Origin: Nanobdellota archaeon
Lineage (GTDB): Archaea > Nanobdellota > Nanobdellia > Woesearchaeales > JACPBV01
Length of the DNA stretch: 64,000 nucleotides
Assembly (NCBI GenBank): GCA_018813685.1
Contig: JAHJAV010000018.1
Location: 9,576-73,575, forward strand
Direction of reading: 5' to 3'
The notes under the pieces are model-generated. The model was given only the letters and a program-made list of their open reading frames with translations. It had not been told where the DNA came from and did no database searches. Shown here one piece after another: positions 1 to 64,000 of the stretch. How positions within the stretch are numbered: position 1 is the first letter of the stretch; every line of letters begins with the position of its first letter. The position numbers were made by a program, and so were the translations under genes.

Positions 1-31
1 TCACATACCGGACATTGCTTGTTTTTCATCT

Positions 32-364
32 TTAATCACCTTCTGAACCAGTTATTACAAATATCGTCTCAAATTCAAAATAATAAATAAATATTATCTT
101 TTTTGAGCCGTCTTTTCTGACATAAGCTTCGTATTTTTTCTTGCCTACTTTTTCGGTCTTATATGCGCATTTTAAGGCTTCTCTCAAATCTATAAAGTCC
201 CAACCCCATTTTTTCATATATTTCAGGGCAAAATGCTTGCTCACCTCTATTTTGCATACCTCTAAGTTAAACTTCATAGTATTTTCACTATATTTTGTGT
301 TGTTATTCATCATATTTAAATATTTGTATTGTGGAGTATATAATAGATAAACCAAAAACAACAT
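32..364 (-). CDS. hypothetical small basic protein (110 aa)
   Basis: ORF at the window edge with no recognisable motif. Possible toxin-like small protein, but no partner is visible. Confidence 0.3.
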   Translation of the reverse strand: MLFLVYLLYTPQYKYLNMMNNNTKYSENTMKFNLEVCKIEVSKHFALKYMKKWGWDFIDLREALKCAYKTEKVGKKKYEAYVRKDGSKKIIFIYYFEFETIFVITGSEGD

Positions 365-410
365 TAACTTTTTATATTAGAGAAATAAATTCCTAACAGA
401 GGGGGTAAAA

Positions 411-1247
411 ATAGATTTAATTAAGGATTTAGTTGAACTATATAGAAAAACAGCTACAGAGATTCATGAAGATATCCTCAATATCCTAAAACAAGCAGAA
501 GAAATAGAAGAAGTATCAGCAAAAAACAACATAAAAGATCTTATAAAAAACGCAGAACTAGCAAAACAACTATCTAAACCAATCTGCCAGGATACTGGAA
601 CTCCGATTTTTTATATTCAACATGATAAAACATACTCTCAAAAAGAATTAAAAAAACAAATAATAGAAGCGACAAAGCTAGCAACAGAAAAAATACCATT
701 AAGGCCTAATGCAGTTGACATTAAAACAGATAAAAATACAGGTAACAACACTGGAAACTTTTTCCCAATAATCTATTTCGAAGAAATTAACAAAGGATTA
801 ATAATAGACCTAATGTTAAAAGGCGGTGGCTCAGAAAATGTTGGAATAACATACAGCCTTCCAAATAAAGATCTAGATGCTGGCAGGAATTTGGAGGGTG
901 TAAGGAAATGTGTTTTGGATGCTGTGTTTAAGGCGCAGGGAAAGGCGTGTCCCCCCTATGTTATTGGTGCTGCTATTGGCGGTTCTAAAGATGTTGTTGC
1001 TTGTTTGTCAAAGAAACAATTGTTAAGGAAACTAAATGATGTAAATGAGGATTCAGAATTGGATAGATTTGAGAAAGAGTTGAAAGAAGACCTAAATAAA
1101 TTAGGCATAGGGCCATTAGGATTAGGGGGAAAAACAACATGTTTAGCTGTAAAAATAGCAGAGTCATCAAGGCATCCAGCTTCTTATTTTGCAGATATAT
1201 CGTTCTGCTGCTGGGCATGCAGAAGGGGGCAATTAAAATATGACTGA
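411..1247 (+). CDS. class I fumarate hydratase (Fe-S hydro-lyase) alpha subunit
   Basis: ICQDTGTPIFYIQ motif and full-length alpha-subunit homology are in frame from about 399. There is no ATG/GTG/TTG between the in-frame stop at 378 and 813. ATA at 411 is preceded by an SD-like gaggggg (398-404) and would give the N-terminus MDLIKDLVELYRK. Confidence 0.7.
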   Translation: MDLIKDLVELYRKTATEIHEDILNILKQAEEIEEVSAKNNIKDLIKNAELAKQLSKPICQDTGTPIFYIQHDKTYSQKELKKQIIEATKLATEKIPLRPNAVDIKTDKNTGNNTGNFFPIIYFEEINKGLIIDLMLKGGGSENVGITYSLPNKDLDAGRNLEGVRKCVLDAVFKAQGKACPPYVIGAAIGGSKDVVACLSKKQLLRKLNDVNEDSELDRFEKELKEDLNKLGIGPLGLGGKTTCLAVKIAESSRHPASYFADISFCCWACRRGQLKYD

Positions 1248-1815
1248 GCACCATTTAACAATCCCATTAAAAGATGAGGATATTGAAAAATTAAAAATAA
1301 ATGATAAAGTTTACCTAACTGGGAATATTGTTACAGCTAGAGACAAAGCCCACCTTTACCTATTAAAGGAAGATCCTAATCTAGGCCTTAAAGGAGGAAC
1401 AATCTATCATTGCGGGCCTGTTGTAAAAAAACAAGATGGTAAATATGAAATAATCGCTGCCGGTCCTACAACCAGCATAAGAATGGATTTGTATGAATCA
1501 GATATTATTGAAAAATACGGGGTTAAAGCTGTTATTGGAAAGGGGGGCATGGGCAAGAGAACATTAGATGCTTTACAGAAATATAAGGCAGTTTATTTAT
1601 CAGCACTTGGTGGAGCTGCTGTGCTGCTTGCACAATCTATTGTTAAGGTTAAGGATGTTTTAAAATTAGAAGATTTTGGTGTTCCTGAAGCATTGTGGGT
1701 TTTAGAAGTTAAAGATTTTCCAGCTATCGTTACAATGGATGCTCATGGAGGCAGCCTTCATGAAAATATTCTAAAGAAATCTGAAAAAGAGCTAAAGAAA
1801 ATTATAGGGGGATAA
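1240..1815 (+). CDS. class I fumarate hydratase beta subunit
   Basis: LTGNIVTARDKAHLY and GGMGKRT motifs typical of the tartrate/fumarate hydro-lyase beta subunit. Overlaps the alpha-subunit stop (translational coupling). Confidence 0.8.
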   Translation: MTEHHLTIPLKDEDIEKLKINDKVYLTGNIVTARDKAHLYLLKEDPNLGLKGGTIYHCGPVVKKQDGKYEIIAAGPTTSIRMDLYESDIIEKYGVKAVIGKGGMGKRTLDALQKYKAVYLSALGGAAVLLAQSIVKVKDVLKLEDFGVPEALWVLEVKDFPAIVTMDAHGGSLHENILKKSEKELKKIIGG

Positions 1816-1819
1816 CAAA

Positions 1820-3226
1820 ATGGATGAAAACAAAGTAGAATCGATGGATTACCATTCTGGAAAGAAATATGAAAAAAATCCAGTAATGAATAAGCCCGGC
1901 AAAACAGCTGTTCTTGTTACAAAGGGCTGCGAAACACAGGGGGAATTAAGCTTAGCATACACCCCATTTGTTGGAAAAATTGTAGAAGATATACATAGAA
2001 ATCCAGAACAACTGCCTAAATTAACTTCTTACAGCAACAAAGGGGCTGTTATAAGCGATGGAACTGCTATTCTTGGCTTTGGTGATCTAGGGCCGAAAGC
2101 AGCAACACCAGTAATGGAAGGCAAATCAGTCTTGTTTAAGGTTTTTGGAGATGTTGACATGGATTCTATTGTCATAAATGAAAAAGATCCAAAGAAGATC
2201 ATAGAATTCGTAATGAAAATGGAACCTAACTACGCCGGCATAAACCTAGAAGATATCTCAGCCCCAAGATGTTTTGAAATAGAAGAAGAATTACAGAAAA
2301 GGTATAAAGGGTTTATCTTCCATGATGACCAGCATGGTACTGCCACAATTACATTAGGCGGATTGTTAAATGCCTTAGAGCTAGTTAACCTAAAAAAAGA
2401 AGATGCTAAAGTAGTTATTTGCGGCGCAGGAGCTGCTGCTATAGCCTCAGCAAAACTATACAAAAAAGACGGAATAAAAAAAATAATAATGCTTGACAGA
2501 AATGGGGCAATCTTTAAAGGAAGAAACTTTCCAACAAACAAATACAAAGAGCAATTTGCAATAGGCTTAGAAGAATATGGGCTAAATCCAGATAAAGATG
2601 GAAAGATAACCTTAAAAGAAGCTATAAAAGAAGCAAATGTTTTCTTAGGCTTATCAGCAGCTAACTTACTAACGGGAGAAATGGTAGAAAGCATGGCAAA
2701 AGATCCAATAATAATTGCAATGGCCAATCCAGTTCCTGAAATTCTTCCTGATGCTGCTTATGAGCATGGTGCTAAGATTGTAGCAACCGGGAGGAGTGAT
2801 TTTCCTAACCAAATAAATAATGTTTTGGGGTTTCCAGGCATCTTTCGCGGAGCCTTAGATGCTTTGATTTCTAAGACGACTGATGATATCAAGCTGGCGG
2901 CAGCTTATGCCTTAAAGGATCTGGCGCATAAGCCTGTTCCTGAAGAAGTTAAGGATAAATATCCTAAGGATAAGGCAAATGGTGTTTTTGAAGGAGAAGA
3001 CCCAGTAAAGCCAGAATACATTGTTCCTTTGGCATTGGATCCAAGAGTTGCTGTTGAGGTTGCTGCTGCTGTTTACAAGACAGCGTTTGAAAAAGGGATT
3101 GCAACAGCAAAACTTCCAGAAGGATTTAATTCTGCTGAAGAATATATTCCTGCTTACAAGAAGGAAGTTATGGAGAGAATAAAGGTGCAGGATAAGCTTA
3201 GGGAAGCTGTTAGAAATAGTTTTTAG
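1820..3226 (+). CDS. NAD(P)-dependent malic enzyme
   Basis: FHDDQHGTATITLGGLLNALELV and ICGAGAAAIA Rossmann motifs. SD-like aggggggat upstream. Confidence 0.85.
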   Translation: MDENKVESMDYHSGKKYEKNPVMNKPGKTAVLVTKGCETQGELSLAYTPFVGKIVEDIHRNPEQLPKLTSYSNKGAVISDGTAILGFGDLGPKAATPVMEGKSVLFKVFGDVDMDSIVINEKDPKKIIEFVMKMEPNYAGINLEDISAPRCFEIEEELQKRYKGFIFHDDQHGTATITLGGLLNALELVNLKKEDAKVVICGAGAAAIASAKLYKKDGIKKIIMLDRNGAIFKGRNFPTNKYKEQFAIGLEEYGLNPDKDGKITLKEAIKEANVFLGLSAANLLTGEMVESMAKDPIIIAMANPVPEILPDAAYEHGAKIVATGRSDFPNQINNVLGFPGIFRGALDALISKTTDDIKLAAAYALKDLAHKPVPEEVKDKYPKDKANGVFEGEDPVKPEYIVPLALDPRVAVEVAAAVYKTAFEKGIATAKLPEGFNSAEEYIPAYKKEVMERIKVQDKLREAVRNSF

Positions 3227-3424
3227 AATATGCATAGCATCTTCAAAATTCTTGACGGAAGCGGCAAAGGAGCTGCGTTCCCGTAGGGAGCACAGAAAAA
3301 GCCTTGCTTTTTCCTAGTTGCGCTCGGCTTTGCCTCGGCAAACCAACCCCTCGCGACGCTCGTCGATAATATTTGATTTATGGAATTTTGACCCTAGGAT
3401 GCTATGCACATACAGTTTTTAGAA
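3217..3424. repeat. GC-rich structured element A with 13-bp terminal inverted repeats and 11-bp flanking direct repeats
   Basis: DR agtttttagaa at 3217-3227 and 3414-3424; the first copy contains the malic enzyme stop codon. IR tatgcatagcatc (3228-3240) pairs with gatgctatgcaca (3398-3410). The GC-rich core has conserved hairpins shared with elements B and C. Confidence 0.55.
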
Positions 3425-3457
3425 AGTTATAAAAACAAGTTCTTAAAGTGTTTAGAT

Positions 3458-4228
3458 ATGGAGTTTTGCGCATTAGCATCTGGTTCGTCTGGAAACTGCT
3501 TTTATGTAAAGGGGGGGAATTCTGCTGTGCTTATAGATGCTGGAATCTCTGCAAGGCAGATACTTGAGAGGTTATCTTCTATAAAACAATCTCCTAAATG
3601 GATAAAGGGGATTTTTGTAACACATGAGCATACAGACCACATAAGAGGCATAGATGTTTTTGCTTCAAAGCATAATATTCCAATCTATATGACTAAGGGC
3701 ACTGCAGAATCTTCCTGTGTATGCAGGGAGGATAATCTTGTGAATGTTATCAAGAATAATGAACATGTTAAGCTGAATGGGTTAAGTGTAGAGGCTTTTT
3801 CTAAATCACATGATGCTGCTGATCCTGTCTCTTATTCTGTTTCTGCCGGAGGTAAAAGAGTAGCTGTTGTTACAGACATAGGGTTTGCGTGCAAGAATGT
3901 CATTGACCATATATCATGCGCTCATTCTGTCATTTTAGAGTCTAACCATGATACTAAGATGTTAGAGGATGGGAATTATCCTATCTATCTAAAAAGAAGG
4001 ATTGCTTCTGACAAAGGGCATATCTCTAATTATAATGCTGCCTTATTATTATTGCAGCATGGGCCTAAGGGATTGAAGAATGCCATGCTTGCGCACCTTA
4101 GCGAGAACAATAATACTCCAGATATTGCGCTTAAGACTTTTGAGCTTTTAAAAGAGAGAAAAGACCTTAAGGTTAATATTAAACTTTCTTTGAGGGATAG
4201 TGTTTCTGAATGCATAAAACTAAAATGA
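3458..4228 (+). CDS. MBL-fold metallo-hydrolase
   Basis: HEHTDHIRG (HxHxDH) motif and N-terminal SGSSGNC. The start is probably M at 3458; the upstream ATG at 3404 lies inside the element A repeat. Confidence 0.65.
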   Translation: MEFCALASGSSGNCFYVKGGNSAVLIDAGISARQILERLSSIKQSPKWIKGIFVTHEHTDHIRGIDVFASKHNIPIYMTKGTAESSCVCREDNLVNVIKNNEHVKLNGLSVEAFSKSHDAADPVSYSVSAGGKRVAVVTDIGFACKNVIDHISCAHSVILESNHDTKMLEDGNYPIYLKRRIASDKGHISNYNAALLLLQHGPKGLKNAMLAHLSENNNTPDIALKTFELLKERKDLKVNIKLSLRDSVSECIKLK

Positions 4229-4254
4229 TGCACTAATTCTAAATCAGTATATGG

Positions 4255-4294
4255 AAAAAGACAAAAATAACACATAAAATAGTTTGTCTTTTTC
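4255..4294 (+). terminator. hairpin downstream of the MBL gene
   Basis: gaaaaagacaaa ... tttgtctttttc: 11-bp inverted repeat followed by a T-rich tract. Confidence 0.4.
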
Positions 4295-4446
4295 AATTTG
4301 CGTATAAATTATGGAATAATTTACTACACTAAAGAAATGTGAAGCATTTCTTGTTAGTTGAGGCTAAATAATAATGATTTATTTATGTCCTCAACTAATA
4401 AACCATAAAGGTTTTAAATAATCCTATAACTAGGTCTTCAGATAAT

Positions 4447-5871
4447 ATGGCTGAATGTATTCTTAAAGCAAATGATGGCAACGGAATGGGCCATCTAAGA
4501 AGGGCATTAAACTTACTATTAGCAGCTCCAGAATTAGCGCAGTCTGTTGAATTAATCGCCCATCAAGGTTTTCAAAAATTTCTTGAAGAGTTTGATAGAA
4601 AATTTAATACTAGCTTGGTTCCTGATTGCGGATGGAGATTAAACTTAGATACTAGTTTGCCTTATCTAAAATGGAATTCACCTTATGCAAGAGAATTTGA
4701 TCAAAAAGCTGCATTAGATATGTATTATCTTTCTTTTATTGATGCGTTGGGGAGAAATCCAAGAGCAAAGCTTGTCTATGTTGATGATCATAATGATCCT
4801 GCAGCTATGCTTACAGGTAGAGCAGGAAAGGCGCTAGGTTTAACAAGACACCCAATAAAAGAATTAGTTCCTGATGCTGCACTAGCTTTTCTAATGCAGA
4901 CACAAGGATATTTTGATGGCTGCAAGGATCAAATGCCAAAAACAAGAAAAGAATGTTTTGACATTGCAGATTATCTCCTTTTTCCCAGCCACCCAGAATT
5001 CATAGGGGCAGCTGCTGATTTTGACTTTTCAAATGGCAATCCAGAAAAGGTCATCTCATTGGGATTTCTTGTAGACCAAGAAGTTATGGGGCTGTTTAAA
5101 CAAACAGATAAAAGAAGAGTAAAGAATACGCTGTATGGGGCTCTTGAAGTAGATAAGGCTAACCGAAAATTGATCTATTGCTCTTTTGGCGCAGGTGAAG
5201 CAGCTGATTCCATATTACGTGCTATATTCACAGCAGCTCAAAACCAAGATTATGTTTTTGTAATTGCAGATCCAAGAGGTTTATTAGCTAAAAAAGCTCA
5301 AGAGATGTATGATGTTAAACTTGCTTTTACATGCAGCAGAGGAACTAGACTTCCAACAGCAGCAAGAAAAATTAGCTTAGGAAATGGAAGATATGTATAT
5401 ATAGTCAATCCAGGAACTTCTGAATTACATCTTAAATACCTTGCAGCTTCAGATGTATTATTGCAAAGCAATGGCTCAAATACAACCTATGAGGCAATTG
5501 CAGCTGGAAAACCAACAATTAATGTTCATTTGCCAAAACCAGGGTTTGAACAAGGGTTTAAAGCATTAGCTATGAGTGCAAATGGTTTGGGTGAGGTTTT
5601 GATGCTGCCTGGTGAAGCAGATATGGCTGATAGATTTAGAGAATTGGTCGGGCCACAACCTGAATTTAGATATGAACAATTAAGTGCTCAACATCTTGAG
5701 GCTGCAATTGGAAGAATTTTAGATACTCCTAATTTTTATGGTGATAATCTTGCTGCTGCACAAAGGTTTATTACCTCCCCACAAACAGCTTCTCAAATAT
5801 TAGCTAATATGATGTTAAGAAAAAATCCTCAAGAGATTGTTGATACCTTAGGCCTGCCGCGTTATGAATAA
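4447..5871 (+). CDS. PseG/SpsG-like GT-B fold protein (putative glycosyltransferase/nucleotide-sugar hydrolase) with an extra domain
   Basis: N-terminal GNGMGHLRRALNLL resembles the GxGHxMR motif of PseG/GT28-type enzymes. C-terminal TYEAIAAGKPTINVHLP resembles the GT-B acceptor motif. Ala-rich and longer than PseG. Confidence 0.35.
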   Translation: MAECILKANDGNGMGHLRRALNLLLAAPELAQSVELIAHQGFQKFLEEFDRKFNTSLVPDCGWRLNLDTSLPYLKWNSPYAREFDQKAALDMYYLSFIDALGRNPRAKLVYVDDHNDPAAMLTGRAGKALGLTRHPIKELVPDAALAFLMQTQGYFDGCKDQMPKTRKECFDIADYLLFPSHPEFIGAAADFDFSNGNPEKVISLGFLVDQEVMGLFKQTDKRRVKNTLYGALEVDKANRKLIYCSFGAGEAADSILRAIFTAAQNQDYVFVIADPRGLLAKKAQEMYDVKLAFTCSRGTRLPTAARKISLGNGRYVYIVNPGTSELHLKYLAASDVLLQSNGSNTTYEAIAAGKPTINVHLPKPGFEQGFKALAMSANGLGEVLMLPGEADMADRFRELVGPQPEFRYEQLSAQHLEAAIGRILDTPNFYGDNLAAAQRFITSPQTASQILANMMLRKNPQEIVDTLGLPRYE

Positions 5872-5893
5872 AGAACAAGAAATAATGAATTGT

Positions 5894-6526
5894 TTATTCG
5901 ACATAATTAATCAAGCTTCCAATTCCTTCAATCTTAACTTCTATCTTATCTCCCTTTTGCATAGGGCCAATGCCTTTTGGAGTTCCTGTTGCTATAATGT
6001 CGCCAGGGTTTAGAGTCATTACCTGAGAGATGAAAGAAATGATTTTTTCAACTTTGAATATGAAGTTTGATGTGTTTGAGTCCTGCTTTATTTCCCCATT
6101 AAGATAGGATTGAATCTTTACGTTGTTTGGGTTGATGTTTTTTACTATCTTAGGGCCTATTGGGCAGAATGTATTGAATGATTTTGCTCTTGTCCATTGT
6201 CCGTCTATCTTCTGCAGGTCTCTTGCTGTTACGTCATTTAAGCAGGTATAACCTTCAACATAGTTTAATGCATCTTTTTCTTCTACATCTTTACATGTTT
6301 TTCCTATTATTATTGCGAGCTCTGCTTCATAATCTACTCTTTTGGACATTTTAGGGTAGATTATGTTTTCTTCTGGCCCGATTAGAGCGGTTAGAGGTTT
6401 TATGAAAATGATTGGATGATGAGGAGTGTTCATGCCCAGCTCCTTAGCATGACAATGATAATTTAATCCGACGCAGACTATCTTTGTCGGCTGTTGTTTG
6501 AGAAAGGACAGATTGGACATAATCAT
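5894..6526 (-). CDS. fumarylacetoacetate hydrolase (FAH) family protein
   Basis: VGLNYHCHAKELG and AIIIGK FAH-fold motifs. Confidence 0.75.
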   Translation of the reverse strand: MIMSNLSFLKQQPTKIVCVGLNYHCHAKELGMNTPHHPIIFIKPLTALIGPEENIIYPKMSKRVDYEAELAIIIGKTCKDVEEKDALNYVEGYTCLNDVTARDLQKIDGQWTRAKSFNTFCPIGPKIVKNINPNNVKIQSYLNGEIKQDSNTSNFIFKVEKIISFISQVMTLNPGDIIATGTPKGIGPMQKGDKIEVKIEGIGSLINYVE

Positions 6527-6636
6527 AAGGATAAAAAGGATTAATTAATAAAATTATTGGTTTTTTACAAAAAGCAGATTTTAACCTCTTTTTTTGGTCA
6601 GAAAAGACCAATTATATAACAAAATCAATTGAAATA

Positions 6637-7665
6637 TCACTCCCTAAACTCATCTGGAAAGAAAAATCTCCTTACAGCTTCATCATCACTAGCGATAACA
6701 TCCTGTTTTGCCCCAAGCCTTCTAATCTTCCTTTCATGAATCCAATCTATCCTATCTGGATCAAAATAGCCAAGCCTATTGTCATGGGTTGTCGCAAGAA
6801 CAGTATAACCCATCTTCTTTAGCTTGCTTATCAGATCAAAGACTTCTAGACTCAATGGGGGATCAAGTCCTGTTGTCGGCTCATCTAATATTATTAATTC
6901 TGGAAAATCTGCCAATACCCTTGCAACTGCCACTCTTTTTAACATACCTCCGCTTAACTGAGCAACATCCTTATCCCTATCTTTCCATGGATCTAGGCCA
7001 ACTAACTCCATACAATAATCTACCCTGGCCTGAATAATTATGTTTTCAAGCAGATTAACTTCACCTAGTATGATGCTGCTTCTGGATTGTTGAGCACGAA
7101 TCCCAAAATTTTCATTAAGGGCTTTCAATTCCTCCCCACACCTATATTCAATAGATCTAGTTGAAAGATATTCCCTAACACTAGCGCAAACATCAGATTT
7201 ATAAAAAACATCATAGAAATGCTCTCTCAATGGAAAAGCAATATTCTCTGCAACACTCATACTTCCAAAAAGGCCACCTTTCTGAGGGCAGTAACCTAAT
7301 CTGCTATATATTTCAGTATAACGTTTTCTTCTATCTGATTTTGAAATACCATGCAAAGCTTTGCCAAATACATATACCTCCCCGTCTACACAATTATCAG
7401 AACCAAATATTACTGGATTACCTATTCCGAATACTGTCCTTAAAAACACGCTCTTTCCTTTTCCACTCCCGCCAAAAAGAAAAACAAACTCCCCCCTATT
7501 CAAATTAAAATCAGCTCCTTCTAAAATACATTCCCCAGCAAAAGACCTGGTTAAACCATGACATTCAACAATGGCATCATCACCATCAGGCATGGTCTTG
7601 TAATCATTAGAAACAAGCCCCTGAATGCCTGCCCTGTATGCATTAACAGCACCTAAATCAATCAT
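6637..7665 (-). CDS. orphan ABC-type ATPase with N- and C-terminal extensions
   Basis: Walker A GGSGKGKS, ABC signature LSGGMLKR, Walker B ILDEPT. No adjacent permease gene. Confidence 0.65.
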   Translation of the reverse strand: MIDLGAVNAYRAGIQGLVSNDYKTMPDGDDAIVECHGLTRSFAGECILEGADFNLNRGEFVFLFGGSGKGKSVFLRTVFGIGNPVIFGSDNCVDGEVYVFGKALHGISKSDRRKRYTEIYSRLGYCPQKGGLFGSMSVAENIAFPLREHFYDVFYKSDVCASVREYLSTRSIEYRCGEELKALNENFGIRAQQSRSSIILGEVNLLENIIIQARVDYCMELVGLDPWKDRDKDVAQLSGGMLKRVAVARVLADFPELIILDEPTTGLDPPLSLEVFDLISKLKKMGYTVLATTHDNRLGYFDPDRIDWIHERKIRRLGAKQDVIASDDEAVRRFFFPDEFRE

Positions 7666-7758
7666 AGAAAAAGAGGTTAATATAAGAATTATATAAACTT
7701 TTTGAAATTAACCATTTTTATGTAGTGACCTTAAATAAAAATTATAAAAAAGAAAATA

Positions 7759-8760
7759 CTATTTCTTATTGAAAAGCGCTCTTATTTCTTTTCCGACTGT
7801 TTCAATAGGGTGGTCAAAGTCTTCCTGCTGAAGTTTTGTTAAAACGGGCTTTCCGTTCTTGCATTCCTTTGCCCATTCTTTTGCAAACTTTCCGGATTCT
7901 ACGTCTTTAAGCATCTTTTTCATGACTTTTCTTGTTTTATCAGTAATGATCTTTTTGCCTCTTGTCAATCCGCCGTATTTTGCTGTGTTTGAGACTGCTT
8001 TCCACATCTCTGTGAAGCCGCCTTTATACATAAGGTCAACTATCAGCTTTAATTCATGCAGGCATTCAAAATAAGCCATTTCCGGGGGATAACCTGCTTC
8101 AACTAAAGTGTCAAAGCCTGCTTTGACTAATTCAGTTACTCCGCCGCATAAGACAGCCTGCTCACCGAATAAGTCTTCATAGGTTTCCTGCTCAAATGTG
8201 CATTCTAAAACACCTGCTCTTGTCCAGTGCATTGCTTTTGCCAATGCTAAAGCAACATTTCTTGCTTGCCCGGATGCATTCTGCTTGATTGCAATCAATC
8301 CTGGAACGCCAAAGCCTTCTAGATACTGTTTTCTTTCCTCTGAGCCAGGCGCTTTGGGGGCAATCATTATGACGTCAATTTCTGCTGGCGGGGCAATTCT
8401 CTTGAAGCAGATGTTAAAGCCGTGTGAAAAGCTCAATGTTTTTCCTGCTTTCATGTGTTTCTTTATCTGTTTTTTGTATACGCCTGCCTGGTATTCGTCT
8501 GGCACTAAGATATGGATGATGTCTGCTTTTTTTGCTGCTTCATCTATCTCATAGACTTCAAAGCCGTCTGCTTTTGCCTTTTCCCAGCTCGGATTTGGCT
8601 TATCACCTAATACTTCTGTTTCTCCGATTATAACACTCACTCCAGAGTCCTTCAAGCAGTTTGCCTGGGCGTTTCCCTGGCTGCCATAGCCAATAACTGC
8701 AATTGTCTTTCCGTTCAGTGCAGATTCGTCTGCGTCTTTATCTGTCAATATATTTATCAT
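7759..8760 (-). CDS. ilvC: ketol-acid reductoisomerase
   Basis: IAVIGYGSQGNAQANCLKDSG NADPH-binding motif. SD aggaggt upstream. Confidence 0.9.
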   Translation of the reverse strand: MINILTDKDADESALNGKTIAVIGYGSQGNAQANCLKDSGVSVIIGETEVLGDKPNPSWEKAKADGFEVYEIDEAAKKADIIHILVPDEYQAGVYKKQIKKHMKAGKTLSFSHGFNICFKRIAPPAEIDVIMIAPKAPGSEERKQYLEGFGVPGLIAIKQNASGQARNVALALAKAMHWTRAGVLECTFEQETYEDLFGEQAVLCGGVTELVKAGFDTLVEAGYPPEMAYFECLHELKLIVDLMYKGGFTEMWKAVSNTAKYGGLTRGKKIITDKTRKVMKKMLKDVESGKFAKEWAKECKNGKPVLTKLQQEDFDHPIETVGKEIRALFNKK

Positions 8761-8789
8761 TTTATCAAACCTCCTAAGTTTTATTTAAG

Positions 8790-8814
8790 ATTGATATAAT
8801 CCCCCAATTGATTA
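8790..8814 (-). terminator. GC hairpin between leuB and ilvC
   Basis: ccccc aattgatta ggggg stem-loop in the 88-bp leuB-ilvC spacer. Possible terminator or attenuator. Confidence 0.3.
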
Positions 8815-8848
8815 GGGGGTAGTTTATTATATTTAAAATTAATTGTTT

Positions 8849-9970
8849 TTACAGTTTTTTAACTACAGCATCCCCCATTTCTGAAGTAGTGTTTTTACCG
8901 CCAAGGTCTTTTGTTCTTACTTTTCCTTCTTTCAGGACTGATTCTATGGCTTTTACTATAATTTCTGCTGATTTGGGTTGTCCGATCTCATCTAACATCA
9001 TTGCTCCTGCCCAGATTGTTGCTAATGGATCAGCTATATTCATGCCTTTGTATTTTGGAGCAGAGCCGTGGATAGGCTCAAACATTGAAATTCCTTCTGG
9101 ATTAATGTTTCCGCCTGGTGCTAAGCCTAAGCCGCCTTGTATCATTGCACCTAAGTCTGTTATAATGTCTCCGAACATGTTTGGTGTAATGACTACCTTA
9201 AACCATTCGGGGTTTTTTACAAACCACATTGTGATTGCATCTACAAACATGAATTCGTGCTTTATTTTTGGGTATTGTTTTGCTATTATTTCTACATTCT
9301 CTCTCCAGAATCCGTAGATATCTGAAAGGACATTTGCTTTGTCTACAAAGTAAGCTGTTTCAACTTTTTCTTTTTTAGCTAATTCAAAGCCGTATTTTAT
9401 TACGCGTTGAGCTCCTTGTTTGCTCATTACTCCAATCTGGTAAGCGATCTCATCTGTGTTTTCTATGTCTAGGTTGAATTTTACTTTGTAAAGATCCCTA
9501 ATTACTTCTAATTCCTGCTTGCTTTTTCCTATTTTTGCCCTGTTTCCTATTCCGACATAGAAATCTTCAGTGTTCTCCCTTATAACTGTGAAGTTTATGT
9601 CCTTTGGGCCTTTGCCTTTTAGAGGGCAGTCTACTCCTCCTAATAATTTGATTGGCCTTAAGTTAACGTACTGGTCAAAATAGAATCTTGTCTTTAGCAA
9701 TATTCCTTTTTCTAATATTCCCGGCTTGCATCTTGGATCGCCTAGAGCGCCTAAGTAGATTGCCTTGCAGGTTTGTTTTATCTCTTTTAGAGTTTCTTCT
9801 GTGATAAGTTCGCCTGTTTTTAGGTATTTGTCTGCTCCGTTGTTGTAAGTTACCCAATCTATCTTGAAGTTGTTCTTGTCTGCTACTGCTTCTATTACTT
9901 TAACTCCTTCTGCTATGATTTCTGGGCCTATGCCATCACCTGGCATTTTTGCGATTTTGTAGGTTTTCAT
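8849..9970 (-). CDS. leuB: 3-isopropylmalate dehydrogenase
   Basis: [15 protein letters not shown]-terminus; isocitrate/isopropylmalate dehydrogenase family. Confidence 0.85.
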
Positions 9971-9974
9971 TTTG

Positions 9975-10466
9975 TTATTTGTTTTTCTTTATGTAGTTCA
10001 ACAAACCTCCTGCTTTTATTATGTCAATTGCAAATTTTGGGAATGGAGTGAATTTGAATTCTTTTTTTGTTGTTAAGTTTTTTATTGTTCCTGATTCTAT
10101 GTCTATCTCTAGTTCGTCCTGGTCATTAATGTTTTTTGAAGCGTCTTTAAGCTCTATTGCATAAAAACCGTTGTTTATGCAGTTTCTGAAAAAGATTCTT
10201 GCAAAAGAGCCTGCTATTACTGCTTTTACACCTGAGCCCCTTAATGCCCAGACAGCGTGCTCTCTAGATGAGCCGCAGCCGAAGTTCTCTCCTGCTACGA
10301 TGAAGTCGCCTGGCTTTACTTTTTTTATGAAGGTTTTATCTAAGTCTTCCATTGCGAATTTTGCCAAGTCTGCTTCTTTGTCCATATTCAGGTATCTAGC
10401 TGGAATTATCTCGTCTGTGTTGATGTGGTCTTTTTTGTAGACGTGCGCTTTGCCTTTTAATATCAT
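9975..10466 (-). CDS. leuD: 3-isopropylmalate dehydratase small subunit
   Basis: Aconitase swivel-domain homology. Overlaps the leuC stop. Confidence 0.85.
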
Positions 10467-11737
10467 TTTACATACTTCCTCGGGTCTGCTATCTTTCCTT
10501 CTATTGCTGAAGCTGAGACTGTTGCTGGAGAGGCCAAGTAGACTTTTGATTTTGGATGGCCCATTCTTCCTGTGAAGTTTCTGTTAGTGGTAGAGATACA
10601 TGTTTCTCCTTCTGCTAATATGCCCATATGACCACCTAAACATGCTCCGCATGTTGGTGTTGAAACTGTTGCACCAAATTCCATGAATATGTCTAACAAT
10701 CCTTCTTTATTAGCCTGCTTCCATATATCTGTTGTAGCAGGCACGACTATCATGCGTGTTCCTTTAGCTATTTTTTTTCCTTTTACTATTTGCGCTGCTA
10801 TCCTTAAGTCTTCTATCCTCCCATTTGTACAGCTTCCTAAGTAAGCCTGATCTACCTTTATATCCTGCATCTTGCTTATTTCAGACATTGTTTTTCCGTT
10901 GCTTGGAAGGTCTGGAAATGCTACAATGGGCTCTAGTTTTGAAACATCATATGTTTTAGTTTCTGAGTATTCTGCATCAGGGTCTGATCTGTAGATTTGA
11001 TATTGTGTTTTTGTCCTTTGTTTTACATAATCTTCTGTAGTCTTATCTGGCTCTATTATTCCTGATTTACCGCCTGCTTCTATTGCCATGTTTGTAATAG
11101 TCATCCTAGCTTCCATGCTTAAGCTCTTTATTGTGCTTCCTGTAAATTCCATTGCTTTGTATAAAGCTCCATCTACTCCGATGTCTGAGATTATCTTTAA
11201 GATGATATCCTTAGAGTAAACTCCTTTTGGAAGATTTCCGTTTATTACAAATTTTATTGATTCAGGAACCTTAAACCATAATTCGCCTGTTGAGAGGGCT
11301 GCTGCTAAATCAGTTGAGCCTATTCCTGTTGAGAATGCTCCAAAAGCACCATGAGTGCAAGTATGAGAATCACCACAAACAATTGTTATTCCTGGTACGA
11401 CATGGCCCTGCTCTGGCAAGATAGCGTGACAAACTCCATGCCTGCCTATGTCGTAGAATGTTTCTATCTTGTGTTTTTTTGCCCATTCTCTTATTCTTTT
11501 TACCATGTCTGCACTTTTTATGTCTTTATTTGGGACAAAGTGATCTGGAGTTACAACTACTTTATTGGGATTGAAAACTTTATCAGTGTTAGATTTTTCC
11601 AACATGTCTATAGCAGGTGTTGTAGTAACATCGTGGCACATGACTAGGTCTATCTTAGCATTTATCAATTCTCCTGGCTTTACTTCTTTTTTATTGCAAT
11701 GTTTTGCAAGTATCTTTTCTGTAATTGTTTGTGACAT
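10463..11737 (-). CDS. leuC: 3-isopropylmalate dehydratase large subunit
   Basis: Aconitase family; [14 protein letters not shown] Fe-S ligand region. Confidence 0.9.
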
Positions 11738-11738
11738 T

Positions 11739-12386
11739 TTATTCTCCTATTTGGCAAATGAATATCAGATGATTGACTGTTTTTTTCATAAAACAGCTGT
11801 ATTCATCTATATACTCATTCTTAAGTATTTTATCATTATTAAAAAACCTTTGCATTTCTTCTTTTGTAAAGTAATGGCGGGGAATCTCTTTATCTGGAAT
11901 ATTAAGGCCGATATAAGTTCCGGAAGATATCTCCTTAGTTTCTTTTGTCTTAACCTTTTCAAAAAAATGTATTGAAGGAACGACCAATAAGATTATCCCA
12001 CCTGGTTTTACCACCCTTTTTATCTCTGAAATGTATCTTTCTATTTGTTTTAGGTTTCCATGCGCCAATACGTTAGTTGAAATCAACGTATCAAAAAAAT
12101 TGTCTTCAAAAGGGATTTTTGAGATATCCCCATGGATTATATATTTTGGAGGAAGGTTTTTCTTTTTCAATGATGCTAAGGCGTAATCTGAATTATCTAT
12201 TCCGTAAACTTCAAAGCCTTCCTGCCTTAAATAAAAAAGGTTTCTTCCTATGCCACACCCATGATCCAATATTTTTTTGCAATTGTTGCCTTTTAGTGTT
12301 TTAACTAATTTGGTGACTTCTGGGTGGGGTTTTTCTTCGCCCATCTTTTCTGTCCTTTTTTTGTGAAATTTATCCCATTCTTTCAT
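11739..12386 (-). CDS. class I SAM-dependent methyltransferase
   Basis: [11 protein letters not shown] motif I. Confidence 0.7.
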
Positions 12387-12387
12387 T

Positions 12388-12645
12388 TTAATCAGTTATT
12401 TCCGGCCTATCGTCTTCTATCTTACGCTCTATGCACTGCGCAAGGGCGTTCAGCTTTTCTTCGAATATGGGCTGAAGGCACTCAGGAATGTGCTTTTTCT
12501 TTGTCCTATGGATATTAATACATTCGAAGCATTTGCCGTGCCACTCACACTTCTGAGTGCATGAGCATTCATCAAGGGATTTGTCTTTGATTATTCCCCT
12601 GGATTTTTCAAGTATTTTATTGAACTTTTTTCTTGTGAACTTCAT
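12388..12645 (-). CDS. small cysteine-rich protein (putative Zn-binding)
   Basis: CxC...C...CxxC spacing. Overlaps the methyltransferase start. Confidence 0.4.
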   Translation of the reverse strand: MKFTRKKFNKILEKSRGIIKDKSLDECSCTQKCEWHGKCFECINIHRTKKKHIPECLQPIFEEKLNALAQCIERKIEDDRPEITD

Positions 12646-12742
12646 AGTATATTTGAGTTATTGGAAAGTATATAAAAGTATGTTGTACCTAAAGGGTACA
12701 ACTATCGAAAGATTTATATCTATGCCCATATTTTTAGGCACC

Positions 12743-13474
12743 ATGGAAGAACATGTATTAATCAAGGCTGGCCTGACGGCAAATGAATCAAGGATATATC
12801 TTTTGCTGTTGAAGAGCCAAGAGGCGATTGCTTCGGATATTGCAAAGCAGACAGAGATATCAAGACCGCATGTGTATGATTCTATAAACAAACTGATTGA
12901 GAAAGGATTGGTGTCTTATGTGATAAAAGACCATAAGAGATATTTTAAGGCAGCTAATCCAAATGAACTGATCAATTATCTTGAAGAAGAGAAGAGCAGG
13001 ATAGATGATAAGAAGAAGGAGATTACGGGATTTATGCCTAAATTGCTTAAGATGCATAAGGAAATGAAAGCAAAGTCTTCTGTAGAAGTTTATGAAGGAA
13101 AAGAAGGGCTAAAGACTGTACTTATGGATATTATAAATAATTGTAAGAGCTTTACTGCTTTTGGCGCAACGCATAAGTTTGAAGGTGTTTTGCCTGTTTT
13201 TTCTAAACTCTTTGTGAAAATAAGAGAAGAGAAAAAGATTAAGGCAGATATTCTTGCTGTAGAAGGAGAGAATCCAATAAAGACAAAGATGAATAACTAT
13301 AGGTGGATACCTAAAGAGTATTCATTGCCATCTTCTACTATAATGTATGGTGATAAGACTGCTATTTTGCTTTGGAGCGGTGAGCCATTTGGGATTATAA
13401 TAAAAAGCAAAGAGATAACTAATTCTTACAATAGTTATTTTAAATTACTTTGGAAGATTGGGAAGAAGAAATAA
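12743..13474 (+). CDS. TrmB-family transcriptional regulator
   Basis: N-terminal wHTH (LTANESRIYLLLLK...ISRPHVYDSINKLIEKGLV). The start was chosen at the internal ATG (12743) to avoid overlap with the convergent Cys-rich ORF. Confidence 0.55.
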   Translation: MEEHVLIKAGLTANESRIYLLLLKSQEAIASDIAKQTEISRPHVYDSINKLIEKGLVSYVIKDHKRYFKAANPNELINYLEEEKSRIDDKKKEITGFMPKLLKMHKEMKAKSSVEVYEGKEGLKTVLMDIINNCKSFTAFGATHKFEGVLPVFSKLFVKIREEKKIKADILAVEGENPIKTKMNNYRWIPKEYSLPSSTIMYGDKTAILLWSGEPFGIIIKSKEITNSYNSYFKLLWKIGKKK

Positions 13475-13490
13475 ATAAAAGACTTTTGTA

Positions 13491-14660
13491 TTAAGGGGCA
13501 AAGCAAACATTTTTCTTGCATGCGATCTTGCCAAATAACTGTATCCAAAAAGGGCTTATCATCAAGCTTAGGGTTATAACTGCCAATGTCAGTTGATAAA
13601 TATTATTGTCTATGATTCCAAGGGTTAAGCCAGCTGCCCCAAGCACAAAACTGAATTCACCTAATTGTGATAAAAGAGAGCCACCATACAGGCTTCGCCT
13701 CAATTGACCGCCTAACATACGGAAAATAACTGAATTAATCAAAGTGTTAAGAATAAGAACTGAAAGGACAAGAGAAAACACTAATGCAATATTGTTTAAT
13801 ACGTAGGAAATATCAAGAAGCATACCAATCGAGACAAAGAATAATGCAACGAAAATAATCCGTATGGGCTTTATGCTTGACTGTATCCAGCTTGTTTCCC
13901 TGGCTATACCTACTGTAATCCCGCCGATGAAAGCACCTAAGGCAGGCGAAAGGCCAAATATTTCAGTAAGGAGGGCAAAACCAAAACAGATTGAAAGCGC
14001 TGCAAAGACCTGCAATTCCTGATGCGATCTTATCTTTTTTATGAATGGAAACTTCCATCTCCTTATATGGAATAGCCATATGATGAAAGAAATTATCAAT
14101 ATTCCCATGAATAATTGTGATCCAATCCTGATGAGGTTCATGTTATCTTTAGCCATCAGCGATAATATAATCAGCATAGGGATGACTGAAAGGTCCTGCA
14201 CTATAAGTATACCCAAAACGTCTCTTCCTGTCTTCGTCTCGATCTCTTTACGATCCTCTAAAAGCCTGACAACAAGGGCTGTACTGCTAAGGCTTATAAC
14301 AAAACCAAGCAAGATACTTGCAGCAATTCCAATATTAAAAAAAGAACCTATACCAAAGACAACAGCTACACTTATTATGATCTGAAGAGTAGTTCCTATA
14401 ATCGAAACTCTCCAGTTCGATAAAAGACGGGTAATGCATATTTCCATACCTACAAAAAATAATAAGATTATCACGCCGAGCTCACCTATGCTTTGTATCA
14501 GTTGAGTGTTTGAAATAAGCATTAAGCCGTGCGGGCCTATTACCATGCCTGCAATAAGGTATGCTATTACAAACGGCTGCTTAAGAAACGTAAATAATAA
14601 TCCAATCAACAATAAGCTAATCACAAGTGTATCAAAGGTTATAAGGGATAGATTTGGCAT
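13491..14660 (-). CDS. monovalent cation:proton antiporter (CPA2/Kef-type)
   Basis: Multi-TM protein with an N-terminus typical of Na+/H+ exchanger family proteins. Confidence 0.7.
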   Translation of the reverse strand: MPNLSLITFDTLVISLLLIGLLFTFLKQPFVIAYLIAGMVIGPHGLMLISNTQLIQSIGELGVIILLFFVGMEICITRLLSNWRVSIIGTTLQIIISVAVVFGIGSFFNIGIAASILLGFVISLSSTALVVRLLEDRKEIETKTGRDVLGILIVQDLSVIPMLIILSLMAKDNMNLIRIGSQLFMGILIISFIIWLFHIRRWKFPFIKKIRSHQELQVFAALSICFGFALLTEIFGLSPALGAFIGGITVGIARETSWIQSSIKPIRIIFVALFFVSIGMLLDISYVLNNIALVFSLVLSVLILNTLINSVIFRMLGGQLRRSLYGGSLLSQLGEFSFVLGAAGLTLGIIDNNIYQLTLAVITLSLMISPFWIQLFGKIACKKNVCFAP

Positions 14661-14704
14661 TGTCCTATCACCTATTTCCCAATATGAACTTTATTTTTGT
14701 GATT

Positions 14705-15193
14705 TTAACCTCTAGAAACTGCTGTTACGCCAGTTCTTGAGACTTCTTTAACTCCAAATTGCTTCATGAGCTCTATGAATGAGTCTATCTTATCAGGATC
14801 CCCTATGAGCTCTGCAGTTATTGTCTTTGGAGTTATGTCTACTATCTTTGTCTTGTAGATCTTAGTGTATCTTAAAATCTCGTCTTTTGCTTTTTTGTTT
14901 GAGATTGCTACTTTAATCAGGCAAAGTTCCCTGATTATAGATTTGTCTTCTGTCATTTCCATTACTTTGATTGTGTCAATCAGTTTGTTTACCTGTTTTT
15001 CAACCTGTTCAAGTATCTGATCATCCCCTATTACAGTTATAACCATCTTACTGACTCCTGCTTTTGTGGTTTTTCCGACTGTGATTGTATCTATGTTAAA
15101 GCCTCTTCTTGCGAACATTCCTGCTATTCTTGTCAGCACCCCTGGCTGGTCTTCAACAAGCATTGAAATTACGTGCCTTTTTTCTTTTGTCAT
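14705..15193 (-). CDS. ilvH: acetolactate synthase small (regulatory) subunit
   Basis: ACT domain MLVEDQPGVLTRIAGMFARRGFNI. Confidence 0.85.
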   Translation of the reverse strand: MTKEKRHVISMLVEDQPGVLTRIAGMFARRGFNIDTITVGKTTKAGVSKMVITVIGDDQILEQVEKQVNKLIDTIKVMEMTEDKSIIRELCLIKVAISNKKAKDEILRYTKIYKTKIVDITPKTITAELIGDPDKIDSFIELMKQFGVKEVSRTGVTAVSRG

Positions 15194-15254
15194 TACAAAT
15201 CACCTCCGGTGAGTTCTAATGGTCTCAAAAAATAAATTTTTTGAACCATATTTA

Positions 15255-16967
15255 TCAGCCCTCAAAATATTTTCCCGGGCCTGCCATACAGCCGCCAAAG
15301 GCATCTTTAAGATTACCCCCTGGCAAAAGCATTGGCAGTACATTTGATTCTTCTTCTATCTGAATATCTAGGATAGTAGTAGTGTCGTTCTTTATTGCCT
15401 GCTTTATAGCCGACTCTAGTTCTGATTTTTTTGCAACCCTGATTCCTTTCAAGCCATATGCGTCTGCTACTTTCAGGAAGTCTGGAGTTGTACCTAGGTA
15501 AACCTCTGAATAACGCTTATCTGAAAATAATTCAAGCCACTGTCTGACCATCCCCAAATAAGAGTTGTTCATTATCATTATTATTATCTTGATTCCTGCT
15601 TCTTTTATTGTCCCTAATTCCTGAATAGTCATCTGGAATGAGCCATCGCCATCTATTAGGAAAACGTTTACATCAGGCTTAGCAACTTTTGCGCCTATTG
15701 CTGCCGGAAGACCGAAACCCATTGTTCCTGCGCCGCCTGAACTGATGAATGTTCTTGGCTTTCTCATCCTTAAGAAATGGCCTGCGAACATCTGGTGCTG
15801 GCCAACTCCTGTAACAACTATGTCTTCTGGTTTCATCAGTTTGTTTAATTCGAGCATAACTGTTTTGGGATGGATTCTTTTGCCTTCTTTGATAGGAACG
15901 CATTCATCACAGTATTTTTTGTAATGCTTTATTGTTTTTGTCCATTCTGTTTTCTCTTTTGTCTGGAGTTTTTTTAGTTCTGCTGTTAATTGGGTTATGA
16001 TTTCTTTTGCATCTCCAACTATAGGGATATCTATCTTAACGTTCTTTCCTATTTCAGCAGGGTCTATATCTGCATGGATAACTTTAGCGTTCTCTACATA
16101 TGTTTTTAGATTTCCTGTAATCCTATCTGAGAACCTGCAGCCTATTGTGATCAGTAAGTCGGTCTTCAAAGTAGCGTAATTTGCTATTTTTCTTCCGTGC
16201 ATTCCAACTGTGCCTAAGCTTAATGGGTGAGTTTCATCAAATATTCCTTTTGCCATGAATGTTGTTGAAACTGGGATTTTTGTTAAGCTGACTAATTCAG
16301 CAAGCTCTTTTGAAGCTTCTGATATTACAACTCCCTGGCCTATCAGGAGAAGTGGCCTTTCTGATTTGGCTATTGCTTCTGCTGCTTTTTTTATCTGGAT
16401 AGGATTGGGCATTTTTGTTGGCTGAAATCCAGCTATGTTAACTTCAGTTGGGATAGGCTCTGTAACTTCGCCTGTCATTGTATCTTTTGGGAGGTCTATA
16501 TAAACAGGGCCTGGCCTTCCTTCTACTGCAATCTTAAATGATTTCATTATCATAGGGGCCATCTGATTAGGTGTTCTAACCTGATAATTGTGTTTTGTTA
16601 TAGGTAAGGTGATTCCCATCATGTCTGTTTCCTGGAATGCGTCGTTTCCAATCAATGATGTTGGAACCTGACCGCCAAATGCTATTATAGGAATAGAGTC
16701 CATATAAGCATCGGCTATTCCTGTAACTAAGTTACAAGCGCCTGGGCCCGATGTTGCTATACAAACAGCTGGTTTTCCTGAAGCTCTTGCATAGCCTTCT
16801 GCTGCATGGGCTGCTCCCTGCTCGTGCCTTACTAAGATATTTTTTATCTTTCCTTTATAGTCAAGGTAAGCGTCGAATAGAGGTATAACTGAACCGCCGG
16901 GAAATCCGAATGTTACATCTATTCCCTGCTTGATCAATGTTTCAATCAATATGTGTGCTCCGTTCAT
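15255..16967 (-). CDS. ilvB: acetolactate synthase large subunit
   Basis: TPP enzyme family; GGSVIPLFDA and GDGSFQM motifs. Confidence 0.9.
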   Translation of the reverse strand: MNGAHILIETLIKQGIDVTFGFPGGSVIPLFDAYLDYKGKIKNILVRHEQGAAHAAEGYARASGKPAVCIATSGPGACNLVTGIADAYMDSIPIIAFGGQVPTSLIGNDAFQETDMMGITLPITKHNYQVRTPNQMAPMIMKSFKIAVEGRPGPVYIDLPKDTMTGEVTEPIPTEVNIAGFQPTKMPNPIQIKKAAEAIAKSERPLLLIGQGVVISEASKELAELVSLTKIPVSTTFMAKGIFDETHPLSLGTVGMHGRKIANYATLKTDLLITIGCRFSDRITGNLKTYVENAKVIHADIDPAEIGKNVKIDIPIVGDAKEIITQLTAELKKLQTKEKTEWTKTIKHYKKYCDECVPIKEGKRIHPKTVMLELNKLMKPEDIVVTGVGQHQMFAGHFLRMRKPRTFISSGGAGTMGFGLPAAIGAKVAKPDVNVFLIDGDGSFQMTIQELGTIKEAGIKIIIMIMNNSYLGMVRQWLELFSDKRYSEVYLGTTPDFLKVADAYGLKGIRVAKKSELESAIKQAIKNDTTTILDIQIEEESNVLPMLLPGGNLKDAFGGCMAGPGKYFEG

Positions 16968-17003
16968 TTTATCACCATTGTTATTGTTGTTGTTGGTTTT
17001 TCT

Positions 17004-18578
17004 TTAGTATTGTGCATGAATCCTGTTTCCTTTTTTATTTCTTTGGAAATTCAATGCTTTGTTCATGCCTTTTATCAATGCTATTGCTGATGCCATCATG
17101 ATATCTTCATTAACTGCTTCTGCCTTGAATATATTTCCTTTTTTGTCCTGGATCTTTATTGATACGTCTGCCAATGCATCTGTGCCGCCAGTGATCGCTT
17201 TAAGACCGTATTCTTTTAATGTGATTGAAGGGTCTATCATTGTGCGTATGGCATGACTAACAGCATCAACAGGACCGACTCCTTTACCAGTCCCTGTTTT
17301 CTTTTTTCCGTCGATGATCAAAGTTACTGCTGCTTCTGGCTGCATCTTGTTTCCTGTTGACACTTTTATCTCATCAAGTTTTATTATCTCCTCATCTTTT
17401 GAAAGTTCTCCTGCAATGTCTGTAGCTATTGCTATGATATCTTCCCGCATGACAACCTTTTGTTTATCAGCAAGCTCTTTTACTTTGATTATTACTTTTT
17501 CAACCTGTTCTTTAGTAAGATCATAACCCATCTCTTTTAAGGCGTTTTCTACTGCATGCTTTCCAGAGTGTTTTCCAATAACAAATGTTGTTCCTATCCA
17601 CCCTATCTCTTCTGGCTTCATTATCTCATAGGTCAACTTGTTCATCAACATACCATGCTGGTGTATGCCTGCTTCGTGGGCAAATGCATTAGATCCTACA
17701 ATTGCCTTGTTTCTCTGAACTGCAATTCCTGTCAATGATGAAACTAATTGTGATGTTTTGAAAATCTCTTTTGTGTTTATTCCGGTTGTTATATCTTTGA
17801 AAAAGTCCTTTCTTGTCTTTAAGTTCATCACTACTTCTTCTAAGCTGCAATTGCCTGCTCTTTCGCCGATGCCGTTTATAGTGCACTCTACCTGAGTTGC
17901 ACCGTTATTTACTGCTTCTAATGAGTTTGCTACAGCCAGGCCTAAGTCATTGTGGCAATGTATGCTTATGACTACTTTGTTTGATTTTATTATGTTATTT
18001 AGCTTTTCGAAAACATATTTTATTCTCTTTCCGAATTCTTCTGGCTCTGCATAGCCTACTGTGTCTGGGATGTTGATTGTGGTTGCTCCTGCTTCGATCA
18101 CTGCTTTGATTATATCACACATGTAGTCTAGGTCTGTTCTTGCAGAGTCTTCTGGGCTGAATTCAATGTCTTTGCACAATGATCTTGCGTGTTTTACTGC
18201 GTCTACTGCCATCTGCATGACTTCTTCTTTTGATTTTCTTAGCTTGTTGTCCATATGCACTTGTGAAGTTGCAATAAAGGTGTGAATTCTAGGTTTTTTT
18301 GAATATTTTACAGCTTCCCATGCCCTGTCAATATCTTCCTTTCTTGTTCTGGCTAATCCGCAGATTATTGGGCCTTTTATTTCTTTAGCGATTAATTTAA
18401 CAGATTCAAAATCACCTTCTGAGCTTATAGGGAAACCTGCTTCAATTACGTCAACTCCTAATTTAGCTAGCTGTTTAGCTACTATAATCTTCTCCTGCAT
18501 TGTCAAGGATGCTCCCGGAGACTGCTCGCCATCCCTTAATGTTGTGTCGAAAATGATTATTTTCTTCATGATGTTCAC
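17004..18578 (-). CDS. leuA: 2-isopropylmalate synthase (or citramalate synthase)
   Basis: IFDTTLRDGEQSPGASL plus HCHNDLGLAVAN, with a C-terminal regulatory domain. Confidence 0.85.
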   Translation of the reverse strand: MNIMKKIIIFDTTLRDGEQSPGASLTMQEKIIVAKQLAKLGVDVIEAGFPISSEGDFESVKLIAKEIKGPIICGLARTRKEDIDRAWEAVKYSKKPRIHTFIATSQVHMDNKLRKSKEEVMQMAVDAVKHARSLCKDIEFSPEDSARTDLDYMCDIIKAVIEAGATTINIPDTVGYAEPEEFGKRIKYVFEKLNNIIKSNKVVISIHCHNDLGLAVANSLEAVNNGATQVECTINGIGERAGNCSLEEVVMNLKTRKDFFKDITTGINTKEIFKTSQLVSSLTGIAVQRNKAIVGSNAFAHEAGIHQHGMLMNKLTYEIMKPEEIGWIGTTFVIGKHSGKHAVENALKEMGYDLTKEQVEKVIIKVKELADKQKVVMREDIIAIATDIAGELSKDEEIIKLDEIKVSTGNKMQPEAAVTLIIDGKKKTGTGKGVGPVDAVSHAIRTMIDPSITLKEYGLKAITGGTDALADVSIKIQDKKGNIFKAEAVNEDIMMASAIALIKGMNKALNFQRNKKGNRIHAQY

Positions 18579-18840
18579 CTTTTGTGTTTAGTTTTATAAA
18601 TCTTTCCTCTGCTTATTTTTATAGCATTATAAAAAGTAAAATTTTATCCGCTGGCCCTTAATTCCTGTTTAAAGAACTAGGGCAATCATAACACCAGAAC
18701 CAATAGAAGTAGAACTAACAAGAATGTAAATGATTTGAACGAGTTAGTTCGTTTCATAATAAGTTAGAATATGGATTTTATATTTAAAGGTTTGTTTTTT
18801 GTTTAGAGTTATAGTAAAAAATCCAAAATTAGTTTATATG

Positions 18841-19013
18841 AAAAACCCAACCACAACATAGGCTTAATGATAGTTTATTTGAAAAAATCCAGCCATCCAT
18901 GACGGCCTACGGACAAAACTTCGTTTTGCCCTACTCGCCACCCCGTAGGGGGCATCCCCCGGCTCGTCTGCGTCATGGCTGGATTTTTTCTCGCCATGTT
19001 GTTGGGTTTTTTA
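18841..19013. repeat. GC-rich structured element B inside a long nested inverted repeat
   Basis: Outer IR aaaaacccaaccacaacat / atgttgttgggttttt; inner IR aaaaaatccagccat(ccat)gacgg / cgtcatggctggatttttt. Core has a caaaac-UUCG-gttttg tetraloop hairpin and a cccc-gta-gggg hairpin. Its 5' and 3' modules match the ends of element A. Confidence 0.55.
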
Positions 19014-19112
19014 AAAATAGAAATGTCGGAAAAGCTTTGCTTTTCTGAGCATTTTAGTTTTTGCTTTGCAAAAACCAAAAGGTTTAAATAGTACCTAACC
19101 TTATCTAGGGTT

Positions 19113-19772
19113 ATGTTAACAAAAAATGTACTTTTATATGAAGAACCGATAAAGAGAATACTCGGAAAAGTAGAGTTAGAAACCATATATAAAAAAATTG
19201 AGGGAAAACAATTGAAACAGGTTGAGATGAACTATCTTTCAAGATCTATCCGCCCTAAATTGATTGCTGCAAGAATGATCTCACAAGAAAATATACTTGA
19301 AAGAATCAACAAAAGAACAAGAAGAGAACAATCTTTAATAGAATTTAACCTATCTAATTATGGATATGAGATGATTTCTATAAAACGCAAAAAGCATAAA
19401 AAGTTACCTATTGAAGAACTGATAGTTGAAATAATCATTAAGTATCCTTCGGCACGTTTTATAGAGGCTATACCTTTTTTGATTATAAAAAATAAAATTG
19501 GGGGATTTAAACTTCTTGAATTAGCCACCAGGTACGGAATCAAGAATAAGGTAGGATATTTAATTGAAACTGTATTTATGATAAGGCCAATTCCACAATT
19601 AAAGGGATTGCTAGATTATTTAATAAAGAATAAAGAAAATGAAATGTCCTTTCTTGTTGAGGGAGATGAGGAATTCCTTAGGAAAACTTCCCCTGAGAGG
19701 GTTAGGAAATGGAATCTGCTTGGAAGATTTTTTGATGAGGACTTTAAAAAACTTGCAAAGGTGTACCTATGA
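19113..19772 (+). CDS. hypothetical protein, upstream partner of a nucleotidyltransferase
   Basis: 219-aa ORF overlapping the next gene by 4 bp (ATGA). Confidence 0.4.
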   Translation: MLTKNVLLYEEPIKRILGKVELETIYKKIEGKQLKQVEMNYLSRSIRPKLIAARMISQENILERINKRTRREQSLIEFNLSNYGYEMISIKRKKHKKLPIEELIVEIIIKYPSARFIEAIPFLIIKNKIGGFKLLELATRYGIKNKVGYLIETVFMIRPIPQLKGLLDYLIKNKENEMSFLVEGDEEFLRKTSPERVRKWNLLGRFFDEDFKKLAKVYL

Positions 19773-20266
19773 TAACCAAAGATGACCTTATAGCCTGGCT
19801 TAAATGTGTGGATAAAAAGCTTAAAAGAAAAATGACAATTATAGCAGTGGGGGGCACTGCAATGACTTTGATAGGGCTAAAATCTTCTACAAGGGATGTT
19901 GATTTTTGTCTCCACTCAGATGACAAAAACGAATTCAAGAAGGCAATTGATAACAAGTTTATAGTAGATTTATTTGTAGACGGCTATATTTTTTCAGAGC
20001 AATTACCCCCTGATTATCTAGAAAAATCTACCAAACTAATCGAGATGGAGCATATTGAATTAAGGGCATTGGACAAGGCAGATATAATAATAACCAAGGC
20101 AGCCAGGCTAAATGCTCGGGATGAAGAAGATATCAAGGCCCTAGCCAAATATGTAAACAAAGAAGAGCTTATCAAAAGATTTAATGATGTATTAGAAACA
20201 TATGCTGGAAACGAAGAAGATTTTAAATATCATTTTTCATTAATTGTCAAGCGGTTTTTTAATTAA
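19769..20266 (+). CDS. minimal nucleotidyltransferase (Pol-beta superfamily)
   Basis: VGGTAMTLIGLKSSTRDVDF matches the hG[GS]x9-13Dh[DE]h nucleotidyltransferase motif. Confidence 0.5.
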   Translation: MITKDDLIAWLKCVDKKLKRKMTIIAVGGTAMTLIGLKSSTRDVDFCLHSDDKNEFKKAIDNKFIVDLFVDGYIFSEQLPPDYLEKSTKLIEMEHIELRALDKADIIITKAARLNARDEEDIKALAKYVNKEELIKRFNDVLETYAGNEEDFKYHFSLIVKRFFN

Positions 20267-20276
20267 TGCTCTAGAC

Positions 20277-20537
20277 TTATCTTTCCAAGAAATCTTCAAT
20301 TTCTTTCTTTTTTTCTATATTGAGGGATATGTGAATTTCATGGGTTTTCATGTATTTATTGATAAAATCCAGCCTATATAATTCTTCCAGGGCATCTTTT
20401 GTTTCTTTTCTACCTATGAGATGTTTAGGCAGGCCTTTGAACAGGTTTCTTTCTTCTGTGTGAGATGCGCCCCATTTTGGCGGAGCAAAATTTCTTAGTT
20501 TTCTGATGAAGAATTTCTGCAGTGCTTTCTTTCCCAT
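20277..20537 (-). CDS. hypothetical small protein
   Basis: 86-aa basic ORF, no motif recognised. Confidence 0.3.
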   Translation of the reverse strand: MGKKALQKFFIRKLRNFAPPKWGASHTEERNLFKGLPKHLIGRKETKDALEELYRLDFINKYMKTHEIHISLNIEKKKEIEDFLER

Positions 20538-20631
20538 AATATTGGTAAATCCGAATTGATATTTTAATGTAGTGTATATTTTTGATACATTAGTGTTTCA
20601 AAACGAAACATTTAAATAATAGCATGGATTA

Positions 20632-20970
20632 ATGATTGATACAATGGAACAAACACTATTTGTAAAGTTCTTAGGAGATTCGCCTAAGATAAGAGTTTTG
20701 GACGTGCTTATAACAGGAAGAGAGCTAGATTACAGCATATCTGATATAGCCCAGCAGGCAGGAATAGGGAGGGCTACTTTCTACAGGATGATGGATGAGC
20801 TGTTAAAGAATAAGGTAATTATGCTTACGAGGAAATTTGGGAATATACAGCTTTACAAGCTAAACATAGAGAATGAATATGTAAAGGCACTTGTAAAGAT
20901 GTATGACAATATTGCAAAGGCAGCTTCTGAGAAAGAGATTAAACGGCAGAAAATGGTTTTGACGGTTTAA
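20632..20970 (+). CDS. winged-helix DNA-binding protein (paralog of 47364-47705)
   Basis: Shares GRELDYSISDIA..AGIGR.T..R....L....VI...R..GN..LY.LN.EN..VK with the second copy. Confidence 0.5.
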   Translation: MIDTMEQTLFVKFLGDSPKIRVLDVLITGRELDYSISDIAQQAGIGRATFYRMMDELLKNKVIMLTRKFGNIQLYKLNIENEYVKALVKMYDNIAKAASEKEIKRQKMVLTV

Positions 20971-20979
20971 ACATAGAAA

Positions 20980-21333
20980 TTATTTTTCTTCCTGTTCCAG
21001 TTCTGATACGATTTTCTTCAGCTTTGGCTTTAAGCTAGGGATTTCGGTTTTCATAGCTGACCAGACAAGGTTGTAGTCTATGCCAAAGTATGCATGAATC
21101 AATCTGTCCCTCATTCCAGCCATTGATTTCCATTGTATTTCTTTGTAATTATCCTTTATTTTAGAGGGTATATGCTTTGCGGCTTCTCCGATTATCTCAA
21201 ATTTTCTGATAACTGCACTGGATGTCTTTTCATCTGCTTTGAGCTCTTCAAGAGCCATACTGCCTACAAACTCTTCAATTGATTCCATGGCAGCGATAAT
21301 ATCCTTAATGAAAAGGTTATAATCTCTTTTCAT
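20980..21333 (-). CDS. hepT: HEPN-domain toxin HepT (DUF86)
   Basis: RDRLIHAYFGIDYNLVW contains the Rx4HxY HEPN motif. Confidence 0.75.
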   Translation of the reverse strand: MKRDYNLFIKDIIAAMESIEEFVGSMALEELKADEKTSSAVIRKFEIIGEAAKHIPSKIKDNYKEIQWKSMAGMRDRLIHAYFGIDYNLVWSAMKTEIPSLKPKLKKIVSELEQEEK

Positions 21334-21632
21334 ACCTTAACCACCTCTTTAAGGATATTATTTTTCAATTCAGGCCTTATGCCCCCTTCAGAAACAACAT
21401 CTACCTTAATCTTCAGCTTTTCTTCAAGATAATTTCCAAGCCCGACAAAATCAAATAGAGTTGCTTTTGGATTGAATTTTACGAGAATGTCCACATCGCT
21501 TGACTTTTTCTGCTGCCCCCTTGCATAAGAGCCGAATATGCCAAGTTCCCTGACTTTATACTTTTTTTTCAGTTCGCCTTTGCTTGAAGCAAGAAGCGCC
21601 TGGATCTGCTTTAATCTTTTCATTTTATCCAT
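21330..21632 (-). CDS. mntA: minimal nucleotidyltransferase antitoxin MntA
   Basis: GIFGSYARGQQKKSSDVDILV (GSx9-13DxD). 4-bp overlap with hepT. Confidence 0.8.
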   Translation of the reverse strand: MDKMKRLKQIQALLASSKGELKKKYKVRELGIFGSYARGQQKKSSDVDILVKFNPKATLFDFVGLGNYLEEKLKIKVDVVSEGGIRPELKNNILKEVVKV

Positions 21633-21685
21633 ATAATGCGCTGAAAGGATTAGCCTTATTTAATCTTTTTGTTTCTTAATGCCCT

Positions 21686-21707
21686 AGAATTCTTTCGAAC
21701 TTTAATG
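21686..21707. repeat. 22-bp direct repeat, copy 1 (partial duplicate of the 3' end of gene 22509-22805)
   Basis: agaattctttcGaactttaatg. On the minus strand it reads ...TLKFERILGH stop, mirroring the LKFERILEH stop end of the intact gene. Confidence 0.6.
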
Positions 21708-21773
21708 TTACATAATCGATATTTTCTGGTTTGCAGCTGAACATTTATATATAAGCCAGCCCCATAGGTATTT

Positions 21774-22130
21774 ATGAACATATTTTTGGTTAGAAGGGTA
21801 AGAAAGTTTGTAAAGCAAAACAGAATACAGACTACTAAAGATTTTAGAAAGGATTTTTACAATCATAAATTTGATGAAAAAGATATTAAAGAGACATTAA
21901 TAAAAGGGGTTCATCTTAAAAATAGTGAATTATACCCTAATCCTGAAAGGTATGTATCAAAATTTTATGCTATAAACCAAATTTTTATGAGGCATATCCT
22001 GATTGGATATGATATCTATAAAGACCATATAACCCTGATACATACAAGCCCAGCAGGCAATTGGGAGATAAACCAATACAAAAAAGAGAGACGATTACTA
22101 AAACGGGGATTTATAGGACTTTTCCTTTAA
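21774..22130 (+). CDS. hypothetical protein inside the DR-bounded cassette (possible toxin-like)
   Basis: 118-aa ORF convergent with, and overlapping by 20 bp, the zinc-ribbon gene. Confidence 0.35.
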   Translation: MNIFLVRRVRKFVKQNRIQTTKDFRKDFYNHKFDEKDIKETLIKGVHLKNSELYPNPERYVSKFYAINQIFMRHILIGYDIYKDHITLIHTSPAGNWEINQYKKERRLLKRGFIGLFL

Positions 22131-22440
22131 AGAATTCTATTTCATGGGTTGGAGAAATAAAACAACCTTTGATCTTTGCCCATAAGGAAGGATGCAATTC
22201 CTTTCTAACCCTTTCTGCTTCTTTTAAAGATGAAAATGTTTCTCCGCATTTTTTACATTCTAGGACTTCAATAGGAATACTTTTTCCCCCAGACATAACT
22301 ATATCTTTGGTCTCTACTAAATTCCCTTTGCAGAAATCACAAACTCTCTTTTTTTTCAAGTTGATGCACCTCTTGATAGATTTACCTAGATTGAAACTAT
22401 TTAAATCTTTCTTTATATCGGTTCTTTTTGTATTTGACAT
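22111..22440 (-). CDS. YgiT/MqsA-type zinc-ribbon protein (antitoxin-like, no HTH)
   Basis: CDFCKGNLVETKDIVMSGGKSIPIEVLECKKCGETFSSLKEAE matches the YgiT-type zinc-finger pattern C-x2-C ... C-x2-CGE. Confidence 0.5.
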   Translation of the reverse strand: MSNTKRTDIKKDLNSFNLGKSIKRCINLKKKRVCDFCKGNLVETKDIVMSGGKSIPIEVLECKKCGETFSSLKEAERVRKELHPSLWAKIKGCFISPTHEIEFFKGKVL

Positions 22441-22508
22441 TTTATGTTAGTATTTTAGGGTAGTGATTGTTATATAAAAATCTTTCTAAATTTATGTTTC
22501 TCTAATGG

Positions 22509-22805
22509 TCAATGCTCAAGAATTCTTTCAAACTTTAATGCGCGTTCTCTTAAACATTCTTTTTTGGCTGTTGCTGCAAATGACTTATAGACTTCGCCTT
22601 TGAACTTGCAGGCTAAAGGGTTGTTGCAGAGGTTGATTATACCTGTGATGCCTGTCATGTACTGGCATGTTTCTTTTGTGTTTAGGGAATTGATGTAATG
22701 GTCGGAATCTTCCTGTTTCTCGTGAAGAAGATTTTGTATTTTTAACTCTCTAAAAGAATGCTGCCTATCTTTAATCCTTTCAAGACTAGCCTGTAAATCC
22801 GGCAT
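22509..22805 (-). CDS. hypothetical protein (98 aa)
   Basis: ORF whose last 9 codons plus stop are duplicated about 840 bp away. Confidence 0.4.
   Translation of the reverse strand: MPDLQASLERIKDRQHSFRELKIQNLLHEKQEDSDHYINSLNTKETCQYMTGITGIINLCNNPLACKFKGEVYKSFAATAKKECLRERALKFERILEH
22524..22545. repeat. 22-bp direct repeat, copy 2 (encodes the C-terminus of gene 22509-22805)
   Basis: agaattctttcAaactttaatg, 21/22 identical to copy 1. Confidence 0.6.
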
Positions 22806-22951
22806 CTATACACCCCCTATTCTTTGCAATATAGCAAGTAATTGGTATATTTAAAGGTTGCGGAATTGGGGTGGGAAAAGAGTAAAAATTGGGTTTGGTA
22901 GGTGTTAAATTCAATAAAATTTCCATTTCTGAATGATAAAAACAGCGGAGT

Positions 22952-23797
22952 TCAGTGCTTCGCATATTGAGAATTCCTAACAACTGTAGCTGCCAAATGG
23001 AAAGATTGATCTTGTGTCGCAAACCAATATACTTTTCGAGACAGGGGATTTTCCTCATGAAAGTAACTCAAAGCTTGAGCTGATTCATCACATCTAACCA
23101 CGAGTTCATCTCCAAATAGCCTATTCCTTGGTATTACCACATCATGAGCGCCAGGTGTGATTATATTCGGTTTCACATTTCTTCGAAAATATTCTGATGC
23201 TCCATTTGGATCCACCATTCTATGTATGTTTTCATACTCTATTCTATTCATTGTTCTTACAGCACCATCTATAAAAAAATCCTTTGTTCCATGGGCTGGA
23301 AACGCATTAGATGGGGGAGTAGCATTCATATCAACTCGAAAACCAACTGCCGATTCAGGGGGTATATCTCCAATATGAAACAGAGTATAAGCAGGAATTG
23401 TTTTTTCAGGATCATAATGCTCAAGTGGAAAATCTCTCTCATCTAATCCATTAAGAAGCACCACATGGATTGGATTTTCATCCAAAGCAAATACGCCCCT
23501 TCGTGTAAGAAAATCAACCTGACCACCAAGAAATTTAATCCTTCCATTATACAATTGATCCAATATTAGGGTGAGATCTCCTTGATGGTGAAATGATTGG
23601 AGAGTAGCTTGAGCTTGCCCTTCACTCACCAGAAAAAGTTCCTGACTTACACCAGCCGGATTTCGGGCAATCACATCTAATACTTGATGTAATCTTCTTT
23701 CTTGAATATGATACATAAGCGATTCTGTAACCTGTGGAATTGCAATCCTAACAGATGGATCTGCATTTCGTTCACTACCAGTAAAGATTACAGCCAT
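22952..23797 (-). CDS. hypothetical protein with atypical (higher GC, low Lys/Ile) composition
   Basis: 281-aa ORF whose codon usage is visibly different from neighbours. No confident family assignment; likely horizontally acquired. Confidence 0.45.
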   Translation of the reverse strand: MAVIFTGSERNADPSVRIAIPQVTESLMYHIQERRLHQVLDVIARNPAGVSQELFLVSEGQAQATLQSFHHQGDLTLILDQLYNGRIKFLGGQVDFLTRRGVFALDENPIHVVLLNGLDERDFPLEHYDPEKTIPAYTLFHIGDIPPESAVGFRVDMNATPPSNAFPAHGTKDFFIDGAVRTMNRIEYENIHRMVDPNGASEYFRRNVKPNIITPGAHDVVIPRNRLFGDELVVRCDESAQALSYFHEENPLSRKVYWFATQDQSFHLAATVVRNSQYAKH

Positions 23798-23965
23798 ATT
23801 CCTAATAAGATTGAAACAGACTAATAAATCTTTTGGTTTTTTCCGTCACTCCTATCTATCAAAGGTTGGGCCTTACCAAAATATTGCTGAAAACTCCCCC
23901 TGACTACTTGTTATTGATGTGACACTTGGCTTAATATAAAGAACTGAACTCCCCCTAAAAATATA

Positions 23966-23982
23966 GTCTGCCTTCGGCAGAA
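23966..23982 (-). terminator. UUCG-tetraloop hairpin downstream of leuS
   Basis: ctgcc-ttcg-ggcag stem-loop followed on the minus strand by a T-rich tract. Confidence 0.4.
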
Positions 23983-24038
23983 TTGATTGGAAATGGAAAT
24001 TTTACTTTTCGGAACGAAATTTAACAAAAATCCTTAAC

Positions 24039-26699
24039 TTACTCAACCAAAATCGCCGGCTTAGAAGGCGCTGCGTTTCCTGCCTTAGCTTCTTTGCTGT
24101 CTTCTGCTTTTTCAATCTCTATAGTGCAATTAAACTCCTTAGAAATCAATTCTTTGCTTTCTACTAGGTCTTTGAATTCGATTTCCTGACTTAAGACTTC
24201 TGAAGGTATTTTAGAAGGGTCTTTAAGTAAGGATGGAATTATTTTTGAAATGTCATTGCCGTGTTTCTTTAGGTCTGGGTTGGATAAGCATGCTGTCATC
24301 AGCTGTTTCATATCACGAGTTTTCTCTAGCTCTTTCTTGAAGATGTTAAAGAATGAATACTTCCATTTGGGTGAAACTATCAGTTTGATGCTTTTGGGAT
24401 TCTCTACCTTTATTAGTTTCAAAACATTGGCTATGTCTGATATTGTTTTTGAAATCATCTCTTCAAGGGCTTCTAGTTTAGAGTCTATCTTACTTTTGTC
24501 AAACTCAGGCCATTTTGCCAAAGAGCAGAATGGCTTATTGCCTAAATAAGACCATAATTCCTCACATATATGCGGTGTAAATGGGCTCATCAATAAAACT
24601 AATTTAGAAGCAGATTCTTTTGAGATGGTCTCTCTGTTATTAAGCCAATTGGTAAACTGCATAAGGGAGATTATTGCTTTGTTAAAGAGCATCTCACTTA
24701 AATATTCAGTTACTTCTTTTATTGTCTTGTTAAGTTTGCTTGCTTCTTTTGCATCTATTGCAGAAACAATCTTCTTTTCAGAAATAAGAGAATAAAACTT
24801 ATTCAAAAATCTAAAGCTGCCTTCAATGCCTTCATCGCTCCATTCCATGTCCTTGTCAGGAGAAGCTACAAAAAGTAAGAATAATCGAGCAGTATCAATG
24901 CCATATTTTGCACCAATCTCTTCTGGAACAACAACATTGCCTTTGCTTTTGGACATTACAATGCCTTCCTTATGGAGCATGCCCTGGTTAAACAATCTAG
25001 GACAAGGTTCATCTATCTTAAGCAAGCCTAAATCCCTGAAGAATTTTGTAAAGAATCTAAAATAGATCAGATGCATTGTAGCGTGCTCTTTTCCGCCTAT
25101 GTACATGTCAATAGGCATCCAATAAGCTGCTTTTTTAGGATCAAATGGCTGTTTATCATTCTTGGAATCACAATAACGAAGGAAATACCATGAAGAATCT
25201 ACAAAAGTGTCCATTGTGTCTGTTTCTCTTTTAGCTTTTCCTTTGCATTTAGGACAAACAGTATTAACAAAATCTGTGCAATGCTCTAAAGGATTTCCTT
25301 CTCCTGCTGTAAACTTAAAATCATCAGGAAGCTTAACAGGCAAATCATTTTCAGGAATAGGAACTATGCCACATTTAGAGCAATAAACTATTGGAATTGG
25401 ACAGCCCCAAAATCTTTGCCTGGAAATCAACCAATCACGAAGCTTATACTGAGTTGTTGCTTTTCCACATTTGTATTTTTCAAAGAATTTTATTATAGAA
25501 GGAATCGCTTCTCTATTGTTGCTTCCATCAAATTCCTGAGAATTAACCATGTTTCCATCGCCAATGTAAGCACGGCCCATCTTTTCTGGATTTAGATCAT
25601 AATCAGGGGGATTTATTACAATTTTAATCGGAATCTTATATTTTTTAGCAAATTCAAAATCTCTTTGGTCATGAGCAGGCACGGCTATGATAGCGCCTGC
25701 ACCATATTCGTAAAGGACAAAATTAGCGATATAGATTGGAATCTTTTCTTTAGTAACTGGATTTATTGCATATTTTCCTATAAACACACCTTCTTTTTCC
25801 TTGTCTTCTGCTGTTCTTGAAAACCTATCTTCAAGAACAACTTTTTTTATGAAATCTTTTACATCTTTTTCATATTTTGTGCCTTTAACCAATTCAGTAA
25901 CATCAGGGTGTTCAGGAGCATAAACCAAGAAAGTGATGCCAAAGAATGTATCAGGACGGGTAGTAAACACTGTAAGTACTTTATCTGAACCGTCTATCTT
26001 AAAGTCAATAAGAGCGCCTTCACTTTTGCCCATCCAATTGCGCTGCATCAATTTAACGTCTTCTGACCATCCTTTTAATTTGTCAATATCATTGAGCAAT
26101 TCTTCTGCATAGTTTGTTATCTTAAAGAACCATTGGTCTAAATCCTTTATTTCTACAGGAGTGTCTTCATGGCGCCAGCATTTTCCATCATGAACCTGCT
26201 CATTTGCTAAAACAGTGCTGCATTTTGGGCACCAGTTAACAGCTGATCTTCTTTTATAGACTAATCCTTTTTCATACATCTTTAAGAAAATCCACTGGTC
26301 CCATCTGTAGTAAGAAGGATCATGTGACATTAAAACTCTAGACCAATCATAGCTTAAGCCAAGAGCTTTCTGCTGCCTTATAAAATTCTTTATAGCTTCT
26401 TCTGTGAATATTTTAGGATGTGATTTTGCTTTTATAGCTGCGTTTTCAGCTGGCAATCCAAAAGAATCATAGCCCATCGGATAAAGGACATTAAAGTTAT
26501 TCATCCTTTTGTATCGTGCAAATGCATCGCCAATGCAATAATTACGGGCATGGCCCATATGTAATCCAGAACCGGATGGGTAAGGGTACATCTCAAGAAC
26601 ATAACATTTTTTCTTTTTATAGTCTTCATGAACTTCAAATATCTTTGAAGATTCCCATTCTTTCTGCCATTTAACTGCTATCTCGTTGAAATTAACCAT
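24039..26699 (-). CDS. leuS: leucyl-tRNA synthetase (archaeal type)
   Basis: HMGHARNY (HIGH) and VMSKSKGN (KMSKS) motifs. Acidic/Lys-rich C-terminal tail. Confidence 0.9.
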   Translation of the reverse strand: MVNFNEIAVKWQKEWESSKIFEVHEDYKKKKCYVLEMYPYPSGSGLHMGHARNYCIGDAFARYKRMNNFNVLYPMGYDSFGLPAENAAIKAKSHPKIFTEEAIKNFIRQQKALGLSYDWSRVLMSHDPSYYRWDQWIFLKMYEKGLVYKRRSAVNWCPKCSTVLANEQVHDGKCWRHEDTPVEIKDLDQWFFKITNYAEELLNDIDKLKGWSEDVKLMQRNWMGKSEGALIDFKIDGSDKVLTVFTTRPDTFFGITFLVYAPEHPDVTELVKGTKYEKDVKDFIKKVVLEDRFSRTAEDKEKEGVFIGKYAINPVTKEKIPIYIANFVLYEYGAGAIIAVPAHDQRDFEFAKKYKIPIKIVINPPDYDLNPEKMGRAYIGDGNMVNSQEFDGSNNREAIPSIIKFFEKYKCGKATTQYKLRDWLISRQRFWGCPIPIVYCSKCGIVPIPENDLPVKLPDDFKFTAGEGNPLEHCTDFVNTVCPKCKGKAKRETDTMDTFVDSSWYFLRYCDSKNDKQPFDPKKAAYWMPIDMYIGGKEHATMHLIYFRFFTKFFRDLGLLKIDEPCPRLFNQGMLHKEGIVMSKSKGNVVVPEEIGAKYGIDTARLFLLFVASPDKDMEWSDEGIEGSFRFLNKFYSLISEKKIVSAIDAKEASKLNKTIKEVTEYLSEMLFNKAIISLMQFTNWLNNRETISKESASKLVLLMSPFTPHICEELWSYLGNKPFCSLAKWPEFDKSKIDSKLEALEEMISKTISDIANVLKLIKVENPKSIKLIVSPKWKYSFFNIFKKELEKTRDMKQLMTACLSNPDLKKHGNDISKIIPSLLKDPSKIPSEVLSQEIEFKDLVESKELISKEFNCTIEIEKAEDSKEAKAGNAAPSKPAILVE

Positions 26700-26812
26700 A
26701 AGAACCCAGAAATAAGAATTACTTTAAATTCTTTATGGTTAGGGTGATATAGTTACAAGCCGAATAAAGAAAGATTTGAATTCAAAAAGAGAAAAATAAA
26801 AGTAAATATATC

Positions 26813-27010
26813 TTAAACTTTCTTAAACTGAGCTGCAATATCTATCAGATCTACATGACCTAAGAATAATGCTCTGCAGCAATATCTTTCTAAGCCAAGC
26901 TCGTCCATTACTTTTTTCCTGTCTTCGCCTTTCTTGACCCTTTCCAAATACTCTTCCCATAAATGACCAACTGGCTTTCCGCATGAAAAACATCTGACTG
27001 GTATTATCAT
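26813..27010 (-). CDS. rpoN: DNA-directed RNA polymerase subunit N (Rpb10)
   Basis: MIIPVRCFSCGK...CCRALFLGHVDLID. Confidence 0.85.
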   Translation of the reverse strand: MIIPVRCFSCGKPVGHLWEEYLERVKKGEDRKKVMDELGLERYCCRALFLGHVDLIDIAAQFKKV

Positions 27011-27017
27011 TTTTTGT

Positions 27018-27419
27018 TCACCTGTATGATTTTTGTCTTTTTGCTCTTGCCTGTCCGTGCCTGTTAGGCTTTGAAGATTCTTTTCTTCTTATGTCTGCAA
27101 CAAGAAGCTGCCTGTCATATTTTAAAAATCTTTCCTTTAGACGCTCGCTTTTTGTGTGCTCGACTAAAGCTCTTGCAATAGCTAATCTTGAAGCTTCTGC
27201 CTGTGAAGCTATTCCGCCGCCGAAAACATTTACATCTATATCAATGCTATCAACTACTTCTCCTGCCAATAACAAAGGCTCTCTAAGCCTAAGCCTATAC
27301 ATCTTTGGCCCATAAAAATCTAGTAATATATTATTAATCCTAATCTTCCCTTTACCCTGCCTAAGGGTTGCTCTTGCGATTGCCCTTTTTCTTTTGCCTG
27401 AAACAACTATTGTTTTCAT
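27018..27419 (-). CDS. rps9: 30S ribosomal protein S9 (uS9)
   Basis: C-terminal ARAKRQKSYR. Confidence 0.9.
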   Translation of the reverse strand: MKTIVVSGKRKRAIARATLRQGKGKIRINNILLDFYGPKMYRLRLREPLLLAGEVVDSIDIDVNVFGGGIASQAEASRLAIARALVEHTKSERLKERFLKYDRQLLVADIRRKESSKPNRHGQARAKRQKSYR

Positions 27420-27832
27420 AATTTTCCACCCAACTTAATGCAGATATCTTTGACTGTAGTATATTTCATGATAGAAAGTTTTGAAATGTCCATCCCAGTC
27501 AGTTTTTCTGCCTGTTTGCCCTTAAAGTTTTCAGGAATCCCTATATAGCATCTTATCCTCTTCAGTGCTTTTTTTCCGCTGTCTTTTGAAGAAGGCAGCA
27601 TGCCTTTTATTGTTCTTTTTACAATAGTATCCGGCCTTCTATATGTAAAAGGACCTTTTGCTCTTGAGCCCCTCTCTAAACTATGATTGTAAATCTCTAA
27701 AGTAGTTGTTTTATTTCCTGATACTACTGCGTTTTCGCAGTTGATTATGCTTATACTTTCTCCTAATAAAGCATGTTTTGCTGCAAAACTTGCAAGCCTT
27801 CCCAATATTTGATTTGTTGCGTCTAGTATCAT
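27416..27832 (-). CDS. rpl13: 50S ribosomal protein L13 (uL13)
   Basis: MILDATNQILGRLAS N-terminus. Confidence 0.9.
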   Translation of the reverse strand: MILDATNQILGRLASFAAKHALLGESISIINCENAVVSGNKTTTLEIYNHSLERGSRAKGPFTYRRPDTIVKRTIKGMLPSSKDSGKKALKRIRCYIGIPENFKGKQAEKLTGMDISKLSIMKYTTVKDICIKLGGKL

Positions 27833-27836
27833 TTTA

Positions 27837-28199
27837 TTATCCTATGATTCTTATCCTTTTGCCTTTTGGGCTTTCTTTTATCAATTCGTTAAGAGGAATT
27901 ATCTTTGAACCATTCTTAGCTATCTTTTCAGCTGCCCCTTCTGAGAACTGGTAAGCAGATATTGTAAGCTTATGTTCAAGGATTCCTGAACCTAAAACCT
28001 TTCCAGGAACAACTATGGTTTCATTTTCTTTTGTAAAATTATTAAGTTTAGACAAATTTACAATAGTCCTTTTTCTAGTAGGCCTTTCCAGATCTGAAGC
28101 TACCTTGTACCAGATATTTGCTTTCTGATCTATTGATCTCTTCTTCAGTTCTGCTATCAATCCCTTTAATACAGGGTTTGTTGTTCCAGTTGGTTTCAT
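27837..28199 (-). CDS. rpl18e: 50S ribosomal protein L18e
   Basis: L18e family similarity; position in the conserved operon. Confidence 0.8.
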   Translation of the reverse strand: MKPTGTTNPVLKGLIAELKKRSIDQKANIWYKVASDLERPTRKRTIVNLSKLNNFTKENETIVVPGKVLGSGILEHKLTISAYQFSEGAAEKIAKNGSKIIPLNELIKESPKGKRIRIIG

Positions 28200-28223
28200 T
28201 TTGTTTAGATTATGAATATTTTA

Positions 28224-28309
28224 TGCGAGGGACGGGATTCGAACCCGCGCAGGCACTAAGCCATACGGCCCTCGACCGTATCCGTTTGACCAGGCTCCGG
28301 CACCCTCGC
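28224..28309 (-). tRNA. tRNA-Leu (anticodon GAG), type II with long variable arm
   Basis: Minus-strand read: gcgaggg acceptor; anticodon stem tacgg/ccgta with loop tcGAGgg; T-arm gcggg-ttcgaat-cccgt; 86 nt. Confidence 0.85.
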
Positions 28310-28351
28310 AATGTTGAGACGCCATAAATTGGCTTTGCCAATTTAATGTCA

Positions 28352-29161
28352 CTACGAGAGCTTTGCTTCCTTGAGCTTTTCTGAAAAGTCATCCAGTTTT
28401 GCATTCAATATTTTTGAGGCTTCTATTAGGATTGCCTTGCAATCGAGCTGGCCCCATGACTCTAATGTGAATATAAAATCATCTGTTCCTGCCACAGTTA
28501 TTGCATCTTTTGGACATGATTCAATGCACGCATTACAAAGATGACAATCCATAAGGTGATCTTTTGAGACAACTACCTTGTTATCTTTTATCTCTAAAGT
28601 TTTTGTAGGACACTGCTCTATACATTTTCCGCAGCCATCGCACTTTTTCAAATCTATTTCAACTGAAGGCTTGTTCTTGTAATAAACATGGCCTGGTGAC
28701 CATTTTACATGCTCTTTTCCTTTTCCAAGAACAGCTGTTGCTTCAAGCTCTAATACCTGATTCTTAAGTAATTTTACAATAGGCATTTTTGGGAAAACAG
28801 GCTTTATTGAAGCATCTCTTGTGTGCATCTCAGAAGCATAAACAATCCCAGGGCCTTTTGCCTTCAATGTAAGTTTTAGCTGGCATCTTGCACATCCCTT
28901 ACCTTCACACTTACATTCAGATGGAATGTTATATGATTTTAAATCTGTTGATAGAGGCAATAATCCTAACCTGTGCGCAATCATCTCGTCGTATAATATC
29001 GAATTGTTTTTCCTGAATTCGACTTCTTCAACAGCCATTACAGGCACTTCTTCTATTATTGTTCTTCTCAATATGTTTGCAAATGAAGGTGTAGACTTAA
29101 CCAAAACAAATGAAACCTTATTTGTTTCCTTATCCTGTTCCAACAGCCTTAATTCAATCAT
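28352..29161 (-). CDS. rpoD: DNA-directed RNA polymerase subunit D with 4Fe-4S cluster domain
   Basis: RpoD/Rpb3 fold plus [12 protein letters not shown] ferredoxin-like insert. Confidence 0.9.
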
Positions 29162-29553
29162 ACTCTTCTACCTCTTTTACCGCCTTTTTTCCTGCATCCA
29201 TCGTGAGGCATAGGCGTTACATCCTCTATGATACCTATCCTTAATCCCATTCTGGATAAAGCCCTTACTGCTGCCTGGGCCCCTGGACCTGGATTATTAG
29301 GGCCATTATGGCCGCCAGGTGCTTTTATTTTAACATGAATGCCATTTATGCCTTTGTCCATAGCAGTCTCTGCTGCTTTTTTTGCAGCTATCATTGCTGC
29401 TGTAGGTGAAGATTCCATCCTGTCTGATTTGACAACCTGGCCACCCGAGGACAAAGCTAATGTTTCTGTGCCTGAAATATCAGTAATATGAATTATGGTA
29501 TTATTATAGCTAGAGTAGATATGCGCAATGCCCCATTTTATTTCCTGCTTCAT
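29158..29553 (-). CDS. rps11: 30S ribosomal protein S11 (uS11)
   Basis: Conserved S11 core. Confidence 0.9.
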
Positions 29554-30338
29554 TGTTTCTCCCCTTTATCTGAATTCTCTTTTTCTGTTTTCCCTTCTAC
29601 CTTTTCTGCTTTTTGAGGCTCTTCTTTCTTCTCTTTTTTAGGAGTAGGCTCTTCCTTTTTCTCTATTTTTTCTTCTTCTGCTTTTTGAGGCTCTTCTTTC
29701 TTCTCTTTAGCTTCTTCTTTTTGCTTTTTTGACTTTTTTTCTTTTTTGAATTTAGCGTGATCTGGCTTTTTTTCTTTCTTTTCTTCTTTTTTGTCTTCAG
29801 CAGATTCTTTAACTGCAGGCTCCTGATGAACTAATCTTTCAGGATGATCCTGGCTGGATAAAGCTGAAGTCGAAGAAAATGATATTAATGCTTCTTCCTG
29901 TTTTGAAACTAAATAAGAAGGGACTGTAAGAGGCTTATCTTTGATCATGATATGACTATGAGTTATGAACTGCCTTGCCTGCCTTATTGACTTTGCAAGC
30001 TTATTTTTGTAAACTACTGTCTGCAATCTTCTGGCCAAAATCTCTTTTAAAGTAAGTGTAAGAACGTCTTCTAATTTTGCTGATTCACTAATCAAACCTA
30101 ATGAAGATAATTTTCTTAAAAGCTGAACCTGCTCTTTCTCTGCTTGAGGAGTATCTAATGTGATCAGTTTCTTTGCCTGCCTGGCGTATTTTCTCAATAA
30201 GGATGAAACCCTCCATATTTCTGTCTTGTTCTTTAGGCCAAACTCTGTTAAAAGCTCTTTTTCCTCTTCAATCCTTTCTTTCTGCCAAGGATGTGTTGGA
30301 CCGCTGTATGTTTTTCTTTTTAGTTTTGGATGTCCCAT
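29550..30338 (-). CDS. rps4: 30S ribosomal protein S4 (uS4) with an ~85-aa Lys/Glu-rich C-terminal extension
   Basis: [24 protein letters not shown]-terminus. The tail is [21 protein letters not shown]... Confidence 0.85.
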
Positions 30339-30404
30339 TTTTTATACCTTAAAAAGCTAGGGTAGAAAAATGCGTTAGCATTTTTTGTGTCCCATTTTTT
30401 ACTT

Positions 30405-30887
30405 TTATACCCTGCCGGCTTTTGAGATTGGCCTAGTTTTTACACCTAAGCTTACCTTGCCTTTGTTTTTTCTGAAGTTGCTCTTTGTCCTCTGGCCCCT
30501 GACAGGCTGGCCAAGTATGTGCCTTACCCCTTTGTAAGACTTCATCTTTTTCATCATCTTGATATCATTATCCTGCATGTAGTTCAAATCGACTGTGATA
30601 ATATGCTTATCTTCTCCTGTTTCAGGGTCTTTTCTCCTGTTAAGAATCCAAGAAGGCGCGCCTGATTTGATAGGATCTTTTAGAACATTATTTATCCTGC
30701 TTAGTTCGTCTTCACCTAAGTCTCCTGTCCTCTTTTTTCGGTCTATCTTTGCTAAATGACAGATCAGATTGGTGAACATGAAGTTAACTCCCTTTATCTG
30801 CCTTAAGGTAATGCCTATAGGCCTGGTTCCATTAAGATCTGTGTTTGCTACTCTGACAATGTGTCGAAAATCTTTGTGTTCTTCCAT
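30405..30887 (-). CDS. rps13: 30S ribosomal protein S13 (uS13)
   Basis: FRHIVRVANTDLNGTRPIGITLRQIKGV. Confidence 0.9.
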   Translation of the reverse strand: MEEHKDFRHIVRVANTDLNGTRPIGITLRQIKGVNFMFTNLICHLAKIDRKKRTGDLGEDELSRINNVLKDPIKSGAPSWILNRRKDPETGEDKHIITVDLNYMQDNDIKMMKKMKSYKGVRHILGQPVRGQRTKSNFRKNKGKVSLGVKTRPISKAGRV

Positions 30888-31068
30888 TTTTAGTCAATAG
30901 CTTAGAATTACAACTGAATAACCCTAATAATCGCTCAGTTGAACTCGGGCTAATATCTTAGTGGGAACTAGTACCCCTTTAAAAAGCTTTGTTTTTCTTT
31001 CTGATAGACAACCGTAAACTATACTCAAATACAAAATCTTTTGAGCAGATTTTGTCTTTTCGTAATAC

Positions 31069-31112
31069 GCAAAGAGCATATTATTTATCGCTCAATTATT
31101 TGTGCTCTTTGC
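31069..31112. promoter_or_regulatory. 10-bp inverted repeat in the divergent S13 / S17e promoter region
   Basis: gcaaagagca ... tgctctttgc with a 24-nt AT-rich spacer. Confidence 0.3.
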
Positions 31113-31158
31113 TATATTAAAACTATGTTTTTAATCTGTTTTGGATTTAAAAATCCAA

Positions 31159-31170
31159 AAGTATTTAAAA
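31159..31170 (+). promoter_or_regulatory. TATA-box-like element for rps17e
   Basis: gtatttaaaagg about 25 bp upstream of the rps17e ATG. Confidence 0.35.
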
Positions 31171-31191
31171 GGAATCAAAATCCAAAAGAGT

Positions 31192-31383
31192 ATGGGAAGA
31201 ATAAAACTACAGCTCATAAAGAGAACAACCAAGAGAATTGTAAGGGAGCACGGCTCTGAAATAAAGGAAGATTTTAACGAGAACAAGAAAATAGTAGAGA
31301 AATATACTGATGTTTCTAATAAGAAGCTAAGAAATGCGATTTCTGGTTATATTACTAAGCTAGCAAAAATAAAGGAAGAGTAA
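31192..31383 (+). CDS. rps17e: 30S ribosomal protein S17e
   Basis: MGRIKLQLIKRTTKRIV...KKLRNAISGYITKL. Start at the internal ATG of the longer ORF. Confidence 0.8.
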   Translation: MGRIKLQLIKRTTKRIVREHGSEIKEDFNENKKIVEKYTDVSNKKLRNAISGYITKLAKIKEE

Positions 31384-31529
31384 AGGTTATTCGGCTAAGG
31401 GCCCAACAGAAAAAACTCCTGTTTTTTCCTATCTCCGCTCGGCTAACGCCTCTGGAGATGCCCGATAGACTCCTGCTTCCAGTTTGTGCTGTTTTGAGAA
31501 ACAGCACGAACGATAAAGGAAGAGTAAAG
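31369..31529. repeat. GC-rich structured element C (127 bp) flanked by a perfect 17-bp direct repeat duplicating the rps17e 3' end
   Basis: DR ataaaggaagagtaaag at 31369-31385 (contains the rps17e stop TAA) and at 31513-31529. The core shares about 50 nt with element A, with compensatory changes in two hairpins, and carries an extra 9-bp stem gtgctgttt/aaacagcac. Confidence 0.6.
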
Positions 31530-31561
31530 TTTATAAGGATTTTAGAATTCTATTGTTTTAT

Positions 31562-31633
31562 GGTGGCCATAGTTTAGTGGTAGAATACAGGACTGTGGAT
31601 CCTGTGGCCCGAGTTCGATTCTCGGTGGCTACC
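31562..31633 (+). tRNA. tRNA-His (anticodon GUG) with encoded G-1
   Basis: G-1 then acceptor gtggcca/tggctac; anticodon stem cagga/tcctg with loop ctGTGga; T-arm ccgag-ttcgatt-ctcgg; discriminator C. Confidence 0.8.
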
Positions 31634-31637
31634 CTTT

Positions 31638-32141
31638 TTATTGTCTTGAGATTTCTATAACATTATGTATTATGTATGGGCTGATGAATGCAAAGACATA
31701 GACTATGCTTATTACTAGCGGAGAATTTATTGCTAATGGAAGCGCTAACTCAGAAGTGATATAATTTGCAAAAGTAGTCATATAATAAGTGTTTATTATG
31801 GCTAATGCAGGAATAAAAATCCATGCAATTATGTGATGGGTGTTGTTTATATGTTCAAGTTCTCTTATGAGCTGGTCAAACAAAAAACCAAACAATGCAG
31901 CTAGAATCACTATAGTGATATAAAGAGGGGCTCTTTTGAAAGCAAGCAAGAAAGGAAAGAGTATAATTGAGATGATCAAATTTCCGATTATTGCGACAAT
32001 GAGAAGAGCCCAGTAAGTGATTGAGTCAAAGAACCTTACCCAGGTCGGCTTATTCTGCTCTGCAGACTGCATTATAGCCATTGTTCTCTGGGCTTCTCTT
32101 GGGCTGTAGCCTTTTCTGATAAGATCTTCGTATTCTATCAT
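31638..32141 (-). CDS. hypothetical membrane protein (about 4 TM)
   Basis: Hydrophobic segments. Last gene of an overlapping three-gene unit. Confidence 0.45.
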   Translation of the reverse strand: MIEYEDLIRKGYSPREAQRTMAIMQSAEQNKPTWVRFFDSITYWALLIVAIIGNLIISIILFPFLLAFKRAPLYITIVILAALFGFLFDQLIRELEHINNTHHIIAWIFIPALAIINTYYMTTFANYITSELALPLAINSPLVISIVYVFAFISPYIIHNVIEISRQ

Positions 32142-32593
32142 TTTTTTGGCTTTACTACGCCTGCAACCAATCTTAGGAAATCCATTGTCTTATTATAATA
32201 TTCTTCTAAAATGTCTATATTGACCTCGAAGCTTCTGTTTTCCAGCTTAGATATCATTGTGACGTGCCTTCTGTATTCTTCTCTTTTAGTGTAAGGGAAC
32301 CTTATAAGTTTTCTGAATAAAATATACATGTCAAGGTAGGATTGTATCTCTAAATCCTTAAATGTGTTTCCCAATAATTCGCATCTTGAAGAGGGTGTTG
32401 AGGGGATTTCACTTATCTTCTTTTTTTCTTTTGCATATTTCAAAAGACTAAGCATGCCATGGTCAAATGTGCTTATCAGACGCTCCAATAGGCTCCTAAT
32501 TACATCGACTGTCCGTGTGTATTTCAAACTTACATAGAACAGGTGTTCTGCCCTCTTTATCTCTTCTGCTGCGTCCTGAAGTGATTCTTCCAT
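32138..32593 (-). CDS. hypothetical alpha-helical protein (151 aa)
   Basis: Overlaps the downstream gene by 4 bp. Weak paralogy with the upstream 167-aa protein. Confidence 0.4.
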   Translation of the reverse strand: MEESLQDAAEEIKRAEHLFYVSLKYTRTVDVIRSLLERLISTFDHGMLSLLKYAKEKKKISEIPSTPSSRCELLGNTFKDLEIQSYLDMYILFRKLIRFPYTKREEYRRHVTMISKLENRSFEVNIDILEEYYNKTMDFLRLVAGVVKPKK

Positions 32594-32594
32594 T

Positions 32595-33098
32595 TTAGAA
32601 ATTAGTTATTGACTTATTAAATACCTCTCTGTTTTTTGTGATTATATCATCTATCTGCTGTATGAATTCCTTGGACTTAAGTATATAAAGTTTCATCTTA
32701 TCTAGTGATATTGTCTTCATCTTATAGTCTTCTGAGCATATTACAAATGCGTCGTTTCTTGTGAATTCGACAGGACTTTTTTTGTGCTGCAGGATGATTT
32801 CTTTTATTTCCTGAATCATGGATATATAATCACTGTCTATCTTATAGCTCTGGGCGCATTTCTGCCTGAAAACACTGAACTTTGATACGAATGTGTCCTG
32901 AAACGGAGGAACCCTTTTATATGCACGTTCATAGTGCAATAAGGCACCTACTGAGTTTGTCAATGCGAGGAATACATTTTCCATGACTGCTAATAATAAT
33001 TTGGGGTCTTTCACCATCGGGTAGGTCATGGTGAGCATGTGATCTGCTACCTGCAGCCTTTTTCTGGCATGCTCTCTAAGTTCCTCATATTTCTCCAT
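32595..33098 (-). CDS. hypothetical alpha-helical protein (167 aa)
   Basis: First gene of the three-gene unit. Confidence 0.4.
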   Translation of the reverse strand: MEKYEELREHARKRLQVADHMLTMTYPMVKDPKLLLAVMENVFLALTNSVGALLHYERAYKRVPPFQDTFVSKFSVFRQKCAQSYKIDSDYISMIQEIKEIILQHKKSPVEFTRNDAFVICSEDYKMKTISLDKMKLYILKSKEFIQQIDDIITKNREVFNKSITNF

Positions 33099-33140
33099 TA
33101 TAATATGTAATGATAGAGAAGTTTAAATAATTTATCATAA

Positions 33141-33482
33141 TTAATCAGATTTAAGCCCTAATATAGCTGCTGCAAGGTCACCATCATGCTGTGTAATGGC
33201 CTGCTCTGCTTCTTCTTCTGTCTTTCCAGTCTGCTCTGCAACTGTCTGAATATCTTCTTTGCTTATCTCTGGAGCTTTTTCTATATCCTGCTCTTCTATC
33301 TCGCCAACTATCTGGAAAGTCTCCTGACCCATCATATTGACTTTAGCTACCTGAGGATTTTTTATTATTAAGTTTTTGTCTTTTGTTTTTATTATTACTT
33401 CTGTAGCTTCTATGTCCTGCTGCTGGATGCCCAGCTTTTTCATAGCCTGGCGCATTGCCCTAGGGTTCATTCCTGGTATCAT
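33141..33482 (-). CDS. nac: nascent polypeptide-associated complex protein (NAC alpha, with UBA domain)
   Basis: NAC domain IIKTKDKNLIIKNPQVAKVNMMGQETFQIVGE and C-terminal UBA-like AEQAITQHDGDLAAAILGL. Confidence 0.8.
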   Translation of the reverse strand: MIPGMNPRAMRQAMKKLGIQQQDIEATEVIIKTKDKNLIIKNPQVAKVNMMGQETFQIVGEIEEQDIEKAPEISKEDIQTVAEQTGKTEEEAEQAITQHDGDLAAAILGLKSD

Positions 33483-33483
33483 T

Positions 33484-33657
33484 TTTTATATTCCTAAAAG
33501 CCTGTTTCCGTAAACATAAAGAAAGAACATTATAATGATTACAACAACACATAAGATAACTATATGGCCTGGCTTGAATTCTATCTTTGATTTGTATTCG
33601 TCAAAGTATCTTACTAAGCCGCCCATCCCTGAGGGCATTGAAATTTTGTCGTTTGCC
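33484..33657 (-). CDS. preprotein translocase Sec61 beta / SecG-like small membrane protein (57 aa)
   Basis: MANDKISMPSGMGGLVRYFDEY then a single TM segment. Not in the ORF track (under 60 aa). Confidence 0.55.
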
Positions 33658-33677
33658 ATTTTGTTTTTTGAAAATAA

Positions 33678-34005
33678 TAGGCAGGGCTGGAATAAGCCAC
33701 CTTTTGTCAGATGATTTCCATCTGTCTTAGCATTTAACTAAGCGTTTTAAAAACTTGCACCGGTCAGGTCTCGCCGTTTCATCCATTCCTCTTAGAGCGT
33801 CTGTCGGTTAACTCAGTTACGTTGCCGTAACCTTCTCGACTTTCATCCTCCTAAAAGGGGGTCTCGTTTCTGTGCGGTTGCCGCACATTGCTGCACCTTC
33901 TTTATGAAGTGACCATAATAGCCAGAGGCTATTGGTGGGTGGACTTTCCTCAGTTCGTACTTACATTGCTGTAAGGAACCGTTAGCTAAGTACCTTCCCT
34001 GCCTA
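33678..34005 (-). ncRNA. rnpB: RNase P RNA
   Basis: Minus strand has GAGGAAAGUCCACC (CR-I / P4 5' strand, plus 33941-33951) and ACAAAAGGUGGCUUA (CR-V / P4 3' strand, plus 33691-33704); they pair with the conserved bulged U. P1 terminal helix aggcaggg/ccctgcct. GC-rich island about 328 nt. Confidence 0.7.
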
Positions 34006-34087
34006 TTTAGATAGAAGTAAATTGGGGTTTATAAATGTTATGGGTTATTTGGTATGCAGTGATTTTGAAATTAGGGTTTTATAATAT

Positions 34088-35329
34088 TCATCTAGATCTA
34101 TCACACTTTTCAAATCTTAATGCTTCTTGATATCCCATTTTAATAACTTCTATTGGTAGTTTACCTACATCAAGACCTAGCTGTTCTTTTTTTTCATCAG
34201 TATCGAATAGTAGGGTGCCTCTTCTTGATAGACTAACAAATGCCCCCATATATCTAAAGAAACAATATTCTGCTCTTGTCATGTTTTCTGGAATGGATAG
34301 GGCATAACTTAAACTGTGAGGGGTATACTCACTAACAGAACGTATAGCATTACGTCTAACTTGCTCTAGATCAAAAGCACTCCAGAAAGTTCTATGGTGC
34401 TCAACTAACTGTTCTGGAATTGCTACATCAGAACCTAAAAAACCCTTAACAAGATTTCTTCTATATAACATATTTGTAGCCTGTTCATATAATCTATATG
34501 ATCTTTCTGCATCTTCCCCTTTATCACAACAAGCTTTGACAATTTGGACTAACCTTCCATTTAGGTTATGTTGGATATCTGCAAATGTATGAATCTGCCT
34601 GGGTGGCTCTGGAGCATTGCGAAGGTATAGTATTGTTCCATCTTCTGCTTGAAAGGACATATCAATTCCATCTTTATCACTTTTCATTATCGCAAAAGCT
34701 AGTCTTTTCTCTGATTCATCTTTACAGTATCTATGGATGTCTGCTTCTGTGGCTTTTCTTGCAGCTCTTTCATGACATCTTGCATCATAGGGGTTATCTC
34801 TCTGTTTTTCTTTTAGACTATCAGCAAAACCATAAAGCTGAGCTGCACGAATTAAATCCAATGTAGGAAAATCATCAAGAGGAGACGTAAATTGTGAGTC
34901 TCCCCTATAATCATAATGATAAAATTCAAAATCAAAAATAGGCATTAATCTTTCATCAAACTGAAACGGGAGGGATAATTGGTTTGCAATACTCCCCCAT
35001 CTTGGTACTTCCAGAGAATGGCTTATTGGATCATGATAACCTGCCATTTCATGTTCTCTAGCCTCCATTACCAATCTTGTAAAATTAGGGATCATAATAT
35101 CAAATTCATGTTTAATCTCATCATGATTGTATGGGAAACCAGTTAGTGCTATAAATTCAGCCATCTTAGAAATAGCAGATGTATAACCATGACACCCATT
35201 ATGTAGTTGCTTAGGAACAAGCTTAGCCATCATTCCTTCTACTAATTTTCCAATGTGTTCTTGATCTGCTCCTACCTCTTGGATGATATCCATAGTTAAA
35301 CCTCTAAGAACCTCTTTTTTATAATGCAA
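34088..35329 (-). CDS. hypothetical protein (413 aa), Glu/Arg/Asp-rich, atypical composition
   Basis: No recognisable motif. Composition differs from the Lys/Ile-rich neighbours. Confidence 0.45.
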   Translation of the reverse strand: MHYKKEVLRGLTMDIIQEVGADQEHIGKLVEGMMAKLVPKQLHNGCHGYTSAISKMAEFIALTGFPYNHDEIKHEFDIMIPNFTRLVMEAREHEMAGYHDPISHSLEVPRWGSIANQLSLPFQFDERLMPIFDFEFYHYDYRGDSQFTSPLDDFPTLDLIRAAQLYGFADSLKEKQRDNPYDARCHERAARKATEADIHRYCKDESEKRLAFAIMKSDKDGIDMSFQAEDGTILYLRNAPEPPRQIHTFADIQHNLNGRLVQIVKACCDKGEDAERSYRLYEQATNMLYRRNLVKGFLGSDVAIPEQLVEHHRTFWSAFDLEQVRRNAIRSVSEYTPHSLSYALSIPENMTRAEYCFFRYMGAFVSLSRRGTLLFDTDEKKEQLGLDVGKLPIEVIKMGYQEALRFEKCDRSR

Positions 35330-35390
35330 ATAGTTAATACGTTTTAAAGCTTTCTAAAACGTTCTTTTATTATTTTAATTAACCAAGAAT

Positions 35391-36545
35391 TCACTTCCCA
35401 CAAACCAATATATTAAGAACTTCTTTTCCTTCGCAGACTACGGCTTCTTTTTCTACCTTGAACTTGTATTTTTCAGCTGCTTTTTTCAGCGCATCCTGGC
35501 TTTTGGAAATCAAGACGACTTTTCCTTTTTTCTTAAGTATGTATTCTGCCTGATAGAAGAACTTGTCGTATAACTTTTCGATATCGCCTATGCTGCAGTG
35601 TTTTGTTAAATCTGGAGGATGGGTAATTATCCTGCCTATGCTTTCTTTTTCCAGCTTTATATCCAGCCATTCTACATCTATTCTTGAGAAATTTATGAAT
35701 TTGTTTATCCCTGCTATTTTTGCATTTTTCTTTGCTGCATTAAGATTCATAATCCTAAAGTCAACGCAGGTTATAAGTGATTTCTTGGGTTTTAGTATCT
35801 TTTTGTCTATTGCATTGAAGAACTTGTCAAAATCAAATGTCTTAAATGTCTTAAATTTAAGGAATGCAAATTTTTCTTTTGAGAAATAATTAACTGGGAA
35901 ATTTGTAGTGAATAATGCAGCTTCTATTGGGATTTCTCCTGAATGGCAGAAAGGGTCAAAAAGGCCTTCCTTAGACGAGAAACCTGCTATCCTTAATACG
36001 GAGTAGGCTATAGTAGATCTTAATGAATTTGGATGAGCGAATAGCTTATACTCTCTTTTGTGCAAATCTCTGCCTGAAAAGTCTATGCCAAAATACGCAT
36101 GATTTTTGTTGATGAACAAAAGGAAAGTTATGCCTGGGTTGTCAAGCTCTACTTTTTGTTTATATTTCTTTTTCTTTTTTATGTTATCTATGACAAAAGC
36201 GCCTGCATCTGCTGCTGCTTGCTCTGAAGATAACTGTTCATTATTTATCTTCTTGCATGTTACTCTAAAAGAAGTTTCTTTGTCAAGCCATTTGTCAAAC
36301 TTAAGCTTAGATATGCTTTTAGAGAGGGCATCTTCAAAATTGCCTTTGAATTCGAAATTATCTAGCAGAAGGATGACTTTCTCTACAGATTGTGCTTTGT
36401 AGCATAATATACATAATTCTTCTAATTTTTTTATATCAAATATTATGCAGGAATCTCTTTTTTCTGAGCTGGCGCCTATAATCTCATTAATCTCAAGAGA
36501 GCATATATCTTCTGTTCCTTTTGAGCAAACAACTAATCCTTTCAT
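35391..36545 (-). CDS. THUMP-domain RNA (guanine-N2) methyltransferase (Trm14/TrmN-like)
   Basis: DPFCHSGEIPIEA (DPFCGSG-type SAM motif) and ITHPPD (NPPY-like) after an N-terminal THUMP-like region. Confidence 0.65.
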   Translation of the reverse strand: MKGLVVCSKGTEDICSLEINEIIGASSEKRDSCIIFDIKKLEELCILCYKAQSVEKVILLLDNFEFKGNFEDALSKSISKLKFDKWLDKETSFRVTCKKINNEQLSSEQAAADAGAFVIDNIKKKKKYKQKVELDNPGITFLLFINKNHAYFGIDFSGRDLHKREYKLFAHPNSLRSTIAYSVLRIAGFSSKEGLFDPFCHSGEIPIEAALFTTNFPVNYFSKEKFAFLKFKTFKTFDFDKFFNAIDKKILKPKKSLITCVDFRIMNLNAAKKNAKIAGINKFINFSRIDVEWLDIKLEKESIGRIITHPPDLTKHCSIGDIEKLYDKFFYQAEYILKKKGKVVLISKSQDALKKAAEKYKFKVEKEAVVCEGKEVLNILVCGK

Positions 36546-36675
36546 AGAATGAGATATTATCAGCTGTTATTTAAATTATCTTCTTTTTCAGTATCACGAA
36601 AAAAGCTAACGCTTTTTCCTAATGTAGTAAATTATTGTCCCAATACCTCATGCATAGCCCGAGGTATTTCATAAT

Positions 36676-39600
36676 TTATACATCATCTATAAGATCCTGC
36701 GCTGTTTTGTCTTCTATTTTCTGTTCTTGTTCTGTTTTGTCTTCAATCTGCTTTTCTTCTTTGGCTTCTATTTTCTGTTCTTGTTCTGTTTTGTCTTCAA
36801 TCTGCTTTTCTTCTTTGTATTCTATTTCCTGCTCTTTTTCTGAATTGTCTTCTATCTCTTTCTCTGGCTCTGAATTGTCTTCAATCTCTTTTGGCTCTTC
36901 ATAGGAGATTTCATTAGCTGGTCCTGATTCTTCTTTAGTAGCCTCTTTTCCATTAACTTCCTTTGGCTCTTCTCCTAAGATTTTTGCTGCTGCAACTACT
37001 TTATCCCCTGATTCAAGCTTCATCAATGTCATGCCCTGTGTTGCTCTGCCTATTATTGAAATTCCTTTTGCAGGAGTCCTTATGGTAATTCCGTTCTTGC
37101 TTATGAACATGACTTCGTCTTCTTCGGTTATTGACTTAACTGAAACTACATTACCGTTTCTTTCTGAGCAGATTATGTTCTTGACACCTACCCCCCCTCT
37201 GCGAGTAAGCCTATATTCAGAAACCGATGTTCTTTTTCCAAAGCCGTTTTCAGTTATGGTCAATAATGCCCTTGTATCATCTGCAACTACCATGCCTATA
37301 ACATAATCATTATCTCTTAATGTAGCCCCTCTTACGCCTTTTGCAGACCTCCCTGTTGACCTTACATCTGTTTCTTTGAATCTTACTGCTGAGCCGTTTT
37401 TTGTAGCTATGATTATCTCTTTTGTACAATCTGTCTTTACAACTCTTATCAATTCATCATTATCTTCAAGAGTGATTGCAATAATGCCTCCTTTTCTAGG
37501 GTTAGAGTATGCTGAAAGCTCTGTCTTTTTTACTGTTCCATTTTTAGTGGCCATTATCAAAAATTCATTTTCTTTAAATTCTGATATTGGAGTAAATGCA
37601 GAGATTTTTTCATCCTGGCTTAACTGAAGTAAGTTAACTACTGATTTTCCTAAAGCCTGTCTTGAGCCTTCTGGTATGTTATAAACTTTTAACCAATGAA
37701 CACGTCCCTTATTTGTAAAGAACAATATGTAAGAATGGGTGTCTGCAATAAAGATGTCTTCTACAAAGTCCTGCTCTTTTGTTCCGGCAGCAATTATTCC
37801 TTTTCCGCCTCTTCTCTGCTGCTTATAGGTGCTTAATGGCTGTCTTTTTACATAGCCTGAATGAGTTATTGTGATGACTGTTTTTTCTCTTTTGATCAAA
37901 TCTTCCATCTCAAATGAATTTAATTCACCACCTGTAATCTCTGTCCTTCTTTCATCTCCGTATTGTTCTTTTAATTCAATGAGCTCTTTTTTGATTATGT
38001 CAAGGATCTTTTTTTCAGAAGCCAATATTGAGGTAAGCTCACCTATTAATTTTATTAAGTCAGAATGCTCTGTCTTTATCTTTTCCTGCTCAAGTGCTGC
38101 AAGCCTCTGCAGTTTCATATCCAAGATAGCCAATGACTGCTTTTCTGTTATGCTTAAGCTTGTCTGTAATACCTGCCTTGCCTGCTCAACAGATCTGCTT
38201 TCTTTGATAAGTTTTATAGTTGTATCTATGTCTTTAAGTGCAATCAATAATCCCTCTAATATATGTGCCCTGTCTTTTGCTTTGTTTAGGTCAAATTCTG
38301 TTCTTTTTCTTACAACTTCTTTCCTATGCTCGACAAAAAAATAGATAAGCTGTTTTATGCCTAATGTCTTTGGCTCATTGTTGACTAAGGCAACTGCCAT
38401 TATTCCAAATGTTTCCTGTAATCTTGTATGTTTGTATAATTGATTTATGACTATGTTTGAGTTTGAGTCTTTTTTTAATTCTATAACAATGCTCATTCCC
38501 GTTCTATCTGATTCATCCCTTATATCACTTATACCCCTTATCTTATCATCATTTACTAATCCCGCTATCTGTTTGATAAGTTCTGATTTATTTACCATGT
38601 AAGGGATCTCTGTGATTATGATGCGGTTTTTTTCTGGCTCAATCTCTGCTCTGCCCCTTACAATTACCTTTCCTCTGCCTGTTTTGTAAGCATGAACTAT
38701 TCCTTCTCTTCCGCAGATTATTCCGCCTGTTGGGAAGTCAGGACCTTTTACATGGTTCATTATTTCATCGACTTCTAAATCAGGATTTTCTATCAAAGCA
38801 ATTGTTCCATTGACCACTTCAGTCATGTTATGGGGCGGTATGTTTGTTGCCATGCCGACTGCGATGCCTGAAGAGCCGTTTATCAGAAGATTAGGAACTT
38901 TTGAAGGAAGAACAACTGGCTCTTCTAATGAGCCATCGAAGTTTGGCATAAATTGAACTGTGTTTTTGTCTATGTCCTGCAAAAGTTCTTCTGAGAGTTT
39001 TTTTAGACGAGCTTCTGTATATCGCATAGCTGCTGGACTATCGCCATCTACCGAGTTATGAACAAAGATTCCGGCAGCTAAAGCAAAATTGTGTGTGCCC
39101 TTGATTGTCAAATCATAAACATCTTCTAATTTTGGAAGAAGTTCTATTCTTAGAATTTTATGGTTGTAGGCTTTTGCTTGTTCAACCATGTCTGAGAAAT
39201 TATCAAAGTATTGTAATGCTGTGTTTATTTTTGGAAAGCAATTATTGGTTCTTTCTTTTCCATAGATTTCAGGTGTTATTTCTTCATATTTGTGAGTGAT
39301 TGAATTGACAAAACACAATATCTTGCTTTTCATTACTTTTTCTTTGTAAGAAGGATCCTGCCATTTTTTCTTCAGGGAAACGGCTGCTTTTTCTGCCAGT
39401 TCATTCATTAAGTTGGAGTTTTCTTTTAGTCTCTGCTTATTATTTTCTTTTATTGCTTTAATGATTTTTTCACGGAATTCAAGATCTTGCCATTGTGAAA
39501 CCGCTTTTTTGCTGTGAGCTTCTTTTATTGATGGATCTTCCCATAACTTTTTTGCCATCTTACTGAAATGGTTTTTAGGGAATTTGGACCTATATCCACT

Positions 39601-40968
39601 ATCTTTCCAGAGTTTTTTTGAATTTTCACTTCTCTCTTTCTTGTATTTTTTGTTTTCCCACCTTTCTTTTGATTTCTTGGAGATAAGGCCTCTGCGCCCT
39701 GGTCTTGCCCAGATTTCTTTAGATTCTTCTGAAGTGAATTTCCTTAATGAAGGATCATTTTTCTCCCATCTTTTTTTCATTTCTGCTGATTTTAGTTTGC
39801 TCATCTTTTGATGATATTCTTTATTACCCCATAGCTCTTTCAATCTCCTGCTTTTTTCTTCTCTTAATTCTGGATGTTTTTTTGAGAATTCAATATTGAT
39901 TTCACTCAATCTTTTACTCGTATGTTCCCTATAATCCTTATTCTTCCAATTCTTTTTGTTTCTTTCAGAAAGTTTTTTAGAAGCTCTTTCTTTGTTATCT
40001 TTATTAGACCAGAATCTTTTTCTTCCTTCTGCTATTTTTCTGCGATATTCTGGATCTTTGTGTAATTCTGAAGCATGTCCTGCATGCAATGACCAATGAT
40101 CTTTCCATTTTATTCTTTTTATGTTGTCTGGGTTGTTGTTTAATTTGTTAAAATCTATATGGTGTCTTATTCTTCCTGCATTCTTTGCATATATTTCATT
40201 TTTAATATTCCAATTATCTGCTAGTTCATGTATTGGTGCCCATTTGTTTGTGTTTGATTGATGGAGCATTGGATAACCAACAAGTGCTGGCTTTATGTTA
40301 TCTTTTTTAGTAGATGGCCTAATGTTAAGGGGCATCAAGGAATCTTCTGGTTTTAGGTATTGTGCTTGTTTATACTCGCCATTTCTTAGCATGAACCTAT
40401 GGTCTAAAGTGCACTTTATTCCTTCATTATTGTCTAAAACAACCTTTAGGATTTTTTGGCTTTTCTTTGTGAGTCTAGGGTTTTTTATTTCAGCTATTTC
40501 TATGCTTCCCTCTTTATTAATAGTGTAAGTATAGTTCTTTTTGCCTTTTTTATGCTCTTTTATTAACTCTTCAAAGCTTAGGTTTCTACCATCTGTTAAG
40601 GCTATTTTAGTATCTTTTGTGAAACAACCAAAATTACCCTGACCATCAATTAGAGTATATCTTAAAGAGAATGGCTGGACCATCCTAGCTAATGAATCAT
40701 AAACAGCAACATCGCCGTGAGGGTGATATTTTCCTAAAACTTCTCCTACAATCCTGGCGCTTTTTTTGAATGGCTTGTTATGATACATACCCATATCATT
40801 CATTGCGAAAAGAATCCTTCTGTGAACTGGCTTTAAGCCGTCTCTTACATCTGGCAAGGCTCTTCCAACTATGACAGACATAGCATAATCTACATAAGAC
40901 TGCTTCATCTCTTCTTCTATCTCTCTGGGCAGTATCTGCTCTCCTTTTGATTCGATTTTTTCAGTCAT
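36676..40968 (-). CDS. gyrA: DNA gyrase subunit A interrupted by a 524-aa intein, with an acidic EK-repeat C-terminal tail
   Basis: N-terminal GyrA motifs up to QGNFG. The extein resumes with SVDGDSPAAMRYTEARL and the GyrA beta-pinwheel follows. Confidence 0.9.
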   Translation of the reverse strand: MTEKIESKGEQILPREIEEEMKQSYVDYAMSVIVGRALPDVRDGLKPVHRRILFAMNDMGMYHNKPFKKSARIVGEVLGKYHPHGDVAVYDSLARMVQPFSLRYTLIDGQGNFGCFTKDTKIALTDGRNLSFEELIKEHKKGKKNYTYTINKEGSIEIAEIKNPRLTKKSQKILKVVLDNNEGIKCTLDHRFMLRNGEYKQAQYLKPEDSLMPLNIRPSTKKDNIKPALVGYPMLHQSNTNKWAPIHELADNWNIKNEIYAKNAGRIRHHIDFNKLNNNPDNIKRIKWKDHWSLHAGHASELHKDPEYRRKIAEGRKRFWSNKDNKERASKKLSERNKKNWKNKDYREHTSKRLSEINIEFSKKHPELREEKSRRLKELWGNKEYHQKMSKLKSAEMKKRWEKNDPSLRKFTSEESKEIWARPGRRGLISKKSKERWENKKYKKERSENSKKLWKDSGYRSKFPKNHFSKMAKKLWEDPSIKEAHSKKAVSQWQDLEFREKIIKAIKENNKQRLKENSNLMNELAEKAAVSLKKKWQDPSYKEKVMKSKILCFVNSITHKYEEITPEIYGKERTNNCFPKINTALQYFDNFSDMVEQAKAYNHKILRIELLPKLEDVYDLTIKGTHNFALAAGIFVHNSVDGDSPAAMRYTEARLKKLSEELLQDIDKNTVQFMPNFDGSLEEPVVLPSKVPNLLINGSSGIAVGMATNIPPHNMTEVVNGTIALIENPDLEVDEIMNHVKGPDFPTGGIICGREGIVHAYKTGRGKVIVRGRAEIEPEKNRIIITEIPYMVNKSELIKQIAGLVNDDKIRGISDIRDESDRTGMSIVIELKKDSNSNIVINQLYKHTRLQETFGIMAVALVNNEPKTLGIKQLIYFFVEHRKEVVRKRTEFDLNKAKDRAHILEGLLIALKDIDTTIKLIKESRSVEQARQVLQTSLSITEKQSLAILDMKLQRLAALEQEKIKTEHSDLIKLIGELTSILASEKKILDIIKKELIELKEQYGDERRTEITGGELNSFEMEDLIKREKTVITITHSGYVKRQPLSTYKQQRRGGKGIIAAGTKEQDFVEDIFIADTHSYILFFTNKGRVHWLKVYNIPEGSRQALGKSVVNLLQLSQDEKISAFTPISEFKENEFLIMATKNGTVKKTELSAYSNPRKGGIIAITLEDNDELIRVVKTDCTKEIIIATKNGSAVRFKETDVRSTGRSAKGVRGATLRDNDYVIGMVVADDTRALLTITENGFGKRTSVSEYRLTRRGGVGVKNIICSERNGNVVSVKSITEEDEVMFISKNGITIRTPAKGISIIGRATQGMTLMKLESGDKVVAAAKILGEEPKEVNGKEATKEESGPANEISYEEPKEIEDNSEPEKEIEDNSEKEQEIEYKEEKQIEDKTEQEQKIEAKEEKQIEDKTEQEQKIEDKTAQDLIDDV
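36712..36830. repeat. tandem ~57-bp nucleotide repeat (x2) encoding the EK-rich GyrA tail
   Basis: ctattttctgttcttgttctgttttgtcttcaatctgcttttcttctttg occurs twice in tandem. Confidence 0.6.
39055..40626 (-). mobile_element. intein in gyrA with HNH homing endonuclease and NUMOD3-like Lys-rich repeats
   Basis: Starts with Cys after GNFG and ends VHN before Ser (CAT AAC TCG at 39060-39052). Internal RIRHHIDFNKLNNNPDNIKRIKWKDHWSLH is an HNH-like motif. There are about 8 tandem copies of a ~22-aa K/S/W repeat. Confidence 0.8.
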
Positions 40969-41118
40969 TTTCTTAAGAATATGTAGATTTTAGAAGGTAT
41001 GGGGTATTTATAAAGGTTACTATTAAATTTTGGCTTTATAGCGCCTGTAAAGGCTAAATTTTGGCTTTCTGGCTGGACGAGAAAAACCTGAGAAATGAAG
41101 TAAAAATAGCAAAATATA

Positions 41119-42351
41119 TTATTTTTTTTGCAGCATTGCAATATATCTTTTCCAATTTATCTTGTGAGTTATAATATCCCAAAAAGATGTAAATTTTTCT
41201 TTTTCTATAAGGAAAATAAAGATAGATGTGATCAAAGCACTTGAAAATATACCCCCTATGAGGATGTTTGAAAATCTGCTGTTTGCACCTATCACTGCAA
41301 GCATTACTGCGGGGGTTAATCCTTTTGCACACATTGAATCTAGGAAATAATTTTCTTTTTTAGTCAAATCGCGATTTACTTTAATGTTGTTCAATGAAGA
41401 CCTTAACATATAAGCAACCAAGAAAAATACTAAGCCTAATAGTAAAAGGCCCCATTGGCTGAAATCGACTAATGTGCCTAAATAAACAAATAAGAACGTT
41501 CTTATTAGAAAGCTGATGTCTTTGAAGAAATGTCGTGTAGAGCCGCTAAGTGTGCCTATGCTTTCTTTTTGGGTAGCATACACTAGTTTGCTCCATTCTG
41601 CTATGTTGCCTAAGATTATCGAGAAGAAGAATACTGCTATAACTCCATTAGCACCGACATATTCAGCAAATGCGTAGATGATTACTAAGACTGCCATTGT
41701 TGCAATAGGTGCACTGCTATAATGGCCTAAATGTTTTAGGATAAATGCCCATACTATTGAAGTGATAATCCCTATGCCTAGGCTTAAGAAAAGATAGCTT
41801 GCAAGGTTCTGAAATATCTGGCTGGTGCTGAGTGATGCGAAGCTGATTATTGAAAGAACACCTACAATCACAAATATGTCTGTCATTGCGCTTTCTGCCT
41901 GAATCTGAGCTTCTGCTCTTTTTCCTAAGCCAATTGTATCTATTAGGCTGTTTATGATAGAGCCATCTAAAACGCAGAATAATGCTCCGAGTGAAAATGC
42001 CATGATCCAATCAAAACCTAATAATCTTGAAAATAAGCCTAATATTGTTGTGGTTACTACGAAGTTTATTATCGAGGATAAAAATGCATATTTCATTGTA
42101 GAGAATATTGCTTTTATCCTAATAGGCAATGCACCATAGAAAACAACATAGATAAGGCTGAAAGTGATTAGGAAGGTTATCTGGCTGGGGTTTTGCTTGA
42201 GGCCTTCTGTAAATCCAAACTGAGATAGTATTGCACCAAGAACCATAAGAAACATAACATCAGGAGCTCTTGTCTTCCTGAAAATGTATTGAGCGATCAA
42301 TCCTGCTACAATAACAAAGCCGACTATGAAAAGATTGGTAACTGTTTCCAT
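41119..42351 (-). CDS. polytopic membrane transporter (cation/proton antiporter-like)
   Basis: 10-12 predicted TM helices, Na+/H+ exchanger-like. Confidence 0.45.
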   Translation of the reverse strand: METVTNLFIVGFVIVAGLIAQYIFRKTRAPDVMFLMVLGAILSQFGFTEGLKQNPSQITFLITFSLIYVVFYGALPIRIKAIFSTMKYAFLSSIINFVVTTTILGLFSRLLGFDWIMAFSLGALFCVLDGSIINSLIDTIGLGKRAEAQIQAESAMTDIFVIVGVLSIISFASLSTSQIFQNLASYLFLSLGIGIITSIVWAFILKHLGHYSSAPIATMAVLVIIYAFAEYVGANGVIAVFFFSIILGNIAEWSKLVYATQKESIGTLSGSTRHFFKDISFLIRTFLFVYLGTLVDFSQWGLLLLGLVFFLVAYMLRSSLNNIKVNRDLTKKENYFLDSMCAKGLTPAVMLAVIGANSRFSNILIGGIFSSALITSIFIFLIEKEKFTSFWDIITHKINWKRYIAMLQKK

Positions 42352-42535
42352 TAGTGTATGATTTAAATTAAAAGATATATAAAGGTTACTGATAATTATT
42401 TTGCTGCAAAATTAGTTCTGACCTTAAAGCTGTGGTTGCAATATACACAGGATTTTCTTTTTCCTGTGAGAATCATAGTCTGGCTTTGGTATTTCATGTT
42501 ATGGTGGCATTTAGGGCATCTAAGAAGGAATGTTT

Positions 42536-43828
42536 TCATTTTTTCTTTTTTTGCTGCTTTTTGGCTTCTTCCTCTTCGGCAGCTGCTTCTAGTAGGTCCT
42601 TTGGTTCTTCTTCGCTGGATTCTGATTCTTTAGAATGTTCTTGGTTTTCTTCAGCTGGTTCTTGTTCTGCTTTTTTAGTTTCTGATTCTTCCTGTTCTGC
42701 TTCTTTTTCCTGTTCTTCAGGTTCTGTTTTTTCTTCTTTTTGTTCTTCTTTTACTTCTGTTTCGTCTGCCTCTTCCTGGGGATGGAGCATCTTTTCAAGC
42801 TCTTCATCAACTTCGCCATCTTCTTTTGATTCTGGTTTTGATGATCCTTCTTGCTTTTTGTCTGATTCTTCTTTGGTTTCTGATTCGGCTGGGGTTTCTT
42901 CCTGTGCAGCTGATTCGTCTGATGTACCTTCTGCATCTTCCTGAGGCTGTTCTTCTGATTCTGATTGAGATTCTTCTTGCTCTGATTCTCCCTGAGTTTC
43001 TTCTGATTCATCTTTTGATTCTTCTTCAGGAACATCAAAAATCCCTGATTTTTGAGTGTGCTCAGAAACCGCAGTTTCCGACATATCAACAACATCTAAA
43101 TTACCTACTTTTTCTTTAATTGGTTCTACTTCTTTGGATTCCTGCTGCTCTTGTTCTGATTCTGTCTCTTCGTATATCTCTAAGGGTTGTTTGTGTCCTT
43201 TTTGATCTAACAAATCTATTTCTGGATCTTCTTTGCGGCTTTTTTTTCCTGCTTCTTTTGCTTGTTTTTTTATATCTTCTTTTATGTGTTTTATCTCTTC
43301 TTCTTTTTCTTTTATGGCCTTAGATATGCCTTCAAAGCTCTGGAACTTTTCTTTTAGCTTGTCAGGCGGAAGATCAAAATAATCAAAGAATTTTGGAGTT
43401 AGTTTGATAAGATTAGTTCTGCCAAACTTCTGCCTTGAGATATATCCCATATTCTCAAGTTCTCTCAGATGGTCGTATGCTTTGTTTGTCCTTATCTTTA
43501 TCAAATCTGATTGTTTAATAGGATACTTAAAGGCTATTACTGCTAATGTTTCCATCAAGGTCTTGCTAAGCTCTGTTTCTGTTACAATCTGATGAACTAC
43601 GTTTACATGCTCTGACTTTATATTGAGCCTGAATGAGTTGCCTTCATCTATCAGAGTGATTGAGCTATCTCTTTTTTCATAATCCTGCTTGAGTTGGTTA
43701 AGGGTTTCCCTTATCTCTTCTGGAGAGGCCTTTGTAAGAGAAGATAATTCCTCAATAGTCATGCTCCTTGCTGAAGAAAAAAGCAGTGCCTCTAATTTAT
43801 ACCTTAGATTAGACATTAAGTTCATCAC
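42536..43828 (-). CDS. scpB: segregation and condensation protein B (ScpB) fused to a ~230-aa acidic low-complexity tail
   Basis: N-terminal tandem wHTH: KLEALLFSSARSMTIEEL ... QSDLIKIRTNKAYDHLRELENMGYI. C-terminal E/K/S-rich tail ending KKQQKKKK. Confidence 0.7.
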   Translation of the reverse strand: MMNLMSNLRYKLEALLFSSARSMTIEELSSLTKASPEEIRETLNQLKQDYEKRDSSITLIDEGNSFRLNIKSEHVNVVHQIVTETELSKTLMETLAVIAFKYPIKQSDLIKIRTNKAYDHLRELENMGYISRQKFGRTNLIKLTPKFFDYFDLPPDKLKEKFQSFEGISKAIKEKEEEIKHIKEDIKKQAKEAGKKSRKEDPEIDLLDQKGHKQPLEIYEETESEQEQQESKEVEPIKEKVGNLDVVDMSETAVSEHTQKSGIFDVPEEESKDESEETQGESEQEESQSESEEQPQEDAEGTSDESAAQEETPAESETKEESDKKQEGSSKPESKEDGEVDEELEKMLHPQEEADETEVKEEQKEEKTEPEEQEKEAEQEESETKKAEQEPAEENQEHSKESESSEEEPKDLLEAAAEEEEAKKQQKKKK

Positions 43829-43901
43829 CTTTTTAAAATTTCTTTGAAATTTTTAAGAGGTGTTGAAAATTTTCAATTTTCATCACCCTTTTTTGATACG
43901 A

Positions 43902-44477
43902 TTATGCTAAATAATAATAGTCTTCTTCTTTTTTAATCTTTCCTTCGTCAATCAATTTTTTAAGATGCTTTTCCATCTCTTCCTGGTTAATACCTGTGAA
44001 TTTGGATAATTCTTCTGTTGTGTTCTTGTTTATCTTGATAAGAACAGTAATAAGGTTTGAGATAGATGTGTCCATATTTCTTCTTAAGAAGTCTCTTTCT
44101 GCCTTTAGTGTCTTGGCTACTGTGTCAACGCTGTGGAGCTTAGACTGAAGGTCATTGAAGAAATTTGAAAGATCCCTGTTTTTTAGAGTTAATTGTTCTG
44201 GTTTTTCTATATCTATAGAAGAAGGCATAAAGTCAAAGCAGAAGCCTGTAACTGCCGGCAAGCCCTTAAAGACCATCTCCAGCTCAACAAATGTGCTGAA
44301 CATTGTCTTTTCAAGTGGTTGAATTTCTGCATATTTTTCATTCAGGATTGAGATTTCAGGATCTTCTTTTACTTTGTCGACTAACATCTTTATTGTCTTT
44401 TCGACGTGTTCTTTTGGCTTTCCGATTACTTCGAGGATTGCCCTGCATCTTATAGGTTCTTTTTTTTCTTCTGGCAT
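43902..44477 (-). CDS. hypothetical protein with C-terminal wHTH-like region
   Basis: Start set at MPEEKKEP. Sits upstream of scpB but lacks obvious ScpA motifs. Confidence 0.4.
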   Translation of the reverse strand: MPEEKKEPIRCRAILEVIGKPKEHVEKTIKMLVDKVKEDPEISILNEKYAEIQPLEKTMFSTFVELEMVFKGLPAVTGFCFDFMPSSIDIEKPEQLTLKNRDLSNFFNDLQSKLHSVDTVAKTLKAERDFLRRNMDTSISNLITVLIKINKNTTEELSKFTGINQEEMEKHLKKLIDEGKIKKEEDYYYLA

Positions 44478-44619
44478 GTTAATGCTAAAGAATAGTGGAA
44501 AATATAAAAAGGTTTCTATTGAAAGAGAAAGACAAAAGTAAATTATGATTTGTTTGTCTGTCAAAAACCTTAGGGTTTTTGAGCATGCTCAGAAACCTTT
44601 GATTTCTGACATTTCTATA

Positions 44620-44665
44620 TCTAGTGGCAGTAATTTATTATAACTTAATTTAGTCTGCCACTAGA
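44620..44665. promoter_or_regulatory. 11-bp inverted repeat in the divergent promoter region upstream of endA
   Basis: tctagtggcag ... ctgccactaga with a 24-nt AT-rich loop. Adjacent perfect palindrome gagcatgctc (44581-44590). Confidence 0.3.
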
Positions 44666-44707
44666 AAAAAGAAACATTTTTAAGCAGTGTGCTAATAGTA
44701 GAGAAAT

Positions 44708-45283
44708 ATGTCAAAAAAGCAAAAGGAAGAGAATGTTGAAGTGGCTGAAGAGAAGAAAACAATAGTCAAAGCTGTATTTTCCAGAGAAAGGGTTATAACT
44801 GAGAATTCTGATGAAGCAAGAGAGCTTTACAACCAGAGCAGATATGGAGCTATACTTGACAGCGGAAAGGTGCAGCTTTCTTTGCTCGAAGCTTTCTACC
44901 TTATTGAAAAGGGTAAGATTGAGGTTCTGGATGAAAGGAATAAGGCTGTTGACCAAGAGAAATTTCTGAAAAAGGCAAAGAAAACAGAGCCTAATTTTTG
45001 GATAAGGTATTGTGTTTACAAAGATATAAGAAACAGAGGATATATAATAAAAACTGCTTTGAAGTTTGGAGCTGATTTTAGGGTATATGACAGGGGGGTA
45101 AAGCCGGGAGAGGATCATGCAAAATGGATTGTTTATCCAGTGCATGAAGCAAGCACACTTACCTGGTATGAGTTTGCAGCAAAGAACAGAGTAGCTCATT
45201 CTACAAAAAAGAGATTGCTTTTAGGTATAGTTGATGAAGAAAATAGTGTGACTTACTACGAAGTTAGGTGGGTAAGGCCTTAG
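44708..45283 (+). CDS. endA: tRNA-splicing endonuclease
   Basis: YKDIRNRGYII...GADFRVYDRG catalytic-domain motif. Confidence 0.8.
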   Translation: MSKKQKEENVEVAEEKKTIVKAVFSRERVITENSDEARELYNQSRYGAILDSGKVQLSLLEAFYLIEKGKIEVLDERNKAVDQEKFLKKAKKTEPNFWIRYCVYKDIRNRGYIIKTALKFGADFRVYDRGVKPGEDHAKWIVYPVHEASTLTWYEFAAKNRVAHSTKKRLLLGIVDEENSVTYYEVRWVRP

Positions 45284-45364
45284 TCCTCAACTAGAGATAA
45301 AAAACATAGTTTTCTTACAAAACCCACAACAAAATATATAAACTTCTTTAAATTATGAATATTT

Positions 45365-46318
45365 ATGGAAGACAACCAAGAAAATATCATACAATTCCTA
45401 AAGATAAGAGGGCCTGTGCTTCCTGTTGAAGTTGCAAAGCATATAAACACAAATATATTGATTGCTTCTGCTAATCTTTCTGAGCTGAGCTCTAATGGGC
45501 GAGTTAAGATTTCCAGGGTGAAGATAGGGGGGTCTCCCTTGTATTATGTTCCTGGGCAAGAGGCACAGCTGCAGAGGTTTGCTGAAAACCTGAATGAAAA
45601 GGATAAACGAGCTTATGATATGTTATTGCAGAAGAAAGTGTTAAGAGATAATGAATTAGAGCCATTGATGAGGGTTACATTAAGGTCAATAAAGGATTAT
45701 GCTGTTCCATTGCAGGTAAACTTTAAAGGAAATTCTGAGATATTCTGGAAATGGTATCTATTAACTGCAAAAGAAGCTGAGGATATGGTAAGAGCTATGT
45801 TGAAAGATCCGGATGAACTTAAGACCGAAGAAGTGCAGAAAAGGGTTGAAGAAGAGAAGAAAGAAGAGCCAAAAAAAGTTGATGATGCAAGGGTGGAGAA
45901 GAAAGAAGAAGGTAATAGGGGAGAAGTTCATAAAAAGCCAGAAGAGGTTCAAAGAAAGATAGTGGAAAAAACAGCTGAGAAGAAGACAGTGAAAAAAGAA
46001 AAGATAAGCCATGATGATTTTATAGGGCAGAGCATGAATTACTTTAACAAGAATAAGATTGTTGTGCTTAGTAAAGAGCCTATCCGGAAAGGTGAGATTG
46101 AGTTTATAGTGCAGATACCTTCTGCGTTAGGTAATCTGGAATATTACTGCAGGGCAAGAAAGAAGAAAACAATAAATGATTCTGATTTAGCATCTGCTTT
46201 TGTACAGGGGCAGCTTAGGAAATTGCCTGTGCTTCTTTTGACTGATGGAGAGCTTACAAAGAGGGCAAAGGAGATGTTACAGAAAGATTTTAAAGGGATG
46301 AGTGTTATGAAGTTCTAA
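45365..46318 (+). CDS. hypothetical protein with N-terminal winged-helix-like domain and KE-rich linker, coupled to fen1
   Basis: 317 aa. Stop lies 2 bp before the fen1 start. Confidence 0.4.
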   Translation: MEDNQENIIQFLKIRGPVLPVEVAKHINTNILIASANLSELSSNGRVKISRVKIGGSPLYYVPGQEAQLQRFAENLNEKDKRAYDMLLQKKVLRDNELEPLMRVTLRSIKDYAVPLQVNFKGNSEIFWKWYLLTAKEAEDMVRAMLKDPDELKTEEVQKRVEEEKKEEPKKVDDARVEKKEEGNRGEVHKKPEEVQRKIVEKTAEKKTVKKEKISHDDFIGQSMNYFNKNKIVVLSKEPIRKGEIEFIVQIPSALGNLEYYCRARKKKTINDSDLASAFVQGQLRKLPVLLLTDGELTKRAKEMLQKDFKGMSVMKF

Positions 46319-46319
46319 A

Positions 46320-47354
46320 ATGGGAGTTGCAATAAACGAGCTGATTGTAAAAAGGGAAATAAGTATCGATGAGTTATCCGGCAAAATAATGGTAGTTGAT
46401 GGCCCCCTTTGGATGTATCAGTTTTTATCTTCAATAAGGCAGCCAGACGGAAGCTTATTGTCTGATTCAAAAGGAAATGTGACTTCACACCTTATCGGGC
46501 TTTCTTCGAGAGTGCCTAAGCTTATGGAGAAGAACATCAAGCTTGCATTCTGCTTTGATGGGAAAGTACCTGATCTTAAAAAACAGGAAAGGGAAAGGAG
46601 AAAGGAAGTGAAGATAGCAGCAGAAAGGAGGTATGAAGAGGCTGTGAAGAAGAAGGATATTGAAGATATGAAGAAGTATGCTGCAAGAACTACTCGCTTG
46701 ACAAAGGAGATGATAGATGAGGCTAAGAGATTATTAGAAGCATTAGGTATTCCTGTAATTGATGCTCCTTCTGAAGCAGAGGCGCAGGCATCTAATATTG
46801 TAAAGAATAAAGATGCGTTTGCAGTTGCTACAAGTGATGCTGATGTGCTTATGTTTGGCGCTACAAGATTAGTGAGGAATCTGAATATAGCTGGCAAGAG
46901 GAAGAAAACAAATAAGCTAGTGTATGAAACAGTAAAGCCAGAGATAGTTGATCTTGCTGAGAATCTAAATACATGGGGTATTGATAATGAACAGCTTATT
47001 GTACTTTCTATGCTTGTTGGAACTGATTATAATATTGGCGGGATAAAAGGGATAGGCCCTAAGAATGCATTGAAATTAGTTAAAAAATATGATTCTAAGT
47101 TTGATGAGCTTTTTAGAGAGGTTAAATGGGATGAAAATTTCAGCTATCCCTGGACTGAAGTTTTTGGTCTTATAAAGGATATACCTGTAATAGATGATTA
47201 TAAGCTTGAATGGAAAGATGTTGATAAAGAGAAATTATTTAAGATACTTGTTGATGAGCATAATTTCTCTGAAGAGAGAGTAAATCATACAATGGATAAG
47301 CTTGTTGAAAAGAAAGAGGAGAAAAAGCAGACTGGGTTATCTCAGTTTTTTTAA
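46320..47354 (+). CDS. fen1: flap endonuclease 1
   Basis: MGVAINELI...VVDGPLWMYQFL XPG-N and XPG-I domains. Confidence 0.9.
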   Translation: MGVAINELIVKREISIDELSGKIMVVDGPLWMYQFLSSIRQPDGSLLSDSKGNVTSHLIGLSSRVPKLMEKNIKLAFCFDGKVPDLKKQERERRKEVKIAAERRYEEAVKKKDIEDMKKYAARTTRLTKEMIDEAKRLLEALGIPVIDAPSEAEAQASNIVKNKDAFAVATSDADVLMFGATRLVRNLNIAGKRKKTNKLVYETVKPEIVDLAENLNTWGIDNEQLIVLSMLVGTDYNIGGIKGIGPKNALKLVKKYDSKFDELFREVKWDENFSYPWTEVFGLIKDIPVIDDYKLEWKDVDKEKLFKILVDEHNFSEERVNHTMDKLVEKKEEKKQTGLSQFF

Positions 47355-47363
47355 GATTACCAA

Positions 47364-47705
47364 TTAGTGAACCATTTCTATTTTTTTCTTTTTGTTTAAT
47401 GGTTCAATAACTAATGAGTCAAATAATCCAATCATTTTTTTTACAAAAGGATTTTCTTGATTTAACTGATATAATTTAGCATTTCCTATCTCTCTTGTTG
47501 GATTTATGACCTTAAGCTCTATCAGATCATTCCATATTCTAAATAAAGTAGTTCTTCCTATTCCGGCACCTTCTGCTATGTCCGATATAGAATAATCTAA
47601 TTCTCTTCCTTCTATTAAAAATTCTAAAACTTTTATCTTTGGCGCGTTTCCCATTGCTTTTGTAAATATTGTTTGTTCCATAGATGTATAGAATAATTGA
47701 CCCAT
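47364..47705 (-). CDS. winged-helix DNA-binding protein (paralog of 20632-20970)
   Basis: GRELDYSISDIAEGAGIGRTTLFRIWNDL..VINPTREIGNAKLYQLNQENPFVK. Confidence 0.5.
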   Translation of the reverse strand: MGQLFYTSMEQTIFTKAMGNAPKIKVLEFLIEGRELDYSISDIAEGAGIGRTTLFRIWNDLIELKVINPTREIGNAKLYQLNQENPFVKKMIGLFDSLVIEPLNKKKKIEMVH

Positions 47706-47905
47706 ATTTAAATGTTTCTATTTTGGAACATATACGTTCCATAAAAAGAACAAATCTTTAAATAATCTTTTGCGTCTTTTTTTATTGATGAATAAAATGT
47801 TTGTTATGAAGAAATCATTAGTTGTATGGTTAAAGAGAATCTTCAGGATTACCATACCTTGAATGAAATGGAACAATTCAAGAATGTATATTAGGAGGGG
47901 ATATT

Positions 47906-48079
47906 ATGAAAAAGAAAACAAAAAATCTTCTAGCTGTTATTGGGGTAATAGGCACAGTTATGGGGGTTATTGGCGCGGTGCCATCATTTCTGCAATCCAA
48001 GTATGGTATTGCTACAGGCTCGGCAATTTTAGTTATTGTAGGCCTAGTATGTCTAGCAATTGCTTTTGGTGATGAGTAA
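47906..48079 (+). CDS. small membrane protein (57 aa)
   Basis: SD aggagggg 7 nt upstream. MKKKTKNLLAVIGVIGTVMGVIGAV... Not in the ORF track. Stop overlaps the next start (TAATG). Confidence 0.4.
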   Translation: MKKKTKNLLAVIGVIGTVMGVIGAVPSFLQSKYGIATGSAILVIVGLVCLAIAFGDE

Positions 48080-48360
48080 TGCCAAAGGAACTTCCAGAAA
48101 AAGTAAAGAAAAATCTACTGGATTTGCATTATAATAGATACCTTCAGTATTACAATACGACAATTATCATTCTCTTTACATATATTGTCGGCTTAGGGAT
48201 TGCTTTTATCACAAAACAAATCGATTACAAGAGCCTTAATCAAATGTTATCAGTTGCTATTGTAACTATAGCTGTTGTTGCAGTAATTGTTCTATTAATG
48301 TTACAATTTAAAGAGCATATGAACAACATTATTCAAGAAATTAAGAAATTGAAGATTTAA
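48079..48360 (+). CDS. small membrane protein (93 aa, 2 TM)
   Basis: Hydrophobic helices. Translationally coupled to the preceding small ORF. Confidence 0.45.
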   Translation: MPKELPEKVKKNLLDLHYNRYLQYYNTTIIILFTYIVGLGIAFITKQIDYKSLNQMLSVAIVTIAVVAVIVLLMLQFKEHMNNIIQEIKKLKI

Positions 48361-48366
48361 ATCAAA

Positions 48367-49191
48367 ATGCCCACCTTAAAAGATTCATTAAGAGGTAAGT
48401 TGAATGATAATGAGATTAAATTAGTGCCGTCTTCGTTTGATATGGTCGGGGATTTAGCGATTTTTTCTGATTTTCCAAAAGAGCTGATTAAGAAAGAGAA
48501 GATGATTGGAGAAGCACTTTTGGAGCTGAACAGAAACATTAAAGTGGTTTTGAAAAAGACAAGGAAGTATTCTGGTGAGTTTAGAACTCCTAAATTGAAG
48601 ATAATCGCTGGAGAAAAGAGAAAAGAGACAGAGCTTAAAGAGAATAATATAAGGTTAAGGCTAAATCCAGAGAAGGTTTATTTTTCTATTAGACTTGCTA
48701 CTGAAAGAAAAAGGGTTATTGAGCTGGTTTCTGGAGGGGAAGAAGTGTTGGTTATGTTTTCTGGTGTTGGGCCTTATTCTATTGGAATAGCTAAAAATAA
48801 GAAACCTAAAGAGGTTTATTCTGTAGAAATAAATCCTAGTGCGTTTAAGTATCAGAAAGAGAATATTTTGATCAATAAGGTGGATGTGAAGCTGTTTAAA
48901 GGTGATGTTAAGAATGTTGTTCCTAAATTAAAGAAGAAGTTTGACAGGATATTGATGCCATTACCCAGGGGAGCTGAGAGTTTTTTGGGTGTTGCTTTGA
49001 AAGCTGCTAAAAAGAATTCGATTGTACATTTTTATGATTTTTTGCATGAAGATGAGTTTAAGAAAGCTGAAGAGAAGATAGCTAAAGCTTGCAAAAAGGC
49101 AGGAAGAAAGTTTAAGATTATAGGTATGGTTAAGTGCGGGCAGTTTGGGCCTGGGATTTTTAGGATTTGTTTTGATTTTAGAGTTATTTGA
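48367..49191 (+). CDS. trm5: tRNA (guanine37-N1)-methyltransferase Trm5/Taw2-like (Met-10+ family)
   Basis: VMFSGVGPYSIGIA and ILMPLP motifs. Confidence 0.7.
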   Translation: MPTLKDSLRGKLNDNEIKLVPSSFDMVGDLAIFSDFPKELIKKEKMIGEALLELNRNIKVVLKKTRKYSGEFRTPKLKIIAGEKRKETELKENNIRLRLNPEKVYFSIRLATERKRVIELVSGGEEVLVMFSGVGPYSIGIAKNKKPKEVYSVEINPSAFKYQKENILINKVDVKLFKGDVKNVVPKLKKKFDRILMPLPRGAESFLGVALKAAKKNSIVHFYDFLHEDEFKKAEEKIAKACKKAGRKFKIIGMVKCGQFGPGIFRICFDFRVI

Positions 49192-49193
49192 AA

Positions 49194-49291
49194 CCACTTG
49201 CCACCATATTTTGGCAAGTGCGAGAAGCTTTCTAGAGGCTAAATTCTGCCATTATAGCGGTTTTGAATATAGCACTTGCCACTTGCCAACC
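49194..49291. repeat. cluster of four cacttgcca motifs (one hairpin pair plus a tandem direct pair)
   Basis: ccacttgccacc ... tggcaagtg (inverted, 49196-49226) and gcacttgccacttgccaacc (49271-49290). Confidence 0.45.
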
Positions 49292-49344
49292 ATCCCCGTA
49301 AGGTATTTAAAGAAGAGAGCCTTATCGGCATTTGGTGGATATTA

Positions 49345-50187
49345 ATGGAACAAGATAAAGCATTGGTTGTTTTTCAAGGTAAGAAAATAAGGCGAACTTG
49401 GTTTAATAATGAATGGTGGTTTGCAGCAGTTGATATTATAGCTGCAATAACTGAATCTAAAGACCCTGCCGGCTACCTTAAGGATATGAGGAGAAGAGAT
49501 GAAGGATTTGCTGAAGGGTGGGGGCAGATTGCCACCCCCCTTTTGATTGATACTGTTGGAGGCAAACAAAGTGTTAATTGCGTTTCTGTAAAGGGAGCAT
49601 TTAGGTTAATTCAGTCTGTACCTAGCCCAAAAGCAGAACCATTCAAGCTATGGCTGGCTCAAGTCGGTTATGAAAGAGTGCAGGAAATAGAAAATCCTGA
49701 GCTGGCCCAAAAGCGCATGAAGGAAATCTATAAGCAAAAGGGCTATTCTGATGATTGGATAGAAAAAAGAGTCAGGGGAATTGCAATAAGAGACGAATTA
49801 ACAGATGAATGGAAGAAGAGAAAAGTAGAAACAGATAAAGAGTTTGCAATACTTACAGCAGAAATCTCTAAAGCGACATTTGGAATGACTCCAAGCGAAT
49901 ATCAGAAGCTTAAAGGGTTGAAAAAGGAGAATTTAAGGGACCATATGAATGATTTAGAGCTGATTTTTACAATGCTGGGTGAAAGAGTTACAACAGAAAT
50001 AACCAGAACGAAAGATGCGCAGGAATTTGATGAATGTTCAGAAGCAGCTAAAGAGGGCGGCGAAGTTGCAGGAAATGCCAAAAAGGATGCTGAAAGAAAG
50101 ATAGGAAAGCCCATAACAACCAGCCAGAATTACCTTGAAGGACAGGAAAAGGGTAAAAGAAAACAGATAGAGAAAAAGCCAGAGTAA
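49345..50187 (+). CDS. Bro-N domain protein (phage anti-repressor / DinD-like)
   Basis: LVVFQGKKIRRTWFNNEWWFAAVDIIAAIT ... VKGAFRLIQ is Bro-N-like. Composition is more GC/Ala-rich than neighbours. Confidence 0.6.
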   Translation: MEQDKALVVFQGKKIRRTWFNNEWWFAAVDIIAAITESKDPAGYLKDMRRRDEGFAEGWGQIATPLLIDTVGGKQSVNCVSVKGAFRLIQSVPSPKAEPFKLWLAQVGYERVQEIENPELAQKRMKEIYKQKGYSDDWIEKRVRGIAIRDELTDEWKKRKVETDKEFAILTAEISKATFGMTPSEYQKLKGLKKENLRDHMNDLELIFTMLGERVTTEITRTKDAQEFDECSEAAKEGGEVAGNAKKDAERKIGKPITTSQNYLEGQEKGKRKQIEKKPE

Positions 50188-50248
50188 TTTCTTATTTTTG
50201 GTTTAAAGGAGAGGTAAGCTTATAAATCAGATTATATTTTACTATCCT

Positions 50249-50316
50249 GCGTGCAATGAATTAGTGAACACCCACTGACGAAAGGATGATGAAAGGAAAG
50301 TAACTGACGAGCACGC
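50249..50316 (+). ncRNA. C/D-box sRNA (2'-O-methylation guide)
   Basis: Terminal stem gcgugc/gcacgc; degenerate C box aAUGAAU; D' CUGA (50275-78); perfect C' AUGAUGA (50286-92); D box CUGA (50304-07). Guide spacers are 13 and 11 nt. Followed by tttttt. Confidence 0.55.
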
Positions 50317-50320
50317 TTTT

Positions 50321-50524
50321 TTACCAATCCTTTAAAGAAACAGTAAATTTATTTCCATTGTATTCTATAATATCGTTATCTACAAGCTTTTTTTTGTTTC
50401 TGGTTTCTGCAATTCCATTGACTTTTACAGCGCCTGACCTGATGATGACTTTAGCCTGGCCGCCTGTAGGGATGAGGAATTTTATTTTTATAAACGTGTT
50501 TAAGGTTATGTATTCTTTGTCCAT
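50321..50524 (-). CDS. S4-domain RNA-binding protein (YbcJ-like)
   Basis: LNTFIKIKFLIPTGGQAKVIIRSGAVKVNGIAETRNKKKL. Start set at the internal Met. Confidence 0.55.
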   Translation of the reverse strand: MDKEYITLNTFIKIKFLIPTGGQAKVIIRSGAVKVNGIAETRNKKKLVDNDIIEYNGNKFTVSLKDW

Positions 50525-50606
50525 GAATATTGAGTATTTTATTGATATATAATGATTTTCTTTTTTATTGATAAAGTTTAAAAAGAAATTGAAGTTAATC
50601 CAAATC

Positions 50607-51128
50607 ATGAGTTCAACAGAACCTTTTGATGTTGTGGATGATGAGGATAAGATAGTTGGAGATACTACAAGATGGGAAGCACATCAAAATGGAATTATCC
50701 ATAGAAGCGTCATGTTTTTTATATTTAATAAAAAAGGTAAATTATTTCTTAATCAAAGGTCATCCAACAAGCCGTTTAATCCCGGTGCATACAGCATTGT
50801 TTTAGGCGGGCATGTCACAAAAGGAGATTCTTATGAAGAAACTGTTGTGAGAGAGGCTGAAGAGGAAGCTGGAATAACTGCTAAGCCATATTTTATAGCT
50901 AATTTCAAAAGCAGGTTTAAGGAAAGGGATAAAGAGAATGTTGCTTTGTATTATTTTGTTATAGATCAAGAACTCAAGTTAGACAAGTATGAAATAGGAA
51001 GTGGAAGGTTTGTTGATATAGATGATGTTAAGGATGAGTTAGGGAAGCACTCATTTATCCCTGAGACTGAAACTATCTATAAGTTATTGATGGAGAATAG
51101 GGATAAGATAATTAGGAAGATTGATTAA
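50607..51128 (+). CDS. NUDIX hydrolase
   Basis: Nudix box GGHVTKGDSYEETVVREAEEEAGI. Confidence 0.75.
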   Translation: MSSTEPFDVVDDEDKIVGDTTRWEAHQNGIIHRSVMFFIFNKKGKLFLNQRSSNKPFNPGAYSIVLGGHVTKGDSYEETVVREAEEEAGITAKPYFIANFKSRFKERDKENVALYYFVIDQELKLDKYEIGSGRFVDIDDVKDELGKHSFIPETETIYKLLMENRDKIIRKID

Positions 51129-51133
51129 CCCTA

Positions 51134-51803
51134 TTGTTTTGCAAATTAAAAATGAGAACTTACTCTTTAGAAGATGTACGACAAGTATATATGTTTTACG
51201 GAAGAAGCCCCCTTATTTATAGGATTTGCAGCTATCTGATTTTTTTCGGTAGGGAGGATTATTTAAGAAGAAAAGCTGTAGAAAGCCTTAACCTAAGAAA
51301 AGGTGACAGAGTCCTAGATTTGGGTTGCGGGATGGGCTATAATTTTAGTTACTTAGAGAAACACATAGGGGGGGGATGGAAAGATTGTAGGCATAGATTA
51401 TGTTAAAGAGATGTTAAATTCAGCAAGAAAAAAAGCGAGTAAAGCCGGATTTAAAAATATAGAGCTGGTAGAAGGGGATGCGGCTAAAATATCATTTCCT
51501 AAAAATTATTTTGATGGGGTGATATCTACAATAGGAATCAGTTCTATCCCAAACCATAAAGAAGCGCTAAGGCGGGTTATGGGCAACTTAAAAAAGAATA
51601 AAAGGCTAGTAATATTAGATGGTAAATTATTCAATCCTCCTCTAAAAATGTTTAATCCTTTTATAAAATATTTAAGGTGGTCTAAAAGCTGGGATGTGAA
51701 TAAAGATATTATAAATGACGTTAAAAAATTATTTAAAAATGCCCATATTGAAGAATTTTTATGCGGCTTATTCTTTATAATCACCTGCATTAAAAAGGAT
51801 TAA
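51134..51803 (+). pseudogene. class I SAM methyltransferase (UbiE/COQ5-like) interrupted by a -1 frameshift in a G8 homopolymer
   Basis: Motif I VLDLGCGMG is in ORF 51134-51406. The continuation ...GIDYVKEMLNSARKKA is in the next frame. Removing one G from the gggggggg run at 51368-51375 restores a single ORF. Confidence 0.6.
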
Positions 51804-51869
51804 AAATTATTATGTTTTTATACATTTCAAAAGAAATTAAGCCTAATTTGATATTTCACAAAATAACTT

Positions 51870-53024
51870 TTACCCAAACATCCTAAGATAATCATTGCCT
51901 TCTGCCTTTTCTTCGCGCTTGACTTTCTCTATGGCTTTTGTCAGGTCTTCTTTTGTTATCTTTGTCCTGTTTTTCCTTATAGCGAAGTAACCTGCTTCGG
52001 TGCAGACAGCGTTTATTTCTGCGCCTGAGAAGTTTTCCATCTTGCCTACAATCTTGGAAATGTCTATTTCTTTTTCTAAGGTCATGTCCTTGCTGTGTAT
52101 CTTGAAAATTTCTAATTTGCTTTCTTTATCAGGCAATGGAACTTTGATTAATCTGTCTAATCTCCCTGGCCTTATTATAGCTGAATCTAGGATGTCTTTC
52201 CTGTTTGTAGCTCCGATTATCTTGACATTATCCAGCGGCTTAAAACCATCTAGTTCTGCCAATAACTGCATGAATGTCCTGTTGACTTCTCTTTCGCCTG
52301 ATGTGCCTATTTCCATTCTTTTTGCTGCGAGAGCATCTAATTCGTCAATAAATATTATAGCTGGTGCTTTTCTTCTTGCCATCTCAAATATTTCTTTTAC
52401 TAGTTTTGCGCCTTCTCCAATGAATTTCTGGACTAGCTCTGCTGCAACTATCTCAATGAATGTAGAATTGGTAGCGTTTGCAACTGCTTTAGCTAGTAAT
52501 GTTTTGCCTGTTCCTGGCGGGCCATATAATAATACTCCCTTTGGCGGTTTTATCCCTACTTTTTTGAATAGTTCAGGTTTTTTTAATGGAAGCTCAACAA
52601 CTTCCTGGATTTCATTTATCTGGGCTTTTAATCCGCCTATTTCTTTCCAAGTTATAGTGGGTTTTTCTACAATTACGAACTTTTCAACATTAAACTTTCT
52701 TGAAGTTGGTATCTTTTTTATTATTGTAAGGTTCTTCTGCTCTGCCAGAACCATATCGCCGGGCCTTAGCTTCCCACAAGTGCCTGATATATTGACATAG
52801 AATTGGTTGCCGTTAGGTATTGAGATTATAGCTGTCTTTTCATTAACTTCTTTGACATCACAGACCATCAATGGAGGAGATTTTAAGATTTCGATTTCTT
52901 CCCTTATCTTGTTTAATGTTTCCTTAAGAATCCTATTTTCTTCTTCAAGCTGAGATGTATTGCTAGTATATTTGTAAATAACACTGTCAAGAATGTTCTT
53001 CTCTTTTGTTTCTGGCGGTGCCAT
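51870..53024 (-). CDS. pan: proteasome-activating nucleotidase (AAA+ ATPase)
   Basis: N-terminal coiled coil; Walker A GPPGTGKT; Walker B IIFIDELD; second region of homology. Confidence 0.85.
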   Translation of the reverse strand: MAPPETKEKNILDSVIYKYTSNTSQLEEENRILKETLNKIREEIEILKSPPLMVCDVKEVNEKTAIISIPNGNQFYVNISGTCGKLRPGDMVLAEQKNLTIIKKIPTSRKFNVEKFVIVEKPTITWKEIGGLKAQINEIQEVVELPLKKPELFKKVGIKPPKGVLLYGPPGTGKTLLAKAVANATNSTFIEIVAAELVQKFIGEGAKLVKEIFEMARRKAPAIIFIDELDALAAKRMEIGTSGEREVNRTFMQLLAELDGFKPLDNVKIIGATNRKDILDSAIIRPGRLDRLIKVPLPDKESKLEIFKIHSKDMTLEKEIDISKIVGKMENFSGAEINAVCTEAGYFAIRKNRTKITKEDLTKAIEKVKREEKAEGNDYLRMFG

Positions 53025-53047
53025 GTTTCCTATAAATGATGTACTGT

Positions 53048-54076
53048 TTAAATATTTTTGGTTTTAAATGTAAATTTACCTTTATCCATTATCTTTTTTC
53101 CATCGACAAAGATTGTTGGCTGCTTTATCAGCCCATCTATGTGCAAGGGAACTTTAACCTTGCCTCCAAATCCCATATTATTTCCTAAAGCAATGTGGCA
53201 GGTTCCAATAACTTTTTCGTCTTCAAGCATGTTTCCTATGATTTTTGCGCCTTTGTTTGTGCCTATGCCGAATTCAGCAAGGTTTCTTGATAATCTTCCT
53301 GCTTTGTTTAACAGAGAGTTTAGTTTTTTTGCTGAACTTCCACCTGTTATGTTTAAGGCATAGCCTTTTTTGAATGTTATTGTAATGGGTTTGTCAACTT
53401 TTCCTATGCTTCCGACAGAGCCATCTATCATGCAGATGCCTTCTGCGCTTCCTTCTAATGGCGCAATGAACGCTTCTCCACCCGGCAAGTTTCCATAGTC
53501 TCCTTTTTTAGTAAACAAACCAGAGCCTCTTCCGCGGGTTTTTCTTGAGCTTATGCTGAAAGTGAGGTTAGTTCCTTTTTTGCTTGATATTTTTACTTTG
53601 TTTCCCTTATCTAGTATGTCTGCTAATCTTTTAAGTAGATTGAGCATTTCTTTATAATTGATATTTATTGCTCTTTTTAATGTGGCTTCTAATATGTTAG
53701 GTAATGTAGCGATCCTTGCTCCTTTTTTGCAAGCATTTTTCCTTGCTTTTGTATGGGTAAGGGATTTTGTTGTTATCATTATCTCAATATTGTAGTTTAA
53801 CATTTGCTTTGCTGTTTCACTAGGGGGTTCTTCTCCATTTACATTACCTACAGGGATCTCTATTGAATCTATGTTTTTTGTGAATAATACCCCTATCTTT
53901 AGAAATAAATTTACCAAGCTCTTCTTATTCTTATCAAAAACAATAAGCAGTTTTTCATTATTCTTAACTGCTAAATTGGTCTTGAATATCTGGAAGATAG
54001 CTTTTTCTAAAGGTTTAAATGATGAATTTACCTTTTTTGTGTATCCAGTATTTTTTGCCATTTTCATCAACACCAT
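53048..54076 (-). CDS. M29-family aminopeptidase (AmpS/aminopeptidase T-like)
   Basis: GNLPGGEAFIAP, GTCHIALG and VPLHIDG motifs. Confidence 0.65.
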   Translation of the reverse strand: MVLMKMAKNTGYTKKVNSSFKPLEKAIFQIFKTNLAVKNNEKLLIVFDKNKKSLVNLFLKIGVLFTKNIDSIEIPVGNVNGEEPPSETAKQMLNYNIEIMITTKSLTHTKARKNACKKGARIATLPNILEATLKRAININYKEMLNLLKRLADILDKGNKVKISSKKGTNLTFSISSRKTRGRGSGLFTKKGDYGNLPGGEAFIAPLEGSAEGICMIDGSVGSIGKVDKPITITFKKGYALNITGGSSAKKLNSLLNKAGRLSRNLAEFGIGTNKGAKIIGNMLEDEKVIGTCHIALGNNMGFGGKVKVPLHIDGLIKQPTIFVDGKKIMDKGKFTFKTKNI

Positions 54077-55790
54077 ATATATCTAATTCCTGCCTTGGTG
54101 AGTCTATAACAATGTCTGTATGGTAATATGTTGCCCTGTCTGCTTCAAATCCAGAGCCTAAAGCGATATGAATCATGTTTGCTATCTTTTCATTTACAAT
54201 AAGATAATTGCAAAGCTCTGCCTTAGGATTAGTGTTTATTGCAAATTCACCTATGTTTGTGAAGTTTATTTTGTTCACTTCTATGATCTGTTTTGGCAAG
54301 GATTTTTTCTTTTCCTGATTGATTAATTTATCCCATGCTTCTTTCTTTTTTTGAGCGAATTTAGCCAAGATCTTTTTTGGCCCTTTGAGCACCTTGTAAT
54401 TGTTACCTAAACAATTGACAATCATGGGGTCTTTTCTGTTTAGAGTGTAGCTCTGGTCAAGGCTGATGACTACATCACCTATAAACTGGCCTTTGATGTA
54501 TTCGGGGGTTACAAATGCCTCTCCACCAGGGATATTAGCCATTGTTCCTGCTTTTATCCCCTTTTCTTTTAAGTACCATGGATTGATTAAGTATCTTGTT
54601 TCTACATCAGAGCCTCTAAAGATTCTTCTTTTTCCTTCTTTTGATACTAAGCCTACTTCTATGTTTGTCTGGTAATTGCCAAATTTCTTTCCTATTACTC
54701 GAATTATTTTGCATTTATGAGTAATATTGATTATCTTGTCGTCTCTTTTCTTCATCTTGATCCAATCTATGTTGCTTGTCTTGATGAATATGTCAATAGG
54801 CAATGTTTCTGTAAAACCGATTCTGGCTTTTGGATCTCTTGGATCTAGTGCTGTCTGAGGGTAATAATCTAATTTGTAAATCATCTGGCCAGGGCTCAGC
54901 CATCTTGTTTTTTTATCTTCAGAAGGATAACCGATACATTCTCCAAAGTAATGCCTCCCTGCATATCCTTTTCCATGGATAGCGAATACTGCGCTTGCTA
55001 TTGTTTTCATCCTGCTTATTTTTAGAAGGTCTGATAATTTTTTGTATACTTTGAATATTGGTTCATCTACATTCCTGCATAGTTCACATCCCAATAAGGT
55101 TGATTTTAGGTCAGAGATTCTTTCTGGAGTGTCCATCTGGGAGCTTTTTGATGTAGAAGCACCCATGCCTGTAATCTGGGATTTTATAGATTCCATCATA
55201 GCATAGCTTATCTGGAATGAATCGAGATAATCCTCTATCGGCAAGCCCAAATCTTCTTTTTTTCTTAAAAGATCAAAGCCAATGCTTACTTTTTCTGAGT
55301 TTTTTAGGTCGTAAACCTGGCTGAAGATAACTTTTGCTGTTGTTATCAATTCATTTCTTCTGTATTCTGTCATCCATCCTGTTTTGTAAGGCAATGAGAA
55401 TGAGCCTTCAAATGAGTTCTTTTTTGCATACAGCCTTATCTCTGGTTCTTTGAATATTGATCCTATCTTTCCTTCGCATTTCTTGTTGATTATGCTGATA
55501 AAATCATTTAGCGCTTTTGTTTTATTGTTTTTAATGCCTTTGTTTAGTTCGCTGCAGCATTTCCATACATCTTCTAATACTGGCAAACTTTCTGACTTCT
55601 TGTTAATTGCCTGAACATTTATTTCGCCACCTAATTCATGAATTGCCTTGGATAATGGGGCTAAAGAGTAGAATGCCTGCTTTTGACTTATGTCCAGAAC
55701 TATAAGTGCTGTCTTTCCTTTTATGTTTCCTAATGTTTGTTTATATTTGTTTGCTGCTTCATCAAGTTTTTTCAAGCCGTATCTTTTCAT
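54015..55790 (-). CDS. large M29-like aminopeptidase paralog (591 aa)
   Basis: C-terminal MANIPGGEAFVTP ... HIALGSGF ... YHTDIVID resembles the M29 catalytic core. Long N-terminal extension. Confidence 0.55.
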   Translation of the reverse strand: MKRYGLKKLDEAANKYKQTLGNIKGKTALIVLDISQKQAFYSLAPLSKAIHELGGEINVQAINKKSESLPVLEDVWKCCSELNKGIKNNKTKALNDFISIINKKCEGKIGSIFKEPEIRLYAKKNSFEGSFSLPYKTGWMTEYRRNELITTAKVIFSQVYDLKNSEKVSIGFDLLRKKEDLGLPIEDYLDSFQISYAMMESIKSQITGMGASTSKSSQMDTPERISDLKSTLLGCELCRNVDEPIFKVYKKLSDLLKISRMKTIASAVFAIHGKGYAGRHYFGECIGYPSEDKKTRWLSPGQMIYKLDYYPQTALDPRDPKARIGFTETLPIDIFIKTSNIDWIKMKKRDDKIINITHKCKIIRVIGKKFGNYQTNIEVGLVSKEGKRRIFRGSDVETRYLINPWYLKEKGIKAGTMANIPGGEAFVTPEYIKGQFIGDVVISLDQSYTLNRKDPMIVNCLGNNYKVLKGPKKILAKFAQKKKEAWDKLINQEKKKSLPKQIIEVNKINFTNIGEFAINTNPKAELCNYLIVNEKIANMIHIALGSGFEADRATYYHTDIVIDSPRQELDIYGVDENGKKYWIHKKGKFII

Positions 55791-55800
55791 TTTTACCTCT

Positions 55801-56877
55801 TTAACTGATTATTTTGAGTTCTTTGCTGATTTTGGTAAGGATCTCCACCTTGCCCATAGTCAAAAGAACGCTGTCTTCTATTCTTATTCCATAATTTTTT
55901 AAGTAGATTCCCGGCTCTATTGTGAATACTGAATTTTCTTTAATCTTGTTTTTTGAGTCTTCGAAAAAGCTTGGAAGTTCGTGAATCATTATACCTACTC
56001 CATGGCCTAATCCATGTGTAAAGAATTTTGCATGTTCTCCAAGATTATCTTTTACGTGTTTGTAGACTTTTGAGCATTTCATATTTGGCTTTATTATTGC
56101 GATTGCTTTTTTTTGTACATCTAAAAGTTTGTTGTATATGTTTACTTCGGTTTCTGAGGGATTTCCAAGATAGATTGTCCTTGAGGTATCTGTACAATAG
56201 TTTTTGTACCTTATACCAAAATCTATAAGGCAGAATCCTTTTTTCAGTTTTGAATCATCTGTTGTGTAATGTACTTCGCTGGAGTGTATGCCTGAAGCGA
56301 CTATTGTAGGGAAGGAGATTTCACAGCCTCTTTTTTTTGTTTCATATTCGAGGAAAGCAAGAACCTCTGATTCTGCCTTAAACTGTTTAAATTGGCTGAA
56401 GCATTTTTTTAGAATTTCGTCTGAGATTTTGCACCCTTTTTTTATTGTGTTTATTTCTTCTTGTGTTTTTTGCTCTCTTAATCTGTACAGTTCTTTTTGT
56501 AAGTCAATCAACCTGCATTTTCCAATTTTCTTGATTAATACGTCTTTGGTTGATAGGGTAAATTCTGATTTGTTTATTCCGATTCTCTTTAGTTTTATCT
56601 TTTGTTTTTTTGCTATGTCCTTTATTGTCTCAAAAAGCCTCTTTTTTTTGCTGCTGGTGTAAACTTTTAAGCTGCGTTTCTTTGCTGAGCTGAGTTCTCC
56701 TTCTGGAACTACCAGAAATGGTTTTTTGTTTTGAGGTATGATTATAGCACCTATGCCTGGGTAACCTGCGAAATAGAGCATGTCTGATATGAAGTTGCCA
56801 TAACCTAAGTTAAGTGAGAGGAAGACGTCTATCTTCTTTTTTCTTAATATAGCCTGAAATTCGCTTATTTTGGGCAT
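55801..56877 (-). CDS. M24-family Xaa-Pro aminopeptidase / prolidase
   Basis: HGLGHGVGIMIHE metal-binding motif. Start set at MPKISEF. Confidence 0.75.
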   Translation of the reverse strand: MPKISEFQAILRKKKIDVFLSLNLGYGNFISDMLYFAGYPGIGAIIIPQNKKPFLVVPEGELSSAKKRSLKVYTSSKKKRLFETIKDIAKKQKIKLKRIGINKSEFTLSTKDVLIKKIGKCRLIDLQKELYRLREQKTQEEINTIKKGCKISDEILKKCFSQFKQFKAESEVLAFLEYETKKRGCEISFPTIVASGIHSSEVHYTTDDSKLKKGFCLIDFGIRYKNYCTDTSRTIYLGNPSETEVNIYNKLLDVQKKAIAIIKPNMKCSKVYKHVKDNLGEHAKFFTHGLGHGVGIMIHELPSFFEDSKNKIKENSVFTIEPGIYLKNYGIRIEDSVLLTMGKVEILTKISKELKIIS

Positions 56878-56919
56878 AATGAAAAAATATATAAGCAGAG
56901 TATATTTAAATATTATGTT

Positions 56920-58134
56920 ATGGAGAAAAATATGCTTAAAAACGGGTTTACAGTAGTGTTGGAAAAGAAGCCTACTGAGACAGTAACTATACAGGCAAGT
57001 GTAAAGACTGGCTCTAATAATGAAGATAAAAGGATTAATGGAATATCTCATTTTATAGAGCATATGCTGTTTGAGGGCACTTGCAAGCGGCCTAATTCCC
57101 ATATAATTGCCAATGAGATAGAGAGTTTAGGTGGGGAGCTTAATGCGTATACTTCAAATGAAAGAACGTGCTTTTATGTAAAGGTGCCTAAGAATCATTT
57201 TGACAAGGCATTGGACATAATATCTGACTTAGTACAGAATTCTATATTTGATGCTAAGAATGTAGAGAAAGAGAGAAAAGTGATATTGAAAGAGATAGAC
57301 ATGCATAAGGACGAGCCAAGATTCCACCAGTGGATATTGTTTTACAGGATTTTATTCAAGAAACATCCTGCTGGGCTGGCGCCTTATGGCACTGTTGATG
57401 CTGTGAAGAAGATGACGCGAAAGGATTTATCGGAGCATTATCATGCTCATTATGTCCCTAATAATATGATATTGTCTGTTGTTGGGGATTTTGACAGTAA
57501 GGCGCTGGGCAAGATAAAGATAAATTTTGAAGGTTTTAAGCAAAGGGATTTGTGTTTAAGGAAAGAGATAGTTGAACCTAATAAGGATAAAGTTGAGGTT
57601 TTGAAAGAGAAACGGGATATATTGAGTTCTTATATGGTTTTGGGGTATAGGGCTGTTTCTCGCCTGGATAAAGACTCTTATGTTCTGGATGTTATCAAGT
57701 CAATATTAGGGAGGGGGCAATCAGGTAAGATATTTGATGAGATAAGGAATAAGAGAGGGTTAGCGTATGAAGTTGGAGTTCATAATGAGCCATGCAGTGA
57801 TTATGGTTTTTTTGCTGTTTATCTTAATACTGACAAAAAGAATATACCTAAAGCGATTTCACTTATTTTGAAAGAGTTTGATGGGCTGCAGAGATTATCT
57901 AAGAAAGAGCTTGAAGAAGCAAAAGGATTTCTGATAGGGCAGCATATATTAAGCAATGAAGATACTAGAGACCTAGCAGATGAATTGGGTTTTTGGGAGA
58001 GTATTAAGGATTCGAAGCTGCTTGATGGTTATCTTAAAGAGATTGAGAAAGTTAGTCTGAATGATGTTGCCAGAGTTGCTAAAAAGTATTTGACGAAGAA
58101 TTATGCTTTGGCTGTTGTAGAACAGTCTAAATAA
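56920..58134 (+). CDS. M16-family zinc peptidase (pitrilysin/insulinase-like)
   Basis: HFIEHMLFEGT (HxxEH inverted zinc motif). Confidence 0.8.
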   Translation: MEKNMLKNGFTVVLEKKPTETVTIQASVKTGSNNEDKRINGISHFIEHMLFEGTCKRPNSHIIANEIESLGGELNAYTSNERTCFYVKVPKNHFDKALDIISDLVQNSIFDAKNVEKERKVILKEIDMHKDEPRFHQWILFYRILFKKHPAGLAPYGTVDAVKKMTRKDLSEHYHAHYVPNNMILSVVGDFDSKALGKIKINFEGFKQRDLCLRKEIVEPNKDKVEVLKEKRDILSSYMVLGYRAVSRLDKDSYVLDVIKSILGRGQSGKIFDEIRNKRGLAYEVGVHNEPCSDYGFFAVYLNTDKKNIPKAISLILKEFDGLQRLSKKELEEAKGFLIGQHILSNEDTRDLADELGFWESIKDSKLLDGYLKEIEKVSLNDVARVAKKYLTKNYALAVVEQSK

Positions 58135-58136
58135 AA

Positions 58137-58937
58137 ATGGCAACTATAGATGGATTGAAGGGAGAGATAGATAAGATAAATAGTAAGGTTTCTCAGGCAG
58201 TGAGGATAAGGAATAAATTGTTAATGAGTATCTTAGAGTTTTGTCAAACCCTAGAACAAAACCCTGTTGATGAGGCAGCAAGACGCGGGTTGATTACAAA
58301 CATTAGCAGAGAAGAGCACTTTCTAGATATCATAAAAAAAGGAAGTAAGGAGACTGTATCTATACTAAAAAGAAGTTTAAGTGAAATTAAAAAGGTAAAG
58401 GAAAAATCTGAAGCAAAAGACCTACTGATAGAAATAATCCTAAACCTGATAGATGCTATGCGTTTTACATCTAAAAAGATACATCTAATAGAACAAAGGG
58501 TATGGTTAGGGAGAAAATTAGAAACCAGAAGATATGTACTTTTCGGAGGGAAGATATATTCGAAAAGGAGATTGATGTGGTTCATAAACTCATTAGAAGA
58601 AGAAAAAGACTTGGATGCAGAGCTGTCGCTAAGGCTCGAGGGAAAATTAGAGAAATTATTGCCTAATTTTCATAGATTGAAGAGGGAGTTAAAGATGGCA
58701 ATACCTGTCGGGCTTATCGGGGGAGCTATTGCAGGGGGAACTGTTTGGGGGTATACTGTAGAGAGAAGCGGGTCTTTTGCTCCTGATGATATGGCAAAAT
58801 TATTAATAGCTGCGGCTTCTATATGTTTTGGAGCTATATGCTTTATGCAGGAAATATCCAATCAGGAAAAGAAGATAGCATCAGAAGAGAAAGAGATAAT
58901 AAAAGTTAGAAAGGAAGAGATGAAAAAAAGAAGATAA
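58137..58937 (+). CDS. hypothetical coiled-coil protein with C-terminal TM anchor
   Basis: GLIGGAIAGGTVWG hydrophobic segment. No family assignment. Confidence 0.4.
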   Translation: MATIDGLKGEIDKINSKVSQAVRIRNKLLMSILEFCQTLEQNPVDEAARRGLITNISREEHFLDIIKKGSKETVSILKRSLSEIKKVKEKSEAKDLLIEIILNLIDAMRFTSKKIHLIEQRVWLGRKLETRRYVLFGGKIYSKRRLMWFINSLEEEKDLDAELSLRLEGKLEKLLPNFHRLKRELKMAIPVGLIGGAIAGGTVWGYTVERSGSFAPDDMAKLLIAAASICFGAICFMQEISNQEKKIASEEKEIIKVRKEEMKKRR

Positions 58938-58946
58938 TCGTAAATT

Positions 58947-60020
58947 CTATCGAGTAATTTCAAAGCTTTTAACCTGTTCTAAAAGTTCTTTGGCCTTGCC
59001 TTTTTCAAAGTGTTTTCTGACTGGCTCAATCAGTTTGCTTATTTCACTTGATACTGCTTGCTTCAAATCCATTGGATGCAGCTCTTTTTTTGAGAATGCA
59101 GCTTCAAGTTCTGCATATGAGCTGAATTCCAGGTTGCCTCCCCATTTAGCTGGACGCTCTATCTTTAATGACTTTATTTTTTCAAATAAGATATACTTGC
59201 AGTATTCCATGATTGGGTTTTCTTCAACAATGCCTTCAGGGCAATAGGCTTTGTTCATCTTTCTTTTGATGTCTTCTTCTGAGTCTGTCATAAAAATAGC
59301 AGTGTCTGGCTTTGATTTTGACATCTTTAGTTCAATTCCTCGTTCGGCTCCGCTTAATTCTGCTTTTGGGGGCTGGCCAAGGCCCATTAACATATGATGA
59401 TGAACTGCGATTGGTTTGTTATAGCCTAGTTTAGGCGCTATCTCTCTTGCTAACACGTTTACTTTTCTTTGGTCCATGCCAAGCTGAGCAATATCAATAT
59501 CTAAATGGAATATATCTGCTGCCTGCATACAAGGATAAAGTATCTGTGAAGCATGCAATGCATCTTTTTCGCTTCTTCCCATTATCTGGGAGCATCTTAC
59601 AATTCGATTTACTGTGTTGTTTCTTGCAACCTGCATCACTTTCTTCCAGTATTCATCATCTTTTACAAGGTCAGATGCCCATAATATCTCGACCTTAGAC
59701 ATATCAACATCAGCTGCTTTCCATACTTCCATAAAGTATTTGCCTGCAATTTTTATATTGTCTAAATTACCGCCTAATTTGTTATTTGCCCATGCATGCC
59801 AGTCTGCTATAAGTATCTTAAATCTGCAGCCTGCATCAATCATCTTATTAACATTGATTGCCCTTAGAATTCCCTGAGCTATATGAATATTTCCAGAGGG
59901 TTCAAAGCCATCATAGGCTATTGGAGATTTCTTTTTTTGGAGTAAGTCTTTTAGATCGTCTTCTGTTATAATCTCTTCTCCAACCTGCTTGATAAGCTCT
60001 AATCTCTTGTTTATGTCCAT
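58947..60020 (-). CDS. tyrS: tyrosyl-tRNA synthetase (archaeal type)
   Basis: GFEPSGNIHIAQG (HIGH-like) and KMSKSKPD (KMSKS). Confidence 0.75.
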   Translation of the reverse strand: MDINKRLELIKQVGEEIITEDDLKDLLQKKKSPIAYDGFEPSGNIHIAQGILRAINVNKMIDAGCRFKILIADWHAWANNKLGGNLDNIKIAGKYFMEVWKAADVDMSKVEILWASDLVKDDEYWKKVMQVARNNTVNRIVRCSQIMGRSEKDALHASQILYPCMQAADIFHLDIDIAQLGMDQRKVNVLAREIAPKLGYNKPIAVHHHMLMGLGQPPKAELSGAERGIELKMSKSKPDTAIFMTDSEEDIKRKMNKAYCPEGIVEENPIMEYCKYILFEKIKSLKIERPAKWGGNLEFSSYAELEAAFSKKELHPMDLKQAVSSEISKLIEPVRKHFEKGKAKELLEQVKSFEITR

Positions 60021-60216
60021 ATTAGAGTTATGAAAAATAATTTAGTATTTAAACTTTGGCGTTTTGTTAAGTGAATTATAAAAAATAGTAACACTTTTAT
60101 AAGAGTATGATTTTATTAGGGGTATGCACAGTAAATACAGCCACAAACTATCAGAGAGTAAATATCTGAAGAGAATATATTCTTTAGTCAGTTATAGCTC
60201 CCCACTTAAAAGATCC

Positions 60217-61515
60217 ATGAGCGGGTATGAGATGGAGTTTACGTTAGTGGATGATAGAGGGGATGTATCCAACAGATCTGAAGAGATTATAAATACGTGC
60301 AAGGAAATCAATAAGAACTTTCCAATATCTAAGGAAGTCGGAAAAAATATGATTGAAATTGCTGCCTTACCATCTACAAAGATACAGAAGACAGCACTCT
60401 ATTTTATAGACAATATCCAAAATGTGCAGACCATATGCGCTGAAAAGGGGCTTTCGTTACTTCCCCTGGGCACTTACCCTGGCAGCTTCAAGGAAAAGGT
60501 ATGGAAAAAGAAAAGATATATTTATCCTGCTAAAGTGATTGGTGATAAGAAGTATTGGTATTATTACTCGCACTGTTATGGGTTCCATTACCATTATTCA
60601 CTCCCTAAGGGCATGTTTGATCATAAGAATAAATTTCTTAATGTACATATCAAATCGCGAATTAAAAAGACACTTATTGACAGCTATAATCTTCTTATCG
60701 CTGCTGATCCTGCACTTACAACATTTACGCAGTCATCTCCTTTTGAGTCTGGAAAGTACTATGCAAAAGACACGAGAGTGCTATTCTTAAGGGGGGGCAA
60801 AAAGCTTAAGTTTGATGGGTTGTACTCTAATATGCAGTTGATGGGCGGCCTGCCCCCATACAAACAAACACTATCTGATCTTATTTCAACATTAAACAAG
60901 AAAGATAAGCGCTTCAAAAAGATGTTAATAAAAAAGGGTGCACCTAAGTCCCTAATAATGGAAAAGGACACGCTTGACTTTGTATGGAATCCAGTAAAGA
61001 TCAATAGACTTGGAACTATAGAACAGAGAGGTATGGACACAAATCACCTAAACATATGCCTGGGGGCTAGTGTGATGATCAAATTTATCCTTAGGGCAAT
61101 CCAGCAGGAATTCTATCATGTCATACCTTCAGATGTTGGATTAAAGGAACCTTTTAAGCTGGAAGGCAATGTAATATTTATACCACCCCATACCCATGTC
61201 AGGAATGTATTGCAGCGTAAATCAAGCTATAGTGGACTTGCAGATAATGAAGTCTATAATGTATGTAATCGCTTTTATAAGCTGGCAAGAAAGTTGGTAT
61301 ATAAAAACTACCTCCCTACTTTAAATGCCATAAGGGATATGATTGATACAAGAAAGACAGTATCTGATATGATAGTTAACTATGTTAAGAGGAAAGGGTA
61401 TTCTACTGATTCGGTAATTCCAAGAGAGATATCAAGGCAGATTGCACTTCTGCATGTGAAGAAGATGAATAGAGATATCGAAAAGACTAAAAAACTATAT
61501 GAGGATATTGTTTAA
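60217..61515 (+). CDS. GCS2-family carboxylate-amine ligase (gamma-glutamylcysteine synthetase-like, YbdK type)
   Basis: YEMEFTLVDDRGDV N-terminal signature. Start set at MSGYEMEF. Confidence 0.65.
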   Translation: MSGYEMEFTLVDDRGDVSNRSEEIINTCKEINKNFPISKEVGKNMIEIAALPSTKIQKTALYFIDNIQNVQTICAEKGLSLLPLGTYPGSFKEKVWKKKRYIYPAKVIGDKKYWYYYSHCYGFHYHYSLPKGMFDHKNKFLNVHIKSRIKKTLIDSYNLLIAADPALTTFTQSSPFESGKYYAKDTRVLFLRGGKKLKFDGLYSNMQLMGGLPPYKQTLSDLISTLNKKDKRFKKMLIKKGAPKSLIMEKDTLDFVWNPVKINRLGTIEQRGMDTNHLNICLGASVMIKFILRAIQQEFYHVIPSDVGLKEPFKLEGNVIFIPPHTHVRNVLQRKSSYSGLADNEVYNVCNRFYKLARKLVYKNYLPTLNAIRDMIDTRKTVSDMIVNYVKRKGYSTDSVIPREISRQIALLHVKKMNRDIEKTKKLYEDIV

Positions 61516-61516
61516 T

Positions 61517-62443
61517 ATGAAAGTAGGAGTTTGGCTGCCATTTAGGGAAAAACTGACAAGTGTCGGTGTTGAACATCCAGGGTATCTATTAAAAGAAGTA
61601 AGAGATAAGATAGTAAAGGCTCTTGAATCTGAGAAAAATATAGAACTTTTTACTAATCTGGATTTCAGGAAAGCTATAGTCCATAATGGTTCTGTTTACC
61701 TTGATGGATTCTGTTTTGATGATCTGGATGTTTTTATCTGGTTTGGTGAGTTGGGAAGAGGATCAAAAAGGATGTATCCTATCGAGATTCTGAAAGCCAT
61801 ATCAAACAAATGCAAGGTAATCAATAATCCAATTGCTTATGAAATTGGGTTGGATAAATACTTATCGTTAGAGCTTCTAAGAAAGAATGGAATCCTTGTG
61901 CCTGAAATAATGCTTATTTCACAGGATGGAGTGGAGGCTGCCAGAGAGATATTCAAAAAATGGAAAAAGGCTGCAATAAAGCCAAGGAATGGATCGTATG
62001 GAATCGGAATGGTTTATGTAGAAGATGAGCAAACTTTTGTTGACATTCTCGACTATGCAAGCAGAAATGGGGTGCATTACATCGAGAAGTTTGTACCTAA
62101 TAATATGGAAGAATGGATTGGAGTCAATGTTGTAAATAATAAGATAATATACGGCTATGGCAAAGAGAAGTCACAGATAAAAAACTGGAAAGTGCAGGAC
62201 AGGAGCAGGCAAGGTGGGCACATGATCTTAAAAAGGCCGAATGAGGAGCAAAAGGAAATCGCTTTGAAAATCGGAAAGTTAACTGGCCTAGACATATATG
62301 GTGTTGATATCATAAAAGGACTGGACAATAAGTATTATGTTGTTGATGTGAATACTTTTCCAGGGCTATACCCTGAGCTGCTCGAGAAAGCAGAGAATGA
62401 TATGTATAAAGAGATTGCTGAGATTGTTAAGAGGAAGAGATAG
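61517..62443 (+). CDS. ATP-grasp ligase (RimK / glutathione synthetase-like)
   Basis: KPRNGSYGIGMVYVE and DIYGVDIIK..DNKYYVVDVNTFPG ATP-grasp motifs. Start 2 bp after the GCS2 stop. Confidence 0.7.
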   Translation: MKVGVWLPFREKLTSVGVEHPGYLLKEVRDKIVKALESEKNIELFTNLDFRKAIVHNGSVYLDGFCFDDLDVFIWFGELGRGSKRMYPIEILKAISNKCKVINNPIAYEIGLDKYLSLELLRKNGILVPEIMLISQDGVEAAREIFKKWKKAAIKPRNGSYGIGMVYVEDEQTFVDILDYASRNGVHYIEKFVPNNMEEWIGVNVVNNKIIYGYGKEKSQIKNWKVQDRSRQGGHMILKRPNEEQKEIALKIGKLTGLDIYGVDIIKGLDNKYYVVDVNTFPGLYPELLEKAENDMYKEIAEIVKRKR

Positions 62444-62459
62444 GATTTTTGATATGGAT

Positions 62460-63971
62460 CTATAGTTTTGCAATTATTTCTGCAGCTATTCCAAAGACAA
62501 CATTCCAGGAAGCAGCAGCTAAATACCTGAATTTCAATGGAACTTTGTTCTGGATAATATAATTGACTCCAAAACCTACTGGGAGGTAACCTGCCCATGA
62601 AACTGCCCCTTTTATAGTACCTTCTTTCCACCCCTGCTCAATAAAACCCTTAATGTCAAACTTAGAATTCTTGAATATAAGAAAGCAGTAGTGCTGAACC
62701 TGCAAAGGCAGCTGTGAAAACCTTTCCAATGTTGTCCTTCCAAGAAATTTCAAGTGTTTTTCCAGCTGGCTACGATATGTATCGATGGGGATTGCCTTAT
62801 CTATCAATCGATAAAGATAAGGAGTCTGAAGAGCATACATCAGGCCAATCAGCATTGCAGTCATAAGCTCTCCCTCACTAAGATCCTTACCCATAATCAT
62901 TTTTTTAAATAATACATTGGAAGTTGCAAATGCAGCCATATTAGTAGTAATATTAGTAATCAATGTATCATTTATCTTTTTATCAGAGTACCATCTTAAG
63001 AAAGCAACCCAAACCTTTTTATGGGCTTCAAGAAAATCTGTATATAAGTCATACTCATTAAGAAGATAATCAACTGTCTTTTTTTGATTTTGGTATTCCC
63101 CAACACCTAAACCTATCCTAAATCTTTTTCTGGAATCTGGAACTTCGAATATAAATGAGTTTACTCTTTTCCTTACTGCACTCCTTAATGAAGCTTCATT
63201 TACACTAATCAAATATCTTACCCTTACTGCAGATAACAACAATGCATTTTTTCTATCTTTTAATATGTTATATTCAGAGTATGATCTGATCAATGCTTTT
63301 ATTGCAGAACTTTTGTCCTTAATATCATTTTCAGCCACATATTTACCCACTGCAATATCAATCTTGGATTTATTATATCTCATAAACCTATCAAACTTTT
63401 CCTTAAATGAGAACCTATCATTTATATGGGGCCTGAGTTCTTGGTCAATTACAAATTCTCCCTGGATGAAGTTCCCGGAAAATGGGTCTTCGACAAGCAG
63501 AGGTTTTGGTCTTTCTAAGGCATAGGGAGTTAAAAAACCATCCTTAACCCTGGGGTAAAGAAGGTCATAGAACCCTTCCTGGATAGACTGAAGCCTTAGG
63601 AGTATGCTTTTTTTTATTTGGCGTATTGAGTCATGCCTGGATGCTTTCTTTCTGAATTTAGTGAGTAATTGCTGTTCGCCTTGAGGCCCAAACAAAAGGC
63701 TACGCTGTTCTTCCATTAACTCAAGAAGTTCCTTTCTTTTTTTCAAAACTGCCCAATTAGTCTTACATTCCCCAAAAAGTTTTAGCTGTTTATCTAAGTT
63801 TTCATGTAGTTGTTGTAAGATCCTATGAAGTTCGAACAATTCTTGCTGTTCGGATTCATCAACTTCAAATCGGCTTATTCCTCTTCTGATTTCTTCTGCT
63901 TTTTCCAGTATATGTTCTTCATCATAAATGGCTTTTTTTACTGCATATACTGATTTTCTGAGTTTATTCAA
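62460..63971 (-). CDS. hypothetical protein (503 aa) with hydrophobic C-terminus
   Basis: Long ORF with coding-like composition. No motif recognised. Confidence 0.45.
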   Translation of the reverse strand: MNKLRKSVYAVKKAIYDEEHILEKAEEIRRGISRFEVDESEQQELFELHRILQQLHENLDKQLKLFGECKTNWAVLKKRKELLELMEEQRSLLFGPQGEQQLLTKFRKKASRHDSIRQIKKSILLRLQSIQEGFYDLLYPRVKDGFLTPYALERPKPLLVEDPFSGNFIQGEFVIDQELRPHINDRFSFKEKFDRFMRYNKSKIDIAVGKYVAENDIKDKSSAIKALIRSYSEYNILKDRKNALLLSAVRVRYLISVNEASLRSAVRKRVNSFIFEVPDSRKRFRIGLGVGEYQNQKKTVDYLLNEYDLYTDFLEAHKKVWVAFLRWYSDKKINDTLITNITTNMAAFATSNVLFKKMIMGKDLSEGELMTAMLIGLMYALQTPYLYRLIDKAIPIDTYRSQLEKHLKFLGRTTLERFSQLPLQVQHYCFLIFKNSKFDIKGFIEQGWKEGTIKGAVSWAGYLPVGFGVNYIIQNKVPLKFRYLAAASWNVVFGIAAEIIAKL

Positions 63972-64000
63972 TCTCCCATAATTCCATAAATGAATCCATT

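Follow-up and report, generated by a model that had tools for sequence, protein, structure and literature searches.

Here, we report that the window, by which we mean the whole stretch of 64,000 nucleotides that was analysed, carries three GC-rich elements, A, B and C, which we hold with modest confidence to be copies or composites of insertion elements that are non-autonomous, depend on hairpins, are of the MITE/REPIN kind and fall into two or three low-copy families. In our best reading, the members of these families are about 60-120 nt long and GC-rich; the families are restricted to a narrow set of DPANN archaea of the Woesearchaeota type and are new for this lineage. The elements fit inserted, mobile-type structured DNA because they are absent from orthologous spacers, occur in low copy number in few lineages and, in the case of A and C, are surrounded by duplicated target sequence. 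An earlier note on this DNA had proposed a functional RNA or structured-DNA family; the structured-DNA half of that proposal fares better, and the absence from orthologous spacers, the low copy number and the flanking duplications speak against a conserved RNA gene.

GC-rich islands and their sequence families

The window has a GC content of 36%, from which three islands stand out (3244-3375, 18889-19007 and 31415-31491); its further GC-rich peaks are tRNA-Leu, tRNA-His and RNase P RNA. Elements A (3229-3413, 185 nt), B (18881-18990, 110 nt) and C (31391-31512, 122 nt) are the sole GC-rich intergenic islands of the window besides tRNA and RNase P RNA, and the three islands of the earlier note proved to be real hairpin-forming repeats in the genome of an uncultivated archaeon of the Woesearchaeota type. 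All are small (below about 500 bp) and non-coding, as MITEs are: the open reading frames that cross them are short and none is common to the copies, and a 103-aa frame over B (18875-19186, minus strand) was judged spurious. Rfam 15 scans at gathering thresholds of the window and of the related loci L002, L003 and L007 detected RNase P, tRNA and SRP RNA elsewhere only and nothing at the elements; E-value scans of A, B and C gave at best 14-23 bits against thresholds of 35-440, and ARAGORN called no tRNA at these sites. Known RNA families were ruled out on these grounds, in line with the earlier statement that the elements do not fit tRNA, SRP, RNase P or C/D-box patterns. Inspection by eye revealed no C/D boxes, H/ACA pocket with ACA, K-turn, hammerhead core or T-arm in the elements, and no bulge-helix-bulge motif in their long stems. 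An origin from phages, plasmids or viruses was dropped as well, since neither blastn (A against phages, B against plasmids) nor pattern scans of viral contigs for the core, the B-type and the D-type gave a genuine match; three viral-contig matches to the A/B motif of the earlier note are chance, in high-GC coding DNA.

Elements A and C have in common a significant module of about 60 nt with two hairpins, which substantiates the shared core claimed before. Within the window, blastn aligns them over 39 nt at 82% identity (E 2e-4), and their local alignment score of 26 compares with 9.1±1.4 in shuffles, none of 500 being as high. In this C-type core, H1, an A-run/T-run hairpin, is followed by CCUAG and by a second hairpin, H2, which encloses GCUCGGCU..GCCUC. 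Further copies were found 1.4 kb past the end of the window, in the host genome, and in another archaeon of the same metagenome. Five loci reach nhmmer E-values of 1e-14 to 1e-19 and one more, copy E, reaches 1.7e-6 (covariance model, 62-88 bits for the family); the core of about 60 nt is present at four unrelated loci in two genomes. In A, it is nested at 3290-3347 on the forward strand (nhmmer E 1.5e-14; covariance model 69 bits, E 6e-13), with H1 at 3295-3302/3306-3313 (GAAAAAGC/GCTTTTTC) and H2 at 3318-3321/3338-3341, which encloses GCTCGGCTTTGCCTCG and has an inner stem at 3326-3328/3332-3334. In C, it spans 31403-31466 on the same strand (nhmmer E 1.2e-14; covariance model 62 bits, E 2.4e-11), with H1 at 31409-31416/31421-31428 (GAAAAAAC/GTTTTTTC) and an H2 at 31431-31436/31454-31459 whose stem differs from that of A, E and L002 by a full swap. 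CAAC or CAC stands just before the core in all four independent copies (GCAC in A), and the cores of A and E end in CAAC (CCAAC in A). The GC-rich cores have TATA-like boxes about 25-30 nt before them and T-runs behind them, an arrangement that resembles small archaeal RNA genes.

The compensatory pairing that had been read in H1 and H2 is borne out, and the extra copies add more changes. In A, E and L002/L003, the outer stem of H2 reads GUUGC/GCAAC, and in C it reads AUCUCC/GGAGAU (first noticed as TTGC/GCAA and ATCTCC/GGAGAT); the inner stem of H2 is GGC/GCC as opposed to AGA/UCU in E, and position 7 of H1 is a G-C pair in A, A-U in C and G.U in L002. This covariation support is qualitative, because the sequences are few and the alignments partly structure-guided; in addition, the covariance-model alignment shifts C by one column in H2, so that the pair counts of the tool understate the H2 swap visible in the sequences. 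The 5′ arm of H1 is absent from L003 and is supplied in L002 by a 145-nt block that is extra relative to L003, a further sign of nesting. A 452-aa open reading frame beside the core in L003 was considered as a mobility protein and rejected: it has no Pfam, NCBIfam or PHROG match and contains a hydrophobic, possibly membrane-spanning, segment.

The search for additional copies, on which the earlier note had made its proposal depend, returned copies in the host and in other genomes. The core pattern had no match in 185,579 species genomes and was found in the JGI metagenomes on three genuine contigs, all from one sample; the other two of the five metagenome matches (L004 and L005) are chance, in high-GC DNA. 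About 286 kb of related archaeal DNA held no further copies, and about 82 kb of the host genome contain three cores and one B-type element (plus a remnant).

Element B belongs to a distinct B-type family. Its ends form a perfect 16-nt inverted repeat (18881-18896/18975-18990) around a core (18901-18974) with the predicted fold of a three-way junction (z −5.9 to −6.5). B-type copies also occur in two other related genomes, at 1710-1826 of L002 and at 15864-15977 of L037 (equivalent to 7732-7844 of L051), the three independent loci giving nhmmer E-values of 1e-26 to 1e-30. These elements are about 110 nt long and have in common the termini GAAAAAAYC...GRTTTTTTC, a long closing stem of about 16-22 bp and, within it, a non-palindromic centre of 70 nt that forms the three-way junction; 91% of their 45 pairs are canonical and 19 of the 45 show double changes. 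An attempt to assign the strand from G.U versus A.C mismatches was given up, no clear bias being seen in the B-type. In the window, B lies inside an outer palindrome detected both in the fold and by inverted-repeat search, with arms at 18841-18866 and 18991-19012 (AAAAACCCAACC pairs with GTTGGGTTTTT at 19001-19012). The sequence of this palindrome is like the terminal stem of the L037 copy, and it is read as the remnant of a second B-type stem.

The 5′ and 3′ modules that A and B were said to share could not be confirmed. Their local alignment scores 11 against 9.2±1.6 in shuffles (86 of 500 as high), and an HMM built from the three B-type copies did not match A, with or without its core; the global alignment of A minus its core with B is marginal (10.5 against 5.3±1.8, with 10 of 1000 shuffles as high, p ~0.01). 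From these comparisons, A is a possible member of the B-type family. The earlier description of A as B with the C-type core inserted is too simple, because B, too, contains an H1-like hairpin, with CCCTA after it, and this stretch aligns to C (score 15, reached by 1 of 500 shuffles). That all these similarities are chance products of GC-rich, low-complexity sequence is scarcely credible. While the A-B similarity taken alone is within the shuffle range and is possibly chance, and H1-type A-run/T-run hairpins are of low complexity and common in these spacers, the A-C score, the family E-values of 1e-14 to 1e-30 and flanking repeats that are unique in the window refute this explanation both for the core of A and C and for the B-type. 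Indeed, the sequence families are real, their hairpins are conserved and covary, and their build is modular and nested; as had been argued from the outset, they are not random GC drift.

Duplicated flanks and empty sites

Element A, on the forward strand, is a composite insertion that lies between the stop codon of a malic-enzyme gene and the promoter of an MBL-hydrolase gene. It is bracketed by a perfect 11-nt direct repeat, AGTTTTTAGAA, at 3218-3228, which includes the malic-enzyme stop codon, and at 3414-3424; this repeat occurs exactly twice in the 64 kb, against 0.27 expected. The ends of A form a terminal inverted repeat, or long closing stem, in which 3228-3251 pairs with 3383-3411. Its arms comprise the inverted repeats I2 (14 nt, 93%) and I4 (9 nt, 100%), obtained by inverted-repeat search and also present in the MFE structures (−68 to −73 kcal/mol, z −4 to −4.8). 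For the outer part of A, the DNA searched yielded no second copy. A strain (L049) carries an identical A, beside an MBL protein that is 99% identical, and one contig of the host organism ends 32 nt into the element. That A entered the loop of a hairpin already present at the gene end is not supported, since the empty site as reconstructed folds weakly (−9.6 kcal/mol, z −1).

Element C, also on the forward strand (fold z −3.8), is an insertion located between the stop codon of rpS17e and the promoter of tRNA-His and is flanked by direct repeats that are identical at 21 of 22 nt. The left repeat, ATAAAGGAAGAGTAAAGGTTAT (31369-31390), holds the last codons and the stop of rpS17e, and the right one (31513-31534) reaches into the TATA-like box of tRNA-His; no third match exists in the window even at two mismatches (0 expected). 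The inverted-repeat search found no terminal inverted repeat in C. It did detect an extra 3′ hairpin at 31482-31511 (GTTTGTGCTGTTT/AAACAGCACGAAC), a 13-nt inverted repeat (92%) that is also in the fold. At the three B-type copies, no target duplication is recognisable.

When orthologous sites were compared, the sites of A and of one B-type copy proved to have empty counterparts in related genomes. The spacer between the malic-enzyme and MBL genes measures 231 nt in the window and 37 nt in the syntenic L007, which is without A; conversely, the leuD-leuB spacer is 4 nt long in the window and contains a B-type copy in L037 and L051. L035, L037 and L038 have no B upstream of leuA, and L035 has no C after rpS17e. 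Retention at syntenic positions in related genomes was not found for the elements, which are at different places in closely related genomes. As to their surroundings, B-type copies lie between divergent promoters in the window and in L002, and inside the leuD-leuB operon junction in L037/L051.

In the insertion mechanism that we favour, the elements would enter AT-rich spacers by gene ends or promoters, duplicated target sequence would bracket A and C after insertion, and elements would nest in one another or in palindromes. Such nesting, as of the core inside A and of B inside the remnant of another palindrome, would produce the modular build. The hairpins may be kept because a trans-acting enzyme or a single-stranded DNA/RNA intermediate needs them for propagation, while the position at gene ends could be where insertions are tolerated, and the T-runs that close the hairpins might act as incidental bidirectional archaeal terminators. 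Several observations count against mobility. Domain searches and gene tables gave no transposase, integrase or reverse transcriptase among the open reading frames of the window or in the flanking and neighbouring loci, C is without a terminal inverted repeat, the copy number is low and the outer part of A is single in the DNA searched. The flanking repeats, of 11 nt for A, 22 nt for C and none at the B-type, also count against it, since a single transposase would give one fixed length.

Alternatives to insertion elements

A serious if unlikely candidate is that the elements are genuine lineage-specific structured sRNA genes, with their own TATA-like promoter and oligo-T terminator, which spread by duplication or insertion and whose hairpins are kept for protein binding or for antisense pairing with other copies, including the 3′ end of a PRC-barrel mRNA. 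The covariation in H1, H2 and all B-type helices, the G.U pairs of some copies (H1 of L002; GGGGG/UCCCU in L037) and the TATA-like AT boxes and T-runs around the cores would agree with this, as would the core of A, which by sequence comparison is complementary over 17 of 18 nt to the stretch just after the PRC-barrel stop codon. However, the orthologous spacers of relatives are without elements, L003 lacks the 5′ arm of H1, the mismatches in the B-type indicate no strand preference, and B-type copies sit inside an operon junction and between divergent promoters; TATA-like and T-run sequences are moreover frequent in 64%-AT DNA. As for the covariation, taken alone it cannot tell a hairpin kept for an RNA function from one that propagation requires.

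The hairpins could also be cis-acting 3′-end or intergenic signals (bidirectional terminators, mRNA 3′ stabilisers, insulators) that were selected in place and are not mobile, which we judge very unlikely. Oligo-T is the archaeal termination signal, and a T5-T6 run ends every hairpin arm on both strands; three of the four independent core loci (A, C and L002/L003) are in sense orientation immediately behind a stop codon, and similar AAAAAGC-YTY-GCTTTTT hairpins occur beside B and in L038. However, no transcript ends between the divergent promoters where B-type copies are found in the window and in L002, the conserved GC-rich parts far exceed the needs of a terminator, and the elements are missing after the same genes in relatives.

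A further explanation, rather improbable in our opinion, is that the elements are by-products of recombination or repair, short pieces of DNA that one-sided integration (homologous or microhomology-mediated) or template switching had copied into place. Related genomes could be the source of such pieces, which would often include gene 3′ ends and terminator hairpins, and the process would leave target duplications of variable length and locally generated inverted repeats. Consistent with this, repeat lengths do vary (11, 22, 32 and 64 nt) and the repeats hold gene 3′ ends with stop codons (malic enzyme, rpS17e, PRC-barrel, TspO). L052, L053 and L037 have non-homologous hairpins in which the final codons of a gene pair with an inverted copy located downstream, and L035 has different hairpin inserts exactly at the rpS17e/TATA junction, the site of C. 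Yet four unrelated loci of two genomes carry the core, and three loci, spread over three genomes, carry the B-type, so that a common source sequence, copied repeatedly, would be needed. The compensatory changes, which indicate selection on the hairpins after copying, and the conserved B-type termini, as expected of the inverted repeats of an element, argue against by-products too.

At the PRC-barrel locus, copy E overlaps the genuine, highly conserved coding sequence of the gene, and behind it lies a second, displaced copy of the gene end. The two gene-end copies differ at seven positions, all synonymous or stop, as recombination or repair would allow. The C-terminus is conserved in all homologues, and an insertion of E that created a new one was discarded. 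From its sequence, this locus looks like recombination with the DNA of a relative and not like transposition; an import of this kind would involve a donor lineage in which the natural 3′ flank TGAGCGCAACTAAG is followed by the hairpin. We also give a slim chance to the idea that this DPANN lineage has an undescribed, hairpin-targeted or homology-assisted way to spread the two-hairpin module together with a replacement gene 3′ end, even from a related genome, the original end being left as a displaced repeat. The PRC-barrel locus matches that pattern, with differences that are synonymous only. In a variant of the idea, mobile small-RNA genes would have copies in opposite orientation that pair with each other and with carrier mRNA ends.

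Known repeat families and significance

Insertion elements, which remain our preferred reading, have several counterparts. Like MITEs such as the SM elements of Sulfolobus, the elements are small, non-coding, hairpin-forming, intergenic, polymorphic between relatives and nested, with terminal inverted repeats in A and the B-type and duplicated target flanking A and C. They differ in that the window and the neighbouring loci yielded no partner insertion sequence whose ends match, in their low copy number over the about 82 kb of host genome and in duplications that vary (11 nt, 22 nt, none for the B-type) where MITEs have a fixed length. Moreover, C has no terminal inverted repeat, and what is conserved is an internal GC-rich structured core and not the termini alone.

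REPs are imperfect palindromes of 20-40 nt with a conserved GTAG head, present in tens to hundreds of copies, mostly in Proteobacteria, and a REPIN is made of two inverted REPs that form one long hairpin. The likeness to these RAYT-associated (IS200-like Y1) sequences lies in extragenic GC-rich hairpins, often by gene ends, with compensatory pairing, and also in the long terminal hairpin of the B-type and the GTAG motifs that recur in its core. However, the B-type centre is non-palindromic over 70 nt, the C-type core is made of two separate hairpins, and no RAYT gene is among the sequences examined here. IS200/IS605-derived palindromic elements have subterminal hairpins without inverted termini, make no duplication and insert 3′ of a fixed tetra- or pentanucleotide. 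The CAAC/CAC before the cores recalls them, whereas neither TnpA nor TnpB was found and whole A and C have flanking duplications.

The GC clusters of yeast mitochondria are likewise GC-rich palindromic modules in AT-rich spacers, strain-polymorphic, near gene ends and nested. They are very numerous, have very short flanking repeats and, to our knowledge, no element-encoded enzyme; coming from another domain of life and being unrelated in sequence, they are an analogy only. The pneumococcal BOX, enterobacterial ERIC/IRU and Rickettsia palindromic elements resemble ours in their modular sub-elements, in a predicted RNA/DNA structure that is stable and in a presence that varies among orthologous sites, but have no sequence relation to them; these are high-copy families, and the Rickettsia ones are often in-frame in genes. 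The Hgc RNAs, from GC-content screens of AT-rich archaea, are GC-rich structured islands in AT-rich spacers as well. No model of these or other archaeal RNAs in Rfam came near its threshold, and our elements, by contrast, are not kept at syntenic positions.

The genomes of DPANN archaea are small and streamlined. We know of no small interspersed repeat or MITE-like family described for them, and a full-text literature search returned none. Whether mobile or transcribed, the elements should not be annotated as conserved RNA genes from GC content and covariation alone. If they are transcribed instead of mobile, they would represent a new lineage-specific structured RNA family. If they are mobile, they may break metagenome assemblies, and gene ends and promoters can be remodelled by them, as elements lie on stop codons, at a tRNA promoter and inside an operon junction. 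Mobile elements of this kind would also be markers of recent DNA insertion and, possibly, of exchange among the genomes of related episymbionts.

Genomic setting of the GC-rich islands

The window is of archaeal origin. On it lie an RNase P RNA of the archaeal type (33684-33999, minus strand, 124 bits), a tRNA-His, a tRNA-Leu, and genes for S17e, S13 and further archaeal-type proteins. It is contained in a metagenomic contig of 142,974 bp, its overall GC content is 36%, and its LeuA and MBL-hydrolase proteins match NCBI proteins labelled 'Nanoarchaeota / Candidatus Woesearchaeota archaeon' exactly or at 99% identity. Apart from the tRNAs and the RNase P RNA, the window's only intergenic stretches of markedly high GC content are the islands of the earlier note, delimited here as A (3229-3413), B (18881-18990) and C (31391-31512). 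A lies between the genes for malic enzyme (1820-3226, plus strand) and an MBL-fold hydrolase (3458-4228, plus), B between the divergent leuA (17004-18578, minus) and a gene of unknown function (19113-19772, plus), and C between rpS17e (31141-31383, plus) and tRNA-His (31563-31634, plus). Each of the three is predicted to fold more stably than its shuffled controls (z from -2.8 to -6.5, by region and strand).

Elsewhere in the window, a GyrA ORF of 1430 aa (36676-40968, minus) contains an intein (Intein_splicing domain, residues 123-638), and a toxin-antitoxin pair composed of a HepT-like RNase and an MNT nucleotidyltransferase (20980-21632, minus) lies near a DUF6036 nucleotidyltransferase (19769-20266).

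Conserved hairpins in the core and in the B-type family

A and C share a core that blastn aligned over 39 nt at 82% identity, with a local alignment score of 26 against 9.1 ± 1.4 for shuffled sequences (0/500 as high). The two core hairpins, H1 and H2, and their compensatory differences between A and C are present as first reported. Searching with the pattern TTTTTCCTANNTNCGCTCGGCT gave no match in 185,579 species-representative genomes and matched five JGI metagenome contigs. One of these, L006, is the A locus itself; L004 and L005 were rejected as chance matches in high-GC DNA. L002 and L003, from one shared sample, derive from another archaeon, where the core follows a TspO gene. A further copy, E, lies about 1.4 kb past the window end on the same contig (13929-13997, minus, in its extension L046). 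The core covariance model scored 62-88 bits at five loci and found nothing else within 225 kb of related archaeal DNA. The additional copies that the earlier note had called for thus exist both for the core (L002, L003 and E) and for B (L002 and L037/L051).

In H2, A, E and L002/L003 form the outer stem with GUUGC/GCAAC and C forms it with (A)UCUCC/GGAGA(U), so that three of five pairs are double-changed; the inner stem reads AGA/UCU in E and GGC/GCC otherwise (two double changes). Position 7 of H1 is G-C in A, A-U in C and G.U in L002. The 5′ arm of H1 is absent in L003, and in L002 it is provided by a 145-nt block that L003 lacks. The model-fitted core alignment has 83.5% paired cells (2/500 shuffles as high) and three double-changed pairs, a tool count that is too low because copy C was mis-registered by one column in H2.

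B has homologues in L002 (1710-1826) and L037 (15864-15977; L051 has an identical copy), scored by nhmmer at E 1e-26 to 1e-30, and together they are here called the B-type family. Its members share the termini GAAAAAAYC...GRTTTTTTC, are closed by a long stem and form a three-way junction, of which one arm is a GGGGG-NNN-CCCCC hairpin within CGAACC/GGTTCG and the other a hairpin whose stem is wholly different in each copy (CAAAAC/GTTTTG, CATTTTTGC/GCAAAAATG and CATTTCAC/GTGAAATG). The structure-guided alignment of the three copies comprises 45 pairs, 91% of them canonical and 19 double-changed; G.U versus A.C mismatches revealed no strand preference. B also holds an H1-like hairpin followed by CCCTA that can be aligned to C (1/500 shuffles as good).

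Altogether, the claim of covariation-supported hairpins proved correct. Covariation does not tell RNA from structured DNA. A rival reading takes the islands as genuine small RNA genes, and indeed their GC cores are flanked by TATA-like boxes and T-runs, but both are common in the AT-rich DNA here.

Other hairpins and repeats were observed in this lineage. Directly after B (19025-19080) stand two further A-run/T-run hairpins, GGAAAAGCTTTGCTTTTC and GTTTTTGCTTTGCAAAAAC, similar to H1 and to a hairpin upstream of leuA in the relative L038; such terminator-like hairpins may be generic in the lineage. Upstream of leuA (about 18644-18699, minus, the leuA sense), the window, L035, L037 and L038 have in common a conserved stretch, TTCTNGTGTTATGATTGCCCTAATTCTT..AAGAATTAAGGGCCAGCGTATA, about 55 nt long. 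Its 12-bp hairpin varies solely by U-A to U-G and A-U to G-U on the leuA-sense strand, and the stretch may serve leuA as a leader or regulatory element. A third repeat family consists of a variable A-run/T-run hairpin, TTGAGCATGCTCAGAAA, a variable insert and TTTCTGACA. Copies lie at 44560-44620 in the window, directly upstream of a tRNA-splicing endonuclease gene (44708-45283), in L007 (17927-17968), in L037 (about 9880-9960, and 15785-15840), where one of the two adjoins the B-type copy, and in L051 (about 7897). This family had no match in viral contigs.

Insertion signatures, nesting and duplicated gene ends

The malic-to-MBL spacer is 231 nt in the window versus 37 nt in L007, a syntenic relative with the same gene order and a 74% identical malic enzyme. 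The perfect direct repeat AGTTTTTAGAA, 11 nt long, flanks A, contains the stop codon of the malic-enzyme gene and occurs twice in 64 kb, both times at A; without A and one repeat copy, the spacer would be of about the same length as in L007. L049, a strain with 99% identity in the adjacent MBL protein, has an identical A. One assembly of the organism (Logan contig SRR2544004_110062; L001/L045) ends exactly 32 nt inside A, for which a repeat, or presence/absence polymorphism in the sample, could be the reason. C is flanked by a 22-nt repeat (21/22), unique in the window, that takes in the end of rpS17e and the start of the tRNA-His TATA-like box. The region upstream of leuA is kept in L035, L037 and L038 without B, and between leuD and leuB, L037/L051 carry a B-type copy and a second repeat type where the window has a 4-nt spacer. 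At the rpS17e/tRNA-His junction, L035 lacks C and has unrelated AT-rich hairpins at the same point. A less probable, rival reading takes the islands as terminator-like signals in place.

L007 (CAZHRT010000001.1) is labelled 'uncultured Methanosarcinales archaeon', is syntenic with this Woesearchaeota-type window over >10 kb and carries an archaeal SRP RNA (4654-4926); the label may have arisen from an error in binning or classification. By eye, the L035 tRNA-His (about 255-315, minus), which ARAGORN did not call, has an apparent intron-like extra stretch after the anticodon region that the window tRNA-His is without.

Around the core in A lies a larger unit that ends in inverted repeats of its own (3228-3241/3398-3411), and no other copy was found of the rest of this unit. 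B is likewise enclosed by a second palindrome (18841-18866/18991-19012), with arms similar to the terminal stem of the L037 copy. The modules proposed to be shared by A and B did not hold up: 86 of 500 shuffles aligned locally as well, and a three-copy B-type profile HMM had no match on A. Global alignment of A minus its core with B was marginal (10/1000 shuffles as good). For the proposal that the core was inserted into a B-like frame, homology of the frame is thus weak, while position and context lend some support. Indeed, the core in A is preceded by GGGAGCAC and ends in CCAAC, then CCCC, its site corresponds to the loop position of the GGGGG-CAT/CAA-CCCCC hairpin of B-type copies, and CAAC or CAC precedes the core in all four independent copies.

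In copy E, the 3′ half of H2 is genuinely coding and corresponds to the final codons for a PRC-barrel protein, whose C-terminus ...GDFLVVAEEDII is 85-100% identical across the lineage. The stop codon is followed by GCGCAACTAAG, the H1 hairpin and a displaced second gene-end copy (L046 13928-14015); the repeat is 32 nt at 78% identity, with half of the core between its copies. Within the last nine codons, 7/7 differences are synonymous or stop-codon changes, and therefore both copies were under coding constraint as they diverged. This suggests DNA recombined in from a related lineage rather than a simple target duplication. In relatives L052 and L053, the core is absent at this gene end, and the last codons each pair with their own downstream inverted copy, so that non-homologous hairpins enclose the stop codon; L053 has a second gene-end copy too. 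In L003, a 64-nt direct repeat (190-253 and 1820-1883, 87.5% identity) of the TspO gene end surrounds the core and a 452-aa ORF that has no match in Pfam, NCBIfam or PHROGs and includes a hydrophobic, possibly membrane-spanning stretch. Thus, duplicated gene ends and gene-end hairpins are recurrent in this lineage. The islands could also be by-products of recombination or repair; the variable repeat lengths are unexplained by any single known transposition mechanism.

Probable low-copy insertion elements

No transposase, integrase or reverse transcriptase was found in the window or its flanks, nor any relation to phage, plasmid or viral contigs. A, B and C resemble MITEs, REPINs, modular repeats such as BOX and, by analogy, the GC clusters of yeast mitochondria in their size, hairpins, intergenic insertion polymorphism and nesting. 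They differ from MITEs in having no target duplication of fixed length, with no partner element identified, their architecture is not REP-like and, consistent with the initial impression that tRNA, RNase P, SRP and C/D-box sRNA patterns do not fit, they match no Rfam family. The evidence best supports A, B and C as non-autonomous insertion elements of the MITE/REPIN kind, low in copy number and restricted to the lineage; their hairpins would be maintained because propagation depends on them.

Follow-up and report, generated by a model that had tools for sequence, protein, structure and literature searches.

What is the strongly folding palindrome that stands at 18841-19013, upstream of leuA, in this DNA of a Nanobdellota archaeon? 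We refer to it as Element B, and by the window we mean the whole stretch of 64,000 nucleotides that was analysed. The earlier note had offered two answers: a structured RNA, because of a UUCG tetraloop seen at the tip of the hairpin, and a MITE, because of the long terminal inverted repeats. Both are weighed here, together with several others, against the fold of the element, a family of related repeats and the genes around the locus.

Fold and parts of Element B

From the letters alone, it is clear that Element B (about 172 nt, non-coding and intergenic) is a nested inverted repeat, with the outer and inner arms located where the earlier note had placed them (Table 1). Folding calculations for RNA and single-stranded DNA bore out its claim of one long imperfect hairpin, the stability being far beyond that of shuffled sequence (z about −6 to −8). 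When the 186-nt stretch was folded as + strand RNA, one long imperfect hairpin of −72.3 kcal/mol was obtained (z −7.7); the − strand RNA gave −75.1 kcal/mol (z −6.0) and the single-stranded DNA a z of −7.3, and none of these energies was matched by any of 200 shuffles. The inner arms are complementary at 16/16 positions, and the A6 run at 18883-18888, the mirror of the T6 run in the 3′ inner arm, reads as T6 on the − strand. In 60-nt stretches, the GC content of the window is highest in the interior that they enclose (68% versus 36% overall).

Two small hairpins had been claimed at the tip. The CCCC-GTA-GGGG hairpin is indeed present, and so is the stem of the CAAAAC/GTTTTG hairpin, but the UUCG tetraloop on top of the latter is not. 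C18914-C18919 pair with G18923-G18928, leaving UUC as a triloop and turning the G of 'UUCG' into the closing base, and a cUUCGg loop would need a C-U closing pair. The C-G closing pair around UUCG by which a cUUCGg tetraloop is recognized is therefore missing, since C18919 pairs with G18923.

The 5′ arms of Element B sit in a 16-nt direct repeat, one copy of which leads into the outer arm and the other into the inner arm, and this makes the outer arms resemble a diverged duplicate of the inner ones. Judged from these letters, the nesting looks like the product of a duplicated arm pair.

Table 1 Positions of Element B and its parts, of Element A and of the partner insertion sequence (window coordinates unless a locus is given)
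Feature	Position	Strand	Remarks
Element B, outer 5′ arm AAAAACCCAACCACAACAT	18841-18859		3-nt bulge (CAC) relative to partner arm
Element B, outer 3′ arm ATGTTGTTGGGTTTTT	18997-19012		
Element B, inner 5′ arm GAAAAAATCCAGCCAT	18881-18896		A-tract part resembles family CAAAATYC stem strand (alignment comparison)
Element B, inner 3′ arm ATGGCTGGATTTTTTC	18975-18990		T6 run on + strand (18983-18988)
Element B, arm pairs by letters			GAAAAAATCCAGCCAT..ATGGCTGGATTTTTTC and AAAAACCCAAC..GTTGGGTTTTT
Element B, interior	18901-18968	+	65% GC versus 36% GC of the genome; closed by GACGG/CTCGTC
Element B, hairpin CAAAAC-UUC-GUUUUG	18914-18928	+	triloop
Element B, hairpin CCCC-GTA-GGGG	18941-18951		present
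Element B, core module GCC-A-CCCC-GUA-GGGGG-CAU-CCCCC-GGC	18937-18963	+	only part with demonstrable family homology
Element B, 16-nt direct repeat, copy 1 TAGTTTATaTGAAAAA (= TAGTTTATATGAAAAA)	18830-18845	+	leads into outer arm
Element B, 16-nt direct repeat, copy 2 TAGTTTATtTGAAAAA (= TAGTTTATTTGAAAAA)	18871-18886	+	leads into inner arm
Element A	3228-3412	+	full MITE family member; terminal repeats, 8-bp target duplication AGTTTTTA, 54-nt core hairpin insertion
Autonomous single-ORF IS66-family insertion sequence, ~1545 bp	L062:355-1899; L097:9798-11342; L098:4758-6301; L100:19-1562		ends GTATGTGCATAG

The IS66-derived MITE family and its link to Element B

The window also holds a full member of a MITE family, Element A, which scores 104 bits (E 2e-25) against R1, a covariance model built from 20 family copies with neither Element A nor Element B among them. 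Element A fills the spacer between a malic-enzyme gene and a metallo-beta-lactamase-fold gene, and the first ATG of the listed ORF downstream falls within its terminal repeat. An A-like element was also found in a relative (L005), where a nested-arm relative of Element A at 1165-1375 (minus strand) is flanked by a 10-bp direct repeat, CCGTCAATGG.

Further family loci, 37 in all, were collected by a metagenome scan with the 3′ motif of Element A, which they share. In these loci nhmmer gave about 45 non-overlapping matches, corresponding to roughly 35 distinct sequences, sometimes with two per contig. A canonical copy is ~135 nt long and reads GTATGTGCATAGCATC-TTCAAAATTC-...-GGAGCTGCGTTCCCGTAGGGAGCAACCCCTCGCAACGCTCGTC-...-GGAATTTTGACCTTAGG-GATGCTATGCACATAC. 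Its terminal repeat is GTATGTGCATAGC, 12-16 nt in length, and an IS66-family insertion sequence of ~1.5 kb has this repeat as its end. Eleven copies could be compared on both flanks, and the 8-bp duplications flanking them agree at 8/8 positions in three and at 7/8 in three. The 1545-bp element of L062 has the same 12-nt ends as the MITE and encodes a 442-aa DDE_Tnp_IS66 protein (E 9e-40), and the full IS66-type copies in L097, L098 and L100 are bordered by perfect 8-bp duplications of the TTTGAAGA type (for example, TTTGAGAA and TTTTAAAA). The transposase has 2026 homologues at E ≤1e-20, from Nanoarchaeota or Aenigmatarchaeota wherever the source is named; this insertion sequence is very abundant, and its usual assembly is a contig of 1.5-3 kb.

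At the left end of the IS66-type element, the boxes CTTCAAATTTC and AATTTTGACC adjoin, each forming one half of a small hairpin; the MITE has a core of ~75 nt between them. Extra hairpin modules are inserted in the core of Element A and of the copies in L057, L060, L081 and L087. The shared IS66-type ends, the 8-bp duplications and these insertions together indicate that the family is an IS66-mobilised MITE with a modular interior. Relative to neighbouring genes its copies are oriented either way, 13 in the same direction and 9 in the opposite one, and the outer arms covary among the copies in L005, L071, L083 and L058. A palindromic module, GTCAAAAAC..GTTTTTGAGCATGCTCAGAAAC..GTTTCTGACATTTCT, lies at 44553-44613 of the window and is also inserted inside the MITE copies of L057 and L060; its letters suggest a second tiny repeat, which may land in spacers and inside other repeats.

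In the literature that we searched, no description of this MITE family or of its IS66 partner in DPANN archaea was found. The analysis links the family to a single-ORF insertion sequence of the IS66 type, very abundant in Nanoarchaeota and Aenigmatarchaeota. This link should help annotation, because repeats of this kind break up assemblies and give rise to spurious ORFs.

To follow the pairing across copies, we have aligned 20 family members with MAFFT and derived their common structure with RNAalifold, in which 95.7% of cells are paired. Compensatory double changes were seen in 15/33 pairs, among them each of the four pairs in interior helix 4, and the covariation score was 0.318, as against 0.128 in shuffles and ≤0.07 with slid partners. 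Compensatory changes of this kind mean that pairing in the family stems is maintained and not merely inherited. The alifold energies are similar on both strands; G-U pairs outnumber A-C mismatches on the + strand by 53 to 7, a count biased by the way in which the structure was derived. Since the strands fold alike and the copies occur in either orientation, the selected structure is assignable to neither RNA nor DNA. The strong covariation of the interior stems hints at a function beyond transposition, which the MITE-based reading of Element B given below does not account for, and this covarying core poses a modest puzzle, as it could serve transposition, the host or an RNA.

How, then, is Element B connected with this family? 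Run over the 64-kb window, R1 recognized only Element A and, within Element B, the 18937-18963 segment, which it aligned to the central motif of the family (16.7 bits, E 0.025). Element B and the copy in L071 agree at 21/21 nt of the core (blastn against 1 Mb, E 3e-4), and a loose regular expression for the core, run on ~0.5 Mb of archaeal DNA, matched only family elements and Element B. The central core gcgUcCCCGUAgGGgGCAaCCCCuCgc is present in Element B in the + orientation, and CCCGTAGGG occurs twice in 64 kb, once in each of Elements A and B and both times on the + strand, with 0.01 occurrences expected by chance. The two elements share in addition TGACGG, CCCGTAGGGRGCA, GCTCGTC and the A-tract/T-tract stem. 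A helix of the type GA(C/U)G..CGUC closes the interior of Element B, with GACGG at 18901 and CTCGTC at 18963, and the GACGG/CTCGTC closing helix is found in Element A and in canonical family members as well. A search of the window and the six relatives described below for GACGG with [CT]TCGTC 30-140 nt downstream returned three matches, namely Elements A and B, both GC-rich, and one in L003 with 41% GC. The architecture of Element B, with its nested outer arms, recurs in the L005/L058/L071/L083 subfamily, and small A/U-rich hairpins in the style of its triloop hairpin recur as inserted modules in family members. Its A/T stem, GAAAAAATCC/GGATTTTTTC, occupies an analogous position, with a sequence differing from those of the family boxes CTTCAAAATYC and GRATTTTGACCYTAGG.

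The homology is demonstrable over only about 27-33 nt. Full-length alignment of Element B to the family failed, both with nhmmer (E 1.2) and with R2, a trimmed covariance model (E 0.79). Element B has no family terminal repeat GTATGTGCATAGC, no TTTTGACCTTAGG box (GACCTTAGG box) and no GACCYTAGG box, and its arms match neither the ends of the IS66-type element nor anything else fetched. An exhaustive search of boundary pairs for a target duplication gave only low-complexity A/T matches and no 8-bp duplication. The earlier note had proposed a search for further copies; no second B-type copy turned up in the window, in fetched loci amounting to ~1.1 Mb, or in the collections of viral contigs, plasmids and phages. 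Its suggestion of a MITE has therefore held in part: Element B is small (below about 600 bp), non-coding and provided with terminal inverted repeats, in two nested pairs, and its core is homologous to a true MITE family, but it has no target duplication and no partner with matching ends, and the searches just listed gave no second copy.

Locus and origin of Element B

The spacer that houses Element B extends over about 543 nt, from the leuA ATG at 18569 to the ATG of the next gene at 19113. Element B lies ~50 nt past the leuA TATA box (18780-18790, minus strand) and ~70 nt ahead of the TATA box of a 219-aa gene (about 19087). The relatives of its LeuA, 69-83% identical, come from MAGs labelled Woesearchaeota or Nanoarchaeia. 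In 6/6 of these relatives the leuA leader and its TATA box are kept, and the sequence past the TATA box differs and holds no Element B. This absence at the leuA-upstream position in six relatives argues for a lineage-specific insertion between two divergent promoters. Orthologues of the genes that neighbour leuA upstream in the six relatives were sought in the window and none was found.

The only ORF over Element B (18875-19186, minus strand, 103 aa) had been called spurious in the earlier note, and fairly so: it has no relative among 5.8 billion proteins and is unannotated in a 99.99% identical NCBI contig, labelled Nanoarchaeota. We have also rejected a small protein encoded by Elements A and B through a shared-frame translation, because the stem changes are compensatory, not codon-wise, and the 103-aa ORF has no homologues.

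On the leuA side of the spacer, a leader at 18569-18790 (minus strand) carries a TATA box (18790-18780) and then a 23-aa ORF (18757-18686; MKRTNSFKSFTFLLVLLLLVLVL and stop), the stop codon of which abuts a conserved hairpin (about 18683-18650) and a U-rich tract. The hairpin is followed by a further TATA-like box, by GGTGA as Shine-Dalgarno sequence and by the leuA ATG. An equivalent ORF of 20-23 aa ending in Leu/Val codons, together with the same hairpin, is present in 6/6 relatives (7/7 loci in all), and both leader stems show some compensatory changes across the seven loci; the leader has no Rfam match. From this comparison it looks like a candidate bacterial-type leader-peptide attenuator of the leu/ilv operon in a DPANN archaeon, the alternative being that the ORF encodes a small hydrophobic peptide. 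Leader-peptide attenuation of a leu/ilv operon was not found described for archaea in our literature search. Outside the six archaeal relatives, the closest proteins to LeuA (17004-18569; loci L008-L053), at about 50-55%, are those of Omnitrophota, Planctomycetia and Desulfuromonadales, and this similarity to bacterial proteins suggests a bacterial source for the leu/ilv cluster and its leader.

On the other side, a conserved promoter and a palindromic operator-like sequence, TTTAAATATAACATAACCTTTAT.GAGGTTACA (about 19085-19112), stand directly upstream of the 218/219-aa gene, and the same promoter/operator-like sequence precedes its homologues in L094, L095, L101 and L105. The gene pairs with a DUF6036 nucleotidyltransferase gene, and the pair is widespread in Woesearchaeota (184 homologues). 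A tie between Element B and this pair was considered and rejected, as the short upstream regions of the homologues in other genomes carry the promoter/operator and no B-like element. Two A/T-flanked hairpins, GGAAAAGC-TTT-GCTTTTCT and GTTTTTGC-TTT-GCAAAAAC, occupy 19026-19080, between Element B and the 219-aa promoter; one of them is flagged as terminator-like, and both resemble in style the hairpin modules inside the MITEs.

Taken together, the explanation to which we give slightly better than even chances is that Element B is a lineage-specific palindromic insertion, a diverged and probably immobile relative of the IS66-mobilised MITE family in Woesearchaeota/Nanoarchaeota-type archaea. We do not count it among the canonical members but read it as a diverged or decayed relative, or as belonging to a sister subfamily as yet unsampled; because it shows no target duplication and neither a second copy nor an autonomous partner with matching ends was found, it is better called a relative or relic than a proven MITE.

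Its origin may be pictured as follows. The family uses the ends of the insertion sequence together with a subterminal A/T hairpin of the latter, the loop of which holds the GC-rich structured core of ~75 nt, and this core can take up further small hairpin modules. The family transposes with IS66-type ends and 8-bp duplications, and Element B, which shares its core, would have arrived by a similar event, its recognizable ends having been lost or never present. Its long hairpin would then be a by-product of palindrome-within-palindrome construction and not an RNA gene, and the insertion would sit in a neutral gap between the divergent leuA promoter and that of the 219-aa gene. With a strong hairpin and then a T6 run on each strand, Element B would probably stop stray transcription both ways, and it may in this manner insulate the two promoters. 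On this view, an eye-catching 'RNA-like' hairpin belongs to the mobile repeats of DPANN archaea, a group with poorly catalogued mobile elements, and those who scan genomes should not take every GC-rich palindrome in an AT-rich archaeal spacer for an RNA gene.

Three other explanations are each unlikely. One, which we consider doubtful, sees in Element B the gene of a small structured RNA that is transcribed independently and has the conserved core as its functional centre. A + strand transcript of ~85 nt would begin near G18901, directed by the TATA-like TTTATTTG at 18875, and stop at the T6 run of 18983-18988. Its − strand counterpart, ~105 nt in length, would be initiated from TTTTTAAAAAA at 19012-19022 and reach as far as the mirror T6. 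As far as can be read from the sequence, the distances between TATA-like boxes and T6 runs are suitable on either strand, an interior of 65% GC in a genome of 36% GC is what one expects of stable RNAs in AT-rich archaea, the interior helices of the related family show compensatory changes (in 15/33 pairs, as above), and extra sequence is tolerated at loop positions as it is in structured RNAs. Against this, there is no Rfam match even at E 10, Element B is missing at the locus in six relatives, and its two strands fold equally well and give no strand signal; the family copies, for their part, have target duplications, transposon ends and a mixed orientation to neighbouring genes, and the canonical ones have no TATA box of their own. 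With the UUCG tetraloop gone as well, the structured-RNA reading that the earlier note had based on it loses its ground.

A second possibility, no less tentative, is that the 27-nt GC-rich core itself (C4-GNA-G4/5-N3/4-C4/5 with a short closing helix) is a self-contained selected module, either a structured RNA or a protein-binding hairpin, that is carried by the palindrome, with Element B as a domesticated copy. This would explain both the stem covariation across diverged copies and the survival of the core in Element B. If so, the core would be carried by different palindromic carriers or insert into their loops, and Element B might act, for example, as an sRNA or as an insulator between two promoters.

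It is similarly improbable that Element B, whatever its origin, is kept because it works as a two-way terminator or insulator between the leuA and 219-aa/DUF6036 promoters. Oligo-T tracts make archaeal RNA polymerase terminate, and some palindromic repeats of bacteria, REP, ERIC and Correia elements among them, can serve as terminators. In Element B, the inner stem of 16 perfect base pairs leads into a T6 run whichever strand is read, a site at 18907-18891 (− strand), with GGATTTTTTC next to it downstream, is picked out as terminator-like by a consensus scan, and the leuA TATA box (18780-18790) and that of the 219-aa gene (about 19087) flank the element. Divergent promoters, though, have no obvious need for a terminator between them, and six relatives manage without one. 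Such an activity would in any case be compatible with, and not exclusive of, the reading of Element B as a relative of the MITE family.

Very improbable is the reading of Element B as an attC-like recombination site of an integron, bordering an island of gene cassettes: ACCCAAC (18845-18851) and GTTGGGT (19001-19007) in the outer arms do fit the R″/R′ box consensus of attC sites, RYYYAAC/GTTRRRY, they are succeeded, as attC boxes are, by a bulge and another short helix, and the adjoining 5-kb island holds toxin-antitoxin-type small genes, but no integrase domain was found among the island genes or in the window region examined, no comparable palindrome follows the other island genes (gaps of 10-240 nt), Element B at ~172 nt exceeds the typical 57-141 bp of attC sites, the fit to the box consensus may plausibly be fortuitous, a degenerate 7-nt motif would by our own estimate fall by chance in an arm of 16-19 nt in about 2% of cases, and the core of Element B is common to a transposon-type family.

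Known RNAs were rejected as well. SRP RNA, 5S rRNA, tRNA or split tRNA, and box C/D or H/ACA RNA fit neither in motifs and size nor in neighbours, and the same holds for bulge-helix-bulge processing stems, retron RNA and omega-RNA with their neighbouring genes. Searching Elements A and B against Rfam 15, archaeal SRP RNA included, gave nothing at the gathering score and only chance-level matches at E up to 10, in agreement with the earlier note, which had seen no SRP helix-8 motifs; ARAGORN found no tRNA at Element B. A triple helix of C-G-C runs is ruled out by topology, since the purine run lies between two pyrimidine runs. Elsewhere in the window, ARAGORN reported a tRNA-Leu(GAG) at 28223-28310 (minus strand), which the Rfam tRNA model did not report at the gathering score, and an archaeal RNase P RNA was located at 33684-33999 (minus strand, 124.5 bits).

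Comparison with known systems

MITEs and mosaic palindromic repeats as such are well known. Closest to Element B is the IS66-derived DPANN MITE family described here (Element A; L056-L092), with which it has in common the central motif C4-GNA-G4/5-N3/4-C4/5 in the same orientation, the GACGG/CTCGTC helix, an A-tract/T-tract stem round a GC-rich interior, small UUC-loop hairpin modules, an intergenic position and the nested outer arms of the L005/L058/L071/L083 copies. It departs from the family in having neither GTATGTGCATAGC nor the TTTTGACCTTAGG box nor an 8-bp duplication of its target, in aligning over ~30 nt and in being known from a single copy.

With SRP RNA and cUUCGg hairpins, Element B shares a long imperfect hairpin with GC-rich tips; in contrast to them, it has no SRP RNA motifs, no Rfam match and no UUCG tetraloop, and it is far shorter than archaeal SRP RNA (about 300 nt).

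The archaeal MITEs of Sulfolobus, Methanocaldococcus and haloarchaea are like the DPANN family in being small, in having terminal inverted repeats and in needing a resident insertion sequence, but they belong to other hosts and depend on another insertion-sequence family. To our knowledge, a conserved covarying GC-rich core has not been described for them.

In general design, Element B and the family also recall the bacterial mosaic repeats, namely BIME/REP, the pneumococcal BOX/RUP and the Neisseria Correia elements, which are likewise short, non-coding, intergenic, strongly folding and assembled from reusable hairpin modules. Such bacterial repeats are sometimes mobilised by a transposase acting in trans and sometimes serve as terminators. 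There is no sequence relationship between the two groups, and the host here is an archaeon of the DPANN type; the partner, too, is of another kind, being an IS66-type transposase here and a RAYT or an IS30/IS630-type enzyme in the bacterial systems.

Follow-up and report, generated by a model that had tools for sequence, protein, structure and literature searches.

Two questions are raised by the gap between leuA and leuS in this tiny-genome DPANN archaeon of the Woesearchaeal lineage: whether the small gene cassettes packed into it form one accessory island, and what kind of system is encoded by a two-gene unit within it, a 219-aa protein followed by a nucleotidyltransferase (NTase). The window, by which we mean the whole 64,000-nt stretch of DNA analysed, holds ten ORFs in this block, two 4-bp overlaps among them, and two public annotations, made independently on near-identical contigs, call the same genes. 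From the sequence comparisons described below, we lean slightly toward a reading in which the pair would be an AbiE/MenAT-like toxin-antitoxin system with a new antitoxin family, and the slot a hotspot of cassettes. What is new here is the 219-aa family, which has no Pfam model, as a candidate antitoxin.

A variable slot between leuA and leuS

In seven related contigs leuS and leuA are adjacent (LeuS 68-84% identical), and the gap between them ranges from 0.74 to 6.4 kb with a different gene content each time. None of the genes for the 219-aa protein, the DUF6036 NTase, the 86-aa and wHTH proteins, HepT/MntA, or the 118-, 109- and 281-aa proteins is found at the slot in these seven contigs. 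One relative (L041) carries a different MNT/HEPN set and an RHH protein there, and the only block gene that recurs in the slot of close relatives encodes a 98-aa protein. Because the neighbouring genes are kept, the cargo of the gap is variable and the 98-aa gene alone recurs, the block is an accessory hotspot; and since neither an integrase nor a tRNA lies at the block boundary, it is not one island but a mosaic in which each small cassette is independent. We hold it highly probable that the slot is a variable mosaic of this kind. The accessory island proposed in an earlier, sequence-only reading of this DNA is thus accessory, as the synteny comparison of the seven relatives indicates, with a mosaic in place of the single island. 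In evolutionary terms, the slot would have gathered, around a single resident gene, several small selfish cassettes that are independent of each other.

That resident gene encodes the 98-aa Cys-containing protein (22509-22805, minus strand). It is a neighbour of leuS that recurs beside it in four relatives, and does not count among the cargo of the block. Its homologues (54-70% identical) lie between leuS and leuA in three relatives (L037, L040, L043); in L080, whose contig stops short of leuA, the homologue is downstream of leuS. A 30-nt direct repeat (27/30 identical, against a best match of 23/30 in 60 shuffles) involves the end of this gene: the proximal copy (22511-22540) is its true 3' end, encoding LKFERILEH*, and homologues in relatives terminate ...ILEH*, while the distal copy (21678-21707) is a displaced pseudo-3' end, encoding LKFERILGH* on the minus strand. 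Inside the repeat-bounded cassette are two convergent ORFs with a 20-bp overlap, neither of which has viral relatives: a 118-aa ORF (21774-22130, plus strand) and a 109-aa zinc-ribbon protein (CxxC...CxxC; 22111-22440, minus strand) with sub-threshold matches to a YgiT/MqsA-type zinc finger and to DUF7479.

The left edge of the cargo is marked by element B (18881-18990), outside every cassette, and the expectation that it brackets the block on this side is borne out. Element B is a hairpin, GC-rich and about 110 nt long, whose 16-nt terminal inverted repeats are perfect (MFE -49.1 kcal/mol, z -6.0); it has no Rfam match, occurs once in the window, and is absent from the corresponding site in relatives.

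An ordinary HepT/MntA pair and its neighbours

The gene pair at 20980-21632 is an ordinary MntA/HepT type VII toxin-antitoxin system, which it fits in its Pfam families, both motifs, gene order and overlap. The HepT-like HEPN RNase toxin (20980-21333, minus strand, 117 aa) matches PF01934 (E 3e-29) and carries the Rx4HxY motif as RDRLIHAY; its score of 39.7 against the NCBIfam equivalog is under the cut-off of 60. The MntA-like minimal nucleotidyltransferase antitoxin (21330-21632, minus strand, 100 aa) matches PF01909 (E 1e-16) and PADLOC PDC-S09 (E 2e-31), carries the GSx10DxD motif as GSYARGQQKKSSDVD, and is encoded upstream of HepT with a 4-bp overlap. The motifs and Pfam matches uphold the canonical pair of the earlier reading, whose ORFs, two 4-bp overlaps and 30-nt direct repeat are likewise all present as described.

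This arrangement bears on a reading of the 219-aa/DUF6036 pair with reversed roles, as an inverted MNT/HEPN type VII system in which the NTase would be an MntA-like antitoxin and the 219-aa helical protein the toxin. A minimal NTase is the antitoxin in the adjoining HepT/MntA, as in MNT/HEPN systems generally (PMC12988326), and the 219-aa protein has a C-terminal domain formed by an all-helical bundle. HepT/MntA differs from the 219-aa/DUF6036 pair in that the order is reversed, the NTase belongs to another family, and the 219-aa partner has no Rx4-6H motif. We regard the reversed roles as quite improbable.

Two further small genes lie nearby. The 112-aa HTH protein (20632-20970, plus strand) is probably winged-helix; it had been called a wHTH regulator, and its HTH matches, including that to a PADLOC Csa3-type HTH (E 7.6e-7), are sub-threshold only. 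A homologue lies close to a HepT/MntA pair in L083. The 86-aa basic ORF (20277-20537, minus strand), called in both public annotations, matches no family in profile searches and has no homologue across about 1 Mb of related loci.

The 219-aa/DUF6036 pair as a mobile cassette

The 219-aa protein (19113-19772, plus strand), a putative antitoxin/autoregulator with an N-terminal HTH-like and a helical C-terminal domain, is encoded with a 4-bp ATGA overlap ahead of a 165-aa DUF6036 (PF19502) Pol-beta-type nucleotidyltransferase (19769-20266, plus strand), the putative toxin. The pair is seen only in Woesearchaeota/Nanoarchaeota MAGs. In a survey of 28 species-level loci (one genome per species), which was seeded with the 219-aa protein and so counts only loci that carry its gene, the NTase lies directly downstream of the 219-aa gene at 26, with the ATGA overlap at 21, and has been lost from two. 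The same two-gene layout occurs in three further contexts. Across species, conservation is high (45-70% identity), and identity to the window copies co-varies between the two proteins (r 0.80).

The neighbours of the pair are different in every locus examined, the rest of the window's genes are all absent from its other loci, and at several loci the cassette lies amid other toxin-antitoxin modules. Long direct repeats flank it in four genomes: in L007 an intact rlmH-like gene lies on one side of it and, on the other, 87 nt copied from the 3' end of the rlmH-like gene, and in L013, L017 and L026 it has other flanking repeats of 45-146 nt, that of L013 including part of the promoter region. The cassette is self-contained, spans about 1.2 kb and brings its own promoter; the pair is probably a mobile toxin-antitoxin-like module. 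A lineage-specific housekeeping pair, such as an RNA-modifying enzyme with a specificity or regulatory subunit, would not be selfish; the level of identity across species would suit it, and a housekeeping setting has been noted for one DPANN MNT-HEPN fusion (PMC6393860). It agrees poorly with a pair known from just 28 loci, set among changing neighbours, accompanied by the rlmH-like copy or other flanking repeats, missing at the slot in the window's closest relatives, and deprived of its NTase at two loci. We consider a housekeeping role very improbable.

The region upstream of the cassette (19083-19113, plus strand) would act as promoter and operator, as we infer from its sequence. A TATA-like TTTAAATA at 19083-19090 is followed at 19096-19113 by the near-palindrome TAACCTTA-tc-TAGGGTTA, the last base of which is the A of the start codon. 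The layout is kept in the other 26 loci, where the promoter ATAGAAAnnTTTAWATATAAC precedes a palindrome TAACCTTA-N2-4-TAAGGTTA that abuts the ATG, with compensatory changes in both arms (AACC/GGTT, AATC/GATT, AACT/AGTT). Perfect arms of at least 7 nt occur in 7/27 loci, compared with 4% among upstream regions used as controls, although the loci are related by descent and these statistics are therefore not independent.

A possible relationship to AbiE and MenAT

The 165-aa protein, described in the earlier reading as a minimal Pol-beta nucleotidyltransferase, does contain GGTAMTLIGLKSSTRDVDF and belongs to a named Pfam family, DUF6036 (48.7 bits, cut-off 23.6; E 1e-12). All of its 21 aligned homologues also pass this threshold, and 19 match DUF2204 (PF09970) as well. 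DUF6036 and DUF2204 are nucleotidyltransferases without a described role, and DUF6036 has no described partner; no paper in the literature searched mentions DUF6036, and the single one there that mentions DUF2204 is unrelated. In the alignment, G28, G29, D45, D67, K110, R113, R117 and D118 are invariant and D43, E120 and D121 nearly so, giving the motifs GG, DxD, D67, K110-x6-R117 and R117-D-E-E-D121; by this alignment the catalytic motif set is intact. These motifs parallel motifs I, II, III (K173/R180, at the same spacing) and IV (+DxxD) of AbiEii, all four of which are needed for AbiEii toxicity (PMC3985639). The correspondence could be convergent, since motifs III and IV are contiguous in the NTase and 12 residues apart in AbiEii. 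AbiEii matches are weak among the aligned homologues (2/21, E 0.07), a profile search of PDB sequences with the NTase returned neither MenT nor AbiEii, and PADLOC AbiE models do not match the pair. Bacterial DUF6036 proteins match the AbiEii Pfam family sub-threshold (E 3.9e-4), their genes are preceded by that of a small partner, which overlaps or abuts them, and hhalign aligns the NTase with a Burkholderia plasmid DUF6036 protein at a probability of 97%.

An NTase this small and minimal, with an HTH partner, a palindromic operator and a patchy, mobile distribution, might instead act on small molecules, inactivating an antibiotic or modifying a metabolite in the manner of the Lnu/ANT resistance NTases, which are of comparable size, with the 219-aa protein a repressor or sensor and the pair spreading through usefulness and not addiction. 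Yet it matches no NCBIfam ANT/Lnu family even at E <= 1, its K-x6-R and +DxxD motifs resemble those of RNA-directed toxins, several of its loci lie among toxin-antitoxin modules, and the strictly conserved ATGA coupling and protein co-variation are more in keeping with a stoichiometric partnership than with a repressor and its enzyme. We think such an activity unlikely.

The 219-aa protein had been reported as being without a known family, and it indeed has no match in Pfam (AbiEi families included), NCBIfam, PADLOC or PHROGs. Its AF2 model has two domains, and the best structural match, also of the highest Foldseek probability among the matches, is Rv2827c, an AbiEi homologue whose gene lies beside the DUF1814 gene rv2826c.

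AbiE, the abortive-infection system known from both Streptococcus agalactiae and Lactococcus, was originally classed as type IV and, in a 2026 preprint, as type VII; abiEi and abiEii overlap by 4 nt and are autoregulated through inverted repeats (PMC3985639, PMC7319586), and DPANN archaea are enriched in AbiE systems (PMC12988326). With AbiE the pair shares a two-gene operon in which the DNA-binding partner (a predicted activity of the 219-aa protein) comes first and a Pol-beta-type NTase second, the 4-nt overlap, a two-domain partner whose N-terminus would bind DNA, followed by a C-terminal domain, promoter inverted repeats, the four NTase motifs and a location on mobile DNA. It differs in its NTase (DUF6036 of 165 aa with fused motifs III and IV, against DUF1814 of about 290 aa with the two separate) and in its partner, which falls outside AbiEi/COG5340 and has an HTH like sigma-70 region 4/LuxR, unlike the winged helix of AbiEi. 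In MenAT of Mycobacterium tuberculosis (MenT1-4 and MenA), related NTase toxins have unrelated upstream antitoxins, and the DUF6036 partners vary likewise: 219 aa in Woesearchaeota, about 97 aa for those encoded by bacterial plasmids, and an HTH-HVO_2833_C protein in Halolamina. Within DUF6036, the Woesearchaeal clade has a 219-aa partner of its own and shorter NTases (165 aa, against about 204 aa in bacterial members). The pair resembles a remote archaeal relative of the bacterial AbiE/MenAT systems. Its gene order, earlier thought unusual, is the reverse of MNT/HEPN and normal for AbiE/MenAT-type NTase toxins, in which the regulator or antitoxin gene precedes that of the NTase with a 4-nt overlap (PMC3985639), which makes the pair one of an already known type; what stands of the suggested undescribed NTase module is a conserved mobile cassette whose NTase family is missing from the literature searched.

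Whether the two proteins have specifically AbiE/MenAT-like roles is, by this analogy, an even call. If they do, we infer a toxic NTase that would, like MenT and AbiEii, add nucleotides onto tRNA 3' ends or other RNA and stall translation. MenT modifies the tRNA acceptor stem and undergoes antitoxin-induced auto-phosphorylation (PMC7450476, PMC10435456, PMC11375011), activities that could be carried over to DUF6036 by extrapolation only. The upstream, translationally coupled 219-aa protein would be the antitoxin, its C-terminal helical domain neutralising the NTase, possibly through induced auto-phosphorylation as in MenA/AbiEi, while repression of the operon would fall to its N-terminal HTH, bound to the palindrome overlapping the transcription start.

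The leuS side of the block

On the leuS side, a UUCG-hairpin terminator had been proposed. A terminator-like hairpin does lie at 23967-23981 (minus strand), about 58 nt past the leuS stop, with 6 bp followed by a T-run, CTATATTTTT; its loop is GAA and not UUCG on the minus strand, from which leuS is transcribed, its folding is no different from shuffles, and terminator-like matches in the region show no excess (4 against 3.7 in shuffles). The 281-aa protein (22952-23797, in fact encoded by the minus strand) matches nothing in Pfam, NCBIfam, PADLOC or PHROGs, as its description as unassignable implied; its family is rare, includes bacterial members and has a beta-sandwich fold. The clearly higher GC once attributed to its gene, and with it a foreign composition, does not hold up: its GC of 0.390 against 0.362 +/- 0.032 for 57 other window ORFs is a z of only +0.9, GC3 is unusually low (0.227, z -2.1), and the excess is owed to amino-acid composition, being concentrated at first codon positions (GC1 0.571).

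A mobile two-gene cassette

The 219-aa gene (19113-19772, plus strand) and the 165-aa nucleotidyltransferase (NTase) gene behind it (19769-20266, plus strand) overlap by 4 nt in an ATGA, as the sequence-only reading had proposed, and we find that the two make up a discrete mobile unit, a cassette about 1.2 kb long. Homologues of the 219-aa protein number 184, with identities of 45-70%, and the named sources are all Woesearchaeota/Nanoarchaeota MAGs. Both the pairing and the coupling of the two genes are conserved. In a survey of one genome per species, which recovered 28 loci, a DUF6036 gene lies immediately 3' of the 219-aa gene in 26; among the 25 paired loci in which the ends of both ORFs could be set, 21 show the ATGA overlap, which is also present in the loci L002-L008; and the two proteins co-vary in their identity to the window copies (r 0.80). 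At two loci, L025 and L028, the 219-aa gene stands alone, the NTase having been lost from beside it. The first 33 residues of the 219-aa protein (window 19113-19211) are conserved, with G18, E21 and G31 invariant, so the 219-aa start is right and the 186-aa start of one public annotation (contigs L001, 2510-3070, and L099, 11026-11586), which falls 33 codons late, is too short. The same annotation shortens the 109-aa ORF of the window to 82 aa and the 112-aa ORF to 108 aa.

The neighbours of the pair are different at every locus examined, and the window's other genes recur at none. In four genomes (L007, L013, L017 and L026) the pair is flanked by imperfect direct repeats of 45-146 nt, unrelated in sequence between genomes, and the unit carries no recombinase. 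In L007 an intact rlmH-like gene lies on one side of the pair and, on the other, an 87-nt copy of the 3' end of that gene, 93% identical (7857-7943 and 9163-9249). The repeats of L013 (51 nt, a promoter-like stretch; 5912-5962 and 7168-7218), L017 (45 nt, the 3' end of an 1822-aa gene; 5870-5914 and 7154-7198) and L026 (146 nt; 5757-5902 and 7238-7381) are 89-93% identical and lie 8-100 nt from the ends of the unit. These ends are sharp, with a conserved promoter on the left and a right end 8-60 nt past the NTase stop. Varied neighbours and flanking repeats thus identify the pair as a mobile cassette. Around the copy in the window itself we found no direct repeats; a 16-nt match at 18879/20359 was rejected as a cassette repeat, being at the level estimated for chance.

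The long flanking duplications raise a separate question, that of how small cassettes insert without a recombinase. To our knowledge, the known prokaryotic transposases do not give long, variable-length target duplications of this kind; fill-in of widely staggered breaks would fit them. A like pattern is seen elsewhere in the window, at the cassette of the 118-aa and 109-aa ORFs, where 30 nt from the 3' end of the 98-aa gene are duplicated. On a reading that strikes us as highly improbable, the 219-aa HTH protein and its DUF6036 NTase would themselves be the mobility machinery of a minimal 1.2-kb element, and a general, undescribed insertion route would serve small cassettes in DPANN genomes of this kind.

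Upstream of the cassette a conserved sequence, ATAGAAAnnTTTAWATATAAC, is followed by a palindrome, TAACCTTA-N2-4-TAAGGTTA, that lies between the TATA box and the ATG and ends 0-2 nt before the latter. In the window, the TATA-like TTTAAATA is at 19083-19090 and the palindrome, TAACCTTA-tc-TAGGGTTA, at 19096-19113, both on the plus strand. The two arms change jointly across lineages (AACC/GGTT, AATC/GATT, AACT/AGTT), and perfect arms of at least 7 nt are found at 7 of 27 loci; control upstream regions have them in 4% of cases and shuffles in 6%. Archaeal repressors act at symmetric sites over the expected transcription start, and we infer that the 219-aa protein binds this palindrome.

The AF2 model of the 219-aa protein is confident (pLDDT 87.6) and all-helical; in it a flexible linker joins an N-terminal domain to a C-terminal bundle. 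A Foldseek search of the PDB with this model gave nothing significant; Rv2827c had the highest probability (0.41) and TM-score among the non-significant matches, which is suggestive only of a link in fold. Profile searches of PDB sequences with the 219-aa and NTase families returned chance-level matches alone, and Pfam matched no family in 39 diverse members of the 219-aa family. Weak HVO_2833_C matches in 5 of the 39 (best E 0.031) were set aside because hhalign of the family against a Halolamina HTH-HVO_2833_C protein was non-significant (E 0.075). The two bacterial upstream partners, each about 97 aa long, likewise gave no significant alignment, and on these hhalign results we claim no link between the partner families. 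An HEPN RNase is ruled out, since no His is conserved in the family. The pair also departs from the MNT/HEPN arrangement, in which an HEPN partner with Rx4-6H lies downstream of the MNT.

The DUF6036 nucleotidyltransferase and its relatives

The 165-aa protein, in which the motif GGTAMTLIGLKSSTRDVDF noted earlier is indeed present, belongs to Pfam DUF6036 (score 48.7 bits, cut-off 23.6; aligned over positions 15-150 of the 164 in the model), and all 21 NTase homologues compared match the same model. Its active site is intact: the NTase keeps G28 G29, D43xD45, D67, K110, R113, R117, D118 and D121, and across the 21 sequences G28 G29 and D45 are invariant and D43 nearly so, in agreement with AbiEii-type motifs I (hG[GS]) and II (DhD). 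T30, T33, S40 and T41 are invariant too and are candidate phosphorylation sites. The K110-x6-R117 spacing equals that of AbiEii K173/R180, and R117-D118-E-E-D121 fits +DxxD, resemblances of pattern that could be convergent. By family assignment the protein is not an AbiEii, which would call for DUF1814 (PF08843; COG2253 or COG4849): Pfam returned only DUF6036 and DUF2204 for the window NTase, and AbiEii matches appeared in just 2 of the 21 homologues (E 0.07).

The window NTase has homologues in the DUF6036 proteins of Burkholderia and Cupriavidus plasmids (hhalign probability 97%), which match the AbiEii Pfam model at E 3.9e-4 and 3.4e-3, below its gathering score. Upstream of each of their genes, overlapping or abutting it, lies the gene of a small, unrelated partner. 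On the Cupriavidus basilensis plasmid pRK1-2 (L102, 2622-6320), the DUF6036 gene and its partner adjoin a DUF6884 gene and lie about 1.4 kb from a gene for an IscB RNA-guided endonuclease, surroundings consistent with a mobile-element neighbourhood. On the Halolamina sp. CBA1230 plasmid pCBA1230-02 (L103, 2018-3834), an HTH-HVO_2833_C gene overlaps by 4 nt the gene for an unannotated 289-aa protein. The upstream product (316 aa) has a double HTH and an HVO_2833_C domain (E 3e-52), and the 289-aa protein carries N-terminal GG...DxD motifs like those of the DUF6036 clade (hhalign probability 95%). The locus may represent the regulator-plus-NTase layout in haloarchaea.

Resemblance to AbiE and MenAT and a proposed mechanism

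In AbiE, the gene order throughout the family is regulator first and NTase second, abiEi overlaps abiEii by 4 nt, AbiEi autoregulates, and all four AbiEii motifs, I (hG[GS]), II (DhD), III (K173...R180) and IV (+DxxD), are required for toxicity (Dy et al., PMC3985639). AbiE systems are further defined by a toxin that inhibits growth, an antitoxin that neutralises it, and phage protection or plasmid stabilisation. The cassette shares the bicistronic form, the regulator-first order and the 4-nt overlap. Its conserved promoter palindrome would be a counterpart of the promoter inverted repeats through which AbiE regulates itself negatively, and K110-x6-R117 and R117-D-E-E-D121, contiguous here, may correspond to motifs III and IV. 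The unrelated upstream partners found on DUF6036 NTases recall MenA1 and MenA3, unrelated partners swapped on related NTases (PMC11375011). The toxin candidate of the pair is not DUF1814, and its partner matches no family of the COG5340/AbiEi type, in which an N-terminal winged HTH is joined to a C-terminal domain; a strict test places the pair outside AbiE. We have therefore filed it, by analogy, as a pair that would work like AbiE/MenAT without being a member of AbiE.

By analogy with AbiEii and MenT (PMC7450476, PMC10435456 and a 2026 AbiEii preprint), the DUF6036 NTase would act as a toxin by nucleotidylating RNA, with tRNA 3' ends as the likeliest target, the 219-aa protein would neutralise it through its C-terminal domain, and the HTH of the same protein would repress the operon at the palindrome. 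We infer toxicity, target, neutralisation and DNA binding in this way from the likeness to those systems. Three rival readings, each with evidence against it, are less probable: a small-molecule NTase under the control of a repressor, a pair in which the roles of toxin and antitoxin are reversed, and a housekeeping pair, against which neighbours that differ from locus to locus speak. Under the AbiE/MenAT-like reading, the gains from the cassette would be an antitoxin family that is new, a candidate toxin family in DUF6036, extending the AbiE/MenAT world into archaea, and a short, well-defined and directly testable operator and promoter; should the NTase act on tRNA, it would offer a first handle on such a mechanism in archaeal translation.

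DPANN archaea have few CRISPR or restriction systems and seemingly rely on compact toxin-antitoxin (TA) and abortive-infection modules, and AbiE is reported to be enriched among them (PMC12988326). Nevertheless, PADLOC, the Pfam AbiE models and NCBIfam all miss the cassette, which is invisible to current defence and TA detectors. The archaeal "dark matter" and archaeal defence surveys do not describe the pair, and in the literature searched we found no mention of DUF6036 and a single, unrelated one of DUF2204.

The leuA-leuS slot as an accessory hotspot

The slot of this DPANN archaeon that holds the cassette is bounded by leuA (17004-18578, minus strand) and leuS (24039-26699, minus strand). 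All ten ORFs that the sequence-only reading placed there are present, and two independent annotations of near-identical contigs also call them. Its view of the block as accessory stands: in relatives, which are metagenome contigs found with a LeuS search and onto whose matches the window proteins were mapped, the block is not conserved. The order leuS then leuA is kept in seven relatives (LeuS 68-84% and LeuA 77-91% identical to the window), with ilvB next where the contig is long enough. The gap between them is 742 bp in L059, 1.6 kb in L040, 2.3 kb in L043, 2.5 kb in L038, 4.9 kb in L037 and 6.4 kb in L041, compared with 5.5 kb in the window. The cargo is different each time; among it are an rlmH-like gene, genes for secreted or membrane proteins, one for a flavodoxin-like protein and one for a GTPase, and L041 has a BRO-like protein and, at 8851-11922, a wHTH-MNT fusion with HEPN, an RHH protein and an ATPase. 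The window's cargo genes are absent from these relatives save for the 98-aa gene, homologues of which lie between leuS and leuA in L037, L040 and L043; in L080, a contig that stops before leuA, the homologue is downstream of leuS. Since the synteny of the block is not conserved, the slot is an accessory hotspot, mosaic around a resident 98-aa gene.

Variable presence between conserved flanks is a classical criterion of a genomic island, and it is what the relatives display. The classical marks of an island, namely deviant composition, an integrase and a tRNA/att boundary, were not found for the block as a whole: Pfam and NCBIfam searches revealed no integrase family among its genes, there is no tRNA at its borders, repeats flank only an 833-bp sub-cassette, and in GC and codon usage none of the ten genes departs from the window by more than about 2 sd or is a compositional outlier. 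Rfam, at gathering and E-value thresholds, gave no RNA family in 18560-24060, and PADLOC and PHROGs returned only noise for the 219-aa, NTase, 86-aa, 118-aa, 98-aa and 281-aa proteins. The synteny result portrays accessory genes packed into fixed slots between housekeeping genes in such genomes, and TA-type modules appear to be concentrated in a few of these slots. Among the loci with a 219-aa gene, L002 (9251-16516) also has a PIN/RHH pair, an HEPN gene and an MNT gene, and L025 (4771-5857) and L026 (7470-8634) each have a wHTH-MNT fusion with HEPN.

Other genes of the slot

The HepT/MntA pair (within 20980-21632, minus strand) is canonical, as had been recognised: HepT (PF01934, E 3e-29) has the HEPN Rx4-6H motif as RDRLIHAY, MntA (PF01909, E 1e-16) has the MNT GSx10DxD motif as GSYARGQQKKSSDVD, and the MntA gene lies upstream and overlaps that of HepT by 4 bp. 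NCBIfam equivalog scores of 39.7 and 46.1 are below the cut-off of 60, so by its sequence the pair is classed as a member of the HepT/MntA type VII TA family and not as the named equivalog.

The 30-nt direct repeat (21678-21707 and 22511-22540) was also confirmed, with 27/30 positions identical against 23/30 in the best of 60 shuffles. The proximal copy is the true 3' end of the 98-aa gene (...LKFERILEH*), matching relatives, and the distal copy (...LKFERILGH*) is a displaced pseudo-copy. The 833 bp between the repeat starts hold convergent ORFs of 118 aa and 109 aa, the latter with a zinc ribbon; both are without a family and have no homologue in about 1 Mb of related DNA. Scans of viral contigs with the 219-aa family and these two ORFs found no relatives.

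For the 281-aa gene, which lies on the minus strand, the suggestion of a compositionally foreign origin did not hold. Its GC is 0.390 against 0.362 +/- 0.032 (z +0.9) and its GC3 0.227 (z -2.1), the slightly higher GC being due to first codon positions, i.e. to amino-acid content. A word-indexed search of 5.8 billion clusters returned only the protein itself; an exhaustive phmmer search of 1.84 billion representatives found 15 proteins, one at 43% identity and the others at 25-35%. A profile search with the family yielded 2 proteins only, and Pfam had no significant match to its aligned members. Among the named sources are a Phycisphaerae bacterium and a bacterium with genetic code 4; one member is on a 4.66-Mb contig. 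A distant homologue lies between POR and aromatic amino-acid genes, an uninformative context. The AF2 model, a good one (14 sequences; pLDDT 82.3, pTM 0.86), is a beta-sandwich. The gene is real, and its family is rare and patchy in distribution; that distribution makes a horizontal origin plausible, and composition gives no sign of one.

Features beside the slot genes

Upstream of leuA, a tiny ORF (18686-18757, minus strand) is conserved in the window and six related contigs. It has 23-25 codons, with a variable N-terminal half and an end of 11-13 consecutive Leu/Val/Ile codons that show synonymous changes; in the window its product is MKRTNSFKSFTFLLVLLLLVLVL*. The ORF is preceded by a TATA-like box (promoter near 18780-18797), and 3' of it (18579-18685) come an imperfect hairpin, with weak covariation support, T-runs and, about 25 nt before leuA, another TATA-like box. 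From its sequence, the ORF looks like an ilv/leu-type leader peptide (attenuator), which we believe to be unusual in archaea; it could instead encode a small membrane peptide.

"Element B" (18881-18990) is a strongly folding, GC-rich hairpin of about 110 nt (folding z -6.0). It has perfect 16-nt terminal inverted repeats (GAAAAAATCCAGCCAT / ATGGCTGGATTTTTTC), occurs once in the window, has no Rfam match and is missing at this site in relatives; either a small mobile element of hairpin type or the gene of a small RNA may be present here. L037 has a comparable GC-rich palindromic insert elsewhere upstream of leuA (core GGGGGTCGCCCCC, ends AAAAAATCC). Of the UUCG-hairpin terminator proposed after leuS, the hairpin and T-run are there, and on the leuS strand the loop is GAA, not UUCG; terminator-like matches of hairpin plus T-run are no commoner in the region than in shuffles. 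Further along the window, ARAGORN called an 88-nt tRNA-Leu(GAG) at 28223-28310, which the Rfam tRNA model at its gathering threshold did not report, while reporting a tRNA-His at 31563; an archaeal RNase P RNA lies at 33684-33999.

Follow-up and report, generated by a model that had tools for sequence, protein, structure and literature searches.

A two-gene candidate toxin-antitoxin cassette inserted at the 3' end of a conserved nanoarchaeal gene with duplication of the gene terminus

Several described systems come close to the locus reported here. Integrated elements of archaea are flanked by direct repeats that overlap the 3' end of a gene, preserve that gene by replacing or duplicating its stop codon and can be verified by comparing empty with occupied sites; their length ranges from several kb to tens of kb, their genes include one for an integrase (or a casposase), and their att core travels with them (Krupovic et al. 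2019, PMC6563490). Integron gene cassettes are sub-kilobase, non-autonomous units that occur in many contexts and often have toxin-antitoxin cargo, and Nanoarchaeota have integrons whose cassettes include toxin-antitoxin genes (Ghaly et al. 2022, PMC9668308). In the C-terminal displacement arrays of Rhs, CDI and T6SS genes, attributed to homology-facilitated illegitimate recombination (HFIR), a conserved gene receives a new module behind it, the former 3' tail of that gene is displaced downstream as an orphan, and arrays grow as such events are repeated (Kirchberger et al. 2017, PMC5361080). With respect to cargo, the nearest relatives are type II modules that combine a YgiT/MqsA antitoxin with a BECR toxin (MqsRA; DUF4258-MqsA), in which two small genes always stand together and for which DUF4258-MqsA pairing and fusions are documented (Gerdes 2025, PMC11980606).

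The locus described here lies in a window of 64,000 nucleotides, by which we mean the whole stretch of archaeal DNA that was analysed; the window is identical to the ENA contig ERZ27247128:k141_1363373 and 99.8% identical to GCA_043811255.1 JBDRNL010000072, a Nanoarchaeota metagenome-assembled genome at NCBI. The locus combines known kinds, a mobile toxin-antitoxin-like module and an insertion at a gene 3' end, in a variant that is new (Table 1). As in the archaeal integrated elements, direct repeats overlap a gene end that is reconstituted in an attL/attR-like arrangement, and an empty site can be set beside the occupied one; the cassette nevertheless measures 0.78 kb, has no recombinase and is bordered by a repeat specific to the target and not to the element. 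It resembles integron cassettes in size, non-autonomy, toxin-antitoxin-like cargo and range of contexts, and arrays with ~100-nt repeats between cassettes are present in two related loci (L020 and L027), but its repeats are host coding sequence without an attC-like hairpin, no IntI was found among the ten ORFs scanned between 19113 and 23797, and the cassette has two putative promoters. As in HFIR arrays, an orphan 3' fragment of the upstream gene is left downstream of the module, and the arrays of L020, L027 and L029 match those built by repeated events well; at this locus, however, there is one event, the anchor gene is not a polymorphic toxin, the tail is not a variable part, and a donor origin of the tail is unproven. 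Unlike IS elements and MITEs, the cassette has no inverted repeats at its ends and its duplication is not of fixed length.

Table 1. Positions of the cassette, the repeat copies and the resident genes within the window.
Feature	Position	Strand	Remarks
Resident mntA (21330-21632) and hepT (20980-21333) toxin-antitoxin operon	20980..21632	-	Immediately downstream of the remnant
Direct-repeat copy 1, dead gene-end remnant	21666..21709		~11 last codons and TAA, then original spacer
Inserted two-gene cassette, ~781 bp	21710..22490		Absent from L004; recurs elsewhere
TATA-box-like TTTATATATAA	21744..21754	+	~20-30 nt before the start codon (ATG) of the 118-aa gene
118-aa ORF, candidate toxin	21774..22130	+	DPANN-only unannotated family
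109-aa zinc-ribbon ORF, candidate antitoxin	22111..22440	-	CDFC...18 residues...CKKCGE, then helix SSLKEAERVRKEL
TATA-box-like TTTTTATATAA	22470..22480	-	~30 nt before the start codon (ATG) of the zinc-ribbon gene; conserved right cassette edge
Direct-repeat copy 2	22491..22542		Functional last ~11 codons and TGA of the 98-aa gene, ~18 nt of former spacer
98-aa target gene	22509..22805	-	Function not assigned; four invariant cysteines

The first-pass annotation of this DNA had singled out a 22-mer, agaattctttc(g/a)aactttaatg, as bounding an insertion. It has two occurrences in the window, at 21686-21707, as given there, and at 22519-22540, which had been placed 5 nt too high (22524-22545); 0.02 matches are expected by chance, and two copies were reached in 0 of 100 shuffles. 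Extended without gaps, the direct repeat comprises 30 nt (27/30 identical; 21678-21707 versus 22511-22540, spacing 833), ranks first by score among dispersed direct repeats when the 64-kb window is scanned, and is the best of 628 flank-pair comparisons, with a score of 45 against 38 for the next-best. Both copies encode a gene end, in agreement with the earlier reading of the sequence: copy 2 closes the 98-aa ORF with ...ALKFERILEH and TGA, and copy 1, read in the same register on the minus strand, gives ...TLKFERILGH and TAA in a remnant at 21676-21709.

The gene whose end is repeated is conserved in Nanoarchaeota and Woesearchaeota and usually adjoins leuS. Its protein family has 37 homologues with a conserved C terminus (...RFEKMLEH); the 98-aa protein itself has no match in Pfam, in the PDB or to any other family or structure searched, and the label "MazG" that it bears in one source is unsupported. 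In the 70% relative L003, an unrelated convergent gene follows directly after the 98-aa gene. Pfam assigns the resident operon on the other side of the cassette to NTP_transf_2 (1.1e-16) and HepT-like (3.3e-29).

An uninterrupted form of the locus, sought in related genomes as the first-pass annotation had proposed, is present in the Logan contig SRR22216451_142507 (L004), a related metagenome contig with 86-87% nucleotide identity to the window. L004 runs from the 98-aa gene (protein 86% identical) through a 51-nt spacer directly into mntA, and the cassette is absent. By BLAST, positions 263-633 of L004 align to window 22862-22491 at 86.8% and positions 582-971 align to window 21709-21328 at 85.9%; the two alignments share L004 582-633, so copy 1 and copy 2 both map onto this one segment. 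Copy 2 is homologous to the gene side of the empty site, to ~18 nt beyond the stop codon, and copy 1 to the spacer and mntA side; copy 1 is continuous with the ancestral DNA downstream, towards the mntA promoter. The homology of L004 to copy 2 stops at 22491, and the homology of the cassette to L022, another locus that carries it, starts at 22493. These results show that ~781 bp (21710-22490) were inserted at the 3' end of the 98-aa gene and that 44-52 bp of target were duplicated in the process, and the insertion with terminus duplication that had been read from the window is thus borne out. They also show that the repeat is derived from the target and not from the element, because no other copy of the cassette has the tail of the 98-aa gene and because the repeat in L020 is unrelated.

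The empty site is represented by one contig only, of 1.7 kb, 14% diverged and from a short-read assembly. A second copy of the gene end was found in 0 of 14 further relatives' loci, and insertion in the lineage of the window is the parsimonious reading; the same count led us to reject the idea of a hot spot at which other cassettes would occupy this gene end in relatives. In the three-way alignment with L004, the duplicated target amounts to ~52 nt in copy 2 (22491-22542) and ~44 nt in copy 1 (21666-21709), where 8 nt directly past the stop codon are deleted relative to both L004 and copy 2. The copies mismatch at 7 of 43 positions in addition to the indel, with two differences specific to copy 1, three specific to copy 2 and two common to both copies versus L004. 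This divergence is compatible with an old duplication and equally with two alleles that have separate origins.

Beyond this locus, the cassette proves to be a modular, mobile unit. It recurs at 70-82% identity in at least seven unrelated DPANN contexts (L019, L020-L026), one of them downstream of a GAPDH gene, and its GC content of 0.30 sets it apart from the surrounding 0.36-0.38. Nucleotide homology of the other copies to the window runs from 21737/21770 to 22488/22493, the length shared pairwise among L019 and L022-L025 is 759-784 nt, and the flanks are unrelated. The conserved core accordingly covers ~21737-22490, and the edge at 21710-21736 is poorly conserved; homology reaching into these last 27 nt, together with a terminal motif ATGTTACA in common with L022, was rejected because 47 of 500 shuffles equalled its score. 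Cassette ends agree within a few nucleotides across independent contexts, and such coinciding ends could reflect recognition by an enzyme acting in trans. Conservation starts and stops just outside a TTTAWATA block of each gene: the block upstream of the 118-aa gene is conserved in seven loci (alignment A5), and the block CTTATATAAAAAYCTTTCT at the other edge is conserved in six loci, with homology ending at window 22488-22493. These blocks are putative archaeal TATA boxes, which would give each gene a promoter of its own. Both genes are real and under purifying selection, as follows from the third-position bias among seven copies (substitutions at codon positions 1/2/3 of 367/267/1008 in the 118-aa ORF and 239/221/665 in the zinc-ribbon ORF).

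The two reading frames exist as first annotated, convergent and with 3' ends that overlap by 20 bp, and this arrangement is found in eight of eight loci. For the 118-aa protein, 11 homologues were retrieved in a search of 5.8 billion sequences and 17 representatives at E <=1e-3 among 1.84 billion; those with names are all hypothetical proteins of Nanoarchaeota or Woesearchaeota. The family has invariant residues D27, G45, Y65 and H90 and a motif IHTSPxGxxE. With regard to the DUF4258-like toxin that had been suggested, the protein has no Pfam match, and DUF4258 was matched by 1 of 16 relatives at E 0.16. A Foldseek search with the low-confidence model of the protein gave no credible match, and the weak structural neighbours of the protein are RelE/BrnT/YafQ-type toxins. 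In the 109-aa partner, the CxxC...CxxCGE zinc-ribbon motif (CDFC...CxKCGE, with the helix SSLKEAERVRKEL after it) is invariant across the family, and the protein matches YgiT_finger TIGR03831 at 16.9 bits (cut-off 20.2, E 0.0055) and MqsA TIGR03830 at 14.5 bits (cut-off 61.8, E 0.023). Across the family, TIGR03830 is matched by 13 of 13 members and TIGR03831 by 12 of 13, all below the curated cut-offs (best E 0.0017-0.0018). The model of the 109-aa protein consists of a beta ribbon and two short helices only, and no HTH family of Pfam or NCBIfam matches it. PADLOC and PHROGs returned no meaningful match for either cassette protein or for the 98-aa target.

Set beside type II modules of the YgiT/MqsA kind, the pair shares the constant company of two small genes, a zinc ribbon with a helix behind it, like the N-terminal domain of MqsA, and a partner whose weak structural neighbours are toxins. 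It is also mobile and lives in islands rich in toxin-antitoxin genes, in this case among MntA/HepT, PIN, Fic and DUF6036 genes. It differs in that its matches lie below family thresholds, that the zinc-ribbon protein is without the C-terminal HTH of full-length MqsA, that the 118-aa family is DPANN-restricted and unannotated, and that the genes converge on an overlap of their 3' ends, each behind a putative promoter of its own, and do not form a co-directional bicistronic operon. This layout is atypical for type II systems and departs from their classical operon. In three further loci (L027, L029 and L030), the 118-aa gene has been lost or replaced and a truncated zinc-ribbon gene persists; this order of loss is one that a toxin-antitoxin pair tolerates, and it is expected if the 118-aa protein is the toxin. 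Sub-threshold family matches and low-confidence models make it plausible that the 118-aa protein is a candidate RNase-type toxin with a RelE/BrnT-like fold and the 109-aa protein a candidate YgiT/MqsA-like antitoxin. The pair is probably a toxin-antitoxin system, and it would then act as an addiction or defence-type module.

How the cassette integrated has to be read from its junctions and from its copies elsewhere. No integrase or transposase domain is present in the cassette or in ten neighbouring ORFs (19113 to 23797 scanned), and its own two ORFs contain no recombinase domain. No cassette protein and no repeat was found in IMG/VR, among INPHARED phages or among PLSDB plasmids. The copies of the cassette share no att core and no end sequences, nothing like the tail of the 98-aa gene lies near the cassette in L019-L030, and neither the two repeat copies nor the L020 repeats form an attC-like or other hairpin (ssDNA fold z-scores -1.45 to +1.51). 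Of 6 testable contexts, 2 have significant flanking repeats, namely the window (45 against a shuffle maximum of 28) and L020 (88 against 31), and the two are unrelated in sequence, the L020 repeat being ~100 nt long and encoding the C-terminal tail of a Cas4-like nuclease. A flanking repeat in L019 was rejected as not above the background of its locus. The duplication thus measures 44-52 nt in the window and ~100 nt in L020 and is absent in L023 and L025. A target-derived repeat of non-fixed length is not what a classical att-based integrase or a fixed-stagger transposase would be expected to leave, and it favours a repair- or recombination-type event. We therefore infer that integration was the work of such an event and not of a cassette-encoded or sequence-specific recombinase.

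In the scheme that we propose, the cassette would have landed in the very short gap that separates the 98-aa stop codon from the mntA-hepT promoter, by end-joining or template switching at microhomology or by homology-facilitated illegitimate recombination with the 98-aa gene as its anchor. A stagger of ~50 bp between the two junctions would have duplicated the 44-52 bp of target, made up of the last 32-35 nt of the gene, the stop codon and ~18 nt of spacer. The upstream copy would thereby keep the 98-aa gene intact, and the downstream copy would be a decaying remnant that preserves the original context before mntA. With spacers of ~50 nt in this genome, an insertion survives only if the end of the upstream gene and the promoter downstream both stay intact, which a stop-spanning duplication achieves, and selection may have retained only an event by which the gene end was restored. 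ATGTT is present at both junctions, and in the empty site the duplicated segment is bounded by TG|TT; by a rough estimate, the probability of such agreement by chance is 0.05-0.07 when ±3 nt are allowed. These letters may represent a specific nick or crossover motif. Retroposition of a transcript was rejected, given that the cassette includes both promoters and that its genes are convergent.

One variant of the recombination route would bring in the repeat from outside. Here, DNA of a related genome that already held the gene end, the spacer and the cassette would have been anchored in the 98-aa gene by homology, and illegitimate joining of its far end shortly before the resident stop codon would have pushed the resident tail downstream, a C-terminal displacement through homology-facilitated illegitimate recombination. 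In favour of such an import, the divergence between copy 1 and copy 2 (7/43 and the indel) equals that between the window and L004, and the arrays of L020, L027 and L029 show a similar pattern: their cassettes (Fic, the present module, DUF5678 with a protease-like gene, DUF2779) are split by remnants of the tail of a Cas4-like nuclease, which span ~38 to 106 codons, contain conserved blocks and differ mostly at third positions, like alleles that diverged while functional, and the breakpoint of a recent cassette swap coincides exactly with the end of one tail. For T6SS and Rhs arrays, a scheme of this kind has been put forward (PMC5361080). The import nevertheless requires that the donor lineage had acquired the cassette beforehand, 18 nt past the stop codon, hence two events and not one; the two, three and two sites of the three-way pattern are equally compatible with duplication in situ; and no donor-like locus occurs among 17 relatives. 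We consider such an imported allele unlikely as the origin of the duplication.

Alternatively, a site-specific integrase of the tyrosine or SSV type could have mobilised the cassette in trans as a mini integrative element, in which case a circular form with an attP mimicking the 3' end of the 98-aa gene would have recombined with attB to yield attL and attR, replacing the last codons and the stop. Archaeal elements often target the 3'-distal region of a gene, with att repeats of 8-69 bp and a stop codon supplied by the element (PMC6563490); the repeat of 30-52 nt falls within this range, its copies differ as attP and attB can, and the ends of the cassette are reproducible across contexts. Against this stand the lack of an integrase in the cassette or its neighbours, the other copies of the cassette, which have no sequence like the tail of the 98-aa gene and mostly no flanking repeat, the unrelated ~100-nt repeat of L020, and the lack of any viral contig with the cassette or the repeat. 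Such mobilisation by an integrase strikes us as rather improbable. Finally, a local tandem duplication of the 98-aa gene with decay of one copy, the alternative named by the first-pass annotation, or a chance repeat would account for two copies of the last ten codons in the same orientation 833 nt apart, but either is hardly credible and is refuted by the empty site and by the occurrence of the cassette in unrelated loci. Extended homology beyond the repeat was looked for, and homology stops after ~50 nt; the DNA between the copies is a mobile unit in its own right, with at least seven other contexts and no 98-aa gene beside it there; tblastn finds no further 98-aa-like sequence; and the repeat, with an expectation of 0.02, tops 628 scanned positions.

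Taken jointly, horizontal mobility of the cassette among DPANN archaea, a candidate toxin-antitoxin pair as its cargo and integration by a repair-type event form the best explanation of the locus, and we hold this combination to be somewhat more probable than its opposite.

We further asked how far gene ends in this window carry duplications of the same form, the first-pass annotation having seen in the cassette the insertion signature of GC-rich elements elsewhere in the stretch. Among 71 gene ends tested there are two outliers, both with a score of 19, which are the present locus and rpS17e; mid-gene controls reach at most 13. At rpS17e, a GC-rich element of 122 nt stands between two copies (31369-31390 and 31513-31534) of a 22-nt repeat that contains the last four codons and TAA; the element has a strong RNA fold (z -4.6), and the promoter of tRNA-His follows closely behind it. 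A related GC-rich element after the malic-enzyme gene is bounded by an 11-nt inverted repeat and has a weaker repeat of ~13 nt that includes the stop codon of that gene. A search of Rfam with the GC-rich elements returned no family. The stop-spanning signature is thus real for at least one further element, and the resemblance first noted holds for rpS17e and, in weaker form, for the malic-enzyme gene. The common integration mechanism that had been drawn from it is a different matter: repeat lengths differ (~13, 22 and 44-52 nt), as do the ends of the elements, the other copies of the cassette are mostly without flanking repeats, and there are no shared end sequences and no shared recombinase. 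A mechanism common to the cassette and the GC-rich elements is therefore unproven. A wider generalisation would place all of these in a DPANN class of mini-cassettes, recombinase-less or mobilised in trans, and structured-RNA elements that insert at gene 3' ends by a duplicative mechanism rebuilding the last codons and the stop, with duplications of 13 to >100 bp; iterated, it would give integron-like arrays split by host gene tails (L020, L027, L029), and the junction letters described above would mark the nick or crossover site of an enzyme. We regard this class as a doubtful proposition.

How small toxin-antitoxin modules move without a recombinase of their own is a poorly understood question. 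The locus offers a clean pair of empty and filled sites in an uncultivated lineage of Nanoarchaeota, with a defined unit of ~780 bp that is found in many contexts, and the ~50 bp of target that a single insertion duplicated here allowed the gene on one side and the promoter on the other to survive. It also defines two unannotated, DPANN-specific protein families, encoded as a convergent, overlapping pair that is a candidate toxin-antitoxin or defence module. Together with the second stop-spanning duplication and the gene-tail arrays, it raises the possibility that very compact genomes select for duplicative insertions, or else that a dedicated mechanism for them exists.

The final four codons and TAA stop of rpS17e (31192-31383) lie inside a 22-nt direct repeat, and the GC-rich element held between the repeat copies shows a strong RNA fold (z -4.6), with the tRNA-His promoter immediately downstream. 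An Rfam search of this element found no family. It is probably the "GC-rich element C" to which the first-pass annotation had ascribed a gene-end and stop-codon duplication. A second, related element sits in the spacer that separates the stop of the malic-enzyme gene (3224-3226) from an MBL-fold gene, and the two elements have in common a core of about 60 nt containing a covarying A-rich/U-rich hairpin. The second element is bounded by an 11-nt inverted repeat, the right copy of which contains the ATG (3404) of the downstream gene, and also by a direct repeat of about 13 nt, AYAGTTTTTAGAA, that includes the malic-enzyme stop codon.

Features in the window and cassette arrays in related contigs
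Feature	Position	Strand	Remark
GC-rich element	3216-3426		kin to element 31391-31512
11-nt inverted repeat	3232-3242; 3399-3409		TGCATAGCATC; GATGCTATGCA; bounds element 3216-3426
281-aa ORF	22952-23797	-	between leuS and 98-aa gene (region 22806-24038)
22-nt direct repeat	31369-31390; 31513-31534		21/22 identical
GC-rich element, 122 nt	31391-31512		between copies of the rpS17e repeat
Archaeal RNase P RNA	33684-33999	-	Rfam RF00373, 124.5 bits
1430-aa ORF	36676-40968	-	
22-nt direct repeat TTTTTGAGYRTGCTCAGAAACC	43049-43070; 44576-44597		20/22; internal palindrome
Cassette array	L020 1-2165		
Cassette array	L027 540-4873		
Cassette array	L029 1200-4340		

The most GC-rich stretch in the window is explained by the RNase P RNA, and another by tRNA-Leu (28223-28310). 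With respect to other repeats, the 1430-aa ORF has at its 3' end (36676-36897) degenerate tandem repeats, of 24-, 30- and 54-nt period, that encode an acidic repetitive C-terminus. The copies of TTTTTGAGYRTGCTCAGAAACC, 1527 nt apart, flank an ORF at 43902-44564 (-). The 14-nt TAAAAAATGGGACA occurs twice, 57 nt apart (30331-30401), in the spacer of genes 30405-30887(-) and 29550-30338(-). Since the downstream gene, 29550-30338(-), has its start codon within the second copy, this pair could be a small gene-start duplication, with a score of 14 that barely exceeds the control maximum of 13.

The 281-aa ORF, for which a family match was sought and none found, is a second variable insertion at the leuS/98-aa gene locus. 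It is absent from the related contig L003, where the spacer is about 30 nt, and a different gene takes its place in L004, the relative lacking the 118-aa/zinc-ribbon module; no repeat flanking the ORF was found. Furthermore, L004 has kept mntA and lost hepT (L004 960-985 versus window 20970-21340), where just ATGAAAGACCATTAA (MKDH*) survives and separates mntA from the convergent HTH gene, making mntA there an orphan antitoxin-type nucleotidyltransferase.

The arrays in related contigs L020, L027 and L029 contain Fic, either the 118-aa/zinc-ribbon module or a DUF5678 and aspartic-protease-like pair, and DUF2779. Between one cassette and the next are repeats of about 90-104 nt that code for the tail KAVEVLEG..CEWCKYC at the C-terminus of a Cas4-like PD-(D/E)XK nuclease, and L027 also has N-terminal fragments (MPYKFSPSSLSLL.ECPRCFW) in triplicate. 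L020 and L029, with flanks 99.85% identical, are distinguished by a clean cassette swap whose breakpoint is the end of one nuclease tail. Both islands, in the window (19113-20266) and in L027 (6028-7559), also carry a gene for an uncharacterised protein of 219-290 aa, which overlaps the DUF6036 nucleotidyltransferase gene that comes next; this pair may be another mobile toxin-antitoxin-like module.
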